Shown piece after piece: positions 1-32,000 of a DNA stretch of 32,000 nucleotides. Origin of the DNA: Sedimentisphaera cyanobacteriorum (GTDB lineage Bacteria > Planctomycetota > Phycisphaerae > Sedimentisphaerales > Sedimentisphaeraceae). Both the position numbers and the translations under genes were made by a program. The stretch covers positions 990,001 to 1,022,000 of the forward strand of contig NZ_CP019633.1 of NCBI RefSeq assembly GCF_001997385.1, in the 5' to 3' direction. The notes under the pieces are model-generated. The model saw only the letters and a program-made list of their open reading frames with translations, searched no databases and had not been told where the DNA came from. Position 1 is the first letter of the stretch, and the number at the start of each line of letters is the position of its first letter.

Positions 1-1
1 G

Positions 2-1468
2 GAGGTGGGCGAGGGAAGCCTTCTGCTCAAGCTTTTGAAGAAATGGCACGGACTAACCGAAAGAATTTCTAAAATCGCCTTCAAGAAGGCAAAAGAAATG
101 CTTGCAAACGGTGAACTGCTTGAGCAGGTAAACTCCATGAGTCCTGTAGAGAGGGAGCTGATTATATATTCAGCTCTTATAAATAAATCCAAAAATTTTG
201 ATTCCTTTATTATCGCCTCAGCTGCGGACGTTTCTTATCAGAGCAAGGTAATCAATTACGCAGCGGCAGCGAAGCTGATAGGCCAAAACGATGAAAAGGC
301 ATTCGACTATGCCACCAAAGCAATTAAGCTGAAAGACAATTTCAAGAAGATGTATCCTGCAATAACGGATTTGAATATCTACACTACCGCTGCTGCTGCC
401 GGATACGAAACGCTTAAATCGGGCACTGAAGCAGAGCAGGAAAGAGTGATTGAAATATTCGATAAGTACAAAGAGCTTGCTGGTGAGGATGCAGATGAAG
501 AAATATCTTTCCTCTATGCGGTTCAGCTCAAAGACAAAAGGCCAGAAGAATCATTGGCCACATTCAAAAAGACGCTCGAATCAGGCGGCAAATACAAAAC
601 TCAGGCACGATTTGAAATCCTCGTTTACAAATTCGAAAACGGAGAAACTGTTCTCGAGGAAATCCGAGAAATCTACGAAATGCTCGAAAGAGATGATGAC
701 CCCTATTTCTATGCTGATGTGATAGATTTGTACTCGCGTTCCCTGGCGGAAACAGGTAAATTAAACGAGGCTGCAGAGCTTCTCTATGACCAGCTCTCTT
801 ACGATATAACCCCCACCAAAGAATGTCTCAACTATGTGCTTCAAAAGTATATGACTGAAGCAGAGACATATTTTGAAAAGGCAGAATCAAGAGATACAGC
901 AGAAATACATATCTCTGAGATAGCAAGGTTTATAAGACGAAAATATGGCGATAATATGCCGGATCAGGTGCAGCTTGCATATCAGGAAGCGATAGCAATC
1001 TCAAGCAGCAGAGGCGATCTGAGTATGGAAGAATACTCCGAGCAGGTTACCAACGGCCTCAGCTACAACCGTGTACTTGCTCGTCAGCTTATGAATAAAA
1101 CTGAATATGTAGAAGCAGCTGCGATTTGGGGAAAAATAGCGAGGAGCCTTGCCTCACAGGGAGAATTTGATCCTTGGCGTTGGTCTCGGGCGAAGTTTTA
1201 CCAGATAAAATGCGGCCTTTCCAGCCCTGAACTCAGCAAGGAAGATAAAATACACTCTTTTGACGTGCTCGAATCAGATCCGAAATGGGATAATGATTTC
1301 TGGAAGAACAAACTTAAAGAACTCAAGCCCGACTATGTTAAAGAGGCTCAAAAGCAGGCAGAGATCGAAAGGCAGAAACAGCGATCCACGGAGCCTCCTG
1401 AAGCAAATCCAGAATCACCAGCTGAAGAAAAGAGCGAGAATGAGCAAACAGGTTCTGAAAATAGATGA
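2..1468 (+). CDS. hypothetical alpha-helical repeat protein (5'-partial), with acidic/Pro/Ser-rich low-complexity C-terminal tail
   Basis: The long ORF is open to the window edge (codon 2-4 is in frame). The GTG at 5 sits directly on GGAG with no spacer, so it is not a credible start. Composition is Leu/Glu/Lys/Ala-rich and helix-like, with no hydrophobic TM segment and no catalytic motif I recognise. The stop at 1466-1468 lies 29 nt inside the next gene. Confidence 0.6.
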   Translation, partial: EVGEGSLLLKLLKKWHGLTERISKIAFKKAKEMLANGELLEQVNSMSPVERELIIYSALINKSKNFDSFIIASAADVSYQSKVINYAAAAKLIGQNDEKAFDYATKAIKLKDNFKKMYPAITDLNIYTTAAAAGYETLKSGTEAEQERVIEIFDKYKELAGEDADEEISFLYAVQLKDKRPEESLATFKKTLESGGKYKTQARFEILVYKFENGETVLEEIREIYEMLERDDDPYFYADVIDLYSRSLAETGKLNEAAELLYDQLSYDITPTKECLNYVLQKYMTEAETYFEKAESRDTAEIHISEIARFIRRKYGDNMPDQVQLAYQEAIAISSSRGDLSMEEYSEQVTNGLSYNRVLARQLMNKTEYVEAAAIWGKIARSLASQGEFDPWRWSRAKFYQIKCGLSSPELSKEDKIHSFDVLESDPKWDNDFWKNKLKELKPDYVKEAQKQAEIERQKQRSTEPPEANPESPAEEKSENEQTGSENR

Positions 1469-2420
1469 CCTCTATGTAAGCTTTTACACCGATGAAGGCG
1501 AGGTAAAGGCTGTTTCAGGCCTTACGCTGGACATAAATGAAGGTGAGACAGTAGCTCTGGTTGGTGAGAGCGGCTGCGGGAAAAGCGTAAGTTCGCTCTC
1601 GGTTTTAGGGCTTCTGCCCAACCCCCCTGCCAAAATCAAGCAGGGCGAGATCCTGTATAAAGGGCAAAATCTTCTCAATCTTGAAGACAAGCAGCTTAGG
1701 ACTCTTCGCGGCAGTGAGATAGCGATGATATTTCAGGAGCCTATGACTAGCCTCAATCCGGTTTATACAATCGGAGATCAGATAATCGAAACAATACTTG
1801 CTCACGAACAAATACCGCTGGAAGAGGCGGAAAAGCGCGCAGCTGAGATGCTCGGGCTCGTAGGAATTCCCGATCCGCTCGCCCGCTTGGATGAGTATCC
1901 CCATCAGCTATCCGGCGGGATGAGGCAGAGGGTAATGATTGCGATGGCCTTGAGCTGCCGCCCTTCTCTGCTCATTGCGGACGAACCGACAACAGCGCTT
2001 GATGTAACTGTGCAGGCTCAGATCCTTGAACTGCTCAAGAGAATTCAAAGCGAAACTAATATGAGCATACTTCTGATAACTCACGACCTCGGCGTGGTTG
2101 CAGAAAACGCCGACAGGGTTGTAGTTATGTATGCTTCGAAGGTGGTTGAGAAGGCGGGCGCGAAGGATATTTTCGATTCGCCCAAACACCCTTACACCAA
2201 AGGGCTGATGCAGTCTTTGCCAAAGCTCGGAGAGAAAAGGGGCAGGCTTGATACAATAAAAGGGGCAGTGCCAGATCCTCTGGAATTCCCTTCAGGGTGC
2301 AAATTTCACCCGAGATGTCCGCTCGGTCATTCAGACCTGCAGTGCATAGAAAATGAGCCCCAGCTTGAACCAGCCGGAGAAGAGAGATTTGTTTCATGCT
2401 GGAAGTGGCAAGATGAGTGA
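1440..2420 (+). CDS. oppD: ABC transporter ATP-binding protein, oligopeptide/dipeptide (OppD/DppD) type
   Basis: ATG at 1440 is in-frame M61 of track ORF 1260-2420; the upstream part is only overlap with the preceding gene. Motifs: Walker [12 protein letters not shown] signature LSGGMRQR, Walker [14 protein letters not shown]-loop ITHDL, and the Opp/Dpp-specific C-terminal extension HPYTKGLM...GCKFHPRCP. Confidence 0.9.
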
Positions 2421-3387
2421 AACATTGATAAAAGTCGAAAACCTGAAAACTCATTTCCCTGTTCGAAAGGGGCTTTTTTCAAAAATAACCGGCTATGTAA
2501 AGGCTGTTGACGGGGTGAGCTTTGAGATCCCGCAGGGCAAAACACTCGGACTGGTTGGCGAGAGCGGCTGCGGAAAAACCACCATAGGACGCACTATGCT
2601 CCGCCTTGTACCAAGCACTTCGGGGGAAGTTTTTTACAAAGATAAGAACGTTCTTGAGGCCGGCAGCAAAGAGCTAACCAAACTTCGAAGAGATATGCAG
2701 ATCATCTTTCAGGACCCTTACGGGTCTCTCAATCCCAGAATGACTGTTGGGAAGATTGTGGGCGAGGCGCTCAGCATTCACAAAATTGCCAAGGGAGAGA
2801 AGCGTCAGGAAATAGTAGCCGAACTGCTCTCACGCACGGGACTCTCGCCGGATTATATCAACAGGTATCCGCATGAATTTTCAGGCGGACAAAGGCAGAG
2901 GATCGGCATTGCAAGAGCCCTTGCACTGAATCCAAACTTCATCGTATGCGATGAGGCGGTCAGCGCGCTGGATGTTTCGCTTCAGTCTCAGATAATCAAC
3001 CTGCTCATGGACCTGCAGGATGAATTCGGTCTTACTTATCTGTTTATCGCACACGATTTGGCTGTGGTTGAGCATATAAGCGATATAGTTGCTGTTATGT
3101 ATTTAGGGCGGATCGTTGAAATATCAAGCGCTGATGAATTGTACAAAAATCCCATACATCCCTACACAAAGGCTCTGATGAGCGCAATACCCCGTCCTGA
3201 GCCCTCTTCAGGATTGAAAAGAATAGTGCTTGAAGGCGAGGTGCCAAGCCCAATCAATCCTCCAAGCGGATGCCCTTTTCATCCGAGATGCCGATATGCT
3301 GAGCAGCGATGCGCTGTCGAGGTTCAGTCGCTTAAAAATTCGAGGCTGTCGAACGGGCATAAAGTTGCCTGCTGGAAATTTGCATAA
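2413..3387 (+). CDS. oppF: ABC transporter ATP-binding protein, oligopeptide/dipeptide (OppF/DppF) type
   Basis: ATG at 2413 overlaps the oppD stop (ATGAGTGA, 8-nt overlap). Motifs: Walker A GESGCGKTT, signature FSGGQRQR, Walker B FIVCDEAVSALD, H-loop IAHDL, C-terminal HPYTKALM...GCPFHPRCRYAEQRC. Confidence 0.9.
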   Translation: MSETLIKVENLKTHFPVRKGLFSKITGYVKAVDGVSFEIPQGKTLGLVGESGCGKTTIGRTMLRLVPSTSGEVFYKDKNVLEAGSKELTKLRRDMQIIFQDPYGSLNPRMTVGKIVGEALSIHKIAKGEKRQEIVAELLSRTGLSPDYINRYPHEFSGGQRQRIGIARALALNPNFIVCDEAVSALDVSLQSQIINLLMDLQDEFGLTYLFIAHDLAVVEHISDIVAVMYLGRIVEISSADELYKNPIHPYTKALMSAIPRPEPSSGLKRIVLEGEVPSPINPPSGCPFHPRCRYAEQRCAVEVQSLKNSRLSNGHKVACWKFA

Positions 3388-3469
3388 GTCTTATCTGTAT
3401 CACCTAATATCTTTGATTGCTGCGAGCCGCTTTCCAAAATATTTTTCAAAATTTAAAATGATTTTTTAA

Positions 3470-3478
3470 GAAAAAATT
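3470..3478. repeat. target-site duplication, left copy (GAAAAAATT)
   Basis: Identical 9-mer immediately outside both IS4 ends. A 10th base (C) also matches but can equally be read as the first IR base. Confidence 0.8.
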
Positions 3479-3493
3479 CACAGCCATCCCATA
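3479..3493. repeat. IS4 terminal inverted repeat, left
   Basis: CACAGCCATCCCATA, the exact reverse complement of 4974-4988. Confidence 0.85.
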
Positions 3494-3658
3494 AGTCCAT
3501 AAATTTATCGTTGAGGGCTTGTTTATTGTATTAAAACGCCCTTTTCTTGTAGGATTTGAATTACCCCAGTTTGCATTTTTTTTGCTTTTGTTCAATTGGC
3601 AGTTTTTTGCTCAATACTGCCCGCTCTCTTTTCACCTCTTTATTTTCGTAAAATCTTG

Positions 3659-4882
3659 CTACATATTAAAACCCGGCAAATAAGCCTGCTGAGGGCTGCC
3701 AACCATACGCGGTGAACCACGTGCTGTCCCACAGGCAGCCATAACGCTAAAAACATCCAGCCGGCTGAATAATACACCCCTCAGTAAAGTAAACAACCGG
3801 CTGAATGCTCCTTTCCACTGACCGAGGAAACCTATATACCTTATTAAAATATAAGCCAGCATAGCCGTCCATACTTGCCATAGAATTGCTTTTTGGCTAT
3901 GCCCTAGGAAATCGCTTAGCTGCAAAGTCTGTTTTATCTGCTTGAAAAACATCTCTATACCCCAGCGGCACTTATATAGGTCGCAAATACTGCTCGGCGC
4001 CCACTGCATATTGTTCGTGATAAATTTCATAAGCTTTTTCTCGCCGTTAATTTCCACATAAGCCTTAACTAAACGGAGCTTCTTCGGGTATGCCTCGCGG
4101 CTTTTCGGCATTTCAAGTTCAATTAAAGCATCGTATTGGATATTACCTTTTGGTTCTGTATTCTGTTTAACAAAACGATATTTCATATTATCTTTGGCTC
4201 TGGTAACCCAGAATAATTCTCGCCTGTCAAGATCTGCTAGATGCTTAAAATCCACGTAAGCCTTGTCAAAAACCGCTATTTCGCCGCTTTTAAGGTCCTG
4301 ACAGAGCTGATAAGCTTCTGTCGAATCATGGGTTGAGGCTTCTTTTACAATAGCAAATTGAGGCAGGAACGTCTGGAGATTCAGCTGCATATGGCACTTT
4401 GCAGCCGCTTTTCGTCTGCGATGTTTAGCCCAGTCAATACAGTTGGCTACAAGCTGGATCGTGGTTGAGTCAACCGCATATATTGCTCTCTTAAAACGCC
4501 TCGGAAGGCCGGAATACTTATGGCCTCTCCCAAAATCAAGATGTTTGTTCTGGATATGGGACAGCACCTCCCAGAAGAGAGTCTCTGCCATAAGAGGATC
4601 TCGAACCCTGTTTGCATGAGAAAGCCCATTCCTGCTTGGAGGGGTTGCACGGCGGATAGGAGTCAAAGCTCCAGAATGATTACGCAATGTGTCGGAAACG
4701 TCGTTGAGCGAGAGACTGTGAGCAATCTGGACATGAAGCATAGATACAATGTGCGACCAGCAAGAAAATGTTCGTGATTGCTTGTCAATACCGAAAGACC
4801 GAGACAATTTTGAAACAAGATGTGCAGGAATATGTTGGCATATTTGCTTAAGAATGCTATATTGATGTTTGGCGGGTGTCAT
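3659..4882 (-). CDS. IS4-family DDE transposase
   Basis: 407 aa; ATG at 4882 is preceded by AGGAG. Carries the IS4 signature Y-x2-R-x3-E-x6-K (YKCRWGIEMFFKQIK), with candidate catalytic Asp in AVDSTTI and VFDKAYVD. The N-terminal region resembles the DUF4372-type domain seen in this IS4 subgroup. Confidence 0.92.
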   Translation of the reverse strand: MTPAKHQYSILKQICQHIPAHLVSKLSRSFGIDKQSRTFSCWSHIVSMLHVQIAHSLSLNDVSDTLRNHSGALTPIRRATPPSRNGLSHANRVRDPLMAETLFWEVLSHIQNKHLDFGRGHKYSGLPRRFKRAIYAVDSTTIQLVANCIDWAKHRRRKAAAKCHMQLNLQTFLPQFAIVKEASTHDSTEAYQLCQDLKSGEIAVFDKAYVDFKHLADLDRRELFWVTRAKDNMKYRFVKQNTEPKGNIQYDALIELEMPKSREAYPKKLRLVKAYVEINGEKKLMKFITNNMQWAPSSICDLYKCRWGIEMFFKQIKQTLQLSDFLGHSQKAILWQVWTAMLAYILIRYIGFLGQWKGAFSRLFTLLRGVLFSRLDVFSVMAACGTARGSPRMVGSPQQAYLPGFNM

Positions 4883-4973
4883 GGGTTACTCCTAATTTGT
4901 TTAATTAGACTGAAAGAATTAGTGTAACTCATACCCCGCTGATTTTAAAGAAACATCTTGTATTTTGCTCTTC

Positions 4974-4988
4974 TATGGGATGGCTGTG
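4974..4988. repeat. IS4 terminal inverted repeat, right
   Basis: TATGGGATGGCTGTG, the reverse complement of 3479-3493. Confidence 0.85.
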
Positions 4989-4997
4989 GAAAAAATT
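4989..4997. repeat. target-site duplication, right copy (GAAAAAATT)
   Basis: Identical to 3470-3478 and directly abuts the right IR. Confidence 0.8.
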
Positions 4998-5052
4998 CTA
5001 CCTGCATAACATACTGTTATAGAAGCATTAATTTATAACTGAGAGGCTTATT

Positions 5053-6477
5053 ATGCATAGAAGAGAATTTCTCAAATCAACAGCTGCAGCTGTTATCAGC
5101 GGCGCAGCTGCGAAAGGGCTTTTGGCGAAAACGGCAAAAAAGAAACCTAATTTGCTGTTTATCTTTCCAGATCAATTTAGAGTGCACGCACTCGGCTTTA
5201 CCGGCGAGGACCCTACGATTACGCCCAACCTGAACAGATTCTCAAGAGAATCGCTGTTCCTTTATAATGCTGTTAGCAACAGGCCTTTATGCAGCCCTTA
5301 CCGCGGAATGCTGATGACCGGCAAATGGCCATACACTACAGGCATAACCACAAACTGCAATTCCTCACAGCCTGATATCTATCTGCGAAATGATGATATT
5401 ACTTTCACTGATGCTCTCTCTAATGCGGGCTATCATATCGGCTATCTGGGCAAATGGCATCTGGACACACCAAGAGGAGTTCCTGTTGCTGAGCACTGGA
5501 AAAAAGCTCAGTGGGACTGCTACGTACCGCCGAAACGAAGGCACAGCATAGACTACTGGCACGCCTACAACTGCAAAGACCGGCATATGAACCCGCACTA
5601 CTGGATTAAAGATGCAGGTAAAGATGAGAAGACATTCTTCGATCAGTATTCTCCCATACATGAGGCAGAAGTTGCAGAAACATACATAAAAAACGAAGGC
5701 GGAAAGATGAGGGATTCGGACAAACCGTTTGCCTTGTTCGCTGCTATGAATCCGCCTCATCCGCCTTATCACCTCGTGCCTGATAAATACAAACAGCTTT
5801 TCAAAGACAAATCTTTATATAAGCTTATCAACAGACCAAACGCAGACAATCAGCTTGCAGGGAGAATTGCAAAAGATTACTTCGCTCAGGTTGCAGGTGT
5901 GGATGATGCTTTCGGTAAGATAATGGATGCGCTGGAAAAATCCGGCGAGAAAGATAATACAATCGTAGTTTTCACTGCCGACCACGGGGAGATGATGGGC
6001 AGCCACAACCGCAAGGGCAAAGGCGTTATATACGAGGAGTCCTTCAGGGTTCCTCTGGTCGTGCGCTGGCCTGAAAAAATAAAGCCCGGCAGAGACGGAC
6101 TGCATATAAATGTGCCCGATATGATGCCTACCCTCCTCGGACTAATGGGATTAAGCAAATACACCCCAAAACAGGCTGAGGGAAAAGACTATTCGAAAGT
6201 TTTTTCGGGAGAAACGATTGACCGCCCTAATACTTCATTTTTCATCTCCCCCGGAAACGAGGAAATCGGCGCACGCGGAGTTCGCAGCGACAGATACACC
6301 TACGAAGTAAAGCTGAGAAACGGCAAGAAGCAGCTCAGGCTTTACGACAGGAAGACCGACCCGTATCAAATGCGAAACATAGCATACCAAAAGAAAGATG
6401 TGGCAAGCATTATGCAAAAAGAGCTGCAAAAATGGCTTGTAAACACAAATGACCCATACGCAAAATATTATTCCTAA
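5053..6477 (+). CDS. Cys-type (formylglycine-dependent) sulfatase, Tat-exported
   Basis: 474 aa with RBS GAGAGG. Twin-arginine signal MHRREFLKSTAAAV. Active-site C-x-P-x-R motif LCSPYRGMLMTG. GKWHLD and TADHGEMMG motifs fit the alkaline-phosphatase-like sulfatase fold. Confidence 0.92.
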   Translation: MHRREFLKSTAAAVISGAAAKGLLAKTAKKKPNLLFIFPDQFRVHALGFTGEDPTITPNLNRFSRESLFLYNAVSNRPLCSPYRGMLMTGKWPYTTGITTNCNSSQPDIYLRNDDITFTDALSNAGYHIGYLGKWHLDTPRGVPVAEHWKKAQWDCYVPPKRRHSIDYWHAYNCKDRHMNPHYWIKDAGKDEKTFFDQYSPIHEAEVAETYIKNEGGKMRDSDKPFALFAAMNPPHPPYHLVPDKYKQLFKDKSLYKLINRPNADNQLAGRIAKDYFAQVAGVDDAFGKIMDALEKSGEKDNTIVVFTADHGEMMGSHNRKGKGVIYEESFRVPLVVRWPEKIKPGRDGLHINVPDMMPTLLGLMGLSKYTPKQAEGKDYSKVFSGETIDRPNTSFFISPGNEEIGARGVRSDRYTYEVKLRNGKKQLRLYDRKTDPYQMRNIAYQKKDVASIMQKELQKWLVNTNDPYAKYYS

Positions 6478-6515
6478 AAAAGATTAAGCCGCTCAAACAG
6501 GAGCAGCTGTTTTTT

Positions 6516-8009
6516 TTACGCAGTAAAAACCTTTACAGCAGAGGGAAGGACTTCTATCTCAAGCGGGAGTTTCGGGCCGGGGTCTCCATCAATCTGCGAT
6601 ACAACGCTCCCGCCAAGCGAGGAGATTGATATACTCCGGCACTGCCTGTAGATATTCTCGCTGCAGTAGCTGTTCATCTGGAAGAGGCTCATTACGATAT
6701 ATCTGAGCAGGTCGTTTTTGTTGTCGCACGGCATAATGCATAAATCAAGCAGGCCGTCGTTGTAATCGGCTTCTCTGAGTATCCGCATACCGGTGGCGTA
6801 GCGGGATATATTTCCAATAAAGAGAATCGCCTTCCCTGCAAAAACTTCCTCTCCGTCTGCCGAGACTCTTATATTAGGAATCTCGTGGCTCCAGAATGCC
6901 TTCCATGCAGGCCAGAGATAATCGATATGAGTTATATTGCCCTTCCGTGTTTTCGAAAGCATCTCTACTGTCTCAGCATCGTAGCCGATTCCGAGAACTG
7001 AGGTGAAGGTAATCCCGTTTACTTTGGCAACATCAAGATTGCGGAGCCTTCCTTCATTGAGTATCTTTTTGTAATGCTCAAGGTTTCTCAGATACCCGAG
7101 CTCTTTGGAGAGCAGGTTTTCCGTGCCCCCGGGGATAAGCATCAAGGGCTTATCCTTTCCGCAGACCGCATCTATAGAGCATCTTACAGTGCCATCGCCT
7201 CCGCATACAACTATAAGAGAGCAGTTCTCCTCACCGGCAAGCTCCTCGAGAGATAACTTAATTTTCTTAAACGATTTGGAATCATAGAATTGAGTGTCAA
7301 GCCCACGCCTAGTGAAACAGTCATAAACCTGCTCAGCAAGCTTTACAGATTCGCCCGAGCCTGAACTGCGGTTGACAACAAAGGCGATTTTTCCGGAAAG
7401 CGGGGCAATCTCCTGCGTTTCTTTCCCGCTGATTATTTCGGAAATGGTATCAAAGAAAAAGCTCCTCTTATCGATACCCTTTTCTTCGCATGCCTTCACT
7501 ACTGCCTCTGCATAAGAGCATCGCTCGGGAGGAAGAGATAGGCCGAGCTCCCTGCATACTGAATTTATGCTCTGTTCATTTTGTCCCTCAATTTCAACAA
7601 AATCGCCTAAATGCGGGAGCGTGTCGATACATATCAGGCAGTTTTGAAAATGCCAGTGGAAGCGTTTTTTATCGAATGCAAGTTTTGTTGTATATCCAAG
7701 CCCATTGAGAATGCTCAACATTTCCTGAAAGTTATCTATTCTGGTCTCGTTTTCGGTTCTTGTTTTAATTTGTGAATCTTGGCGTTTACCCTTTAAGCAA
7801 AGCCAGATGACGGTTTTGCCGGAATTCAGATCTGTTTCTTCTCTCAGCCGAAGCGATTCTCCACGGGAGAATAGTGAGCCGGGATGGTCATCGAAATAAT
7901 AATCCCTTTGAAGCACTGAACTTCCAAGCGCAGCACCTTTTCTGCTCAGTTTATCGAGGAATATCGAGAGTGAATCGAGCTTTGCTTTGTATTCAATTTC
8001 CGTGCTCAT
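6516..8009 (-). CDS. fusion protein: N-terminal CYTH (CyaB/ThTPase-like triphosphate tunnel) domain + C-terminal diacylglycerol-kinase-fold (DAGK_cat/YegS-like) kinase domain
   Basis: Single 497-aa ORF. Residues 1-~180 carry the CYTH signature: EIEYK (ExExK), RDYYFD, LRLRE, CLKGK, RTENETR, KKRF, GDFVEIEG. Residues ~205-497 carry VVCGGDGT, LIPGGTENLL, and IDGDP near the C-terminus, as in YegS/BmrU/DgkB-type kinases. The ATG overlaps the upstream HAD stop (ATGA). Confidence 0.85.
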   Translation of the reverse strand: MSTEIEYKAKLDSLSIFLDKLSRKGAALGSSVLQRDYYFDDHPGSLFSRGESLRLREETDLNSGKTVIWLCLKGKRQDSQIKTRTENETRIDNFQEMLSILNGLGYTTKLAFDKKRFHWHFQNCLICIDTLPHLGDFVEIEGQNEQSINSVCRELGLSLPPERCSYAEAVVKACEEKGIDKRSFFFDTISEIISGKETQEIAPLSGKIAFVVNRSSGSGESVKLAEQVYDCFTRRGLDTQFYDSKSFKKIKLSLEELAGEENCSLIVVCGGDGTVRCSIDAVCGKDKPLMLIPGGTENLLSKELGYLRNLEHYKKILNEGRLRNLDVAKVNGITFTSVLGIGYDAETVEMLSKTRKGNITHIDYLWPAWKAFWSHEIPNIRVSADGEEVFAGKAILFIGNISRYATGMRILREADYNDGLLDLCIMPCDNKNDLLRYIVMSLFQMNSYCSENIYRQCRSISISSLGGSVVSQIDGDPGPKLPLEIEVLPSAVKVFTA

Positions 8010-8737
8010 AGCAGAAGTCCTCCAATATCTTCAAGAGAATCGATTACTTTTCCAGGCAGATACTCTTCGGGCAGAGATTCTTTGCAGTTAATATTCTTCG
8101 GAGCTGTTATCATTATCGTATGCCATCCGATATGGTTCGGGGCTTTGAAATCTTTTTCCGGATTATCTGCGATGTACACGCATTCCTCCGGCGTAAAACC
8201 GCCCTTCTCTGCAATCATATAAAATGCCTTCGGCGCAGGCTTCCAGAATTTTCTTCCCAGTTTCTCAGTGCAGATTATATAATCAAAAAAGCCCTTGATC
8301 CCCAGCGACTCAATCTTTAATTCCTGAGCGGGAAGGAAGCCGTCTGTAATAAGATCAAGAGTATATTTGTTTTTGAGCTTACTGAGCAGATTCGCTGCGG
8401 CCTGAGGCAGAGATATCTCCGGACTGTGAGCCCTGTATTTTTCAACCATTTGGCCTATAAGCTCTTTGGAATAGTCCGTTCCGAGATTTTCAAGAGCCCT
8501 GTTAAAAACTCTGCTGTCGCTGGCTTGATTAAAGCTTTCGATAAGCGTTTCAGTGAGAGCGGCCTGCGAGACCCCAATTAACGGGGCAAATTGCTGTCCG
8601 AGTGCTTTAAAGCCGCTGAGGCAGTATTCCCTTTCTGGATAGAGGGTGTCGTCCAGGTCAAAAACCACGCATTTGATTCTATGTTTGTCAGTCAAATTTA
8701 AAGTCCCTAACAACAAACTGAGGCCTTTTTTCGCCAT
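8006..8737 (-). CDS. HAD-superfamily hydrolase (subfamily IA-like phosphatase)
   Basis: HAD motif I VVFDLDDTLY, motif II LDLITDG, motif III Lys (FWKPAPK), motif IV YIADNPEKD. The start is ambiguous: ATG at 8746 or 8737 (both overlap the recJ 3' end), or TTG at 8695 (TTGACTGA, 8-nt overlap with the recJ stop, AGGGA 9 nt upstream). The track start at 8848 is almost certainly too long. Confidence 0.8.
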   Translation of the reverse strand: MAKKGLSLLLGTLNLTDKHRIKCVVFDLDDTLYPEREYCLSGFKALGQQFAPLIGVSQAALTETLIESFNQASDSRVFNRALENLGTDYSKELIGQMVEKYRAHSPEISLPQAAANLLSKLKNKYTLDLITDGFLPAQELKIESLGIKGFFDYIICTEKLGRKFWKPAPKAFYMIAEKGGFTPEECVYIADNPEKDFKAPNHIGWHTIMITAPKNINCKESLPEEYLPGKVIDSLEDIGGLLL

Positions 8738-10433
8738 TATACTCATTAAAAATTGGTTCAAAAGCAATAGAGAAATAATCGCTTTCGAGTAGTTTATTGT
8801 AATATGAAGCCATCTTAAAAGCAACACAGGGCATCCTGCCGCCGGCATCCCTTATCACAAAACGAAGATGCTCTCTGGTTGAACCGATTTTCTGCGGACT
8901 GCCCTCAAGCCTTACGCCTTTTGCGGCAAATACAGGACGGGGGTTGCCCTTTCCAAACGGGGCAATCTTCTCGAGCTGCTGAAATGTCCGAACGCTGAAG
9001 TTCTTAATACCGAACCAGCCTTCAAGCTCGAGCTTTTGTATGAGGATTTCGTCAGAGACGTTGTCTTTGGCATAATTCTCGAAATCTTCCACAAATCTCG
9101 GGAGATTTTCTGTTTCGATTGTGATGCCCGCTGCCTCGGAATGACCTCCAAATTTAACAAGATGATCTGAGCAGGCATTTATCGCATTCAGTATGTTGAA
9201 GCCTTCTATCGTTCGTGCTGAGCCGGTAGAAAGTTTGCCGTCTGAATTGAGCAGTATAGTAGGCTTGTAAAACTTCTCTATAATCCTTGAGGCCACAATA
9301 CCCACAATGCCAAGGTGCCACTCCTCGCCTGCAATTATAATGCTTCGCCGGTCTGGGTGGTCTAGGCCCGTGGCAGAGATAAGATGGGAGGCCTCCTTGA
9401 ATATTTTCTTTTCAATTTTTTTCCGCTGATTGTTCTGCTCTTTGAGATACTCAGCTATTCTCAATGCCCTGATCTCGTTATCTGTTGTGAGCAGTTCTAC
9501 TGCAAGCCTTGCATGCCCCATTCTGCCTGAGGCATTGAGCATTGGGGAAATCCTGAAGCTCAAATCAAATGTGTCAAGGGGCTTGCCGCTCAAGCCGGCT
9601 GCATTCATCAATGCCCTTACACCGGGCAAATTTGAAAGCCTAAGTGAATTTAGTCCGTAGCTGATCAGCGATCGGTTCTCCCCGGTTAGAGGCATCACAT
9701 CTGCCACTGTACCCAGAGAAGCGAAATCGGTGGAGATAAGCAGCAGATCCCTGCACTGCTTGTCTGAGAGGCCGCTGCCGCGATACTCCTCGCACAGCGC
9801 CCATGCAAGCTTCATCGCCACCATCGCTCCGCAAGATTTGGGGCTTGGATAATCATCGAGCATAGGGTGTATTACCGCCGAGGCAGATTCGGGCAGCTTT
9901 TCTTCGGGAACGTGATGATCTGTTATGACAACTTCCATCCCCAAACTGACTGCATAATCCACCTCCCTGCTGCTGCAAATTCCGCAGTCAACGGTTATGA
10001 GCAGTTCAGCCCCGCTCTGGGCGATTTCATCCAAGGCTGCGGTGTTAAGGCCGTAGCCCTCTTCTATTCTGTGAGGTATATAGAAGTTGTATTTTGCCCC
10101 CAGAGCATCAAAAATCCGGCAAAGGATAGAAGTGGCTGTTATTCCGTCAACATCATAATCGCCGTAAACAAAGATCTTTTTGCAGTCCTTAACCGCTTCA
10201 GCTATCTTCTCTACAGCCGCCTCCATCTGAGAAAAACGCTCGGGAAGAATCAAATCTTTCAGTGAAGGCTTGAGAAATTTTTTCGCCTCTTCCTGCTCTG
10301 TAATCTTCCGGTTTATAAGCACCTGAGCAACAGCGGGAGTAACACCGAGCTCAGAGCAAACATCTTTTATCCTGTCATTGTCAACGTCTTTGACCTGCCA
10401 TTTTTTCTCTATATTGCTGAGTTTATTTTTCAT
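8688..10433 (-). CDS. recJ: single-stranded-DNA-specific exonuclease RecJ
   Basis: DHH-family motifs VYGDYDVDGITA, ITVDCG, VITDHH; DHHA1 motif GGHSEAAG; length and layout match bacterial RecJ. The first ATG is at 10433; the track start at 10445 is TTG. Confidence 0.92.
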   Translation of the reverse strand: MKNKLSNIEKKWQVKDVDNDRIKDVCSELGVTPAVAQVLINRKITEQEEAKKFLKPSLKDLILPERFSQMEAAVEKIAEAVKDCKKIFVYGDYDVDGITATSILCRIFDALGAKYNFYIPHRIEEGYGLNTAALDEIAQSGAELLITVDCGICSSREVDYAVSLGMEVVITDHHVPEEKLPESASAVIHPMLDDYPSPKSCGAMVAMKLAWALCEEYRGSGLSDKQCRDLLLISTDFASLGTVADVMPLTGENRSLISYGLNSLRLSNLPGVRALMNAAGLSGKPLDTFDLSFRISPMLNASGRMGHARLAVELLTTDNEIRALRIAEYLKEQNNQRKKIEKKIFKEASHLISATGLDHPDRRSIIIAGEEWHLGIVGIVASRIIEKFYKPTILLNSDGKLSTGSARTIEGFNILNAINACSDHLVKFGGHSEAAGITIETENLPRFVEDFENYAKDNVSDEILIQKLELEGWFGIKNFSVRTFQQLEKIAPFGKGNPRPVFAAKGVRLEGSPQKIGSTREHLRFVIRDAGGRMPCVAFKMASYYNKLLESDYFSIAFEPIFNEYNGEKRPQFVVRDFKFD

Positions 10434-10774
10434 TCTAAGCTGCAAAACGCTTTCATTTTCTGAACAAAGTTACCAAACGGCTTATTATATTGATTACGTG
10501 CAAATCTTCCAGTTTTCAGGCAAAGCAGTTGAATCTGTCGTTCAGAGATTTATTTCCTGGTATAATTGTAAAACTTTGTGCTCAATAGTTCTTTTCGAAA
10601 CACGAAACACCCTAATGGCACGAAGAATGTGCGTATATTCTTTATTGACATGACTTTACACACTATATTAAATCTGCGTGCAATCTGTGTATAATATTGT
10701 TCGATACGAAATGAATTTGGGTGGCAAAATTCATTTTTTTACTTCGTGATGAAGAATGGACTAAAACATCAGTT

Positions 10775-11299
10775 TCAAACAGCAATATCCTCTCTGCGAA
10801 GCTCGATATTCAATCTTCTTCTCAGTTTTTTATGTATTTTCTGAAGCTTATAATGGACGCATCTAATGGAGTTGGAATGTATTTCTGCAAGAGACTTGAG
10901 GGTGAGGCTGTCTTCATAACGCTCGGACAGAAATGTCTTCTCTTCTTTTGATAGCTGATGGAGCTGTTTTTCAAGCACCTCCTCGATCTCATCTTTCTGC
11001 TTTTGGTTGAATCTGTCTGATTGACAGAGCAAAGGCTCAAGGAAATCAGGGGCGTGCGAATGAACTTTGCCGTGCCTTTTTTGCAGATTGTAGTACCGCA
11101 GAATCTGAAGCCTTGCGATAGTAAGAGCCCAAGCCTTAAACTGTTCACTGTCTGGAAATGGCCTGTACTTTTTCCACATTACAAGGCACACCTCCTGCAT
11201 AATGTCTTCTGCGTCATTCTTGTCTGAGACGTGAAATGTTATGTAGCGAAAAATAATCTTATCAATCTTTTGAAACATTCTTACAAAGCTCTTGTCCAT
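10775..11299 (-). CDS. ECF-type RNA polymerase sigma factor (second copy, no cognate anti-sigma downstream)
   Basis: Region 2 motif DAEDIMQEVCLVMW...FKAWALTIARLQILRYY and a C-terminal region-4 HTH (LTLKSLAEIHSNSIRCVHYKLQKIHKKL). ATG at 11299 has AGGA 8 nt upstream; the track start at 11320 is TTG. Confidence 0.85.
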   Translation of the reverse strand: MDKSFVRMFQKIDKIIFRYITFHVSDKNDAEDIMQEVCLVMWKKYRPFPDSEQFKAWALTIARLQILRYYNLQKRHGKVHSHAPDFLEPLLCQSDRFNQKQKDEIEEVLEKQLHQLSKEEKTFLSERYEDSLTLKSLAEIHSNSIRCVHYKLQKIHKKLRRRLNIELRREDIAV

Positions 11300-11350
11300 T
11301 ACAATATCCTCTAAACGCAAACAATCTGTTAAAGATTAATAATTACAAAA

Positions 11351-13063
11351 CTACCGGCCGTCGTTCAGGTTCAAAACAGGCTCCTTGAGTACAGACCAGC
11401 AGTAGTTAATAGTTCGTCTATCAGCAGGTACAGCTGTTATCACAGTTAGGAAATGATCTGAAGGCTTAATAGAGACATCAATATCGCAGGGCTGGTCTTT
11501 TGGTGTCTGGGCCTTCTTCTGAAATTCCTGCTCGCCGTCCAGCAGAACATATATGTCGCAGGATGGAATTTTTATTTCTGAGAAGTTTTTATTTGTTTTT
11601 AGTTTGGAGTTGTCAAATATTGTATCGGAAAGGCCGAACTGGGCTGTAAAGCTGCTGAGAGCCGCATCACCATAAGCCTCTCTGATTCTGCTTAAATCGA
11701 AGGTAATTCCCTGATTTGGATGGATGAAAATACCCTTAGTTTTTGGGAAGCTCAAAATCTCGCCGGCAAGGCTTAGATTATGCTTGAAAACCTCAGGATT
11801 TTCAAAATGAACTGCACCATTAAGAATCCCACCCCAATAACGGCCTGAAGTCTTAAAGAAATCCCTAAAAGTATGTCCTTGCGAAGTAATCTTAACTTCT
11901 CCATCCTCAGCGCCTGGCACAAACACTCCATCAACAAACGGCAAATCCTTTACAGAATTGTATTTATTCGACTTTGATTTCTTCATTAGCATACGAAGTG
12001 TTCTTCTCTGTCCAAAGCGGCCGTTGAGCGAATTAAGCCCAAAGCCCTGCTTACCAGACCCAAGCCCGTTTCCTCCGCCTACAATATCAGCCAAATCAAT
12101 CTGTTTTTCCCCCCGCCAGACTATCTGGGAGTTTTCGTTGAAATGGCGGGCAAACTTATTTTTCTGCAAATCAATTTTTTCAACAGCTAAAGACTCCTGC
12201 GACACCTTGCATGCCATACTTTCAACAACATCGAACGCAGTATTATTCAGCCAGCCCTTGCTGCTTATAAGCCTTGTTTTCCCGCTGAATACGTGGAGCT
12301 GAGAACTGCCCTGCTTATCAGCCGATACGCCGAATTCTGTGCCAAGGTCAACAACTCTTGAATTATCAGTGGAAACCGCAAAGCCCACACCTTCCACCGG
12401 GACTTTTGAATAAAGGCTTCCGTAATCAAGGTTAACCTCTGAAATGCTGGAAAAACGGAATTCAGCAGGTCCTTCGACCACCAGCTTCACGCCCCTGTCG
12501 GTTTTGAATTCAGCAAGGCCTTTTTTAAGCTGAATATTCTCTAAGCCGGTATAAACTGAATCCTGTTTTTTGAAAGACTGCCTACCCCATTCAGCCTTAT
12601 AGGTGTCAGTAATAGTTGCAGCCCTTTTCATTTCAGGCACAAACAAATTCGCATATATCAGCAGAAAAATTATTGCTGCCGCAGATACAGCACCTGAAAC
12701 AACTGTAATCCAGCTGATGTTTCTCGGCTGTTTCTGCACCGAAGAGGGATAGTTCTTTTCTTTCAGCTCAGCTGCCTTAGGCTTCTTTTCTCTGCGGGAA
12801 ACAGCGGGTGCATATTTTTCATACCAAGCAAGCTCTGCGAGCACGTTGAGACAGTTCTCCTGTGAGAAGCTGTCATGCTCGCCTACATTACCTCCGATAG
12901 AATTAAGCGAGCTGCAAACCTGAATGTATTCTCTGTAAAAGTCTCTTGCCTGCTTTTCCGAGGCAAGGATTTCATTCAGCCGGTCTCTGTGCTGCTCGGT
13001 AAGCATACCGTTTATTGAACTTTCGATAAGGAGGCTGAGCTCTTTGAACTTTTGCTGGTTCAT
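11351..13063 (-). CDS. FecR-family transmembrane anti-sigma factor with large extracytoplasmic C-terminal domain
   Basis: N-terminal anti-sigma helix region, one TM helix (ISWITVVSGAVSAAAIIFLLIYANLF), then a FecR-like beta domain (GLAEFKTDRGVKLVVEGPAEF...VDLGTEFGV), then ~250 aa of uncharacterised beta-rich sequence. ATG at 13063 lies 1 nt after the upstream sigma stop, with GAGAGGG ~10 nt upstream. Confidence 0.85.
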   Translation of the reverse strand: MNQQKFKELSLLIESSINGMLTEQHRDRLNEILASEKQARDFYREYIQVCSSLNSIGGNVGEHDSFSQENCLNVLAELAWYEKYAPAVSRREKKPKAAELKEKNYPSSVQKQPRNISWITVVSGAVSAAAIIFLLIYANLFVPEMKRAATITDTYKAEWGRQSFKKQDSVYTGLENIQLKKGLAEFKTDRGVKLVVEGPAEFRFSSISEVNLDYGSLYSKVPVEGVGFAVSTDNSRVVDLGTEFGVSADKQGSSQLHVFSGKTRLISSKGWLNNTAFDVVESMACKVSQESLAVEKIDLQKNKFARHFNENSQIVWRGEKQIDLADIVGGGNGLGSGKQGFGLNSLNGRFGQRRTLRMLMKKSKSNKYNSVKDLPFVDGVFVPGAEDGEVKITSQGHTFRDFFKTSGRYWGGILNGAVHFENPEVFKHNLSLAGEILSFPKTKGIFIHPNQGITFDLSRIREAYGDAALSSFTAQFGLSDTIFDNSKLKTNKNFSEIKIPSCDIYVLLDGEQEFQKKAQTPKDQPCDIDVSIKPSDHFLTVITAVPADRRTINYCWSVLKEPVLNLNDGR

Positions 13064-13064
13064 A

Positions 13065-13589
13065 CTAATAACCCTCTCTTTCAAGGGTGTTTCTAACGCA
13101 CTTTATCAGATTGAAGTGAATTCTGGAGAAGCTCCTGAAAATAGACTGAATAGACCGCCCTGTTTTTTCGGCAATTTCGCGGAGTTTCATACCTTCGAAA
13201 TAACGCATATCAATAAGGCGACAGTCTTTGGCATTCTGCTTTGACACGCAGGACTTTAATGCTTCAATTTTTTTATCAAGTTCATTCTGCTGTTCTTGAG
13301 CCTCTTCTGCGAGCAGTTCGAATACCTCGGTTGTAAAGACAGACTTGCGTCTCTTCTTTCGGTAGTATTTCAGACATTCATATTTTGCAATTTGGGCAGC
13401 CCAAGAAACGAAATCGGAATCAGGTCTGAAACTGTCGAATTTCTGAAGCATTATTACTGAGGTGTCCTGCATAATATCATCTGCATCCGCCTTGTTGGGA
13501 ACAAGGGTAAAGATAAAATTGTAGATGCGGGGATAGTGCGCAGTTAGAAGATTTGTAAACTCTTTAGTTTTTGAAGATTTATTACTCAT
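13065..13589 (-). CDS. ECF-type RNA polymerase sigma factor (cognate of the FecR anti-sigma)
   Basis: Region 2 DADDIMQDTSVIMLQKF...FVSWAAQIAKYECLKYYRKK and region 4 MKLREIAEKTGRSIQSIFRSFSRIHFNL. Directly precedes the anti-sigma gene. Confidence 0.88.
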   Translation of the reverse strand: MSNKSSKTKEFTNLLTAHYPRIYNFIFTLVPNKADADDIMQDTSVIMLQKFDSFRPDSDFVSWAAQIAKYECLKYYRKKRRKSVFTTEVFELLAEEAQEQQNELDKKIEALKSCVSKQNAKDCRLIDMRYFEGMKLREIAEKTGRSIQSIFRSFSRIHFNLIKCVRNTLEREGY

Positions 13590-13671
13590 AATAAAAGCAT
13601 CAAATTATTCATCCTTTTACTATGTTACTCCCGAGACGGCTTATTTTTTCGGTAAAAATTGAAAATATTGC

Positions 13672-13705
13672 AAAAAAAACAGCAGGGTTATTGATAACCC
13701 CGCTG
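13672..13705 (-). terminator. intrinsic terminator downstream of the GH51 gene
   Basis: Minus-strand RNA reads CAGCGGGGUUA-UCAA-UAACCCUGCUG: a 10 bp stem with one A/C mismatch and a 4-nt loop (13680-13705), followed by U8 (13679-13672). It lies about 60 nt after the stop at 13765. Confidence 0.7.
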
Positions 13706-13764
13706 CAAGCAGGCTTAATTAGCCCGCAGAACTGATTAGACTGTAAAACTATGTCGCATTTCCC

Positions 13765-15342
13765 TTATTCCTGCTTGACAACAAAGGCCGACACGGATTT
13801 TGACGGAAGTTCAAGAGTCAAAGTTCTGCCTCTGACTTTTTCAGCCTCGAGGGGGGAAGGCTTAACATTTTCGGGACTTCTGAAAGTGTTGCAGGAGTTG
13901 ATCTTATCTGCTGTTAGGGTTCTGCCGGAAACATCAGAAATATCACCGCCCTCAATTTCAATGGAGACCTTCTCTTCAGAATTATGGTTAAGGTTGCAGA
14001 CTGTGATATAGATCCCGTCCTCCGTTTTTGAAGCCGACACATTCAATGCCGGCAGTTTTTTTCCGTCAAGCCCATAAGCACTGGTTTGCAGTCTGGTATC
14101 CATAAGCTCACCACCCTGATGGTGTTTGAACATTTCAAACACGTGATAAGTTGGCGTAAGAATCATCTGCTCGCCCTTTGTAAGTATCATAGCCTGAAGC
14201 ACATTGACAGTTTGGGCAATATTTGCCATTTTAACCCTTTCGCAATGTCTGTTGAATTCATTCAGAAATATCCCTGCGGAAACAGCATCCCTAACAGTAT
14301 TCTGCTGATACAGGAAGCCGGGCTTTGAGCCGGGCTGACGATTCCACCAAGCGCCCCACTCATCGACATAAAGCTCGACCTTGTTGTCGGGGTCGTATTT
14401 ATCCATAATCTTGATATGAGCAGCAAGGAGATCTCTAACCTTCAAGGCATTGTCCATCAATGTGAACCAGTCATTTTCGCCGAATTCGGTAGCGCTGCCT
14501 TTATCGCCCCAGCCGCCGGTCATAATGTAGTAATGGAGGCTTATCGCATCCATCTTACCGCGGCAGTTTCTCATTAACACTTCCATCCAGCGAGTGTCCC
14601 AGCTGTTCGGGCCGCAGGCAATTTTTTTAACCCGGCTGCCCGGGTAATTCTTAACATAAGTCTGGTAGCGTTTGTAAACATCTGAGTAGTACTCCGGAGT
14701 CATATTTCCGCCGCAGCCCCAGTTTTCATTACCCACGCCGAAATACTTCACGTCCCAGGGCTCTTTCCTGCCGTTTTGCCGGCGGAGGTTAGCCATCTCG
14801 CTCTTGCCAGCAAACGTGAGATACTCCACCCAGTCCATCATCTCTTCAGGTGTTCCCGAACCAACGTTACCTGCAATATACGCCTCACAGTCCAGCAGTT
14901 CGCACAGACGCATAAATTCGTGAGTGCCGAAGGAGTTGTCTTCTGTTACCATCCCCCAATGGGTGTTTACAATCTCCGGCCTCTGGTCTTTGGGGCCAAT
15001 GCCGTCTTTCCAGTGATACTCGTCCGCAAAGCAGCCTCCCGGCCAGCGGAGCACAGGAATATTGAGCTGCCTGAGAGCTTCAAGCACATCCTTGGGGATA
15101 CCTTTAACGTTCGGGATATCCGATTCTTCTCCAACCCATATCCCCCCGTATATACATCTGCCGAGATGTTCGGCGAAATGCCCGTAGATCTCTGGAGCGA
15201 TCACAAGAGGTTTGCTCATCTCGGAAATGGTTAATTTATTCACATCAGAATCATCCATTACAACCGTTTCGGATATCCCTGCCGAGGCGGAGAAAAGCAG
15301 GAAAGCAGTAATGCAAATTGCAGCATTTTTGAATATTCTCAT
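13765..15342 (-). CDS. abfA: alpha-L-arabinofuranosidase, glycoside hydrolase family 51, secreted
   Basis: Signal peptide MRIFKNAAICITAFLLFSASAG and RBS GGAG. GH51 hallmarks: YGHFAEHLGRCIYGGIW, RWPGGCFADEYHWKDGIGP, GNENWG (acid/base Glu), VDEWGAW (nucleophile Glu). Confidence 0.9.
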   Translation of the reverse strand: MRIFKNAAICITAFLLFSASAGISETVVMDDSDVNKLTISEMSKPLVIAPEIYGHFAEHLGRCIYGGIWVGEESDIPNVKGIPKDVLEALRQLNIPVLRWPGGCFADEYHWKDGIGPKDQRPEIVNTHWGMVTEDNSFGTHEFMRLCELLDCEAYIAGNVGSGTPEEMMDWVEYLTFAGKSEMANLRRQNGRKEPWDVKYFGVGNENWGCGGNMTPEYYSDVYKRYQTYVKNYPGSRVKKIACGPNSWDTRWMEVLMRNCRGKMDAISLHYYIMTGGWGDKGSATEFGENDWFTLMDNALKVRDLLAAHIKIMDKYDPDNKVELYVDEWGAWWNRQPGSKPGFLYQQNTVRDAVSAGIFLNEFNRHCERVKMANIAQTVNVLQAMILTKGEQMILTPTYHVFEMFKHHQGGELMDTRLQTSAYGLDGKKLPALNVSASKTEDGIYITVCNLNHNSEEKVSIEIEGGDISDVSGRTLTADKINSCNTFRSPENVKPSPLEAEKVRGRTLTLELPSKSVSAFVVKQE

Positions 15343-15397
15343 TTAAAAGCTCCTATAAACTAAACATAATAATTAGATTTGATTAATTCAAAATTAA

Positions 15398-15429
15398 GGG
15401 GACTTTGAAGCGAATGCTTCTCAGCCCCC
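15398..15429 (-). terminator. probable intrinsic terminator downstream of the pseudopilin gene
   Basis: Imperfect hairpin GGGG..GAAGC-GAAT-GCTTC..CCCC located 30 nt after the stop at 15459. On the minus strand it is followed by the U-rich tract UUAAUUUUGAAUU. Confidence 0.45.
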
Positions 15430-15458
15430 AAAGGTTTTATTAGCTTTTAATGAACGGC

Positions 15459-16310
15459 CTACCACCAGAACCATACACCGCCTGTAGTAAGCTTGTGCTT
15501 TATATTTTCAAATTCGCCTGCATCAGTGTACTGGCCAGTATCCAGCCAGCTTACGTGGCCGTCAACATAGCCGATATTAGCGCCGTCCGGAGCGGGCTCA
15601 CCGCTTCTGCCAACATTTTGATTCTTTGATCTATGGTTAGACCTGTCAACTACACCGAACTCATTATAAGCTCCGCCGGCCTGAATCCGGAAGAAATTAG
15701 TGCCGCTGTTGTCGCTGATTATATTATCCATAATCATCGGAGTGTCGCTGGTTTCATCAACGCCTTCCAAACTTTTCACCCAGCTTGCAGATTTTCCTGT
15801 TTCAAGCTCTCTTGGAGTCATCGTTGGATTTTTGTAGAACATATAGGTGTACGGCATAACGCGATAATGCTGTTTCTGCACCTCTTCAGTCATTTTTGAC
15901 TCATCCTGAATGGGCACTGGCCCTGCGGCTGCATCGGTAGGCCAGCCGCTTCTCCAAGTAAACTGCCAGAAGCGTGCATCATCCGGCTCCCGCAGATTGT
16001 TTGAAGGGCAGAAAAATACCTCATTGTCTGTAAAGCCGGCATATTCTGCAATCTGGTTTGTAGTCCAGAAGCTCAGATCCCAGAGCCAATTGCCCTGGCC
16101 GGCGTAGTCTTCTGCGATTGTTGGAACTTTGTAATTATTCTCAGTTGCATACATATTAACGCCAACACACTGCTGCCTGACATTATTACTGCACACAGTT
16201 TTCTTTGCCGCCTCTCTTGCTTTTGAAAGCGCAGGCATCAAAACAGCCATCAAAAGAGCAATGATTGAGATAACCACCAAGAGCTCAATGAGTGTAAATG
16301 CTTTTTTCAT
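15459..16310 (-). CDS. prepilin-type N-terminal cleavage/methylation domain protein (DUF1559-family pseudopilin)
   Basis: N-terminus [28 protein letters not shown] is a class-III signal with Glu at +5. The C-terminal box [11 protein letters not shown] is typical of the DUF1559 / H-X9-DG family that is hugely expanded in PVC bacteria. RBS GAGG. Confidence 0.88.
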
Positions 16311-16518
16311 AATTAACCTCTTAAAACGTCCTATTAAGATATTGACAATATAATGTTTCCTGACGATTAAAATATTATCAAATCAGGAGCTGCTTAAAAG
16401 ACCATTTAACGTTAAATATTAACCATTTTGCGTTTCGTCTTATTGGTCTTTCATGAATTGAATTACAAGGGACTTGGCATATACCCATTTTCAGAAAGAT
16501 TTCAGGATCTGTTTATAT

Positions 16519-16546
16519 TTGCTAAGCAATACAATTCTGCTAAAAT
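16519..16546 (+). promoter_or_regulatory. sigma70-like promoter candidate for the GH3 gene
   Basis: TTGCTA (16519-16524), 16-nt spacer, TAAAAT (16541-16546), about 43 nt upstream of the ATG. This is a consensus match only; promoter rules in this lineage are poorly known. Confidence 0.3.
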
Positions 16547-16588
16547 AGTTAGGCAAATATTTTTTTAATTTTCAAGAGGTTTTTAAGG

Positions 16589-19096
16589 ATGGCAAATTTT
16601 AAGATGTTTTCAAAATCAGTTTTTTTGGCTGCCGTTTTTTTGGGAGTTAATGCAGATATGGCTTCAGCAAGCATTCACAGAGAGGAAACAGTTGGAAAAA
16701 TACTTAACCAAATGACACTTGAGGAAAAGGTGTCTTTATGCCACGGGGCTTCGCATTTCACTACCTCCCCGATAGAGAGGCTTGGTGTAAGACCGCTTGA
16801 ATTTGCAGACGGCCCTCACGGGGTAAGAAACAGGAATGAAAACCACATCTACTTCCCCACAGGTATTTCTGTTGGAGCCACTTGGAACAGAGAGCTTATA
16901 CAAAAGTACGGCAGAGCTCTTGGTACTGAGACCGGCGCATCGGGCAGGGATGTAATTTTAGGCCCAGCAATCTGCATCAACAGAAATCCGCTATGCGGGC
17001 GGTTTTTTGAATATATGAGCGAAGACCCATATCTGGTTTCTGAGCTTGCTCCCGAGTACATAAAAGGCGTGCAGAGCACCGGCGTTGCGGCGTGCGCAAA
17101 GCACTATGTGGCGAACAGTCAGGAAGAACAAAGACACACTATAAGCGAAAACGTTGACCTGAGAACTCTGCACGAGATATATTTCCCCGGGTTCAAGGCA
17201 AGCGTTCAAGAGGGAAATGCACTTACCGTTATGAGCGCATACAATAAACTCAACGGGACTTACTGCTCTGAGAACGGATTTATACAAACAGATATTCTAA
17301 AAGAGAGATGGGGCTTTGACGGCCTTGTCATGAGCGACTGGGGCGCGGTTCACAGCGTTAGAGCTGCTGAGGGCGGGCTCGACCTTGAGATGCCCGGGAA
17401 GGACAGCAACTACCTGGGCAAACCGCTTCTTGAAGGGTGCAGAAATGGAGAGATCCCTGAGAGCAGGGTGAATGATATGGCAAGGCGTATGCTGAGGCTG
17501 CATTATGAGATAGGAGCTCTTGAAGAGGCGCCGAGGCGAGAGAGACCTGAGCTTGATAAAAAGGCGAACGAACAGATTGCACTTGAAACTGCAAGAGAGG
17601 CAATTGTGCTCTTGAAAAATTCCCCGGCAGCCCTGCCGCTGGAGGAGAAAAGATTAGATTCAATATTTATCACAGGCATAAACGCAGACAGAAAACATGC
17701 AGGGGGCGGAGGCAGCAGTACAGTACACTGCGATTATGAAATTACCCCGCTGGAGGGTATGCAGATGGCCTGCGAGTCGGGCAGGACGGAAATACATTAC
17801 AAACCGTTCAGCGGACAGCAGACATTAAAGCCAATACCTACTAAAAACCTTTTTACTGCAAAATCATCCAATCAACACGGGCTCATCGGCCATTACTACG
17901 ATAATAAAAATCTCGAAAACAACCCCGCTGAAGTACGGATTGACAATCAGATAAATTTTAGATGGACGGGAAAAACTCCGGCAAAAAGAATTCCCAAGAC
18001 AAACTTCTCCGTTAGATGGACAGGGGCTCTGAAAGCAGAGCAGGCAGGCGATTATGAATTCGGGCTCAACAGCGACGACGGTTCAAGGCTGTATATCGAC
18101 GGCGAGCTCGTTATTGATAACTGGGGCGACCACGCAACTAAGCTTGAAACCGGCAAATACAAACTAGAGAAGAATAAATTCTATGAGATAAAGGTTGAGT
18201 ATTACAACGGCATAAAAGATTCTGTTGTAAAGCTGCTCTGGGGCAAAGAGGCTAATTATAAAAAGATTTTTAATGAAGATGCTCAAATGGCCTCCCGCTG
18301 CGGAGCGGCAGTTATATTTGCAGGCCTGAGCCATAAATACGACAGCGAGGGAAGGGACAAGCCAGATATGAAGCTCCCGGGAATTCAGACTGAGCAGATC
18401 AAGGCAATTGCTGAGAAGAACCCGAATACGATTGTTGTTCTCATTGGCGGTTCGCCTGTTGAGATGGGAGAATTTCTTGGGGATGTGCCTTCTGTAGTTC
18501 AGGCTTGGTATGCAGGACAGCGAGGCGGCGAGGCCATAGCCGATATTATTTTCGGCAAGGTTAATCCCTCGGGCAAGCTCCCTGTTACCCTGCCCAAACG
18601 GCTTGAAGACACCCCCGCCTTCGCAATCGGCGAATACCCCGGGTCGGACGGGGAAGTTGAGCATAAGGAAGGGATCTTTGTGGGATACCGCTATTATGAT
18701 ACGATGGGGGTTGAACCGGAATTTGCCTTTGGCCACGGACTTTCTTATACAAGCTTTAAGTACTCAGACCTGAAGATAAGCAGCGAAAAACCGTTCACAG
18801 CAAATGTTTCACTGAAGATTAAAAACACCGGCTGGAGAAAAGGCAAGGAAACAGTTCAGATTTATATACACGATAAAAAGAGCAGTCTAAAAAGGCCTGC
18901 CAAAGAGCTCAAAGGCTTTGAAAAAATATCTCTTAATAAGGGGCAGGCTAAGACTTTCCATTTCAAGCTCAGCAGAGAAGACTTCTCATTTTTCAATCCC
19001 CAGCTTGACTGCTGGATTGCAGAACCCGGGGAGTTCAACATTATGGCCGGCAGCTCTTCAAGAGATATAAGGCTCAGTGAAGATATCAAATTCTGA
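16589..19096 (+). CDS. glycoside hydrolase family 3 (beta-glucosidase/beta-xylosidase type) with inserted PA14 domain and C-terminal Fn3-like domain, secreted
   Basis: Signal peptide MANFKMFSKSVFLAAVFLGVNADMASA. GH3 motifs GPHGVR, KHYVANSQE, VMSDWGA (nucleophile Asp). PA14 block GLIGHYYDNKNLENNP...SDDGSRLYIDGELVIDNWG...VKLLWG (nt ~17870-18244). Fn3-like tail VQIYIHD...ELKGFEKI. Confidence 0.92.
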   Translation: MANFKMFSKSVFLAAVFLGVNADMASASIHREETVGKILNQMTLEEKVSLCHGASHFTTSPIERLGVRPLEFADGPHGVRNRNENHIYFPTGISVGATWNRELIQKYGRALGTETGASGRDVILGPAICINRNPLCGRFFEYMSEDPYLVSELAPEYIKGVQSTGVAACAKHYVANSQEEQRHTISENVDLRTLHEIYFPGFKASVQEGNALTVMSAYNKLNGTYCSENGFIQTDILKERWGFDGLVMSDWGAVHSVRAAEGGLDLEMPGKDSNYLGKPLLEGCRNGEIPESRVNDMARRMLRLHYEIGALEEAPRRERPELDKKANEQIALETAREAIVLLKNSPAALPLEEKRLDSIFITGINADRKHAGGGGSSTVHCDYEITPLEGMQMACESGRTEIHYKPFSGQQTLKPIPTKNLFTAKSSNQHGLIGHYYDNKNLENNPAEVRIDNQINFRWTGKTPAKRIPKTNFSVRWTGALKAEQAGDYEFGLNSDDGSRLYIDGELVIDNWGDHATKLETGKYKLEKNKFYEIKVEYYNGIKDSVVKLLWGKEANYKKIFNEDAQMASRCGAAVIFAGLSHKYDSEGRDKPDMKLPGIQTEQIKAIAEKNPNTIVVLIGGSPVEMGEFLGDVPSVVQAWYAGQRGGEAIADIIFGKVNPSGKLPVTLPKRLEDTPAFAIGEYPGSDGEVEHKEGIFVGYRYYDTMGVEPEFAFGHGLSYTSFKYSDLKISSEKPFTANVSLKIKNTGWRKGKETVQIYIHDKKSSLKRPAKELKGFEKISLNKGQAKTFHFKLSREDFSFFNPQLDCWIAEPGEFNIMAGSSSRDIRLSEDIKF

Positions 19097-19280
19097 TAAA
19101 TACAAAGCGCCTAAAATTAAGGCAGAAGTGTAAAATGTCAAAAAAGTAAAAGCCATTTACACAGCTAAATGAACAAACCCCAATAAGTATTTGCTGTTTT
19201 CCCGGCAGCAGCAAGCTTTCAAACAGGGGCGAACCTCTGATAGGCTTTAGAGCGTTTCGGCAAGATTTACAGAATTTTTC

Positions 19281-19318
19281 ATAGAGGGCAAACACATTAG
19301 TTTGCCCTCTATCTTTTA
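19281..19318 (+). terminator. strong hairpin terminator between the convergent GH3 and xylR genes
   Basis: Perfect 13-bp stem ATAGAGGGCAAAC / GTTTGCCCTCTAT (19281-19293 / 19300-19312) with a 6-nt loop, followed by CTTTTAC on the + strand. It lies 30 nt past the xylR stop on the other strand, so it may act bidirectionally. Confidence 0.6.
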
Positions 19319-19342
19319 CTCACCTTTACTGCATAGATTTCT

Positions 19343-20476
19343 TTATTCAGTTTCACTCATTCGCTTTCTAAATTCACCGGGTGATTCGCCGGTTAAATTT
19401 TTGAAATAACGTGAAAAGTGCTCCGCGGCAGTAAAGTCCAAACTCTGGGCTATCTGATATACAGGGAAGTCTGTTTTGGCCAGCGACTGCTTGATGTAAT
19501 TAATCCTGAAGCGGTCAATTTCCTGTTTAATTGTTCTGTTGAGATGTGTCCTAAATCGATACTCCAAAGTCCGTCTGGAAAGCGTGGTAGCTTCTACGAC
19601 ATCCCGTGCCTGAATCAATTTGTGAAAATTATTTCGAATAAAGATCAGTGCCGAAACAACCTCTTTATCCTCAACCGCCAGCACTTCGGTTGATTGCCTT
19701 TCAATGACCTCCACTGGTTCCACATTGATATTCTGATCAAGGATTTTGTCCCTCATTGAGCTGCCGAGAAGTTTAGCCCCGATAAATCCAGCGGTTTCGA
19801 AATTCAGCAGAATACTTGAAAGCGGAGGGGAGGAAAGGTTACAGACAAGCTCATCATTGTCAACGCCAAGCACAGCCACTTCCTCGGGAACACTGATTCC
19901 AGCCACCTTGCAGGCTTCCATAATGTATATGGCTCTATCGTCGTTGCATCCGAAAACACAGATTGGTTTGGGAAGCCCCTTGAGCCACTCTATAACCGGC
20001 TGCTTTTTATCCAAATATGTAGAACTGTCATTATAGACGTATATCTTCTCAAAACCGTAACTAATGACTTGCAGTTGATAGCTTTGCAGTCTCTTTTCAG
20101 ACCAAGGTATATTCTCGAAGCCGCAATAGGCAAAATGCTTAAACCCGAGAGAATAGAAGTAGTCTGCGGCCATTTTCCCAATCATCGCTGAATCGGTGAT
20201 TATTGATATCGCATTTGGGCTGTTTTTTTCGTCTATGTAATTGATAATTTTGGGCTTGTCTGTTTCCAGTATTCTTGAGATATTTTTTGCGTCGCATATA
20301 AAAAAACCGTCAAATCTGTTCAGATTATCGGCAATTTCATATTCAATTTCAAGGTATTCAGGCGGTTTTGTATGCACCTGCCACCTGTCAAAGGCTCTAA
20401 TGTATTTCTCAGCGCCGGCAAGCAGCTGCCTGCCAGTGTTTCTTGAGGTATCAACAATTATCAGCACTTTTTTCAT
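19343..20476 (-). CDS. xylR: XylR-type regulator: periplasmic-binding-protein-like sugar sensor domain + AraC-family HTH
   Basis: 377 aa. The N-terminus MKKVLIIVDTSRNTGRQLLAGAEKYI is typical of XylR-like PBP-fold regulators. C-terminal AraC double HTH (LSRRTLEYRFRTHL...QIAQSLDFTAAEHFSRYFKNLTGESPGEFRK). It is divergent from xylB-xylA. Confidence 0.85.
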   Translation of the reverse strand: MKKVLIIVDTSRNTGRQLLAGAEKYIRAFDRWQVHTKPPEYLEIEYEIADNLNRFDGFFICDAKNISRILETDKPKIINYIDEKNSPNAISIITDSAMIGKMAADYFYSLGFKHFAYCGFENIPWSEKRLQSYQLQVISYGFEKIYVYNDSSTYLDKKQPVIEWLKGLPKPICVFGCNDDRAIYIMEACKVAGISVPEEVAVLGVDNDELVCNLSSPPLSSILLNFETAGFIGAKLLGSSMRDKILDQNINVEPVEVIERQSTEVLAVEDKEVVSALIFIRNNFHKLIQARDVVEATTLSRRTLEYRFRTHLNRTIKQEIDRFRINYIKQSLAKTDFPVYQIAQSLDFTAAEHFSRYFKNLTGESPGEFRKRMSETE

Positions 20477-20507
20477 GGATTAGGCCTGATTTATACTATG
20501 TTCTGAC

Positions 20508-20536
20508 TTGCGTAAACTGGTATTATTTTAACGCAA
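20508..20536. promoter_or_regulatory. inverted repeat in the xylR/xylB divergent intergenic region (candidate operator)
   Basis: TTGCGT-N17-ACGCAA: perfect 6-bp arms, with 2 further pairs after one mismatch, centred in the 129-bp divergent promoter region. Confidence 0.25.
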
Positions 20537-20605
20537 AGTGGTCTTCCTGTCAAAGTGCTGTTATGGTAAGCTGTTGGTATTATAGAATTTACTTAGGAGC
20601 CTTAA

Positions 20606-22087
20606 ATGTATCTTTTGGGTTATGACTGTGGCACTTCATTAATAAAAGCCACTCTCCTTGATGCTGAATCGGGAATTCAGGCAGCCTCGGCAACAGCTCC
20701 GGCTGTCGAAATGCAGATTCGTTCTCTCAAACCCGGCTGGGCTGAGCAGTCGCCGGAGATGTGGTGGGATAATTTAAAGAATGCTACTGCCGAATTGCTT
20801 TCTAACTCGCAGATCGACCCCTCGCAAATTAAGGCAATCGGAATTACATATCAGATGCACGGGCTTGTGGCAGTTGATAAACAGCTTGTCCCGCTTCGAG
20901 ATTCAATCATCTGGTGCGACAGCAGGTCAGTGGATATCGGAAATCGAGCGTTTGAAGGAATTGGCCAAAAAAGATGTCTGCAAAACCTGCTGAATTCGCC
21001 GGGCAATTTCACTGCATCAAAATTGAAGTGGGTGAAGGATAACGAACCTGAGATTTACAGCAGAATATACAAGGCTATGCTTCCGGGCGACTATATTGCT
21101 ATGAAATTGACAGGCGAGGCTTATACAACCGAATCGGGTTTGTCTGAGATGATCCTTTGGGATTTCCAAAAGGACAGGGCTGCCCAATCTGTACTTGATT
21201 ATTACGGCATTGACAAAGAATTGCTGCCTGAGGCATTGCCTACCTTTTCAATGCAGGGAAAGCTCTCTGGAAGTGCAGCCGCGGAGCTTGGCCTGGCAGC
21301 CGGAACTAAAGTGTGTTACAGAGCAGGCGACCAGCCCAACAATGCGTTTTCGCTCAATGTTCTCAGACCCGGCGAGATAGCCGCCACTGCAGGCACCTCA
21401 GGTGTTGTTTACGGCGTCTCAGATACACCTGCCTATGATAGGCAGTCCCGAGTAAACAGCTTTGTTCATGTAAACCATCAGCATAGCAGGCCGAGATATG
21501 GTGTTTTGCTTTGCATAAACGGAGCGGGAATTTTGAACAGCTGGGTGAAAAACAATATAGCCTCAGGAATAGATTATGCGCAAATAGACAAATACGCTTC
21601 GGAAATACCTGCCGGCAGCGAAGGGCTTTCGATAATACCCTTCGGAAACGGGGCTGAGCGTATTCTCGGCAACAGCTGGCCAGACGGGGCGATCAGAGGG
21701 ATTAATTTCCACGTTCACAGCCAGTCGCATATTTTCAGAGCCGCACAGGAAGGGATCGCTTTCGCTATGAATTACGGCCTTTCAATAATGAAGAATATGA
21801 ATCTTAAGCCTCAGACGATCAAGGCAGGAAACGCTAATATGTTTCGCAGCCCTGTTTTCTGCGAGGCTTTCTCCAACGTTACGGGTGTAACGTTGGAATT
21901 GTACAATACCGATGGTTCACAGGGCGCAGCGCGGGCTGCCGGCATTGGGCTTGGCATATATAAAAATTTTGAGGAAGCGTTTCAAGGTTTGGAATGCACA
22001 AAAAGAATCGAGCCAGACCAGAAACTTAAACAAACTTACAGTGAAGCATACGAAAAATGGATAGAAATTTTAAACAAAGAGGAGTAG
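20606..22087 (+). CDS. xylB: xylulokinase (FGGY carbohydrate kinase)
   Basis: N-terminal LGYDCGTSLIKATL phosphate-1 motif, AGDQPNNAF, and FGGY C-domain layout. RBS GGAG. Immediately upstream of xylA. Confidence 0.9.
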   Translation: MYLLGYDCGTSLIKATLLDAESGIQAASATAPAVEMQIRSLKPGWAEQSPEMWWDNLKNATAELLSNSQIDPSQIKAIGITYQMHGLVAVDKQLVPLRDSIIWCDSRSVDIGNRAFEGIGQKRCLQNLLNSPGNFTASKLKWVKDNEPEIYSRIYKAMLPGDYIAMKLTGEAYTTESGLSEMILWDFQKDRAAQSVLDYYGIDKELLPEALPTFSMQGKLSGSAAAELGLAAGTKVCYRAGDQPNNAFSLNVLRPGEIAATAGTSGVVYGVSDTPAYDRQSRVNSFVHVNHQHSRPRYGVLLCINGAGILNSWVKNNIASGIDYAQIDKYASEIPAGSEGLSIIPFGNGAERILGNSWPDGAIRGINFHVHSQSHIFRAAQEGIAFAMNYGLSIMKNMNLKPQTIKAGNANMFRSPVFCEAFSNVTGVTLELYNTDGSQGAARAAGIGLGIYKNFEEAFQGLECTKRIEPDQKLKQTYSEAYEKWIEILNKEE

Positions 22088-22091
22088 AAAA

Positions 22092-23402
22092 ATGAACCAG
22101 TATTTTCCGGAAATAAAAAAGATTACGTATCAGGGGCCGGATTCGAAAGATCCGCTCTCATTCAAGCACTATAATCCTGATGAAATTGTGCTCGGAAAGA
22201 AAATGGCAGACCATCTTCGTTTTGCTGTCTGCTATTGGCATACCTTTAAAGGGCTGGGTGATGATCCGTTTGGCGGCCCAACTATGATCCGAAATTACAA
22301 CCAATCCAACGAACCGATGCAGTGTGCCAGAGATACAATGCACGCCGCTTTTGAGTTTTTCACTAAGCTGGGTGTGAATTTCTGGTGTTTTCACGACAGG
22401 GACATCGCTCCCGAGGCAGATAATCTTGCTGAAACAAACGAGAGACTTGATGAGATGACCAGCTTAGCTAAAAAGCTTCAAAATGAAACTGGGCTAAGTC
22501 TGCTTTGGGGTACCACCAACGCCTTCAGCCACAGAAGATTTCTTGCCGGAGCATCAACAAACCCATCGCCTGATGTGTTTGCCTATGCAGCCAGTCAGGT
22601 GAAAAAGGCAATGGAAATTACGCATGAACTCGGCGGCCAAGGCTATGTGTTCTGGGGCGGGAGAGAGGGCTACGACACCCTGCTCAACACCGATATGAAA
22701 CGTGAGCTCGACCATATGGGTATGTTTATGAATATGGCAGTTGACCATAAGAAGAAGATTGGCTTTGAAGGCGATCTTTTCATTGAGCCCAAGCCCAAAG
22801 AGCCAACAAAGCATCAGTACGATTTCGATGCCGGCAGCTGTATGGCATTTCTCCAGAAGTATAACCTTACAGATGACTTCAAACTGAATATTGAGGCAAA
22901 TCATGCCACTCTGGCCGCACATACTTTTCAGCACGAACTTGAGTATGCAGCTGGAAACGGTATGCTGGGCTCTGTTGATGCCAACCGCGGCGATATGCTG
23001 CTTGGTTGGGATACCGATCAGTTCCCCACAAACCTCTACGACAGCGCACTTGCAATGTACACAATCCTCAGGGCAGGCGGGTTTAGCTCAGGCGGATTAA
23101 ATTTTGATGCTAAGCTGCGTAGGCAGTCTATTGATCCGGTCGATCTTTTCTACGCCCATATTGCAGCTATGGACTGCTTTGCAAGAGGGCTCAAGATTGC
23201 TGAGAGAATGATCAGCGATGGAACATTTGAAGATAATCTCAAGAAACGCTACGCAGGCTGGGATACAGGTTTAGGAGCTAAGATTGAGGCAGGCAAAGCG
23301 GATTTTCAAAAGCTCGAGCAATATACAATAGAAAACGGCGAACCAGAGCTGCAAAGCGGCAGACAGGAAATGCTTGAAAACATCCTCAACGGATACATCT
23401 AA
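22092..23402 (+). CDS. xylA: xylose isomerase (class II)
   Basis: FHDRD, VFWGGREGY, IEPKPKEPTKHQYDFD, LNIEANHATLAAHTFQHE, GSVDANRGDMLLGWDTDQFP. A GGAG RBS overlaps the xylB stop. Confidence 0.95.
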   Translation: MNQYFPEIKKITYQGPDSKDPLSFKHYNPDEIVLGKKMADHLRFAVCYWHTFKGLGDDPFGGPTMIRNYNQSNEPMQCARDTMHAAFEFFTKLGVNFWCFHDRDIAPEADNLAETNERLDEMTSLAKKLQNETGLSLLWGTTNAFSHRRFLAGASTNPSPDVFAYAASQVKKAMEITHELGGQGYVFWGGREGYDTLLNTDMKRELDHMGMFMNMAVDHKKKIGFEGDLFIEPKPKEPTKHQYDFDAGSCMAFLQKYNLTDDFKLNIEANHATLAAHTFQHELEYAAGNGMLGSVDANRGDMLLGWDTDQFPTNLYDSALAMYTILRAGGFSSGGLNFDAKLRRQSIDPVDLFYAHIAAMDCFARGLKIAERMISDGTFEDNLKKRYAGWDTGLGAKIEAGKADFQKLEQYTIENGEPELQSGRQEMLENILNGYI

Positions 23403-23405
23403 TAA
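23400..23405. repeat. candidate target-site duplication, left copy (TAATAA; includes the xylA stop codon)
   Basis: The same hexamer abuts both ends of the IS5-type element. The true duplication could be shorter (3-4 bp) with a chance extension. Confidence 0.6.
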
Positions 23406-23420
23406 GTCGTTCCTGAAAAA
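23406..23420. repeat. IS5-type terminal inverted repeat, left
   Basis: GTCGTTCCTGAAAAA; 13/15 match to the reverse complement of 24923-24937. Confidence 0.7.
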
Positions 23421-23451
23421 TCAATGATTTTGGGGAAACTAAAAAAATATA

Positions 23452-24795
23452 TCAGGCTAATCGAGTCTTTAATTTGCTTTTCATTGCCAAATTTCTGTAA
23501 AATTCAATAATTTTAAGCATAAAAATATAGGCAAAAGTAAACTTCTTTAGAAGTTTACGCATATTGTACCCAAAAGCGCTGCCGAGGGCGTTCATTTTGT
23601 CCCCTTCTACACCTTTCAAGAAGTTTCTTCCCAACCTGTTGTCTTCTTTGAGGTGGCCTATCGTTGGTTCTATGCTCGATCTTCTCTTAATCCACCTCTT
23701 GATACTTCGTTTCTTTTTTCGCCAGCCCTTTTCTACAATTTCAACATTTCCAATATCTTCGCAGCCATGTTTCTTGTATCCTCCATCAACATAAACATCT
23801 CCAAGCTTTTCTCTCCCGATTAAATTCATTGTCTGCTTCAGATTAGCCCGAAGAGTATGGCCATCATAAGGGTTTCCTTCAAAGCCCAACGCTCCTACGA
23901 TAAAATTATTCTTGGCAGTAGTTACAATTCCAACCTTATTTCCAAACTCATATTTCTTGTGGCTTTTGCCTTTCCCAATGCAGCAGACGTGAGGTTCGTG
24001 AATACTGTAGAGCTTATTTTTGCTTTTCTTTGTCTGGGCTAAAAGCTTCTTAGCGGCTTGAAGCAATGTATCAAAAATTATTCTTAACTGCTCATTGCCT
24101 GCTATATTCCGCTCGACCTCTTTCGTAATTCGCCGCAGGTAGTTCCTTAATTTCTTCACTTCTTTTTTAGCTCTTTTGAACTGTTTTGCACGTCGATACC
24201 TGCCCTGCATTACATACGCCCTTTTTCCAACCCTTTCGTAGCTTTGGCGAAGTTGGAGTTTTGAGGCTTTTGCAAGATCTACAAGCTTAATGCGCAGTTT
24301 GTGGCAGAGTTTTGCGTCGGTCGGATAAGTGATGTTCTTCTGCTGAACGGTTGTATCTGCAACGAGCTTGTTGAAATCGTTCTTTTTGATAACCTTAAGC
24401 TTCAAGCCGGCTTTGATAGTTTCTTCGAGCAGCTCTTCAAGACCATCAGATTTTACCTTATTACGCCACTTAGTCATACTGGTTGGATCAATAGGAGGCT
24501 CGTACTGGAAGTATCTTTCGCCGCAGAAATACTGCCAGTAAGGATTCTCAACCCAGCCGGCAACGATTGCTTCATCGCTGAGATTGAAAGTGTACTTGAG
24601 ATACTGAAGGCCGACCATCAGGCGAATCGGCTTGGCCGGCCTGCCTGAATCAGGACTGTATAAACTGCCAAACTTCTCTTCAAAGCGAGACCAGTTGACA
24701 ACCTCTGAGAGTTGGACTAAAGAGTGATCAGGATTTACAAGAGGTTTTAATGGCTGCTGAAAGAGTAAGCCTGCTTTATTGTTTTTTGCCTTCAT
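23452..24795 (-). CDS. IS5-family DDE transposase (InsH/DUF772-type N-terminal domain)
   Basis: 447 aa from ATG 24795; the track start at 24816 is TTG. N-terminal RPAKPIRLMVGLQYLKYTFNLSDE. DDE region with VADTTVQ, VYVDGGYK, RSSIEPTIGHLKEDNRLGRNFLKG. Confidence 0.9.
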   Translation of the reverse strand: MKAKNNKAGLLFQQPLKPLVNPDHSLVQLSEVVNWSRFEEKFGSLYSPDSGRPAKPIRLMVGLQYLKYTFNLSDEAIVAGWVENPYWQYFCGERYFQYEPPIDPTSMTKWRNKVKSDGLEELLEETIKAGLKLKVIKKNDFNKLVADTTVQQKNITYPTDAKLCHKLRIKLVDLAKASKLQLRQSYERVGKRAYVMQGRYRRAKQFKRAKKEVKKLRNYLRRITKEVERNIAGNEQLRIIFDTLLQAAKKLLAQTKKSKNKLYSIHEPHVCCIGKGKSHKKYEFGNKVGIVTTAKNNFIVGALGFEGNPYDGHTLRANLKQTMNLIGREKLGDVYVDGGYKKHGCEDIGNVEIVEKGWRKKKRSIKRWIKRRSSIEPTIGHLKEDNRLGRNFLKGVEGDKMNALGSAFGYNMRKLLKKFTFAYIFMLKIIEFYRNLAMKSKLKTRLA

Positions 24796-24922
24796 TATTT
24801 TGTCCCAATATTGCAATGTTTTGATAGATGTAAGATAAACACTTGCAATATTATACCATATCTCGAAAGCTTTTCAATCATATAAACCATTATCAGGAAA
24901 GAATTTAAGGAAAATTTTAAAC

Positions 24923-24937
24923 TTTTTCAGGGGCGAC
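24923..24937. repeat. IS5-type terminal inverted repeat, right
   Basis: TTTTTCAGGGGCGAC, the reverse complement of GTCGCCCCTGAAAAA. Confidence 0.7.
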
Positions 24938-24943
24938 TAATAA
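24938..24943. repeat. candidate target-site duplication, right copy (TAATAA)
   Basis: Identical to 23400-23405 and directly abuts the right IR. Confidence 0.6.
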
Positions 24944-25076
24944 ACCACTGCTTTGTTTTAAAAGAAGAAAACTCGGCGGGACTGGCGGGCTGATAATAAT
25001 CAGTTAATTATTGAAGACGCCGGTCCTAAAGCCGTTATGAAGAATATGTTCGGGCTTCTTGATTATATTAAGCCTC

Positions 25077-25363
25077 TTGGCAATTTTGTGAGTGCTATTG
25101 AAGCGGCAGTAAATTCCTGCACCACTTAAGCAAGTATGCACAGTGAGCAAACTGCGGAAAAGATATCTTTATGTCTCGGCGCCTCACGCTTCAGCACTGC
25201 ACAAATAGAGTGTCTCGGGATAAGGCCGCACGAATTTGCAATTAGCCCTCACGGCTCGGGGAAACAGGAATGAAGTGGAGTACACACCTACTTACCAACG
25301 GGAATTTCTGTTGGAGCCACTTGAACAGGGAACCTATGCGAAGATACGGCAGAACTATTGAGA
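25077..25363 (+). pseudogene. decayed 5' fragment of a GH3 gene paralogous to 16589-19096
   Basis: Nucleotide homology to the first ~340 nt of the GH3 gene, including an identical 20-mer ATTTCTGTTGGAGCCACTTG (25304-25323 vs 16865-16884). TTGGCAATTTTGTG at 25077 parallels ATGGCAAATTTTAAG at 16589. Translation ..EKISLCLGASRFSTAQIECLGIRPHEFAISPHG.. parallels ..EKVSLCHGASHFTTSPIERLGVRPLEFADGPHG... There is an in-frame TGA at 25271-25273, a 1-nt deletion after 25323, and other indels. Homology ends near 25363. The core 25136-25363 is secure; the 25077-25135 extension is weaker. Confidence 0.7.
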
Positions 25364-25421
25364 AAGTGCCGAAAAGAAAGAGCCCTTTTACCTCTCTTCT
25401 TTTATTTTCGGAAAAATTACG

Positions 25422-28400
25422 TTATTCAGCTGTTATTTCAGAATAGGGATTACTGCTTTTCAGCCACTGCGAACAAAATGAACGCAAATTCTGGAGTGAA
25501 TAATCCCACTCTGAAATAAAGAGGGCGTAGTCCTCAATATCAACGAAGCAGTCCTGATTAAGATCTGAATCGTGATATCCCCAAGCCCCGCACTGATAAT
25601 GCAAAAACTCTGATGGCTTAAGGGCCTTGCTGGAGAATTTTATATCATCTATAAACCCGCTTACATGGTCAACTTGGGAGCCATCGAACCAGCCCCGGCC
25701 TACTGTCCAATTGTGCCCTGCTGCTGAGAGGGAATTGTCGCTGCCGGGATTTAAAGATAAAGTGCCTGCAAGCTGTGAGCCGTTTCCGTCGAGCTTATCT
25801 GCATAAAGCTTCAGGGTGCTGCCGTCTGAAACGGCTGCAATGCAGTACCATTTTCCTGCCTGAGCAGCAAAATCAGAATCCAACACATAGCGATGCCCGC
25901 CGGCGGTATCGAAGTTCACACGGAATTTGTTGTCGATGCCGTTTTTCTGTAGATAAAAATCAGACTCAGCCTCTCCATGGGATGAGCCGTCTTTGCCTAT
26001 AAAGGTCTGCCAGCCGCTGATACTGTCAAGCTTCACAGCGCACTCAACAGTCCACTGCTCAGGAGCCCAGTTGTTTATGCCTGCATTATTCGTGTAGGCG
26101 TCCTGACCGCCATTCAACCTGCAGCTGAGACCGAGCCCGCTGGGAGTCTGGCCTGTCTGTGAGAATGATGGGCCGTAAGTATCGTCCCAAGCATACAGTT
26201 CATAGCCGTTACCAGACAAATCGGCCGCGCAGGGCTGTCCGGTTTGGCCGGTATTATTCATTGCAGCTCCGGGAGTACCTCCATCGAAATTCCAATGCGC
26301 TGCAACATAAGTATCCAGCTCTACATCAGTTCTTACTGTTGCAAAATCTTTAGCTCCAGCTGAGTCTTCTACTGAAAAAATAAAATAATTCATTCCGGCA
26401 TTTGAACTTTCAGGACTGCCGGAAGCCTGGCCTTGAGAGTTAATGCTGAGCCATTGAGGGCCTGAAATCTTATGGAAAATCAGATTATCGCCGCTGTCGT
26501 TTTGCGAGACATAAGCTGAAAGGTCAAAAGAAAAATTCTCATCAACAAAACAGCTTCCCATATCAATTTCCTTAAGATTGAATTGAGGAGGGCTGTTGCT
26601 CATAAGTTTTTCAATTTCCACTGCTGAAAAAGCGGCATCTGAAATTATCACATCATCAAGGATGCCGGAAAAGAGAGGGTCTGCTGAGAAATTGCTCTTT
26701 CCGAGATAATTTTTCGAAGCAGAGATGTCCGAGGGATTCAATGTTATACTCTCACTGGCCTCAAGGCTGCCGTTGATGTAAAGCCTGCCGGTATCGTCAT
26801 CCAATACAACTGCAACATGCGTCCACTCATTTACAGGAAAAGCTCCTGATTCGAGTCTCTTTTCGCCGTTATATCCAGACTGGGTAATCGAGAAGCGCAT
26901 CTGACTGCTGTAGGTAGAAGGTGTTATAAACATATAATTATCTGTATTATTGCCGAAATCAAAAATCCTCTGCCACTTCTCACCTCCGTCCCAGTAAACC
27001 CATGCGGCAAAAGTGAAATCATCACTGCCGGCTATATTCTCCGGAAGAACGAGGTAATCATCTTTGCCGTCTAAAGCGAGGCAGTCTGCAAAACTTTCGG
27101 TTTCAAGGGCGGGCGCTCCGTAAACTAGCGGATTATTCCCTTCCCCGGAGCTGTCAAGAAAGCTGCCGCTGAAGTAATAGGCAGCTCGTGAAGGCTTCTG
27201 GAAATCAGGTGTCTGCTGCTGAAAGCCCACTTTCGATTTTCTGTTTTTGTAAACCTCGCCGGCAGGTGTGAGCGAGCCGTCATCCCTCTGAACCCTTCTC
27301 ACATCTTCCACCCAATTGTATATGGCGTATCTCTCCACCCATGGAGTGTTCTCCATCATATCAATCATAGCAGATATCGCATCTGCCTGCTGCTGGTATG
27401 TGGGGTCTGGGCAGTCTGTCCAGTTTGCGCCGTTATTCCATTCAGTTACCCATATCGGTCGTCCTGTCTGGTCGTGAATATTCTTCATGTAGTTGTACAT
27501 CTTCTCAGCAGCGCCCGCCGGGTCCTGCGGATTTCGACAGCGGTAGTAATGCACTGCCACAAAATCCACCCTGAGGTTTTCCGAGTCAGCCTGCTGCATA
27601 AAAGGCACAAGCCATGAATTCACTCCTCCATCTGTAACTGCAGGTGAACCAACTCGCAGACCGGTTGAGAGCAGATCAGGCCAAGACCATATCGCATCCC
27701 CCACTGCAATATCGCTCTGCGAAGAGCTGTCCGGTTCGTTATATCCGAGCAGATGCGAAGAGCCTCTGGATTGCCAGTCCTGCCCCAAGCCCGGCCACCA
27801 GCGGTTCTGCCGAATCGGTACATACTCCTTATCGAGCGTAGAAGTTTCGCTTATGTTCCAGTTGTAAGACCAACCAATATCCAAATTACTTCCAATTCCG
27901 CCTGCGATACCTTTTTTCGGCGTCCATCGCCATGGGAAGATTCGCGCAAAATTCACATTCCCGTCCAGCTCGGGCGGAAGAGAGCCTATAAGCAGATCGC
28001 AGTCTTGAGCAACGTAGTTTTTACTGAAGCCGCTGCCGTCTTCGTTCTGTGCTAATGTGACAGTGTAGCCTCTTTTGAGAATGAACGAACTTGCCTGAGA
28101 CGAAAGCTGCCCCAGAGAGCCTGAATTATAATTAACGTATTGGGCAAGCTCAGCAGACCTGCCGAGAAAGTTCTCCTCTGCGAAAAGCTCCAAAGGCTTG
28201 AACCCCTGAGAATGGGGTATTATAACAGCCCCTGATTCATACTGAACCACCCGCACATTTTCATTCAATACAGCATCCTCACCTGAAACTTTTATCTGAG
28301 AGAGGTAAGCTGAATCCGAGGCCTGCGAAGGCTTGATCCCTTCAAGAAAAACAAACGCGTCCTCCGAATTCAGATTAATTTGGCAGTTTGAAAGCACAGA

Positions 28401-30401
28401 CGAACCGCCTGTTAGATGGAGCTCTGAGAGGCAGGAGAGATTTACTGTTTCATCAGAAAGACTTGGAAAAGTGAGTATGTCGTTTTCAATAGTAATCTGA
28501 TCGGCCTGAGAAGCTGCATCAACAATCTGGATATTCGGCTTTGGAGGGTCTGTCATACCTTCGCCGAGATAATAATCCAGCTGATGAGACTGCATATAAC
28601 CCTTTACTGTCATACTGTTTCTGTACGCAGGATTGTGCGGGAGAGTGTATAGGCGTTTGTCTGTTTGGATATCTGTTGTAAAAATAACCAGCTCTGTGTA
28701 GTCTGGGTTTGTCATTATAGCCTCTTCACGCCAGTCGCCCCAAATATCACCATAAAACATTGGAGCTCCCCTGTAGCTGTGGGTTGCTCCGTGGTAATGC
28801 CAAGTAGTAACAATTCGAGACATCCAGCTGTTATTGCAGTCCCACTGTTCGATTTTGCCGTCATTGAAGTTCTCACTTAGAAGATCCCCATCCCACCAAA
28901 GCCTAAGGCATGGCCATGGCTGTTCTCCGGGAGATGTAATTTGCTGCCCGGTTGGCCCGTTCCAAACTCCGCTGAATGCCCACACCTCATAGCCCGGGCT
29001 GCGAGGGTCTATATCAGCCGCCTCCCCTCGGCCTACATCCCCCGGGGATTCGGAATGCTGCCATAAAATTTCTCCATTGCTCGGGTCGAAGTAGAAAAAC
29101 TGCAGACCGCTTGGATTGTCCTGCTGGACGGCATACCCGTTTAATCCGCTGGATGTCGGATCAAATTTGCCAATGTGAAATCTGTCTCCATGCACTACGC
29201 CCGAATCATGGAGGTCGTATAAAAGTGTACCGTCGCTTTCCAGTCCAAAACCGAGATGGAAAAATTCATCCTCACCATCCTGATCTGCATCCACTATCCG
29301 AATATTATGGCTGTCAGGACATACCCCGCCATAACCTCCATCAGGGCCTCTGAGCCATTTCCATTTTTGTTCAAGATTTTCGCCATCGAAATCCCAAGCG
29401 CAAACCATCATATTAAATTCACCGTCTCCAATGCGGTTTTTCATTGATGCAATAAGGCTGGGATTTATCCCGTCCAAATAACCAACGCCAAAATGGGCAG
29501 GCATCGGGCCGTCTGAGATGTAATCTGTTGGAATCTGTATGCGTGCCTCTTCTGAGCCCGTTTCTCCGTCGAGTATTGAAATGAACTGAAGATTATCATT
29601 AGAGGCTGATAAAGTTTCACCGTCCCCGAAAGTTACCCCGTTCGCAGTGCGCAGAGCAACTTCAGATTTGCCGTCACTATCCAAATCATAAACCGTAACT
29701 CCGTCCCAATGGCCTACATCAACAGCTGAAGAGCCCGGTTCAATATTATAGGTGTTTGTGCTGTTTGACCCTAAATCTGCGCTCCAGAGCAGCGTTCCAT
29801 CCTGCCTGTAAGCCTCAAGCTTCTGAGAGCGTCCTTCATTGTTGAGACGGTCAAGAACGAAATCGTATTCTCCGTCTCCATCGAGGTCTCCAACCCATAC
29901 AAAGTGAATTTTGTCGGTATTACCGCTGCTGAGCGGTACTACTATGCAAGGCTCCTCAAGAGCGCCCGATTCAATAGTGAATGGCTTGCTCTTCTGCTTT
30001 TCCTGCCCGTTTATTACAGTCTTAACATAATAGCTGTTGTCTTTCTGGGCATCAGCATCTGTATCAGTATAGCAGGTTGCGCCGGTTAGGACGGAAGAAT
30101 TCAGCTTAACTGCCTCGCTCCCGTCAGCCGAACGATAGATATTAAACCCGATATCGACAGGGTCAACACCCAAAAGGCGCCAGCTTATGAAAACACCGCC
30201 GCTTGTTCTTACTGCTGCTACTCCCCTGCCGAGATTCTCCATTTTGCGTTTTGGAGTAACAGAATGCTTTTCCGTGAAGCCAGATTTTTCTGTTTCCGCC
30301 TGAGCAATTCCTGCTGAACAGGCTGGCAGAAGGGGGATTCTGTGCATAACTGCCAGCGTAATCGCTGAAACGGCAAACAGCACAAAGAAAGCATACTTCA
30401 C
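25422..30401 (-). CDS. giant secreted multimodular polysaccharide-active protein: divergent PL11-like beta-propeller + beta-rich linker + GH clan-A 'Glyco_hydro_cc' (GH128-like) core + LamG + cadherin/Ig-like + LamG + dockerin-like repeat
   Basis: Start reassigned to GTG 30401, 8 nt downstream of GGAGG (30414-30410); the track start at 30416 is the TTG inside that RBS. The N-terminus is a hydrophobic signal with a possible lipobox-like LLPAC. Residue numbers follow the ORF track.
- aa ~59-625: YesW-like N-domain ENLGRGVAAVRTSGGVFISWRLLG plus propeller motifs VYDLDSDGKSE, YLDGINPS, GDIWGDWREE, VIFTT, RLYTLPHNPAYR.
- aa ~828-1058: WSYNW, LLGYNEPD, WVTEWN.
- aa ~1080-1272 and ~1370-1603: LamG/ConA-like (FTFAAWVYWDG...RIFDFG...WTHVAVV..LYINGSL; WTVECAVKLD...KWYCIAAVSDGSTLKLYAD).
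- aa ~1276-1365: Ig/cadherin-like.
- aa ~1615-1645: DLNQDCFVDIEDYALF. Confidence 0.85.
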   Translation of the reverse strand: MKYAFFVLFAVSAITLAVMHRIPLLPACSAGIAQAETEKSGFTEKHSVTPKRKMENLGRGVAAVRTSGGVFISWRLLGVDPVDIGFNIYRSADGSEAVKLNSSVLTGATCYTDTDADAQKDNSYYVKTVINGQEKQKSKPFTIESGALEEPCIVVPLSSGNTDKIHFVWVGDLDGDGEYDFVLDRLNNEGRSQKLEAYRQDGTLLWSADLGSNSTNTYNIEPGSSAVDVGHWDGVTVYDLDSDGKSEVALRTANGVTFGDGETLSASNDNLQFISILDGETGSEEARIQIPTDYISDGPMPAHFGVGYLDGINPSLIASMKNRIGDGEFNMMVCAWDFDGENLEQKWKWLRGPDGGYGGVCPDSHNIRIVDADQDGEDEFFHLGFGLESDGTLLYDLHDSGVVHGDRFHIGKFDPTSSGLNGYAVQQDNPSGLQFFYFDPSNGEILWQHSESPGDVGRGEAADIDPRSPGYEVWAFSGVWNGPTGQQITSPGEQPWPCLRLWWDGDLLSENFNDGKIEQWDCNNSWMSRIVTTWHYHGATHSYRGAPMFYGDIWGDWREEAIMTNPDYTELVIFTTDIQTDKRLYTLPHNPAYRNSMTVKGYMQSHQLDYYLGEGMTDPPKPNIQIVDAASQADQITIENDILTFPSLSDETVNLSCLSELHLTGGSSVLSNCQINLNSEDAFVFLEGIKPSQASDSAYLSQIKVSGEDAVLNENVRVVQYESGAVIIPHSQGFKPLELFAEENFLGRSAELAQYVNYNSGSLGQLSSQASSFILKRGYTVTLAQNEDGSGFSKNYVAQDCDLLIGSLPPELDGNVNFARIFPWRWTPKKGIAGGIGSNLDIGWSYNWNISETSTLDKEYVPIRQNRWWPGLGQDWQSRGSSHLLGYNEPDSSSQSDIAVGDAIWSWPDLLSTGLRVGSPAVTDGGVNSWLVPFMQQADSENLRVDFVAVHYYRCRNPQDPAGAAEKMYNYMKNIHDQTGRPIWVTEWNNGANWTDCPDPTYQQQADAISAMIDMMENTPWVERYAIYNWVEDVRRVQRDDGSLTPAGEVYKNRKSKVGFQQQTPDFQKPSRAAYYFSGSFLDSSGEGNNPLVYGAPALETESFADCLALDGKDDYLVLPENIAGSDDFTFAAWVYWDGGEKWQRIFDFGNNTDNYMFITPSTYSSQMRFSITQSGYNGEKRLESGAFPVNEWTHVAVVLDDDTGRLYINGSLEASESITLNPSDISASKNYLGKSNFSADPLFSGILDDVIISDAAFSAVEIEKLMSNSPPQFNLKEIDMGSCFVDENFSFDLSAYVSQNDSGDNLIFHKISGPQWLSINSQGQASGSPESSNAGMNYFIFSVEDSAGAKDFATVRTDVELDTYVAAHWNFDGGTPGAAMNNTGQTGQPCAADLSGNGYELYAWDDTYGPSFSQTGQTPSGLGLSCRLNGGQDAYTNNAGINNWAPEQWTVECAVKLDSISGWQTFIGKDGSSHGEAESDFYLQKNGIDNKFRVNFDTAGGHRYVLDSDFAAQAGKWYCIAAVSDGSTLKLYADKLDGNGSQLAGTLSLNPGSDNSLSAAGHNWTVGRGWFDGSQVDHVSGFIDDIKFSSKALKPSEFLHYQCGAWGYHDSDLNQDCFVDIEDYALFISEWDYSLQNLRSFCSQWLKSSNPYSEITAE

Positions 30402-30496
30402 AAGTTTTACCTCCAATTATTTATCGCTAATAACATTGCCTTTACGATCTTTAAGGCTCACAATTATTAAACCATTCCGCAATGAAAACCTTTGTT

Positions 30497-32000
30497 TCAG
30501 CTGGATAGTCCATTTTCCGTTTCAAGCCATTTTTCAATTAGAACGTTTAAGTCTAAAAGGTTTACAGCGCCGTCTCCGCCTGCAGGGGCAATATCAGCTT
30601 GAGGCTCTGCAAGATGCTTCATCCACTCACTGGATAACACAGCATAGTCTTTCAGCTCTATTCTGCCGTCTGGAAGAATATCAGCAGGATTGAATCTTGG
30701 AGTTATCAGCGATATATCCGGCTGCTCGGGAGGAGTCATCCCCAACCCTATATAAAAGCTTGGATGCGGGGGCTGATTGTAGCCGACATTCTGCCAAGCA
30801 ACAGCCAATCGGTACTGCGGATCGTGCATAAGTGTGTAAATACGATGAGTTGTCTTGTCTGTGGTAGTGAAGATCCTGAGCTTCTCGTTGTCGGAAGCAC
30901 GATAAATCATTTCCTCCCGCCAGTCTCCGAGGATATCTGCTGTAAGGCAGGGATTTGCCTTGGTGTAGTTGTTGGAGTTTGTACTGTATGAATCAGGAAT
31001 GCTGTAAATACTCATCAGCCTGTAAACGCTGTCAGCCTGACTGTCCCACTTATCCATAATCGGATTCATTCCCTGCCCGTCTGCTGCGTCGAGCATTTCG
31101 CGCTGCAGATCAGATGTCCACCATATTGCGAAATTCAAACTAGGCATAGAGCTGCTCATTTGAGACCCGTCAACGTTGTAAGTACCGCCGGCAGCAAAAG
31201 ACCAGAGCTGATAACCGATTTCCCGATTGTCTATATTGGCTGCAAGCGCCCTGCCTACATCGCCTGTATTGGGGTGTTCCCAGATAATCTCGCCCGTTTC
31301 AGCATCACGGTACGAAGCGCCTGAGGCGGATGTCTCATGGCACTGCCAAACTTCAAGCCCAGGGCGGTAAGGATCCATATCTGAAACATGCAGTGCGTCT
31401 CCATGGCCTAAGCCGGTGGAGTAAAGGCCGGTTCCGTCATCATCAATCGTGCAGGAACCGAAAATGATCTCATCTCTTTTATCGCTGTCAACATCTGCAA
31501 TGCTGAGGGTGTGGCAGCCTTGGCCTGCATATGCGGAATTGCCCGGGTCGTCGCTATCGAAAATCCATCTCAAAGACAGCTCGCCTCCGCGCCAGTCCCA
31601 AGCAGCCAAAACGGTTTTCTCGTAATAGCCTCGAGTCATAATAACGCTTGGCCTCTCCCCGTCCAGATAAGCCACTCCCGCAAGGAAACGGTCAACACGG
31701 TTGCCGTAAGAATCCCCCCAGTCTGAAACATTGCCTCTTGCAGGTTCGAAAGCCTCAGAAGCAAGGGCTGCTCCCGTCTGCCCGTCGAATACCGTGAGAT
31801 ATTCCGGGCCGGTTAGAATCCTGCCGGCAGAATTGCGGTAGTCCGCTGACGGATCTCCGATAGTGTTTCCCTGCCCGTCTTCTGCGCCGTCTGATGTTCT
31901 GCAAACCATTTCTGAATAGCCGTCGCAGTCTAAGTCGTACACCATAAACTGGGTATAATGGGCTCCTGCACGAATATTTCTGCCCAGATCTACCCTCCAC
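30497..32000 (-). CDS. rhamnogalacturonan lyase, polysaccharide lyase family 11 (YesW/YesX type) with C-terminal dockerin-like domain; 5' end beyond window
   Basis: The frame stays open upstream of the track ATG (31945) to the window edge (..WRVDLGRNIRAGAHYTQFMVYDLDCDG..). Canonical PL11 blocks: DYRNSAGRILTGPEYLTVFDG, WGDSYGNRVDRFLAGVAYLDGERPS, GHGDALHVSDMDP, GDWREEMIY, RIFTTT, RIYTLMHDPQYR. The last ~64 aa carry two Ca-loop-like repeats, DILPDGRIELKDYAVL and DIAPAGGDGAVNLLDLNVL. Confidence 0.88.
   Translation of the reverse strand, partial: WRVDLGRNIRAGAHYTQFMVYDLDCDGYSEMVCRTSDGAEDGQGNTIGDPSADYRNSAGRILTGPEYLTVFDGQTGAALASEAFEPARGNVSDWGDSYGNRVDRFLAGVAYLDGERPSVIMTRGYYEKTVLAAWDWRGGELSLRWIFDSDDPGNSAYAGQGCHTLSIADVDSDKRDEIIFGSCTIDDDGTGLYSTGLGHGDALHVSDMDPYRPGLEVWQCHETSASGASYRDAETGEIIWEHPNTGDVGRALAANIDNREIGYQLWSFAAGGTYNVDGSQMSSSMPSLNFAIWWTSDLQREMLDAADGQGMNPIMDKWDSQADSVYRLMSIYSIPDSYSTNSNNYTKANPCLTADILGDWREEMIYRASDNEKLRIFTTTDKTTHRIYTLMHDPQYRLAVAWQNVGYNQPPHPSFYIGLGMTPPEQPDISLITPRFNPADILPDGRIELKDYAVLSSEWMKHLAEPQADIAPAGGDGAVNLLDLNVLIEKWLETENGLSS

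Follow-up and report, generated by a model that had tools for sequence, protein, structure and literature searches.

A lineage-specific fusion of a CYTH triphosphate-tunnel module to a predicted DgkB/YegS-type kinase in Sedimentisphaeraceae, and its split counterpart in Phycisphaerae

Bacterial CYTH/triphosphate-tunnel (TTM) proteins are widespread and their structure is well understood, while their physiological roles are not: PPPase activity in vitro has yielded no pathway, and many of these proteins are still misnamed adenylate cyclases. YegS/BmrU-type kinases are largely orphan enzymes too. The main described covalent joining of a CYTH domain and a kinase is that of plant AtTTM1 and AtTTM2, in which a P-loop uridine/PRK-type kinase is combined with CYTH and a transmembrane anchor; in the crystal structures of AtTTM1 the tunnel domain, which is catalytically incompetent and without ExExK, packs tightly on the kinase and has been proposed as its regulator. 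The CYTH fusion list of Iyer & Aravind, in so far as it is relayed by Vogt et al., also includes 'nucleotidyl kinase' fusions. In bacteria, YgiF-type CYTH-CHAD proteins carry a tunnel fused to a polyphosphate-linked second domain, which is a helical polyP-binding CHAD and not a kinase-fold enzyme. That dedicated protein partners are possible for DAGK-fold kinases is shown by GdpS-DgkB of S. aureus, where a soluble DgkB-type kinase needs a separate protein with a nucleotide-cyclase-like domain at the membrane; the GGDEF domain of GdpS recruits DgkB, while other DgkBs rely on a hydrophobic face of alpha7.

A gene of different make-up lies in the 32,000-nucleotide stretch of the Sedimentisphaera cyanobacteriorum genome that we analysed (contig NZ_CP019633.1, positions 990,001 to 1,022,000; the window), where a CYTH/TTM module is joined to a kinase of the DgkB/YegS type (Table 1). 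Compared with AtTTM1/2, which are eukaryotic and mitochondria-anchored, this bacterial fusion has the reverse domain order, with its kinase C-terminal and of the DAGK/NAD-kinase fold instead of the P-loop PF00485 type, for which the fusion protein gave no Pfam match; its tunnel retains every catalytic residue, unlike that of AtTTM1. The partner in the GdpS-DgkB system, on the other hand, is no CYTH enzyme: GdpS sits in the membrane and has a degenerate GGDEF domain, and we saw neither a fusion nor an operon coupling of this system. The CYTH half shares ExExK, small-x-R-x-R and ExE, the signatures of phosphohydrolase-type TTMs, with SaTTM (Saci_0718), which belongs to SSN cluster 3 of Vogt et al. 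(2021). SaTTM stands alone at ~180-200 aa, and no kinase partner has been described for it, whereas the module described here is fused to, or encoded directly upstream of, a DAGK-fold kinase. The kinase half shares its two-domain fold and the motifs GGDGT, G-T-x-N and D-G-(E/D) with DgkB, BmrU, YegS and Rv2252, among whose characterised members none has a CYTH partner. We found no paper linking CYTH to YegS/DAGK-type kinases, in keeping with a preliminary description of this DNA, made from its letters alone, which knew of no characterised protein with this architecture.

Table 1. Positions in the window of the fused gene, its parts and its neighbours.
Feature	Position	Strand	Basis
Complete fusion gene: CYTH/TTM module, linker, DgkB/YegS-type kinase	6516..8009	-	ORF, Pfam
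CYTH/triphosphate-tunnel module, aa ~1-178	7476..8009	-	Pfam, PDB sequence matches, Foldseek
Linker, aa ~179-205	7395..7475	-	pLDDT, alignment to split orthologues, junction analysis
DAGK_cat nucleotide-binding domain, aa 208-330; GGDGT 270-274, P-G-GTENLL 293-300	7020..7388	-	Pfam 68.1 bits
YegS_C beta-sandwich domain, aa 338-495	6525..6998	-	Pfam 56.1 bits, DgkB alignment
HAD-IA phosphatase gene; probable start ATG 8743, longest ORF start 8848	8006..8743	-	Pfam HAD_2 69.6 bits
recJ (DHH/DHHA1/RecJ_OB), overlapping the HAD start	8688..10445	-	Pfam
Terminator-like hairpin and T-run, 8 nt past the fusion stop codon	6487..6508	-	consensus match only

The ORF opens with ATG and runs uninterrupted for 497 aa plus a stop on the minus strand (a strand that the preliminary description left unstated), and its product is 100% identical to an S. 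cyanobacteriorum protein (P0001). The earlier claim that this one frame holds two apparently catalytically complete modules agrees with the Pfam matches and with near-invariant motifs. Every motif it had quoted is present in the translation, both in the CYTH half (EIEYK 4-8, RDYYFD 35-40, LRLRE 53-57, CLKGK 71-75, RTENETR 84-90, KKRF 114-117 and GDFVEIEG 135-142) and in the kinase half (GGDGT 270-274, PGGTEN 293-298 and DGD 474-476), and the profile check that it proposed places both modules well over their curated cut-offs: CYTH (PF01928) scores 61.1 bits over residues 3-146 (cut-off 23.2) and DAGK_cat (PF00781) 68.1 bits over residues 208-330 (cut-off 23.6), to which YegS_C (PF19279) adds 56.1 bits over residues 338-495 (cut-off 27). 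An AlphaFold2 model shows two confident modules (mean pLDDT 92.4), the interdomain geometry being described by a pTM of 0.73 only, without PAE or coordinates. Its least confident part is the linker (pLDDT 71 for residues 181-190 and 52 for 191-200), which contains no Met start and which is, as judged from alignment, composed of a C-terminal extension of the CYTH protein and the former N-terminus of the kinase.

The gene fusion is genuine and confined to one lineage, the family Sedimentisphaeraceae and close relatives. That a sequencing, assembly or annotation error merged two genes is a notion raised only since most relatives are split, and nothing was found in its support; the single ORF recurs uninterrupted in the complete genomes of two isolates and, beyond these, in six or more independent assemblies (MAG, JGI and Logan), the eight distinct fused sequences share 42-84% identity, and the linker can be aligned among them. 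Because the same ORF stands in independent assemblies, we regard a frameshift or assembly artefact as excluded for practical purposes, and nothing that the preliminary description had named as refuting its reading was borne out.

The CYTH half finds its best match in SaTTM by sequence (7ns8, E 6e-12) as well as by structure, yet with ~25% identity; PH1819 and YpAC-IV (E 5e-4) were also matched in the PDB. Most of its residues have pLDDT >90, and its superposition on SaTTM 7ns9 (Foldseek target TM 0.85, rmsd 2.3 A) matches the eight-stranded beta-barrel tunnel with its lining of basic residues and its acidic metal ligands. Across 78 fused and split sequences the catalytic residues show little or no variation: ExExK on the first strand (E4-I-E6-Y-K8) is found in all 78, as are R54 and R56 of S-x-R-x-R (52-56), K73, K82, R84, K114, R116, and E139 and E141 of ExE (139-141), and the set is completed by E86 and a C-terminal helix with S165-Y166-A167. 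Vogt et al. (2021) gave motif criteria that separate class IV adenylate cyclases (AC-IV), phosphohydrolases and thiamine triphosphatases, the AC-IV motifs being HFxxxxExExK, a small neutral residue for the first Arg of x-R-x-R, where a retained Arg has been proposed to collide with the ribose in the cyclase orientation, and ExA for ExE, whose second-metal glutamate is tied to hydrolysis. In the fusion protein the HF motif is absent, just three residues (M-S-T) preceding E4, and likewise in 78/78 sequences; R54 is kept in 78/78, and E139-I-E141 reads ExE in 78/78. The aromatic residue of the thiamine triphosphatase motif W/Y-x-R-x-R is also absent, its place being taken by S52 here, by C/G/A/S in 77/78 and by Asp in one. 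On these published criteria there is strong support for the prediction that the CYTH half acts as a SaTTM-type, two-metal triphosphate-tunnel phosphohydrolase, and neither as a class IV adenylate cyclase nor as a thiamine triphosphatase.

One coupling suggested earlier, in which the CYTH half would be a class IV adenylate cyclase with its cAMP output tied to lipid phosphorylation, is thereby made very improbable. It could draw on the NCBIfam model TIGR00318 'cyaB', which scores 64.9 bits (cut-off 57.95), and on YpAC-IV being a detectable relative; by the motif criteria, however, that model evidently captures non-cyclase TTMs too, so its name is unreliable here, and the nearest characterised relative, SaTTM, is a triphosphatase-type TTM in a cluster apart from the AC-IV cyclases (Vogt et al.). 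The idea of cAMP synthesis is thus disfavoured by the failure of all three AC-IV motifs, in this domain and throughout the 78 sequences. The two other couplings suggested earlier, triphosphate handling or sensing and a regulatory CYTH module, are both kept as candidates. The S. salicampi orthologue is named class IV adenylate cyclase by NCBI.

In the kinase half, the AlphaFold2 model resembles the DgkB/BmrU/YegS/SphK1 structures with Foldseek target TM of 0.67-0.84, comprising 0.74-0.84 for DgkB, BmrU, an E. faecalis DAGK-cat protein and YegS, and 0.79-0.83 for DgkB 2qv7/2qvl. Little or no variation was found across 85 fused and split sequences in the motifs GGDGT, GTENLL, GNISRYAxG, DGLLD and IDGDPGP (within G270-T274, G-G-D-G in 85/85 and T274 in 83/85). 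With all nucleotide-binding motifs intact, the prediction that this half is a kinase with the soluble DAG-kinase fold that uses ATP is strongly supported. The YegS_C domain contains a Trp-rich helix (DYLWPAWKAFW, 363-373), GNISRYATG (399-407), DGLLD (418-422) and IDGDPGP (473-479), and residues 431-443 form its alpha7-equivalent hydrophobic helix, which resembles the hydrophobic alpha7 of membrane-binding DgkB orthologues; in an alignment of ~21% identity the exposed alpha7 positions of DgkB correspond to N432, L435, V439 and L442, three of the four being hydrophobic. The alpha7-equivalent and Trp-rich helices point to a membrane-interfacial lipid substrate, and the kinase half, which is DgkB/BmrU/YegS-like, probably works at the membrane interface. 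The Glu of the DgkB D-G-E motif, reportedly identified as the catalytic base by Miller et al. in 2008, aligns with D476 of D474-G-D476, a conservative E-to-D exchange that is invariant in 85/85.

Compared with DgkB, BmrU, YegS and Rv2252, the kinase half has GTENLL for GTxND, DGD for DGE and a Trp-rich WPxW(R/K)xFW helix, together with either an Arg-rich C-terminal tail (split forms) or an N-terminal CYTH (fused forms). Against NCBIfam TIGR00147 (YegS/Rv2252/BmrU; cut-off 118.65) the fusion scores 93.5, under the cut-off, and the split orthologue of A. lusitana 121.1, barely above it; the equivalog models (DgkB, YegS, MamU and others) leave the fusion far under all their cut-offs. As a sequence family the kinase is a distinct subfamily of predicted soluble lipid kinases. 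An identity as NAD kinase was rejected, PF01513 reaching 22.1 bits against a cut-off of 25.5 in the GGDG region 260-302 only, and the NCBIfam NAD kinase models 16-22 bits against cut-offs above 300.

The preliminary description had called the fusion unusual, which stands for the covalent form: full-length fusions were 2 of the best 150 representatives retrieved by phmmer from a library of 1.84 billion, beyond which more distant, independent CYTH-DAGK fusions may exist. The pairing itself is common. Among 80 Phycisphaerae loci (GTDB species) the CYTH gene stood directly upstream of the kinase gene in 77 and was fused to it in 2, and metagenomes supplied 24 further split pairs. In the split form a stand-alone CYTH gene of ~175-225 aa (about 185) is followed by a ~314-aa kinase gene across a gap of 0-40 nt or an overlap, including the ATGA type; in A. 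lusitana, for example, a 194-aa CYTH gene overlaps a 315-aa kinase gene by 4 bp. The usual setting is a leuS-CYTH-kinase-kdsA-radical SAM-xerC cluster, kdsA being a neighbour in 69 split loci and missing in the sister split lineage. The pair is adjacent and translationally coupled in most Phycisphaerae examined, is still kept by most anaerobic Phycisphaerae/Sedimentisphaerales, and occurs in several hundred related planctomycete genomes/species. No CYTH gene was found upstream of distant kinases with room upstream (0/40), and no kinase neighboured the more distant CYTH relatives in the 4 examined. A CYTH-only word-index search with the domain from the window gave no matches, and the matches of a 50-sequence CYTH profile search were all stand-alone CYTH proteins. 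Two candidate features of the split pairs were discarded. CYTH and kinase share a frame in 56/75 split loci of the genome scan, several with at least two in-frame stops, but this excess, which might have indicated an in-frame stop or programmed read-through, is a ranking artefact of single-HSP tblastn (the metagenome pairs divide 6/13/5 by frame); and a '(K/R)xEVFF' C-terminal motif, considered as a docking strand of paired CYTHs, is present in only a subset of them and also in unpaired relatives.

From the comparison of these genes we infer that the fusion arose once, from neighbouring genes, and that the split pair is the ancestral state. In the kinase-domain tree the eight fused sequences form one clade in 200/200 bootstraps; the CYTH-domain tree, where fused monophyly was recovered in 17/200 and the sole intruders were the two nearest split relatives, is uninformative as a second test of single origin, not contradictory. 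A 17-aa Arg-rich C-terminal tail with invariant G7 and R9, and with R14 in 72/73, is present in 73/77 split kinases and in 0/8 fused forms. In the AlphaFold2 model of an unfused kinase this tail folds into a short helix, with lower confidence; a role as an amphipathic membrane-targeting helix was rejected (muH 0.44 for the last 11 residues, shuffled median 0.43). On a single branch, two genes became one ORF, the kinase lost its conserved 17-residue tail, the gene left the leuS context and translational coupling to an upstream HAD-type phosphatase gene was gained; these four changes are correlated, as a single event on that branch, and so offer no independent replication. In the evolutionary and enzyme-class statements together we have high confidence.

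The HAD gene lies upstream of the fusion gene and overlaps it in 8/8 fused loci, in the window through a TGA stop that overlaps the fusion ATG (ATGA). It is TIGR02253-like by NCBIfam (105.9 bits, under the cut-off), and its closest PDB relatives are PH0459, N-acylneuraminate-9-phosphatase and YfnB. No HAD gene was seen adjoining split CYTH-kinase pairs, the sister lineage included, and the idea of an ancestral third component was dropped on that count.

Our best explanation as a whole, which takes in the lineage-specific fusion, the enzyme classes and a complex with gating, seems to us slightly on the probable side. The CYTH and kinase proteins would form a putative complex of 1:1 stoichiometry on the inner side of the membrane, which is most likely because the pair is adjacent, co-translated in several hundred species and fusible without loss of catalytic residues. 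In the version that we favour, the tunnel module would bind and hydrolyse a ligand that bears a triphosphate, be it inorganic triphosphate, short polyphosphate or an NTP, and the open or closed state of the module would gate or support the lipid kinase, so that the phosphorylation of envelope lipids may follow the phosphate or energy status. The Arg-rich tail of the split species may tether the kinase to its CYTH partner, the fusion making the tail redundant, and the HAD phosphatase may carry out a dephosphorylation that opposes the kinase or comes next. The AtTTM1 tunnel domain and GdpS-DgkB are precedents, by analogy, for kinases controlled by a partner, and kdsA in the split loci and an AsmA-like gene in three fused loci give hints of a membrane or lipid context; the leuS, kdsA and xerC housekeeping neighbours may reflect inherited synteny only. 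The specific gating mechanism is put forward tentatively: the invariant metal-binding glutamates speak for a catalytically working tunnel rather than a mere sensor, and metabolic coupling fits at least as well as gating.

Such metabolic coupling could mean sequential action on one phosphorylated molecule or its by-product by the kinase and the tunnel phosphohydrolase, joined in the fused clade by the HAD enzyme. The tunnel enzyme might, for example, trim a lipid or small-molecule product in tri- or polyphosphorylated form, or clear PPPi or pyrophosphate-type side products that would chelate the Mg2+ of the kinase ('metabolite proofreading' beside the enzyme it guards). Tunnel residues that bind metal and phosphate, invariant or nearly so in 78 sequences, do argue for catalysis and not just binding, and in 8/8 fused loci translational coupling unites three enzymes of phosphoryl transfer or hydrolysis. 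To our knowledge, however, the reaction of a DAGK-fold kinase (ATP to ADP) has no triphosphate product or by-product, and we know of no triphosphorylated lipid; since the HAD gene is missing from the far more numerous split lineages, the ancestral pathway cannot have depended on it. The strong chelation of divalent cations by PPPi has led to the proposal that PPPases serve in proofreading, and SaTTM prefers PPPi and is inhibited by PPi (Vogt et al. 2021), which would suit sequential action; even so, we find this reading rather unlikely. It is quite improbable, in our view, that the CYTH half captures PPPi or short polyP and passes a phosphoryl group or donor to the DAGK-fold site, which would make the pair an ATP-independent lipid kinase, by analogy with the polyP/ATP-dependent NAD kinases of this fold. 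The DAGK_cat/NAD-kinase fold does include polyP-using NAD kinases, and there is the weak PF01513 match (22.1). TTM folds handle polyP both ways, Vtc4 being a TTM-fold protein that synthesises it, and PPPi has been reported as an alternative phosphodonor of a membrane phosphorylation system. Yet 22.1 bits is under the cut-off of 25.5 and the full GGDGT nucleotide-binding signature is kept, and we know of no channelling of a phosphoryl donor from a TTM to another active site. Also kept is E141, the second-metal glutamate tied to hydrolysis by Vogt et al.

A more sceptical reading is that CYTH and kinase are functionally unrelated, merely co-transcribed in the leuS-kdsA cluster, and that the fusion was a neutral accident of stop or intergenic loss. 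leuS, kdsA and xerC are indeed functionally mixed housekeeping genes, and with such tight spacing a small mutation would be enough, some split pairs being in frame with one stop between. But the pair left the leuS context as a unit and its pairing outlasts a change of every other neighbour; the near-invariant tail was lost exactly at fusion, which suggests a functional interaction of CYTH and kinase; and the fusion persists in a clade down to 42% identity with the catalytic residues of both halves all kept. We therefore think chance adjacency improbable, and retain the putative complex as the preferred reading.

The pairing in several hundred species and the natural fusion are strong comparative evidence of joint function, and they give bacterial CYTH enzymes a conserved partner that is open to testing, with the conserved Arg-rich tail as a candidate interaction motif. 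The database name 'class IV adenylate cyclase' is unsupported for the fusion protein and its split orthologues. In a wider reading, which we offer as speculation that is unlikely to hold, anaerobic Phycisphaerae would have a hitherto unrecognised, clade-wide two-enzyme system with an active tunnel enzyme as the obligate partner of an envelope-lipid kinase, where a triphosphate or short-polyP cycle would switch lipid phosphorylation, or tri- or polyphosphate would be the phosphoryl source. If this were true, a bacterial stand-alone CYTH enzyme would for the first time have a known physiological role and a known partner protein, and polyphosphate status would be linked directly to membrane-lipid composition.

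The surroundings of the fused gene vary within its lineage. recJ, HAD and the fusion gene form an apparent transcription unit with recJ as first gene, a linkage found only in the sub-lineage of Sedimentisphaera, P0003 and P0004 and absent in loci L004, L006 and L171. In the three fused loci with the AsmA-like gene, which encodes a membrane-anchored protein (scores far under curated cut-offs), this gene overlaps the fusion stop. Terminator-like sites in the region do not exceed shuffles in count, and the position of the hairpin downstream of the fusion gene fits the end of an operon before a convergent sulfatase gene.

The gene under study is an unbroken 497-codon open reading frame, and Pfam profiles place CYTH at residues 3-146 (61.1 bits), DAGK_cat at residues 208-330 (68.1 bits) and YegS_C at residues 338-495 (56.1 bits) of its product, all far over their gathering thresholds. 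These profiles bear out the preliminary description, which had proposed a CYTH module joined to a DAGK-fold kinase, and every short motif it listed was found in the translation in the order and spacing given. Among NCBIfam models, 'cyaB' scored 64.9 bits (cut-off 57.95) and the generic YegS/Rv2252/BmrU lipid-kinase model 93.5 bits, below its cut-off of 118.65; the kinase subfamily falls under every NCBIfam equivalog cut-off. An AlphaFold2 model from a mixed alignment had a mean pLDDT of 92.4 and a pTM of 0.73, and was weak only in the linker at residues ~181-200. In Foldseek comparisons with the PDB, its N-terminal third resembled SaTTM, the Sulfolobus triphosphate tunnel metalloenzyme (TM 0.85, rmsd 2.3 Å), and its C-terminal two-thirds DgkB, BmrU, an E. 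faecalis DAGK-domain protein, YegS and sphingosine kinase 1; no solved chain with both folds was found there.

The fusion matches, at 100% identity, an S. cyanobacteriorum protein (Planctomycetota, Phycisphaerae, Sedimentisphaerales) labelled 'diacylglycerol kinase', and its 84% identical S. salicampi orthologue is a 'class IV adenylate cyclase' at NCBI and a 'lipid kinase BmrU' in UniRef; each current label covers just one half of the fused protein. Entries P0001 (the identical protein) and P0002 carry three conflicting labels for one orthologous protein.

CYTH activities can be told apart by three sequence determinants: in AC-IV cyclases an HF motif lies four residues ahead of ExExK, the first Arg of x-R-x-R is lost and beta8 bears ExA, ThTPases have W/Y-x-R-x-R, and the remaining CYTH proteins, neither AC-IV nor ThTPase, are triphosphate tunnel metalloenzyme (TTM) phosphohydrolases (Vogt et al. 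2021, PMC8233210). The CYTH half of the fusion has three residues ahead of ExExK, an S-L-R-L-R motif and E-I-E on beta8, a pattern common to all 78 orthologues examined, whether fused or split into two neighbouring genes. E4, E6, K8, R54, R56, K73, K82, R84, K114, R116, E139 and E141 are invariant in the 78, and E86 is kept in 77. From this pattern and these invariant residues, the CYTH half is predicted to be a SaTTM-type triphosphate phosphohydrolase, competent for catalysis. Numerous split CYTH partners are labelled 'adenylate cyclase class 2/IV', though without any AC-IV-specific motif.

In the kinase half, GGDGT, P-x-G-T-E-N-L-L, GNISRYAxG, DGLLD and IDGDPGP are invariant or nearly so among 85 sequences, and the 'DGE' motif of S. 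aureus DgkB aligns with its DGD (HMMER). The Glu of DGE, Glu273 of DgkB, is reportedly the catalytic base. Unaided membrane binding by DgkB is decided by the hydrophobicity of four surface-exposed alpha7 positions (PMC11962490), which correspond, in a low-identity alignment, to N432, L435, V439 and L442 of the fusion; a further feature of the subfamily is a Trp-rich helix, WPxW(R/K)xFW. The alpha7 positions, this helix and neighbouring kdsA and AsmA-like genes point towards a lipid substrate at the membrane interface.

The fused form was recovered as eight distinct sequences, 42-84% identical, from two complete isolate genomes, three MAG contigs, one JGI metagenome contig and one Logan contig, the JGI sequence being recovered again in another Logan assembly and a MAG. 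Their linkers can be aligned with one another. The fusion is real, and an assembly or frameshift artefact joining two genes, which the preliminary description had allowed for, is among the lower-probability readings. No internal Met occupies the ancestral kinase start position in the aligned fused sequences, and the kinase is therefore produced solely as part of the fusion.

The nearest homologues of the kinase, from Sedimentisphaerales and other Planctomycetota, are ~314-aa proteins consisting of the kinase alone; in Anaerohalosphaera lusitana a separate 194-aa CYTH gene precedes the kinase gene with a 4 bp overlap. Scanning a single genome for each GTDB species gave at least 365 relatives, of which the best 80 loci, all from Planctomycetota MAGs, were analysed: a CYTH ORF lay directly upstream of the kinase in 77 of the 80 and was fused to it in two, and in most the CYTH stop and kinase start were 0-40 nt apart or shared an ATGA-type overlap. 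Among the best 80 loci of an independent scan of metagenomes there were 24 more split pairs and no fusion. Distant kinases (25-29% identity) lacked an upstream CYTH gene in 40/40 metagenome loci whose contigs extended far enough, no kinase gene neighboured four more distant CYTH relatives (two metagenome contigs, Chloroflexota, Saccharibacteria), and all 116 proteins retrieved with the CYTH profile were stand-alone. Among the best 150 matches of an exhaustive phmmer search against 1.84 billion cluster representatives, two were full-length fusions. Therefore, from the locus scans and phmmer counts, pairing is common inside one clade and covalent fusion is rare. CYTH and kinase shared a frame in 56 of 75 split loci of the genome scan (L006-L060), sometimes one stop codon apart, which shows that a single stop-codon change could create the fusion. 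Ranking in both locus scans was biased toward in-frame pairs, and we discount the same-frame excess as an artefact of it, the metagenome sample giving 6/13/5 over the three frames.

In distance-based trees, the eight fused sequences formed an exclusive clade for the kinase domain (neighbour-joining, 200/200 bootstraps). The CYTH domain, shorter and faster-evolving, recovered that clade in 17/200; the only intruders were the split loci L007 and L061, which the kinase tree, too, places nearest to the fused clade among split relatives, and the grouping of fused sequences with these two had 75/100 support. The CYTH tree is thus compatible with a single fusion event. Judged from the sequences, three further changes map to the same branch: loss of a C-terminal tail, relocation, and linkage to a HAD-IA phosphatase gene. 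The 17-residue tail, (E/P)G-A-K-P-A-G-I-R-T-R-(I/L)-x-R-(A/M)-(I/L)-G, ends 73 of 77 split kinases, with G7 and R9 invariant and R14 in 72 of the 73, and none of the eight fused proteins; it is a short helix of lower confidence in an AF2 model, and no amphipathicity was measurable in it. Split pairs usually sit in a co-directional leuS-CYTH-kinase-kdsA-radical SAM-xerC cluster (each of leuS, kdsA, radical SAM and xerC in 55-69 of 85 clustered sources, i.e. 84 loci and the window), and the fused gene lies outside it. At L007 and L061, cyclophilin and glucokinase genes, not kdsA, follow the kinase; linkage to kdsA is therefore not universal even in split pairs. The radical SAM protein, ~312 aa, follows kdsA in 66 loci, ~0.9 kb downstream of the kinase; it matched no NCBIfam equivalog, the best being TYW1/MoaA/viperin-like at 35-43 bits.

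The HAD gene is directly upstream in 8/8 fused loci, its stop overlapping the fusion start, and was not found beside the pair in the split loci examined, sister lineage included. The Sedimentisphaera sub-lineage has recJ ahead of the HAD gene and a terminator-like hairpin after the fusion; orthologue lengths of 227-245 aa, together with the sequence, suggest that the HAD gene starts at ATG 8743 and overlaps recJ by ~55 nt. In the deeper fused sub-lineage, the start of a ~1060-aa protein overlaps the fusion stop. All three orthologues weakly matched AsmA (NCBIfam NF008091, E 9e-5 to 3.5e-8), and individual ones YhdP or TamB models, in each case far below cut-offs; Pfam gave no match at normal thresholds. 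It could represent a diverged lipid-transport protein akin to AsmA.

Taken together, a predicted hydrolase of triphosphate-type substrates and a predicted ATP-type DAG-kinase-fold kinase are encoded adjacently, in an arrangement indicating co-translation, across a class-level clade, and the fused sequences show that the two putative enzymes can be joined with every catalytic residue kept. We infer that the halves work together, a 1:1 complex being the simplest form of this. It may be that the tunnel module's cycle of ligand binding and hydrolysis gates or supports the kinase, a model that we favour because two precedents point that way: the tunnel domain of AtTTM1 clamps a fused P-loop kinase (PMC9582702), and S. 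aureus DgkB is controlled via a dedicated partner domain (PMC11962490). The Arg-rich tail of split kinases would then be a tether, redundant once fused.

The main rival to such gating is a metabolic coupling of a sequential or 'proofreading' sort: the tunnel enzyme would clear triphosphate or pyrophosphate species that bear on the reaction of the kinase, and the invariant metal ligands are as compatible with this as with gating. A kinase using PPPi or polyP as donor is of lower probability, as is a neutral fusion of unrelated neighbours. Coupling through cAMP, another option of the preliminary description, is also among the lower-probability readings and is unsupported: the AC-IV motifs of Vogt et al. 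2021 are missing in 78/78 sequences, which speaks against an adenylate cyclase identity of the CYTH half.

Known multidomain partners of CYTH are CHAD, PRK/uridine-kinase (plants), HD, exopolyphosphatase and SPX-type domains, a list from which the DAGK-fold partner is absent. Full-text literature searches pairing CYTH with YegS, DAG kinase or lipid kinase returned nothing relevant, in keeping with the earlier claim of an uncharacterised architecture. Both halves belong to well-known superfamilies; their combination, undescribed as operon pair or fusion, does not amount to a new kind of system, and no unusual chemistry has been demonstrated. To specialists who study CYTH enzymes or the lipid kinases of bacteria, the conserved partnership would be useful and somewhat surprising, since it gives a concrete way into what bacterial TTMs do physiologically.

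Locations of the fused gene and associated features (L-numbers are loci or contigs of relatives)
Feature	Location	Strand	Remark
Fused CYTH-kinase gene	window 6516..8009	(-)	ATG start
recJ 3' end / HAD overlap	window 8688..8848	(-)	longest HAD ORF starts 8848
Membrane-anchored protein, ~1060 aa	L004:5437-8625, L006:7524-10730, L171:5568-8723		N-terminal anchor
Arg-rich tail, A-K-P-A-G-I-R-T-R-x-x-R-x-x-G	last 17 codons of unfused kinases, L005-L085 and L090-L115		
Radical SAM protein (example)	L066:6472-7410		
Cyclophilin and glucokinase genes	L007:5183-7030, L061:7599-9392		downstream of kinase
IS4-type DDE transposase (DDE_Tnp_1 + DUF4372)	window 3659..4882	(-)	between sulfatase and two ABC-ATPase genes
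487-aa ORF	window 5..1468	(+)	no Pfam match at E<=1e-5
577-aa ORF	window 11351..13084	(-)	no Pfam match at E<=1e-5
1664-aa ORF	window 25422..30416	(-)	

In S. salicampi (L001) the sulfatase adjoins the ABC genes without a transposase, so the window's transposase looks like a strain-specific IS insertion. The remaining window is rich in polysaccharide-utilisation genes, including a sulfatase, a GH3 with PA14, an alpha-L-arabinofuranosidase, an FGGY sugar kinase and an AraC-type regulator.

Follow-up and report, generated by a model that had tools for sequence, protein, structure and literature searches.

A GH128-like hydrolase cassette inserted into a PL11-like protein: a candidate two-headed carbohydrate-active enzyme in Sedimentisphaera

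A minus-strand gene of Sedimentisphaera cyanobacteriorum raises the question of whether a lyase-type β-propeller and a glycoside hydrolase (GH) barrel carried in one chain form a working two-headed enzyme and, if so, what such an enzyme would degrade. The window analyzed here is a 32,000-nucleotide stretch of contig NZ_CP019633.1 (positions 990,001 to 1,022,000), in which the gene occupies a single uninterrupted open reading frame (25422..30416) with no in-frame stops. Its product is 100% identical to AQQ08984.1/WP_123785127.1 of the same species, and AQQ08984.1 is annotated as "Rhamnogalacturonan endolyase YesW precursor". Translation likely begins at the GTG chosen in the preliminary description, with a GGAGG 8 nt upstream; a TTG at 30416 was rejected as an alternative because it overlaps this Shine-Dalgarno sequence. 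The hydrophobic N-terminus points to a probable Sec signal peptide. A lipoprotein signal ('LPAC', Cys28) was set aside, its motif being atypical and absent in the S. salicampi ortholog. Scans for promoters and terminators gave hits at chance level only.

The modules and their order, as listed in the preliminary description, were borne out almost one for one by Pfam, PDB and fold matches (Table 1). Residues are numbered from the GTG start and Pfam matches are scored against curated cut-offs; the matches exceed these cut-offs. The Glyco_hydro_cc match spans residues 838-1051 (E 1e-36), and both copies of Laminin_G_3 (PF13385) pass the cut-off, with a combined 140.9 bits. At the C-terminus, the proposed dockerin-like repeat does contain one Ca-loop-like segment, but it is a remnant and not a full dockerin. 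Aligned with the two-loop tails of the neighboring PL11 protein and of four relatives (P0003, P0004, P0011, P0013), it retains one Ca-loop-like segment, the first, together with the final helix, the second loop being deleted. A search of this tail for Dockerin_1 (PF00404) returned no Pfam match even at E<=10.

Table 1. Features of the fusion gene and its upstream neighbor, in window coordinates
Feature	Position	Strand	Residues and evidence
Complete CDS	25422..30401	(-)	1659 aa + stop; GTG start at 30401, GGAGG at 30410-30414
Probable Sec signal peptide	30297..30401	(-)	aa 1 to ~35, MKYAFFVLFAVSAITLAV...AQA, cleaved before E; hydrophobic N-terminus; cleavage site uncertain
PL11 N-terminal β-sheet domain (Pfam RGI_lyase)	29979..30248	(-)	aa 52-141; 82.9 bits, cut-off 27.8; aligns with YesW from residue 40
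Divergent PL11-type β-propeller (RGL11_C)	28536..29894	(-)	aa 170-622; 255 bits, cut-off 27
GH cassette first domain, small, β-rich	28206..28499	(-)	aa 635-732; pLDDT >94; without assigned fold
βγ-crystallin domain	27927..28205	(-)	about aa 733-825, approximate boundaries; contains SSFILKRGY; Foldseek matches
GH128-like (β/α)8 barrel (Glyco_hydro_cc, PF11790)	27210..27914	(-)	about aa 830-1064; 126.9 bits, cut-off 21
Putative acid/base E889	27735-27737	(-)	GH128-like barrel, NEP motif
Putative nucleophile E987	27441-27443	(-)	GH128-like barrel, TEW motif
LamG/concanavalin-like domain 1 (Laminin_G_3)	26613..27071	(-)	aa 1111-1263; PDB 4qvs E 4e-28; in inserted cassette
He_PIG Ig-like domain	26325..26543	(-)	aa 1287-1359; 27.7 bits, cut-off 24; end of inserted cassette
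LamG domain 2 (Laminin_G_3)	25608..26102	(-)	about aa 1434-1598; 55.3 bits; homologous to PL11-like tails
Degenerate dockerin-like remnant	25461..25571	(-)	aa 1611-1647; alignment with relatives' tails
Canonical PL11 gene, directly upstream	30497..32000	(-)	RGL11_C 628 bits; past window edge; complete two-loop dockerin-like tail

The protein is a mosaic of three stretches with separate relatives. Residues 43-649 are 65-67% identical to PL11-like proteins, and residues 1367-1628 are 44% identical to residues 672-926 of P0003, which form the LamG and dockerin tail of a PL11-like protein. Between them, residues 633-1361 are 46% identical to residues 40-766 of P0127, a standalone protein of 768 aa, and are collinear with it to its C-terminus through He_PIG. 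At the level of sequence comparison, these alignments show that a PL11-like–LamG–dockerin protein has received the whole GH cassette (β domain, crystallin domain, GH128-like barrel, LamG and He_PIG) as an in-frame insertion. The fusion arose in the Sedimentisphaera lineage, when a complete GH cassette lacking its signal peptide entered a PL11-like gene at a point separating the propeller from the LamG-dockerin tail. For the GH unit, being followed by LamG, with or without He_PIG, is the usual architecture, found in 71 of 79 genome loci, and in most of the 79 the unit is N-terminal, with a median of 34 aa ahead of it.

The pairing is confined to one genus. When 1.84 billion representative proteins were scanned exhaustively with HMMER, 3647 matched one half or the other at E<=1e-10, and both halves occurred together only in the Sedimentisphaera cluster; the GH unit is encoded in at least 575 stretches of the species-representative genome collection. 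The earlier remark that a lyase and a hydrolase in one chain are uncommon therefore holds for this rare, genus-limited pairing, but not for multi-catalytic PL11 proteins as such, which are not unusual. Over 1483 codons the S. salicampi ortholog aligns without a gap, at dS above 1, and dN/dS is 0.052 for the propeller, 0.071 for the GH N-terminal domains and 0.078 for the barrel (range about 0.05-0.09). These estimates, computed from the coding sequences, show all parts to have been kept under purifying selection since the fusion.

The propeller and its N-terminal domain match YesW (2z8r) over aa 52-625 (E 5e-82), with H365, H404, D406, R407, Q427, R458, R544 and Y602 as key residues. In an alignment of 178 near-full-length members of the propeller clade, H365, H404, D406 and Y602 are invariant (178/178), and R458 is kept in 177. 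They correspond to YesW His363, His399, Asp401, Tyr595 and Arg452, which are common to YesW, 4CAG and the neighboring PL11 protein and include the carboxylate-stabilizing Arg452 and the stacking Tyr595. A passage in PMC8787155, citing Ochiai 2007, gives the active-site metal ligands of YesW as His363, His399, Asp401 and Glu422. Measured against this set, the two His and the Asp are kept, and Glu422 is replaced by Gln427 here and by Gln in 177 of the 178 clade members.

Glu422→Gln is one of several clade-wide changes in the active-site region relative to YesW, together with His421→Gln, Ala402→Arg and Ser366→Arg; Arg407 and Arg368 are thereby new arginines in the active-site region. Aligned without gaps, with P+3, D+8 and GDWREE as anchors, YesW Lys535 corresponds to Arg544, yet Lys535 is not conserved and its position holds Arg in only 119 of the 178. 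Asn152 and Asp172 of YesW reportedly bind substrate, according to Ochiai et al. in 2009. These two are His166 and Leu186 here, at positions variable in the clade, and all three of the substrate-contacting residues Asn152, Asp153 and Asp172 are replaced across the clade. Alignment also agrees with the earlier observation that the DYRN... and WGDSYGNRVDRFLAG blocks are missing from the propeller and present in the adjacent PL11 protein; relative to YesW, the loops with DYRN... and WGDSYGNRVDRF are deleted. The propeller is, as first proposed, a divergent PL11 relative without some loops of its canonical neighbor.

These differences characterize a large clade that is strongly conserved, and are not idiosyncratic decay. 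Given the Glu422→Gln change, the lost substrate contacts and the variable Lys535 position, the chemistry or substrate may differ from rhamnogalacturonan-I (RG-I) lysis. A literature search for a characterized clade member or a PL11 subfamily assignment found none. Bo4416 of B. ovatus, a divergent PL11 protein (PMC8787155) compared by description only, was rejected as a clade match, since its reported Glu/Lys and 60-residue Lys-Tyr spacing disagree. Some clade propellers are fused to other catalytic modules, as GH43–dockerin–PL11-like or SGNH-esterase–PL11-like proteins (P0108, P0089, P0113). Others are encoded beside PF07470 (GH88/GH105-type unsaturated uronyl hydrolase), GH78-type rhamnosidase, GH43 and GH2 genes, or beside PL9-like β-helix and SusC/D genes.

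The GH barrel matches 6uaq with E 2e-24 and is 26-28% identical to AmGH128_I. In Foldseek, GH128 subgroups I-VII fill ranks 1-28, the best match being 6uas (E 2e-14; TMt, the target-normalized TM-score, 0.78). The LLGYNEPD and WVTEWN motifs noted earlier are present and align with the acid/base and nucleophile of AmGH128_I, E889 with Glu102 and E987 with Glu199. Mutants of that enzyme are deposited in the PDB as 6uat (E102A), 6uas (E199A) and 6ufl (E199Q). In GH128 (clan GH-A) the acid/base Glu belongs to the NEP motif on strand 4 and the nucleophile Glu to the TE motif on strand 7. In a 50-sequence alignment of the GH family, N254, E255, H317 and Y319 are invariant and E353 occurs in at least 90%; the two catalytic glutamates are thus both conserved across the family.

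Ahead of the barrel, the preliminary description had placed a β-rich linker of ~190 aa with a crystallin-like stretch. The region and the crystallin-like stretch stand, but it is not a linker: it comprises two conserved folded domains. The first has no Foldseek match in the PDB and no Pfam match even at E<=10, and it is kept alongside the GH barrel in homologs. The second is modeled by AF2 with pLDDT 92-96, and on this model matches 1nps (E 5.5e-6, TMt 0.85, rmsd 1.9 Å) as well as 3hzb, 3so0 and 2kp5, with TMt 0.80-0.85 for 1nps, 3hzb and 3so0; it too has no Pfam match at E<=10. The predicted structure thus indicates a genuine double Greek-key βγ-crystallin fold of ~90 aa. The Ca-binding motif of microbial βγ-crystallins is N/D-N/D-x-x-S/T-S; the corresponding stretch here reads S-S-Q-A-S-S, without the acidic/amide pair.

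Homologs cover 94-100% of the 441-aa GH unit at 52-59% identity. The β domain and crystallin domain form an obligate unit with the barrel, the three always traveling together in a family that is widespread among Planctomycetota, Verrucomicrobiota and their relatives (the PVC group). A search for other catalytic partners of the unit or of its N-terminal module found none, only LamG, He_PIG, PATR and F5/8-C tails, and a literature search for a characterized member of this crystallin-bearing GH128-like family likewise found none.

The canonical PL11 protein encoded directly upstream keeps YesW E422 and K535 and is 38.7% identical to the fusion propeller. It was not accepted as 5'-truncated (a first ORF call began at 31945): its frame is open to the window edge, so the gene simply continues beyond it. 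An adjacent isomerase and kinase were considered as rhamnose catabolism genes, which would have supported RG-I, and rejected, NCBIfam identifying a xylose isomerase (706 bits) and a xylulokinase-like kinase. The window neighbors (xylA, xylB-like, GH3, GH51) fit the use of xylose and arabinose better than the breakdown of uronate or rhamnose, and an IS element separates these genes from the fusion gene. Among 79 other genomes, no PL11-like gene lies within 10 kb of the GH unit, and no cluster beyond the gene itself is common to more than 6 loci, so outside the genus there is no independent sign of a functional link. The preliminary description had also entertained a sulfated algal substrate; this analysis yielded no pointer specific to such a polysaccharide.

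Taken with these results, the reading we favor, by a modest degree of probability, is that of a secreted and probably cell-surface-associated, two-headed carbohydrate-active enzyme. The first head (aa 52-622) would be a PL11-family lyase scaffold acting by β-elimination at a 4-linked uronate-containing backbone, most likely RG-I-like. The lyase work would fall to the His365/His404/Asp406 site with Arg458 and Tyr602, the charge-neutralizing and base arrangement being remodeled by Gln427 in place of Glu, the new Arg407 and Arg368, and Arg544 in place of Lys. The second head (aa 635-1064) would be a GH128-like retaining β-glycanase with Glu889 as acid/base and Glu987 as nucleophile, directed, by analogy, at a β-linked and perhaps β-1,3-linked neutral glycan in or alongside the same polymer. 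The two LamG domains, He_PIG and the crystallin domain may serve as binding or spacer modules, and the degenerate tail is probably what remains of a module that serves anchoring or assembly in relatives. We infer activities, substrates, synergy and localization alike; with no characterized member found in either subfamily, both activities rest on family-level analogy at ~30% (PL11) and 26-28% (GH128) identity. Against this two-headed reading, all characterized GH128 enzymes act on β-1,3-glucan, which is absent from RG-I, and no known single polymer fits both heads.

The best-surviving alternative, though an unlikely one, is that the propeller is not a rhamnogalacturonan lyase. Its 'QQ/HGDR' clade would then be either a functionally distinct PL11 offshoot, whose substrate is another uronate polymer or whose dependence on metal differs, or a propeller that binds without catalysis. 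The clade-wide active-site changes, the loss of Asn152/Asp153/Asp172, the variable Lys535 position and the deleted loops are what such an offshoot would predict, as is an RGL11_C score of 255 bits against 628 for the canonical neighbor. The adjacent gene already supplies a canonical PL11, and the two are unlikely to be redundant, which also favors this alternative; the organism's family consists of strictly fermentative polysaccharide degraders of anoxic habitats (PMC11266412). However, the near-complete conservation of His/His/Asp, Tyr602 and Arg458 and a dN/dS of 0.05 are typical of a catalytic site and not of a lectin, and the clade is fused to or found beside pectin-type enzymes (SGNH esterase, GH43, PF07470, rhamnosidase, PL9-like). 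On this alternative, the protein could in effect be a GH128-like hydrolase to which the propeller adds a large domain for targeting; or lyase and hydrolase might together address something other than pectin, for instance a cyanobacterial-mat exopolysaccharide.

A bolder version of the two-headed reading, which we regard as doubtful, is that the fusion reflects a real functional link and both heads attack a heteropolysaccharide new to both families, for example a cyanobacterial-mat exopolysaccharide. Such a polymer might have a uronate-deoxyhexose backbone with β-linked neutral branches. The lost metal-ligand Glu and the two invariant Arg by the His/His/Asp site could then reflect catalysis independent of Ca or a lyase specificity not known before, and the crystallin-bearing GH128-like family may have a specificity other than β-1,3-glucan.

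It is a shade more doubtful still that the two heads act on unrelated substrates, a pectic or uronate polymer and a laminarin-like or curdlan-like β-1,3-glucan, with the fusion being neutral or a convenience of co-expression or co-export instead of a source of synergy. All GH128 subgroups defined by structure and function act on or bind β-1,3-glucan (Foldseek entry descriptions; PMC10956234), the GH cassette is self-sufficient elsewhere and never near a PL11-like gene in the 79 genomes, and restriction to one genus is expected of a recent, harmless accident. Yet neither half of the fusion has been lost, has acquired indels or shows relaxed constraint, even at a divergence of dS above 1. The cassette also interrupts an older protein, separating its catalytic part from its binding/anchoring part; it thus shares the LamG and anchoring tail of the host, unlike a plain end-to-end joining. 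Finally, an artefactual ORF (misassembly, a sequencing error that makes two adjacent genes read as one, or a pseudogene in decay) is effectively refuted: despite an IS element ~480 bp downstream of the stop codon and the degenerate tail, the same fusion occurs collinear and gapless in S. salicampi, a second species assembled independently (NHPQ01000041.1), with dN/dS around 0.1 and low values in both catalytic parts, which argues against misassembly and decay alike, the ORF contains no tandem or direct DNA repeats, and its junction places the propeller C-terminus directly onto the mature N-terminus of the GH cassette.

What is new in the favored two-headed reading is the genus-specific pairing of GH128-like and PL11-like modules; multi-domain, multi-catalytic PL11 enzymes are a kind already known. 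Multi-headed carbohydrate-active enzymes are natural hints to bonds that co-occur in a substrate. Both heads come from populous clades in which no characterized member was found, so one protein could assign activities to both. It could show whether the Glu→Gln and Ala→Arg remodeling alters PL11 metal dependence, and indicate the substrates of the crystallin–GH128-like proteins that are widespread in Verrucomicrobiota and Planctomycetota. Should the new-heteropolysaccharide reading be true, it would define at least one enzyme specificity not seen before and offer thousands of orphan sequences a handle on their substrate; should the heads be an ordinary rhamnogalacturonan lyase and an ordinary β-1,3-glucanase, the protein would be merely a lineage-specific gene fusion.

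Among known systems, B. subtilis YesW/YesX and B. licheniformis RGL11 (CAZy PL11; 2Z8R, 2ZUY, 4CAG) share the N-terminal β-sheet domain and PL11 propeller. The propeller here differs from them in its ~30% identity, the missing DYRN/WGDSYGNRVDRFLAG loops, and the Glu422→Gln, Lys535→Arg and Ala402→Arg exchanges; its clade, of at least 178 sequences, is separate from theirs and has invariant residues of its own, and the propeller itself is embedded in a 1659-aa multi-domain protein. Fusions of the CE12–(CBM35)–PL11_1 type are known in Bacillus relatives (PMC10483417), and these, like the GH43 and SGNH-esterase fusions, tether a PL11-type lyase to a second catalytic module. Their partners, however, have an obvious role on pectin side chains or acetyl groups, whereas the GH128-like barrel is without a known pectin link and the fusion is restricted to one genus.

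The second head resembles AmGH128_I, the Amycolatopsis mediterranei endo-β-1,3-glucanase of GH128 subgroup I (6UAQ), in its (β/α)8 barrel, its NEP and TE(W/Y) glutamates and its H-x-Y motif. In contrast to AmGH128_I, to which it is 26-28% identical, the barrel here is preceded by the β domain and βγ-crystallin and followed by LamG and He_PIG. The standalone crystallin–GH128-like–LamG(–He_PIG) proteins of Planctomycetota, Verrucomicrobiota and Kiritimatiellota, such as P0127 (Pontiella MAG), P0194 (Luteolibacter luteus) and the Anaerohalosphaeraceae MAG loci L005-L015, differ in starting with their own signal peptide and having no lyase domain, but aa 633-1361 are collinear with them at 46-68% identity, in the same domain order.

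On the minus strand of the window, an ORF scan finds a single uninterrupted frame from 25422 to 30416. A GGAGG at 30410-30414 lies 8 nt ahead of a GTG at 30401, whereas the alternative TTG start at 30416 overlaps this Shine-Dalgarno sequence; the GTG is therefore preferred, and the gene likely spans 25422-30401, as originally proposed, and encodes 1659 aa. The product matches AQQ08984.1 / WP_123785127.1 / A0A1Q2HNY5, from Sedimentisphaera cyanobacteriorum (Planctomycetota, Phycisphaerae), at 100% identity and is already in databases under a partial name, either "Rhamnogalacturonan endolyase YesW precursor" or "LamG-like jellyroll fold domain-containing protein". Pfam domains fall in the module order first described, and PDB sequences matched include YesW, the Bacillus subtilis PL11 reference (5e-82), the GH128 structure 6UAQ (2e-23) and the LamG-type 4QVS (4e-28). 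Pfam finds no Dockerin_1 in the protein. Nevertheless, the neighbouring PL11 and four relatives (P0003, P0004, P0011, P0013) have two-repeat dockerin-like tails to which its last roughly 50 residues align, the second Ca loop being deleted in the fusion; the single dockerin-like loop noted earlier is an accurate description. Taken together, the analysis makes it probable, if only just, that this is a secreted two-headed enzyme, in which a lyase of the PL11 clade, acting on an RG-I-like uronate backbone, is combined with a retaining GH128-like beta-glycanase and with binding or spacer domains, in a fusion that arose and was maintained in Sedimentisphaera.

Features of the fusion gene, its product (aa numbered from the GTG) and its surroundings; clade, the 178 divergent PL11-like sequences aligned
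Feature	Position	Strand	Annotation
RGI_lyase	aa 52-141		Pfam
RGL11_C	aa 170-622		Pfam
Beta-rich first domain of GH cassette, ~98 aa	28206-28499 = aa 635-732	-	predicted fold, pLDDT >94
Glyco_hydro_cc	aa 838-1051		Pfam
Laminin_G_3, copy 1	aa 1111-1263		Pfam
He_PIG	aa 1287-1359		Pfam
Laminin_G_3, copy 2	about aa 1434-1598		Pfam
Canonical PL11 paralogue	30497-32000	-	directly upstream of fusion gene; RGL11_C 628 bits
Insertion sequence, ~1.54 kb	about 23402-24941		downstream of fusion gene; 19-nt imperfect terminal inverted repeats
IS transposase	23452..24816	-	DUF772 + DDE_Tnp_1
Xylose isomerase	in block 19343-23402		TIGR02630, 706 bits
Xylulokinase-like FGGY kinase	in block 19343-23402		306 bits, under equivalog cut-off 380.25
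Regulator	in block 19343-23402		periplasmic-binding-protein domain + AraC helix-turn-helix
YesW His363	H365		clade: invariant, common to canonical PL11
YesW His399	H404		clade: invariant, shared
YesW Asp401	D406		clade: invariant, shared
YesW Arg452	R458		clade: 177/178, shared
YesW Tyr595	Y602		clade: invariant, shared
YesW Glu422	Q427		clade: Gln 177/178
YesW His421	Q426		clade: Gln >=95%
YesW Ala402	R407		clade: Arg 177/178
YesW Ser366	R368		clade: Arg >=95%
YesW Lys535	R544		clade: Arg only 119/178
YesW Asn152 / Asp153 / Asp172	H166 / F167 / L186		clade: not kept

The propeller was compared in an alignment of 181 sequences, comprising the 178 clade members, YesW, 4CAG and the neighbouring gene. 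YesW numbering was set by comparing the residues that PMC8787155 names with the printed PDB alignment, in which His363, His399, Asp401, Glu422, Arg452, Lys535 and Tyr595 all fall on the expected letters. The preliminary description correctly noted that canonical blocks are missing, but the differences are shared consistently by a large subfamily under constraint and do not reflect decay. With an acidic metal ligand gone and two arginines newly placed next to the metal site, metal dependence could be altered. These clade-wide changes are also what would favour another substrate or chemistry for the clade, or a non-lytic role, which we consider rather unlikely given that five YesW residues (His363, His399, Asp401, Arg452 and Tyr595) have invariant or nearly invariant counterparts. 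As judged from these residues, the clade is likely catalytic, with a chemistry or specificity that may differ from canonical PL11. Its Bacteroidota members have pectin-type neighbours (PF07470, a GH78-type rhamnosidase, GH43, GH2, a PL9-like beta-helix and SusC/D), which lends modest support to an RG-I-like, rhamnose/uronate substrate. The PF07470 family takes in both GH88 and the unsaturated rhamnogalacturonyl hydrolases of GH105.

The second head lies within a GH unit (aa 635-1075), which as a query retrieved 493 proteins. Because the best 120 of these cover 76-100% of it (most 92-100%) at 50-66% identity, the 195 residues preceding the barrel are a fixed component of the GH128-like enzyme family; searched alone, this module was seen only alongside PF11790 or in gene fragments. 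It had been described as a linker, but it is conserved with the barrel and folds confidently, the AlphaFold model of the 441-aa unit reaching pLDDT 92 and pTM 0.90. In Foldseek searches of the PDB, the modelled barrel matches GH128 structures from all seven subgroups, with AmGH128_I at the top (TMt 0.78, 26-28% identity), and a segment of ~90 residues matches the betagamma-crystallins Protein S (1NPS; TMt 0.85, rmsd 1.9 A), 3HZB and 3SO0, bearing out a hunch drawn from the motif SSFILKRGY. The first ~98 residues have no match by Foldseek in the PDB or in Pfam, and may represent an accessory or binding domain, as yet undescribed, of the GH128-like family of the PVC group (Planctomycetota, Verrucomicrobiota and relatives). 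The motifs LLGYNEPD and WVTEWN, previously recognized as catalytic, align ungapped with FNEPD and WLTEY of AmGH128_I, whose glutamates are mutated in 6UAT, 6UAS and 6UFL (E102A, E199A and E199Q); by this alignment with E102 and E199, E889 is the predicted acid/base and E987 the predicted nucleophile. Across 50 family members, N254, E255, H317 and Y319 of the GH unit are invariant and E353 is kept in at least 90%.

The fusion resembles a mosaic in BLASTP comparisons. Residues 43-649 match PL11-like proteins (65-67% identity), and aa 1367-1628 match the LamG+dockerin tail of the PL11-like P0003 (residues 672-926; 44%). Between them, aa 633-1361 match residues 40-766 of P0127, a 768-aa standalone GH protein from a Pontiella MAG (46%), a stretch that makes up its whole mature protein (beta domain, crystallin, barrel, LamG and He_PIG). 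Among 79 genome loci, the GH unit is directly followed by LamG, often plus He_PIG, in 71, and in most it is N-terminal, preceded by a median of 34 residues; the tails of other family members are all non-catalytic (LamG, He_PIG, PATR, F5/8-C). The nearest relatives of propeller and cassette alike belong to Anaerohalosphaeraceae and other Sedimentisphaerales. The simplest history would be an in-frame insertion of a GH gene, complete except for its signal peptide, which landed between the catalytic and the binding/anchoring portions of a PL11-like–LamG–dockerin gene. The pairing was thought uncommon, and an exhaustive phmmer search of 1.84 billion sequences representing 15 billion proteins, with aa 1-1075 as query, agrees: exactly one cluster, from Sedimentisphaera, contains both halves (2101 bits, single stretch 1-1075). 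The next-ranked scores (<=890 bits) cover either 47-635 or 630-1075 only; any fusion between remoter members of PL11 and GH128 would have a score under the listed range.

No conserved neighbour genes were found around the GH unit family in the 79 loci, and all 79 genomes lack a PL11-like gene at a distance of up to 10 kb from it. This separation would fit two heads acting on unrelated substrates, with no synergy from the fusion, a possibility we rate as somewhat less likely still than a different role for the propeller clade; the maintenance of the fusion speaks against it. The Sedimentisphaera salicampi ortholog, from an independent assembly in which the gene is incomplete at the contig end, is 79% identical, collinear and gapless across 1483 codons. 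At dS of roughly 0.8-1.6, dN/dS between the two species is 0.052 in the propeller, 0.071 in the GH N-domains, 0.078 in the GH barrel, 0.083 in LamG2, 0.125 in LamG1 and 0.351 in He_PIG. With this ortholog, these ratios and no direct or tandem DNA repeats within the ORF, an artefact, whether the misassembly of repeats once considered or a pseudogene, is for practical purposes ruled out.

The upstream PL11 shares 38.7% identity with the fusion's propeller and retains YesW Glu422 and Lys535. Its dockerin-like tail is complete, with both loops; the gene continues past the window edge and is not truncated. The neighbourhood differs between the two species, as the gene upstream of the S. salicampi ortholog (contig NHPQ01000041.1, locus L004:1-731) ends in Laminin_G_3 instead of a short dockerin-like tail. 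Since it separates xylA, which ends at 23402, from the fusion gene's 3' flank, the insertion sequence may have broken up an older gene arrangement. Beyond it lie genes for a xylose isomerase, a xylulokinase-like kinase, an AraC-type regulator, GH3 and GH51, which serve hemicellulose or side-chain sugar use and not uronate/rhamnose catabolism; reading rhamnose genes into 19343-23402 is an easy mistake from Pfam alone.

Elsewhere in the window, two ECF sigma factor genes (10775..11320, 13065..13589) flank the gene for a FecR-like anti-sigma protein of 577 aa whose C-terminal region is weakly NPCBM-like (11351..13084). A GH51 gene (13765..15342) and one for a protein of 283 aa bearing a prepilin-type methylation motif at its N-terminus (15459..16310) complete the region 10775-16310, a layout typical of CAZyme regulation in the PVC group. 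A second transposase gene (DUF4372 + DDE_Tnp_1; 3659-4882, minus strand) adjoins a sulfatase gene (5053..6477). At 5-1468 (plus strand), a 487-aa acidic helical ORF without a Pfam match overlaps the annotated start of the next ABC ATPase ORF (1260..2420) by ~200 nt, which makes an error in one of these starts probable.

We found no characterised member of the propeller clade or of the GH-unit family in the literature, so the functions given to both heads of the proposed two-headed enzyme are by analogy. The preliminary description stands in its ORF and modules, and only partly in its interpretation. The value of the fusion protein lies in the entry it offers to two large orphan clades and in the question of a remodelled PL11 active site. 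A PL11 tethered to another catalytic module is already known from CE12-PL11 (PMC10483417), and fusions with GH43 and with an SGNH-esterase are seen inside the propeller clade. The fusion protein does not represent a new kind of system; it joins the multi-catalytic modular CAZymes already known.
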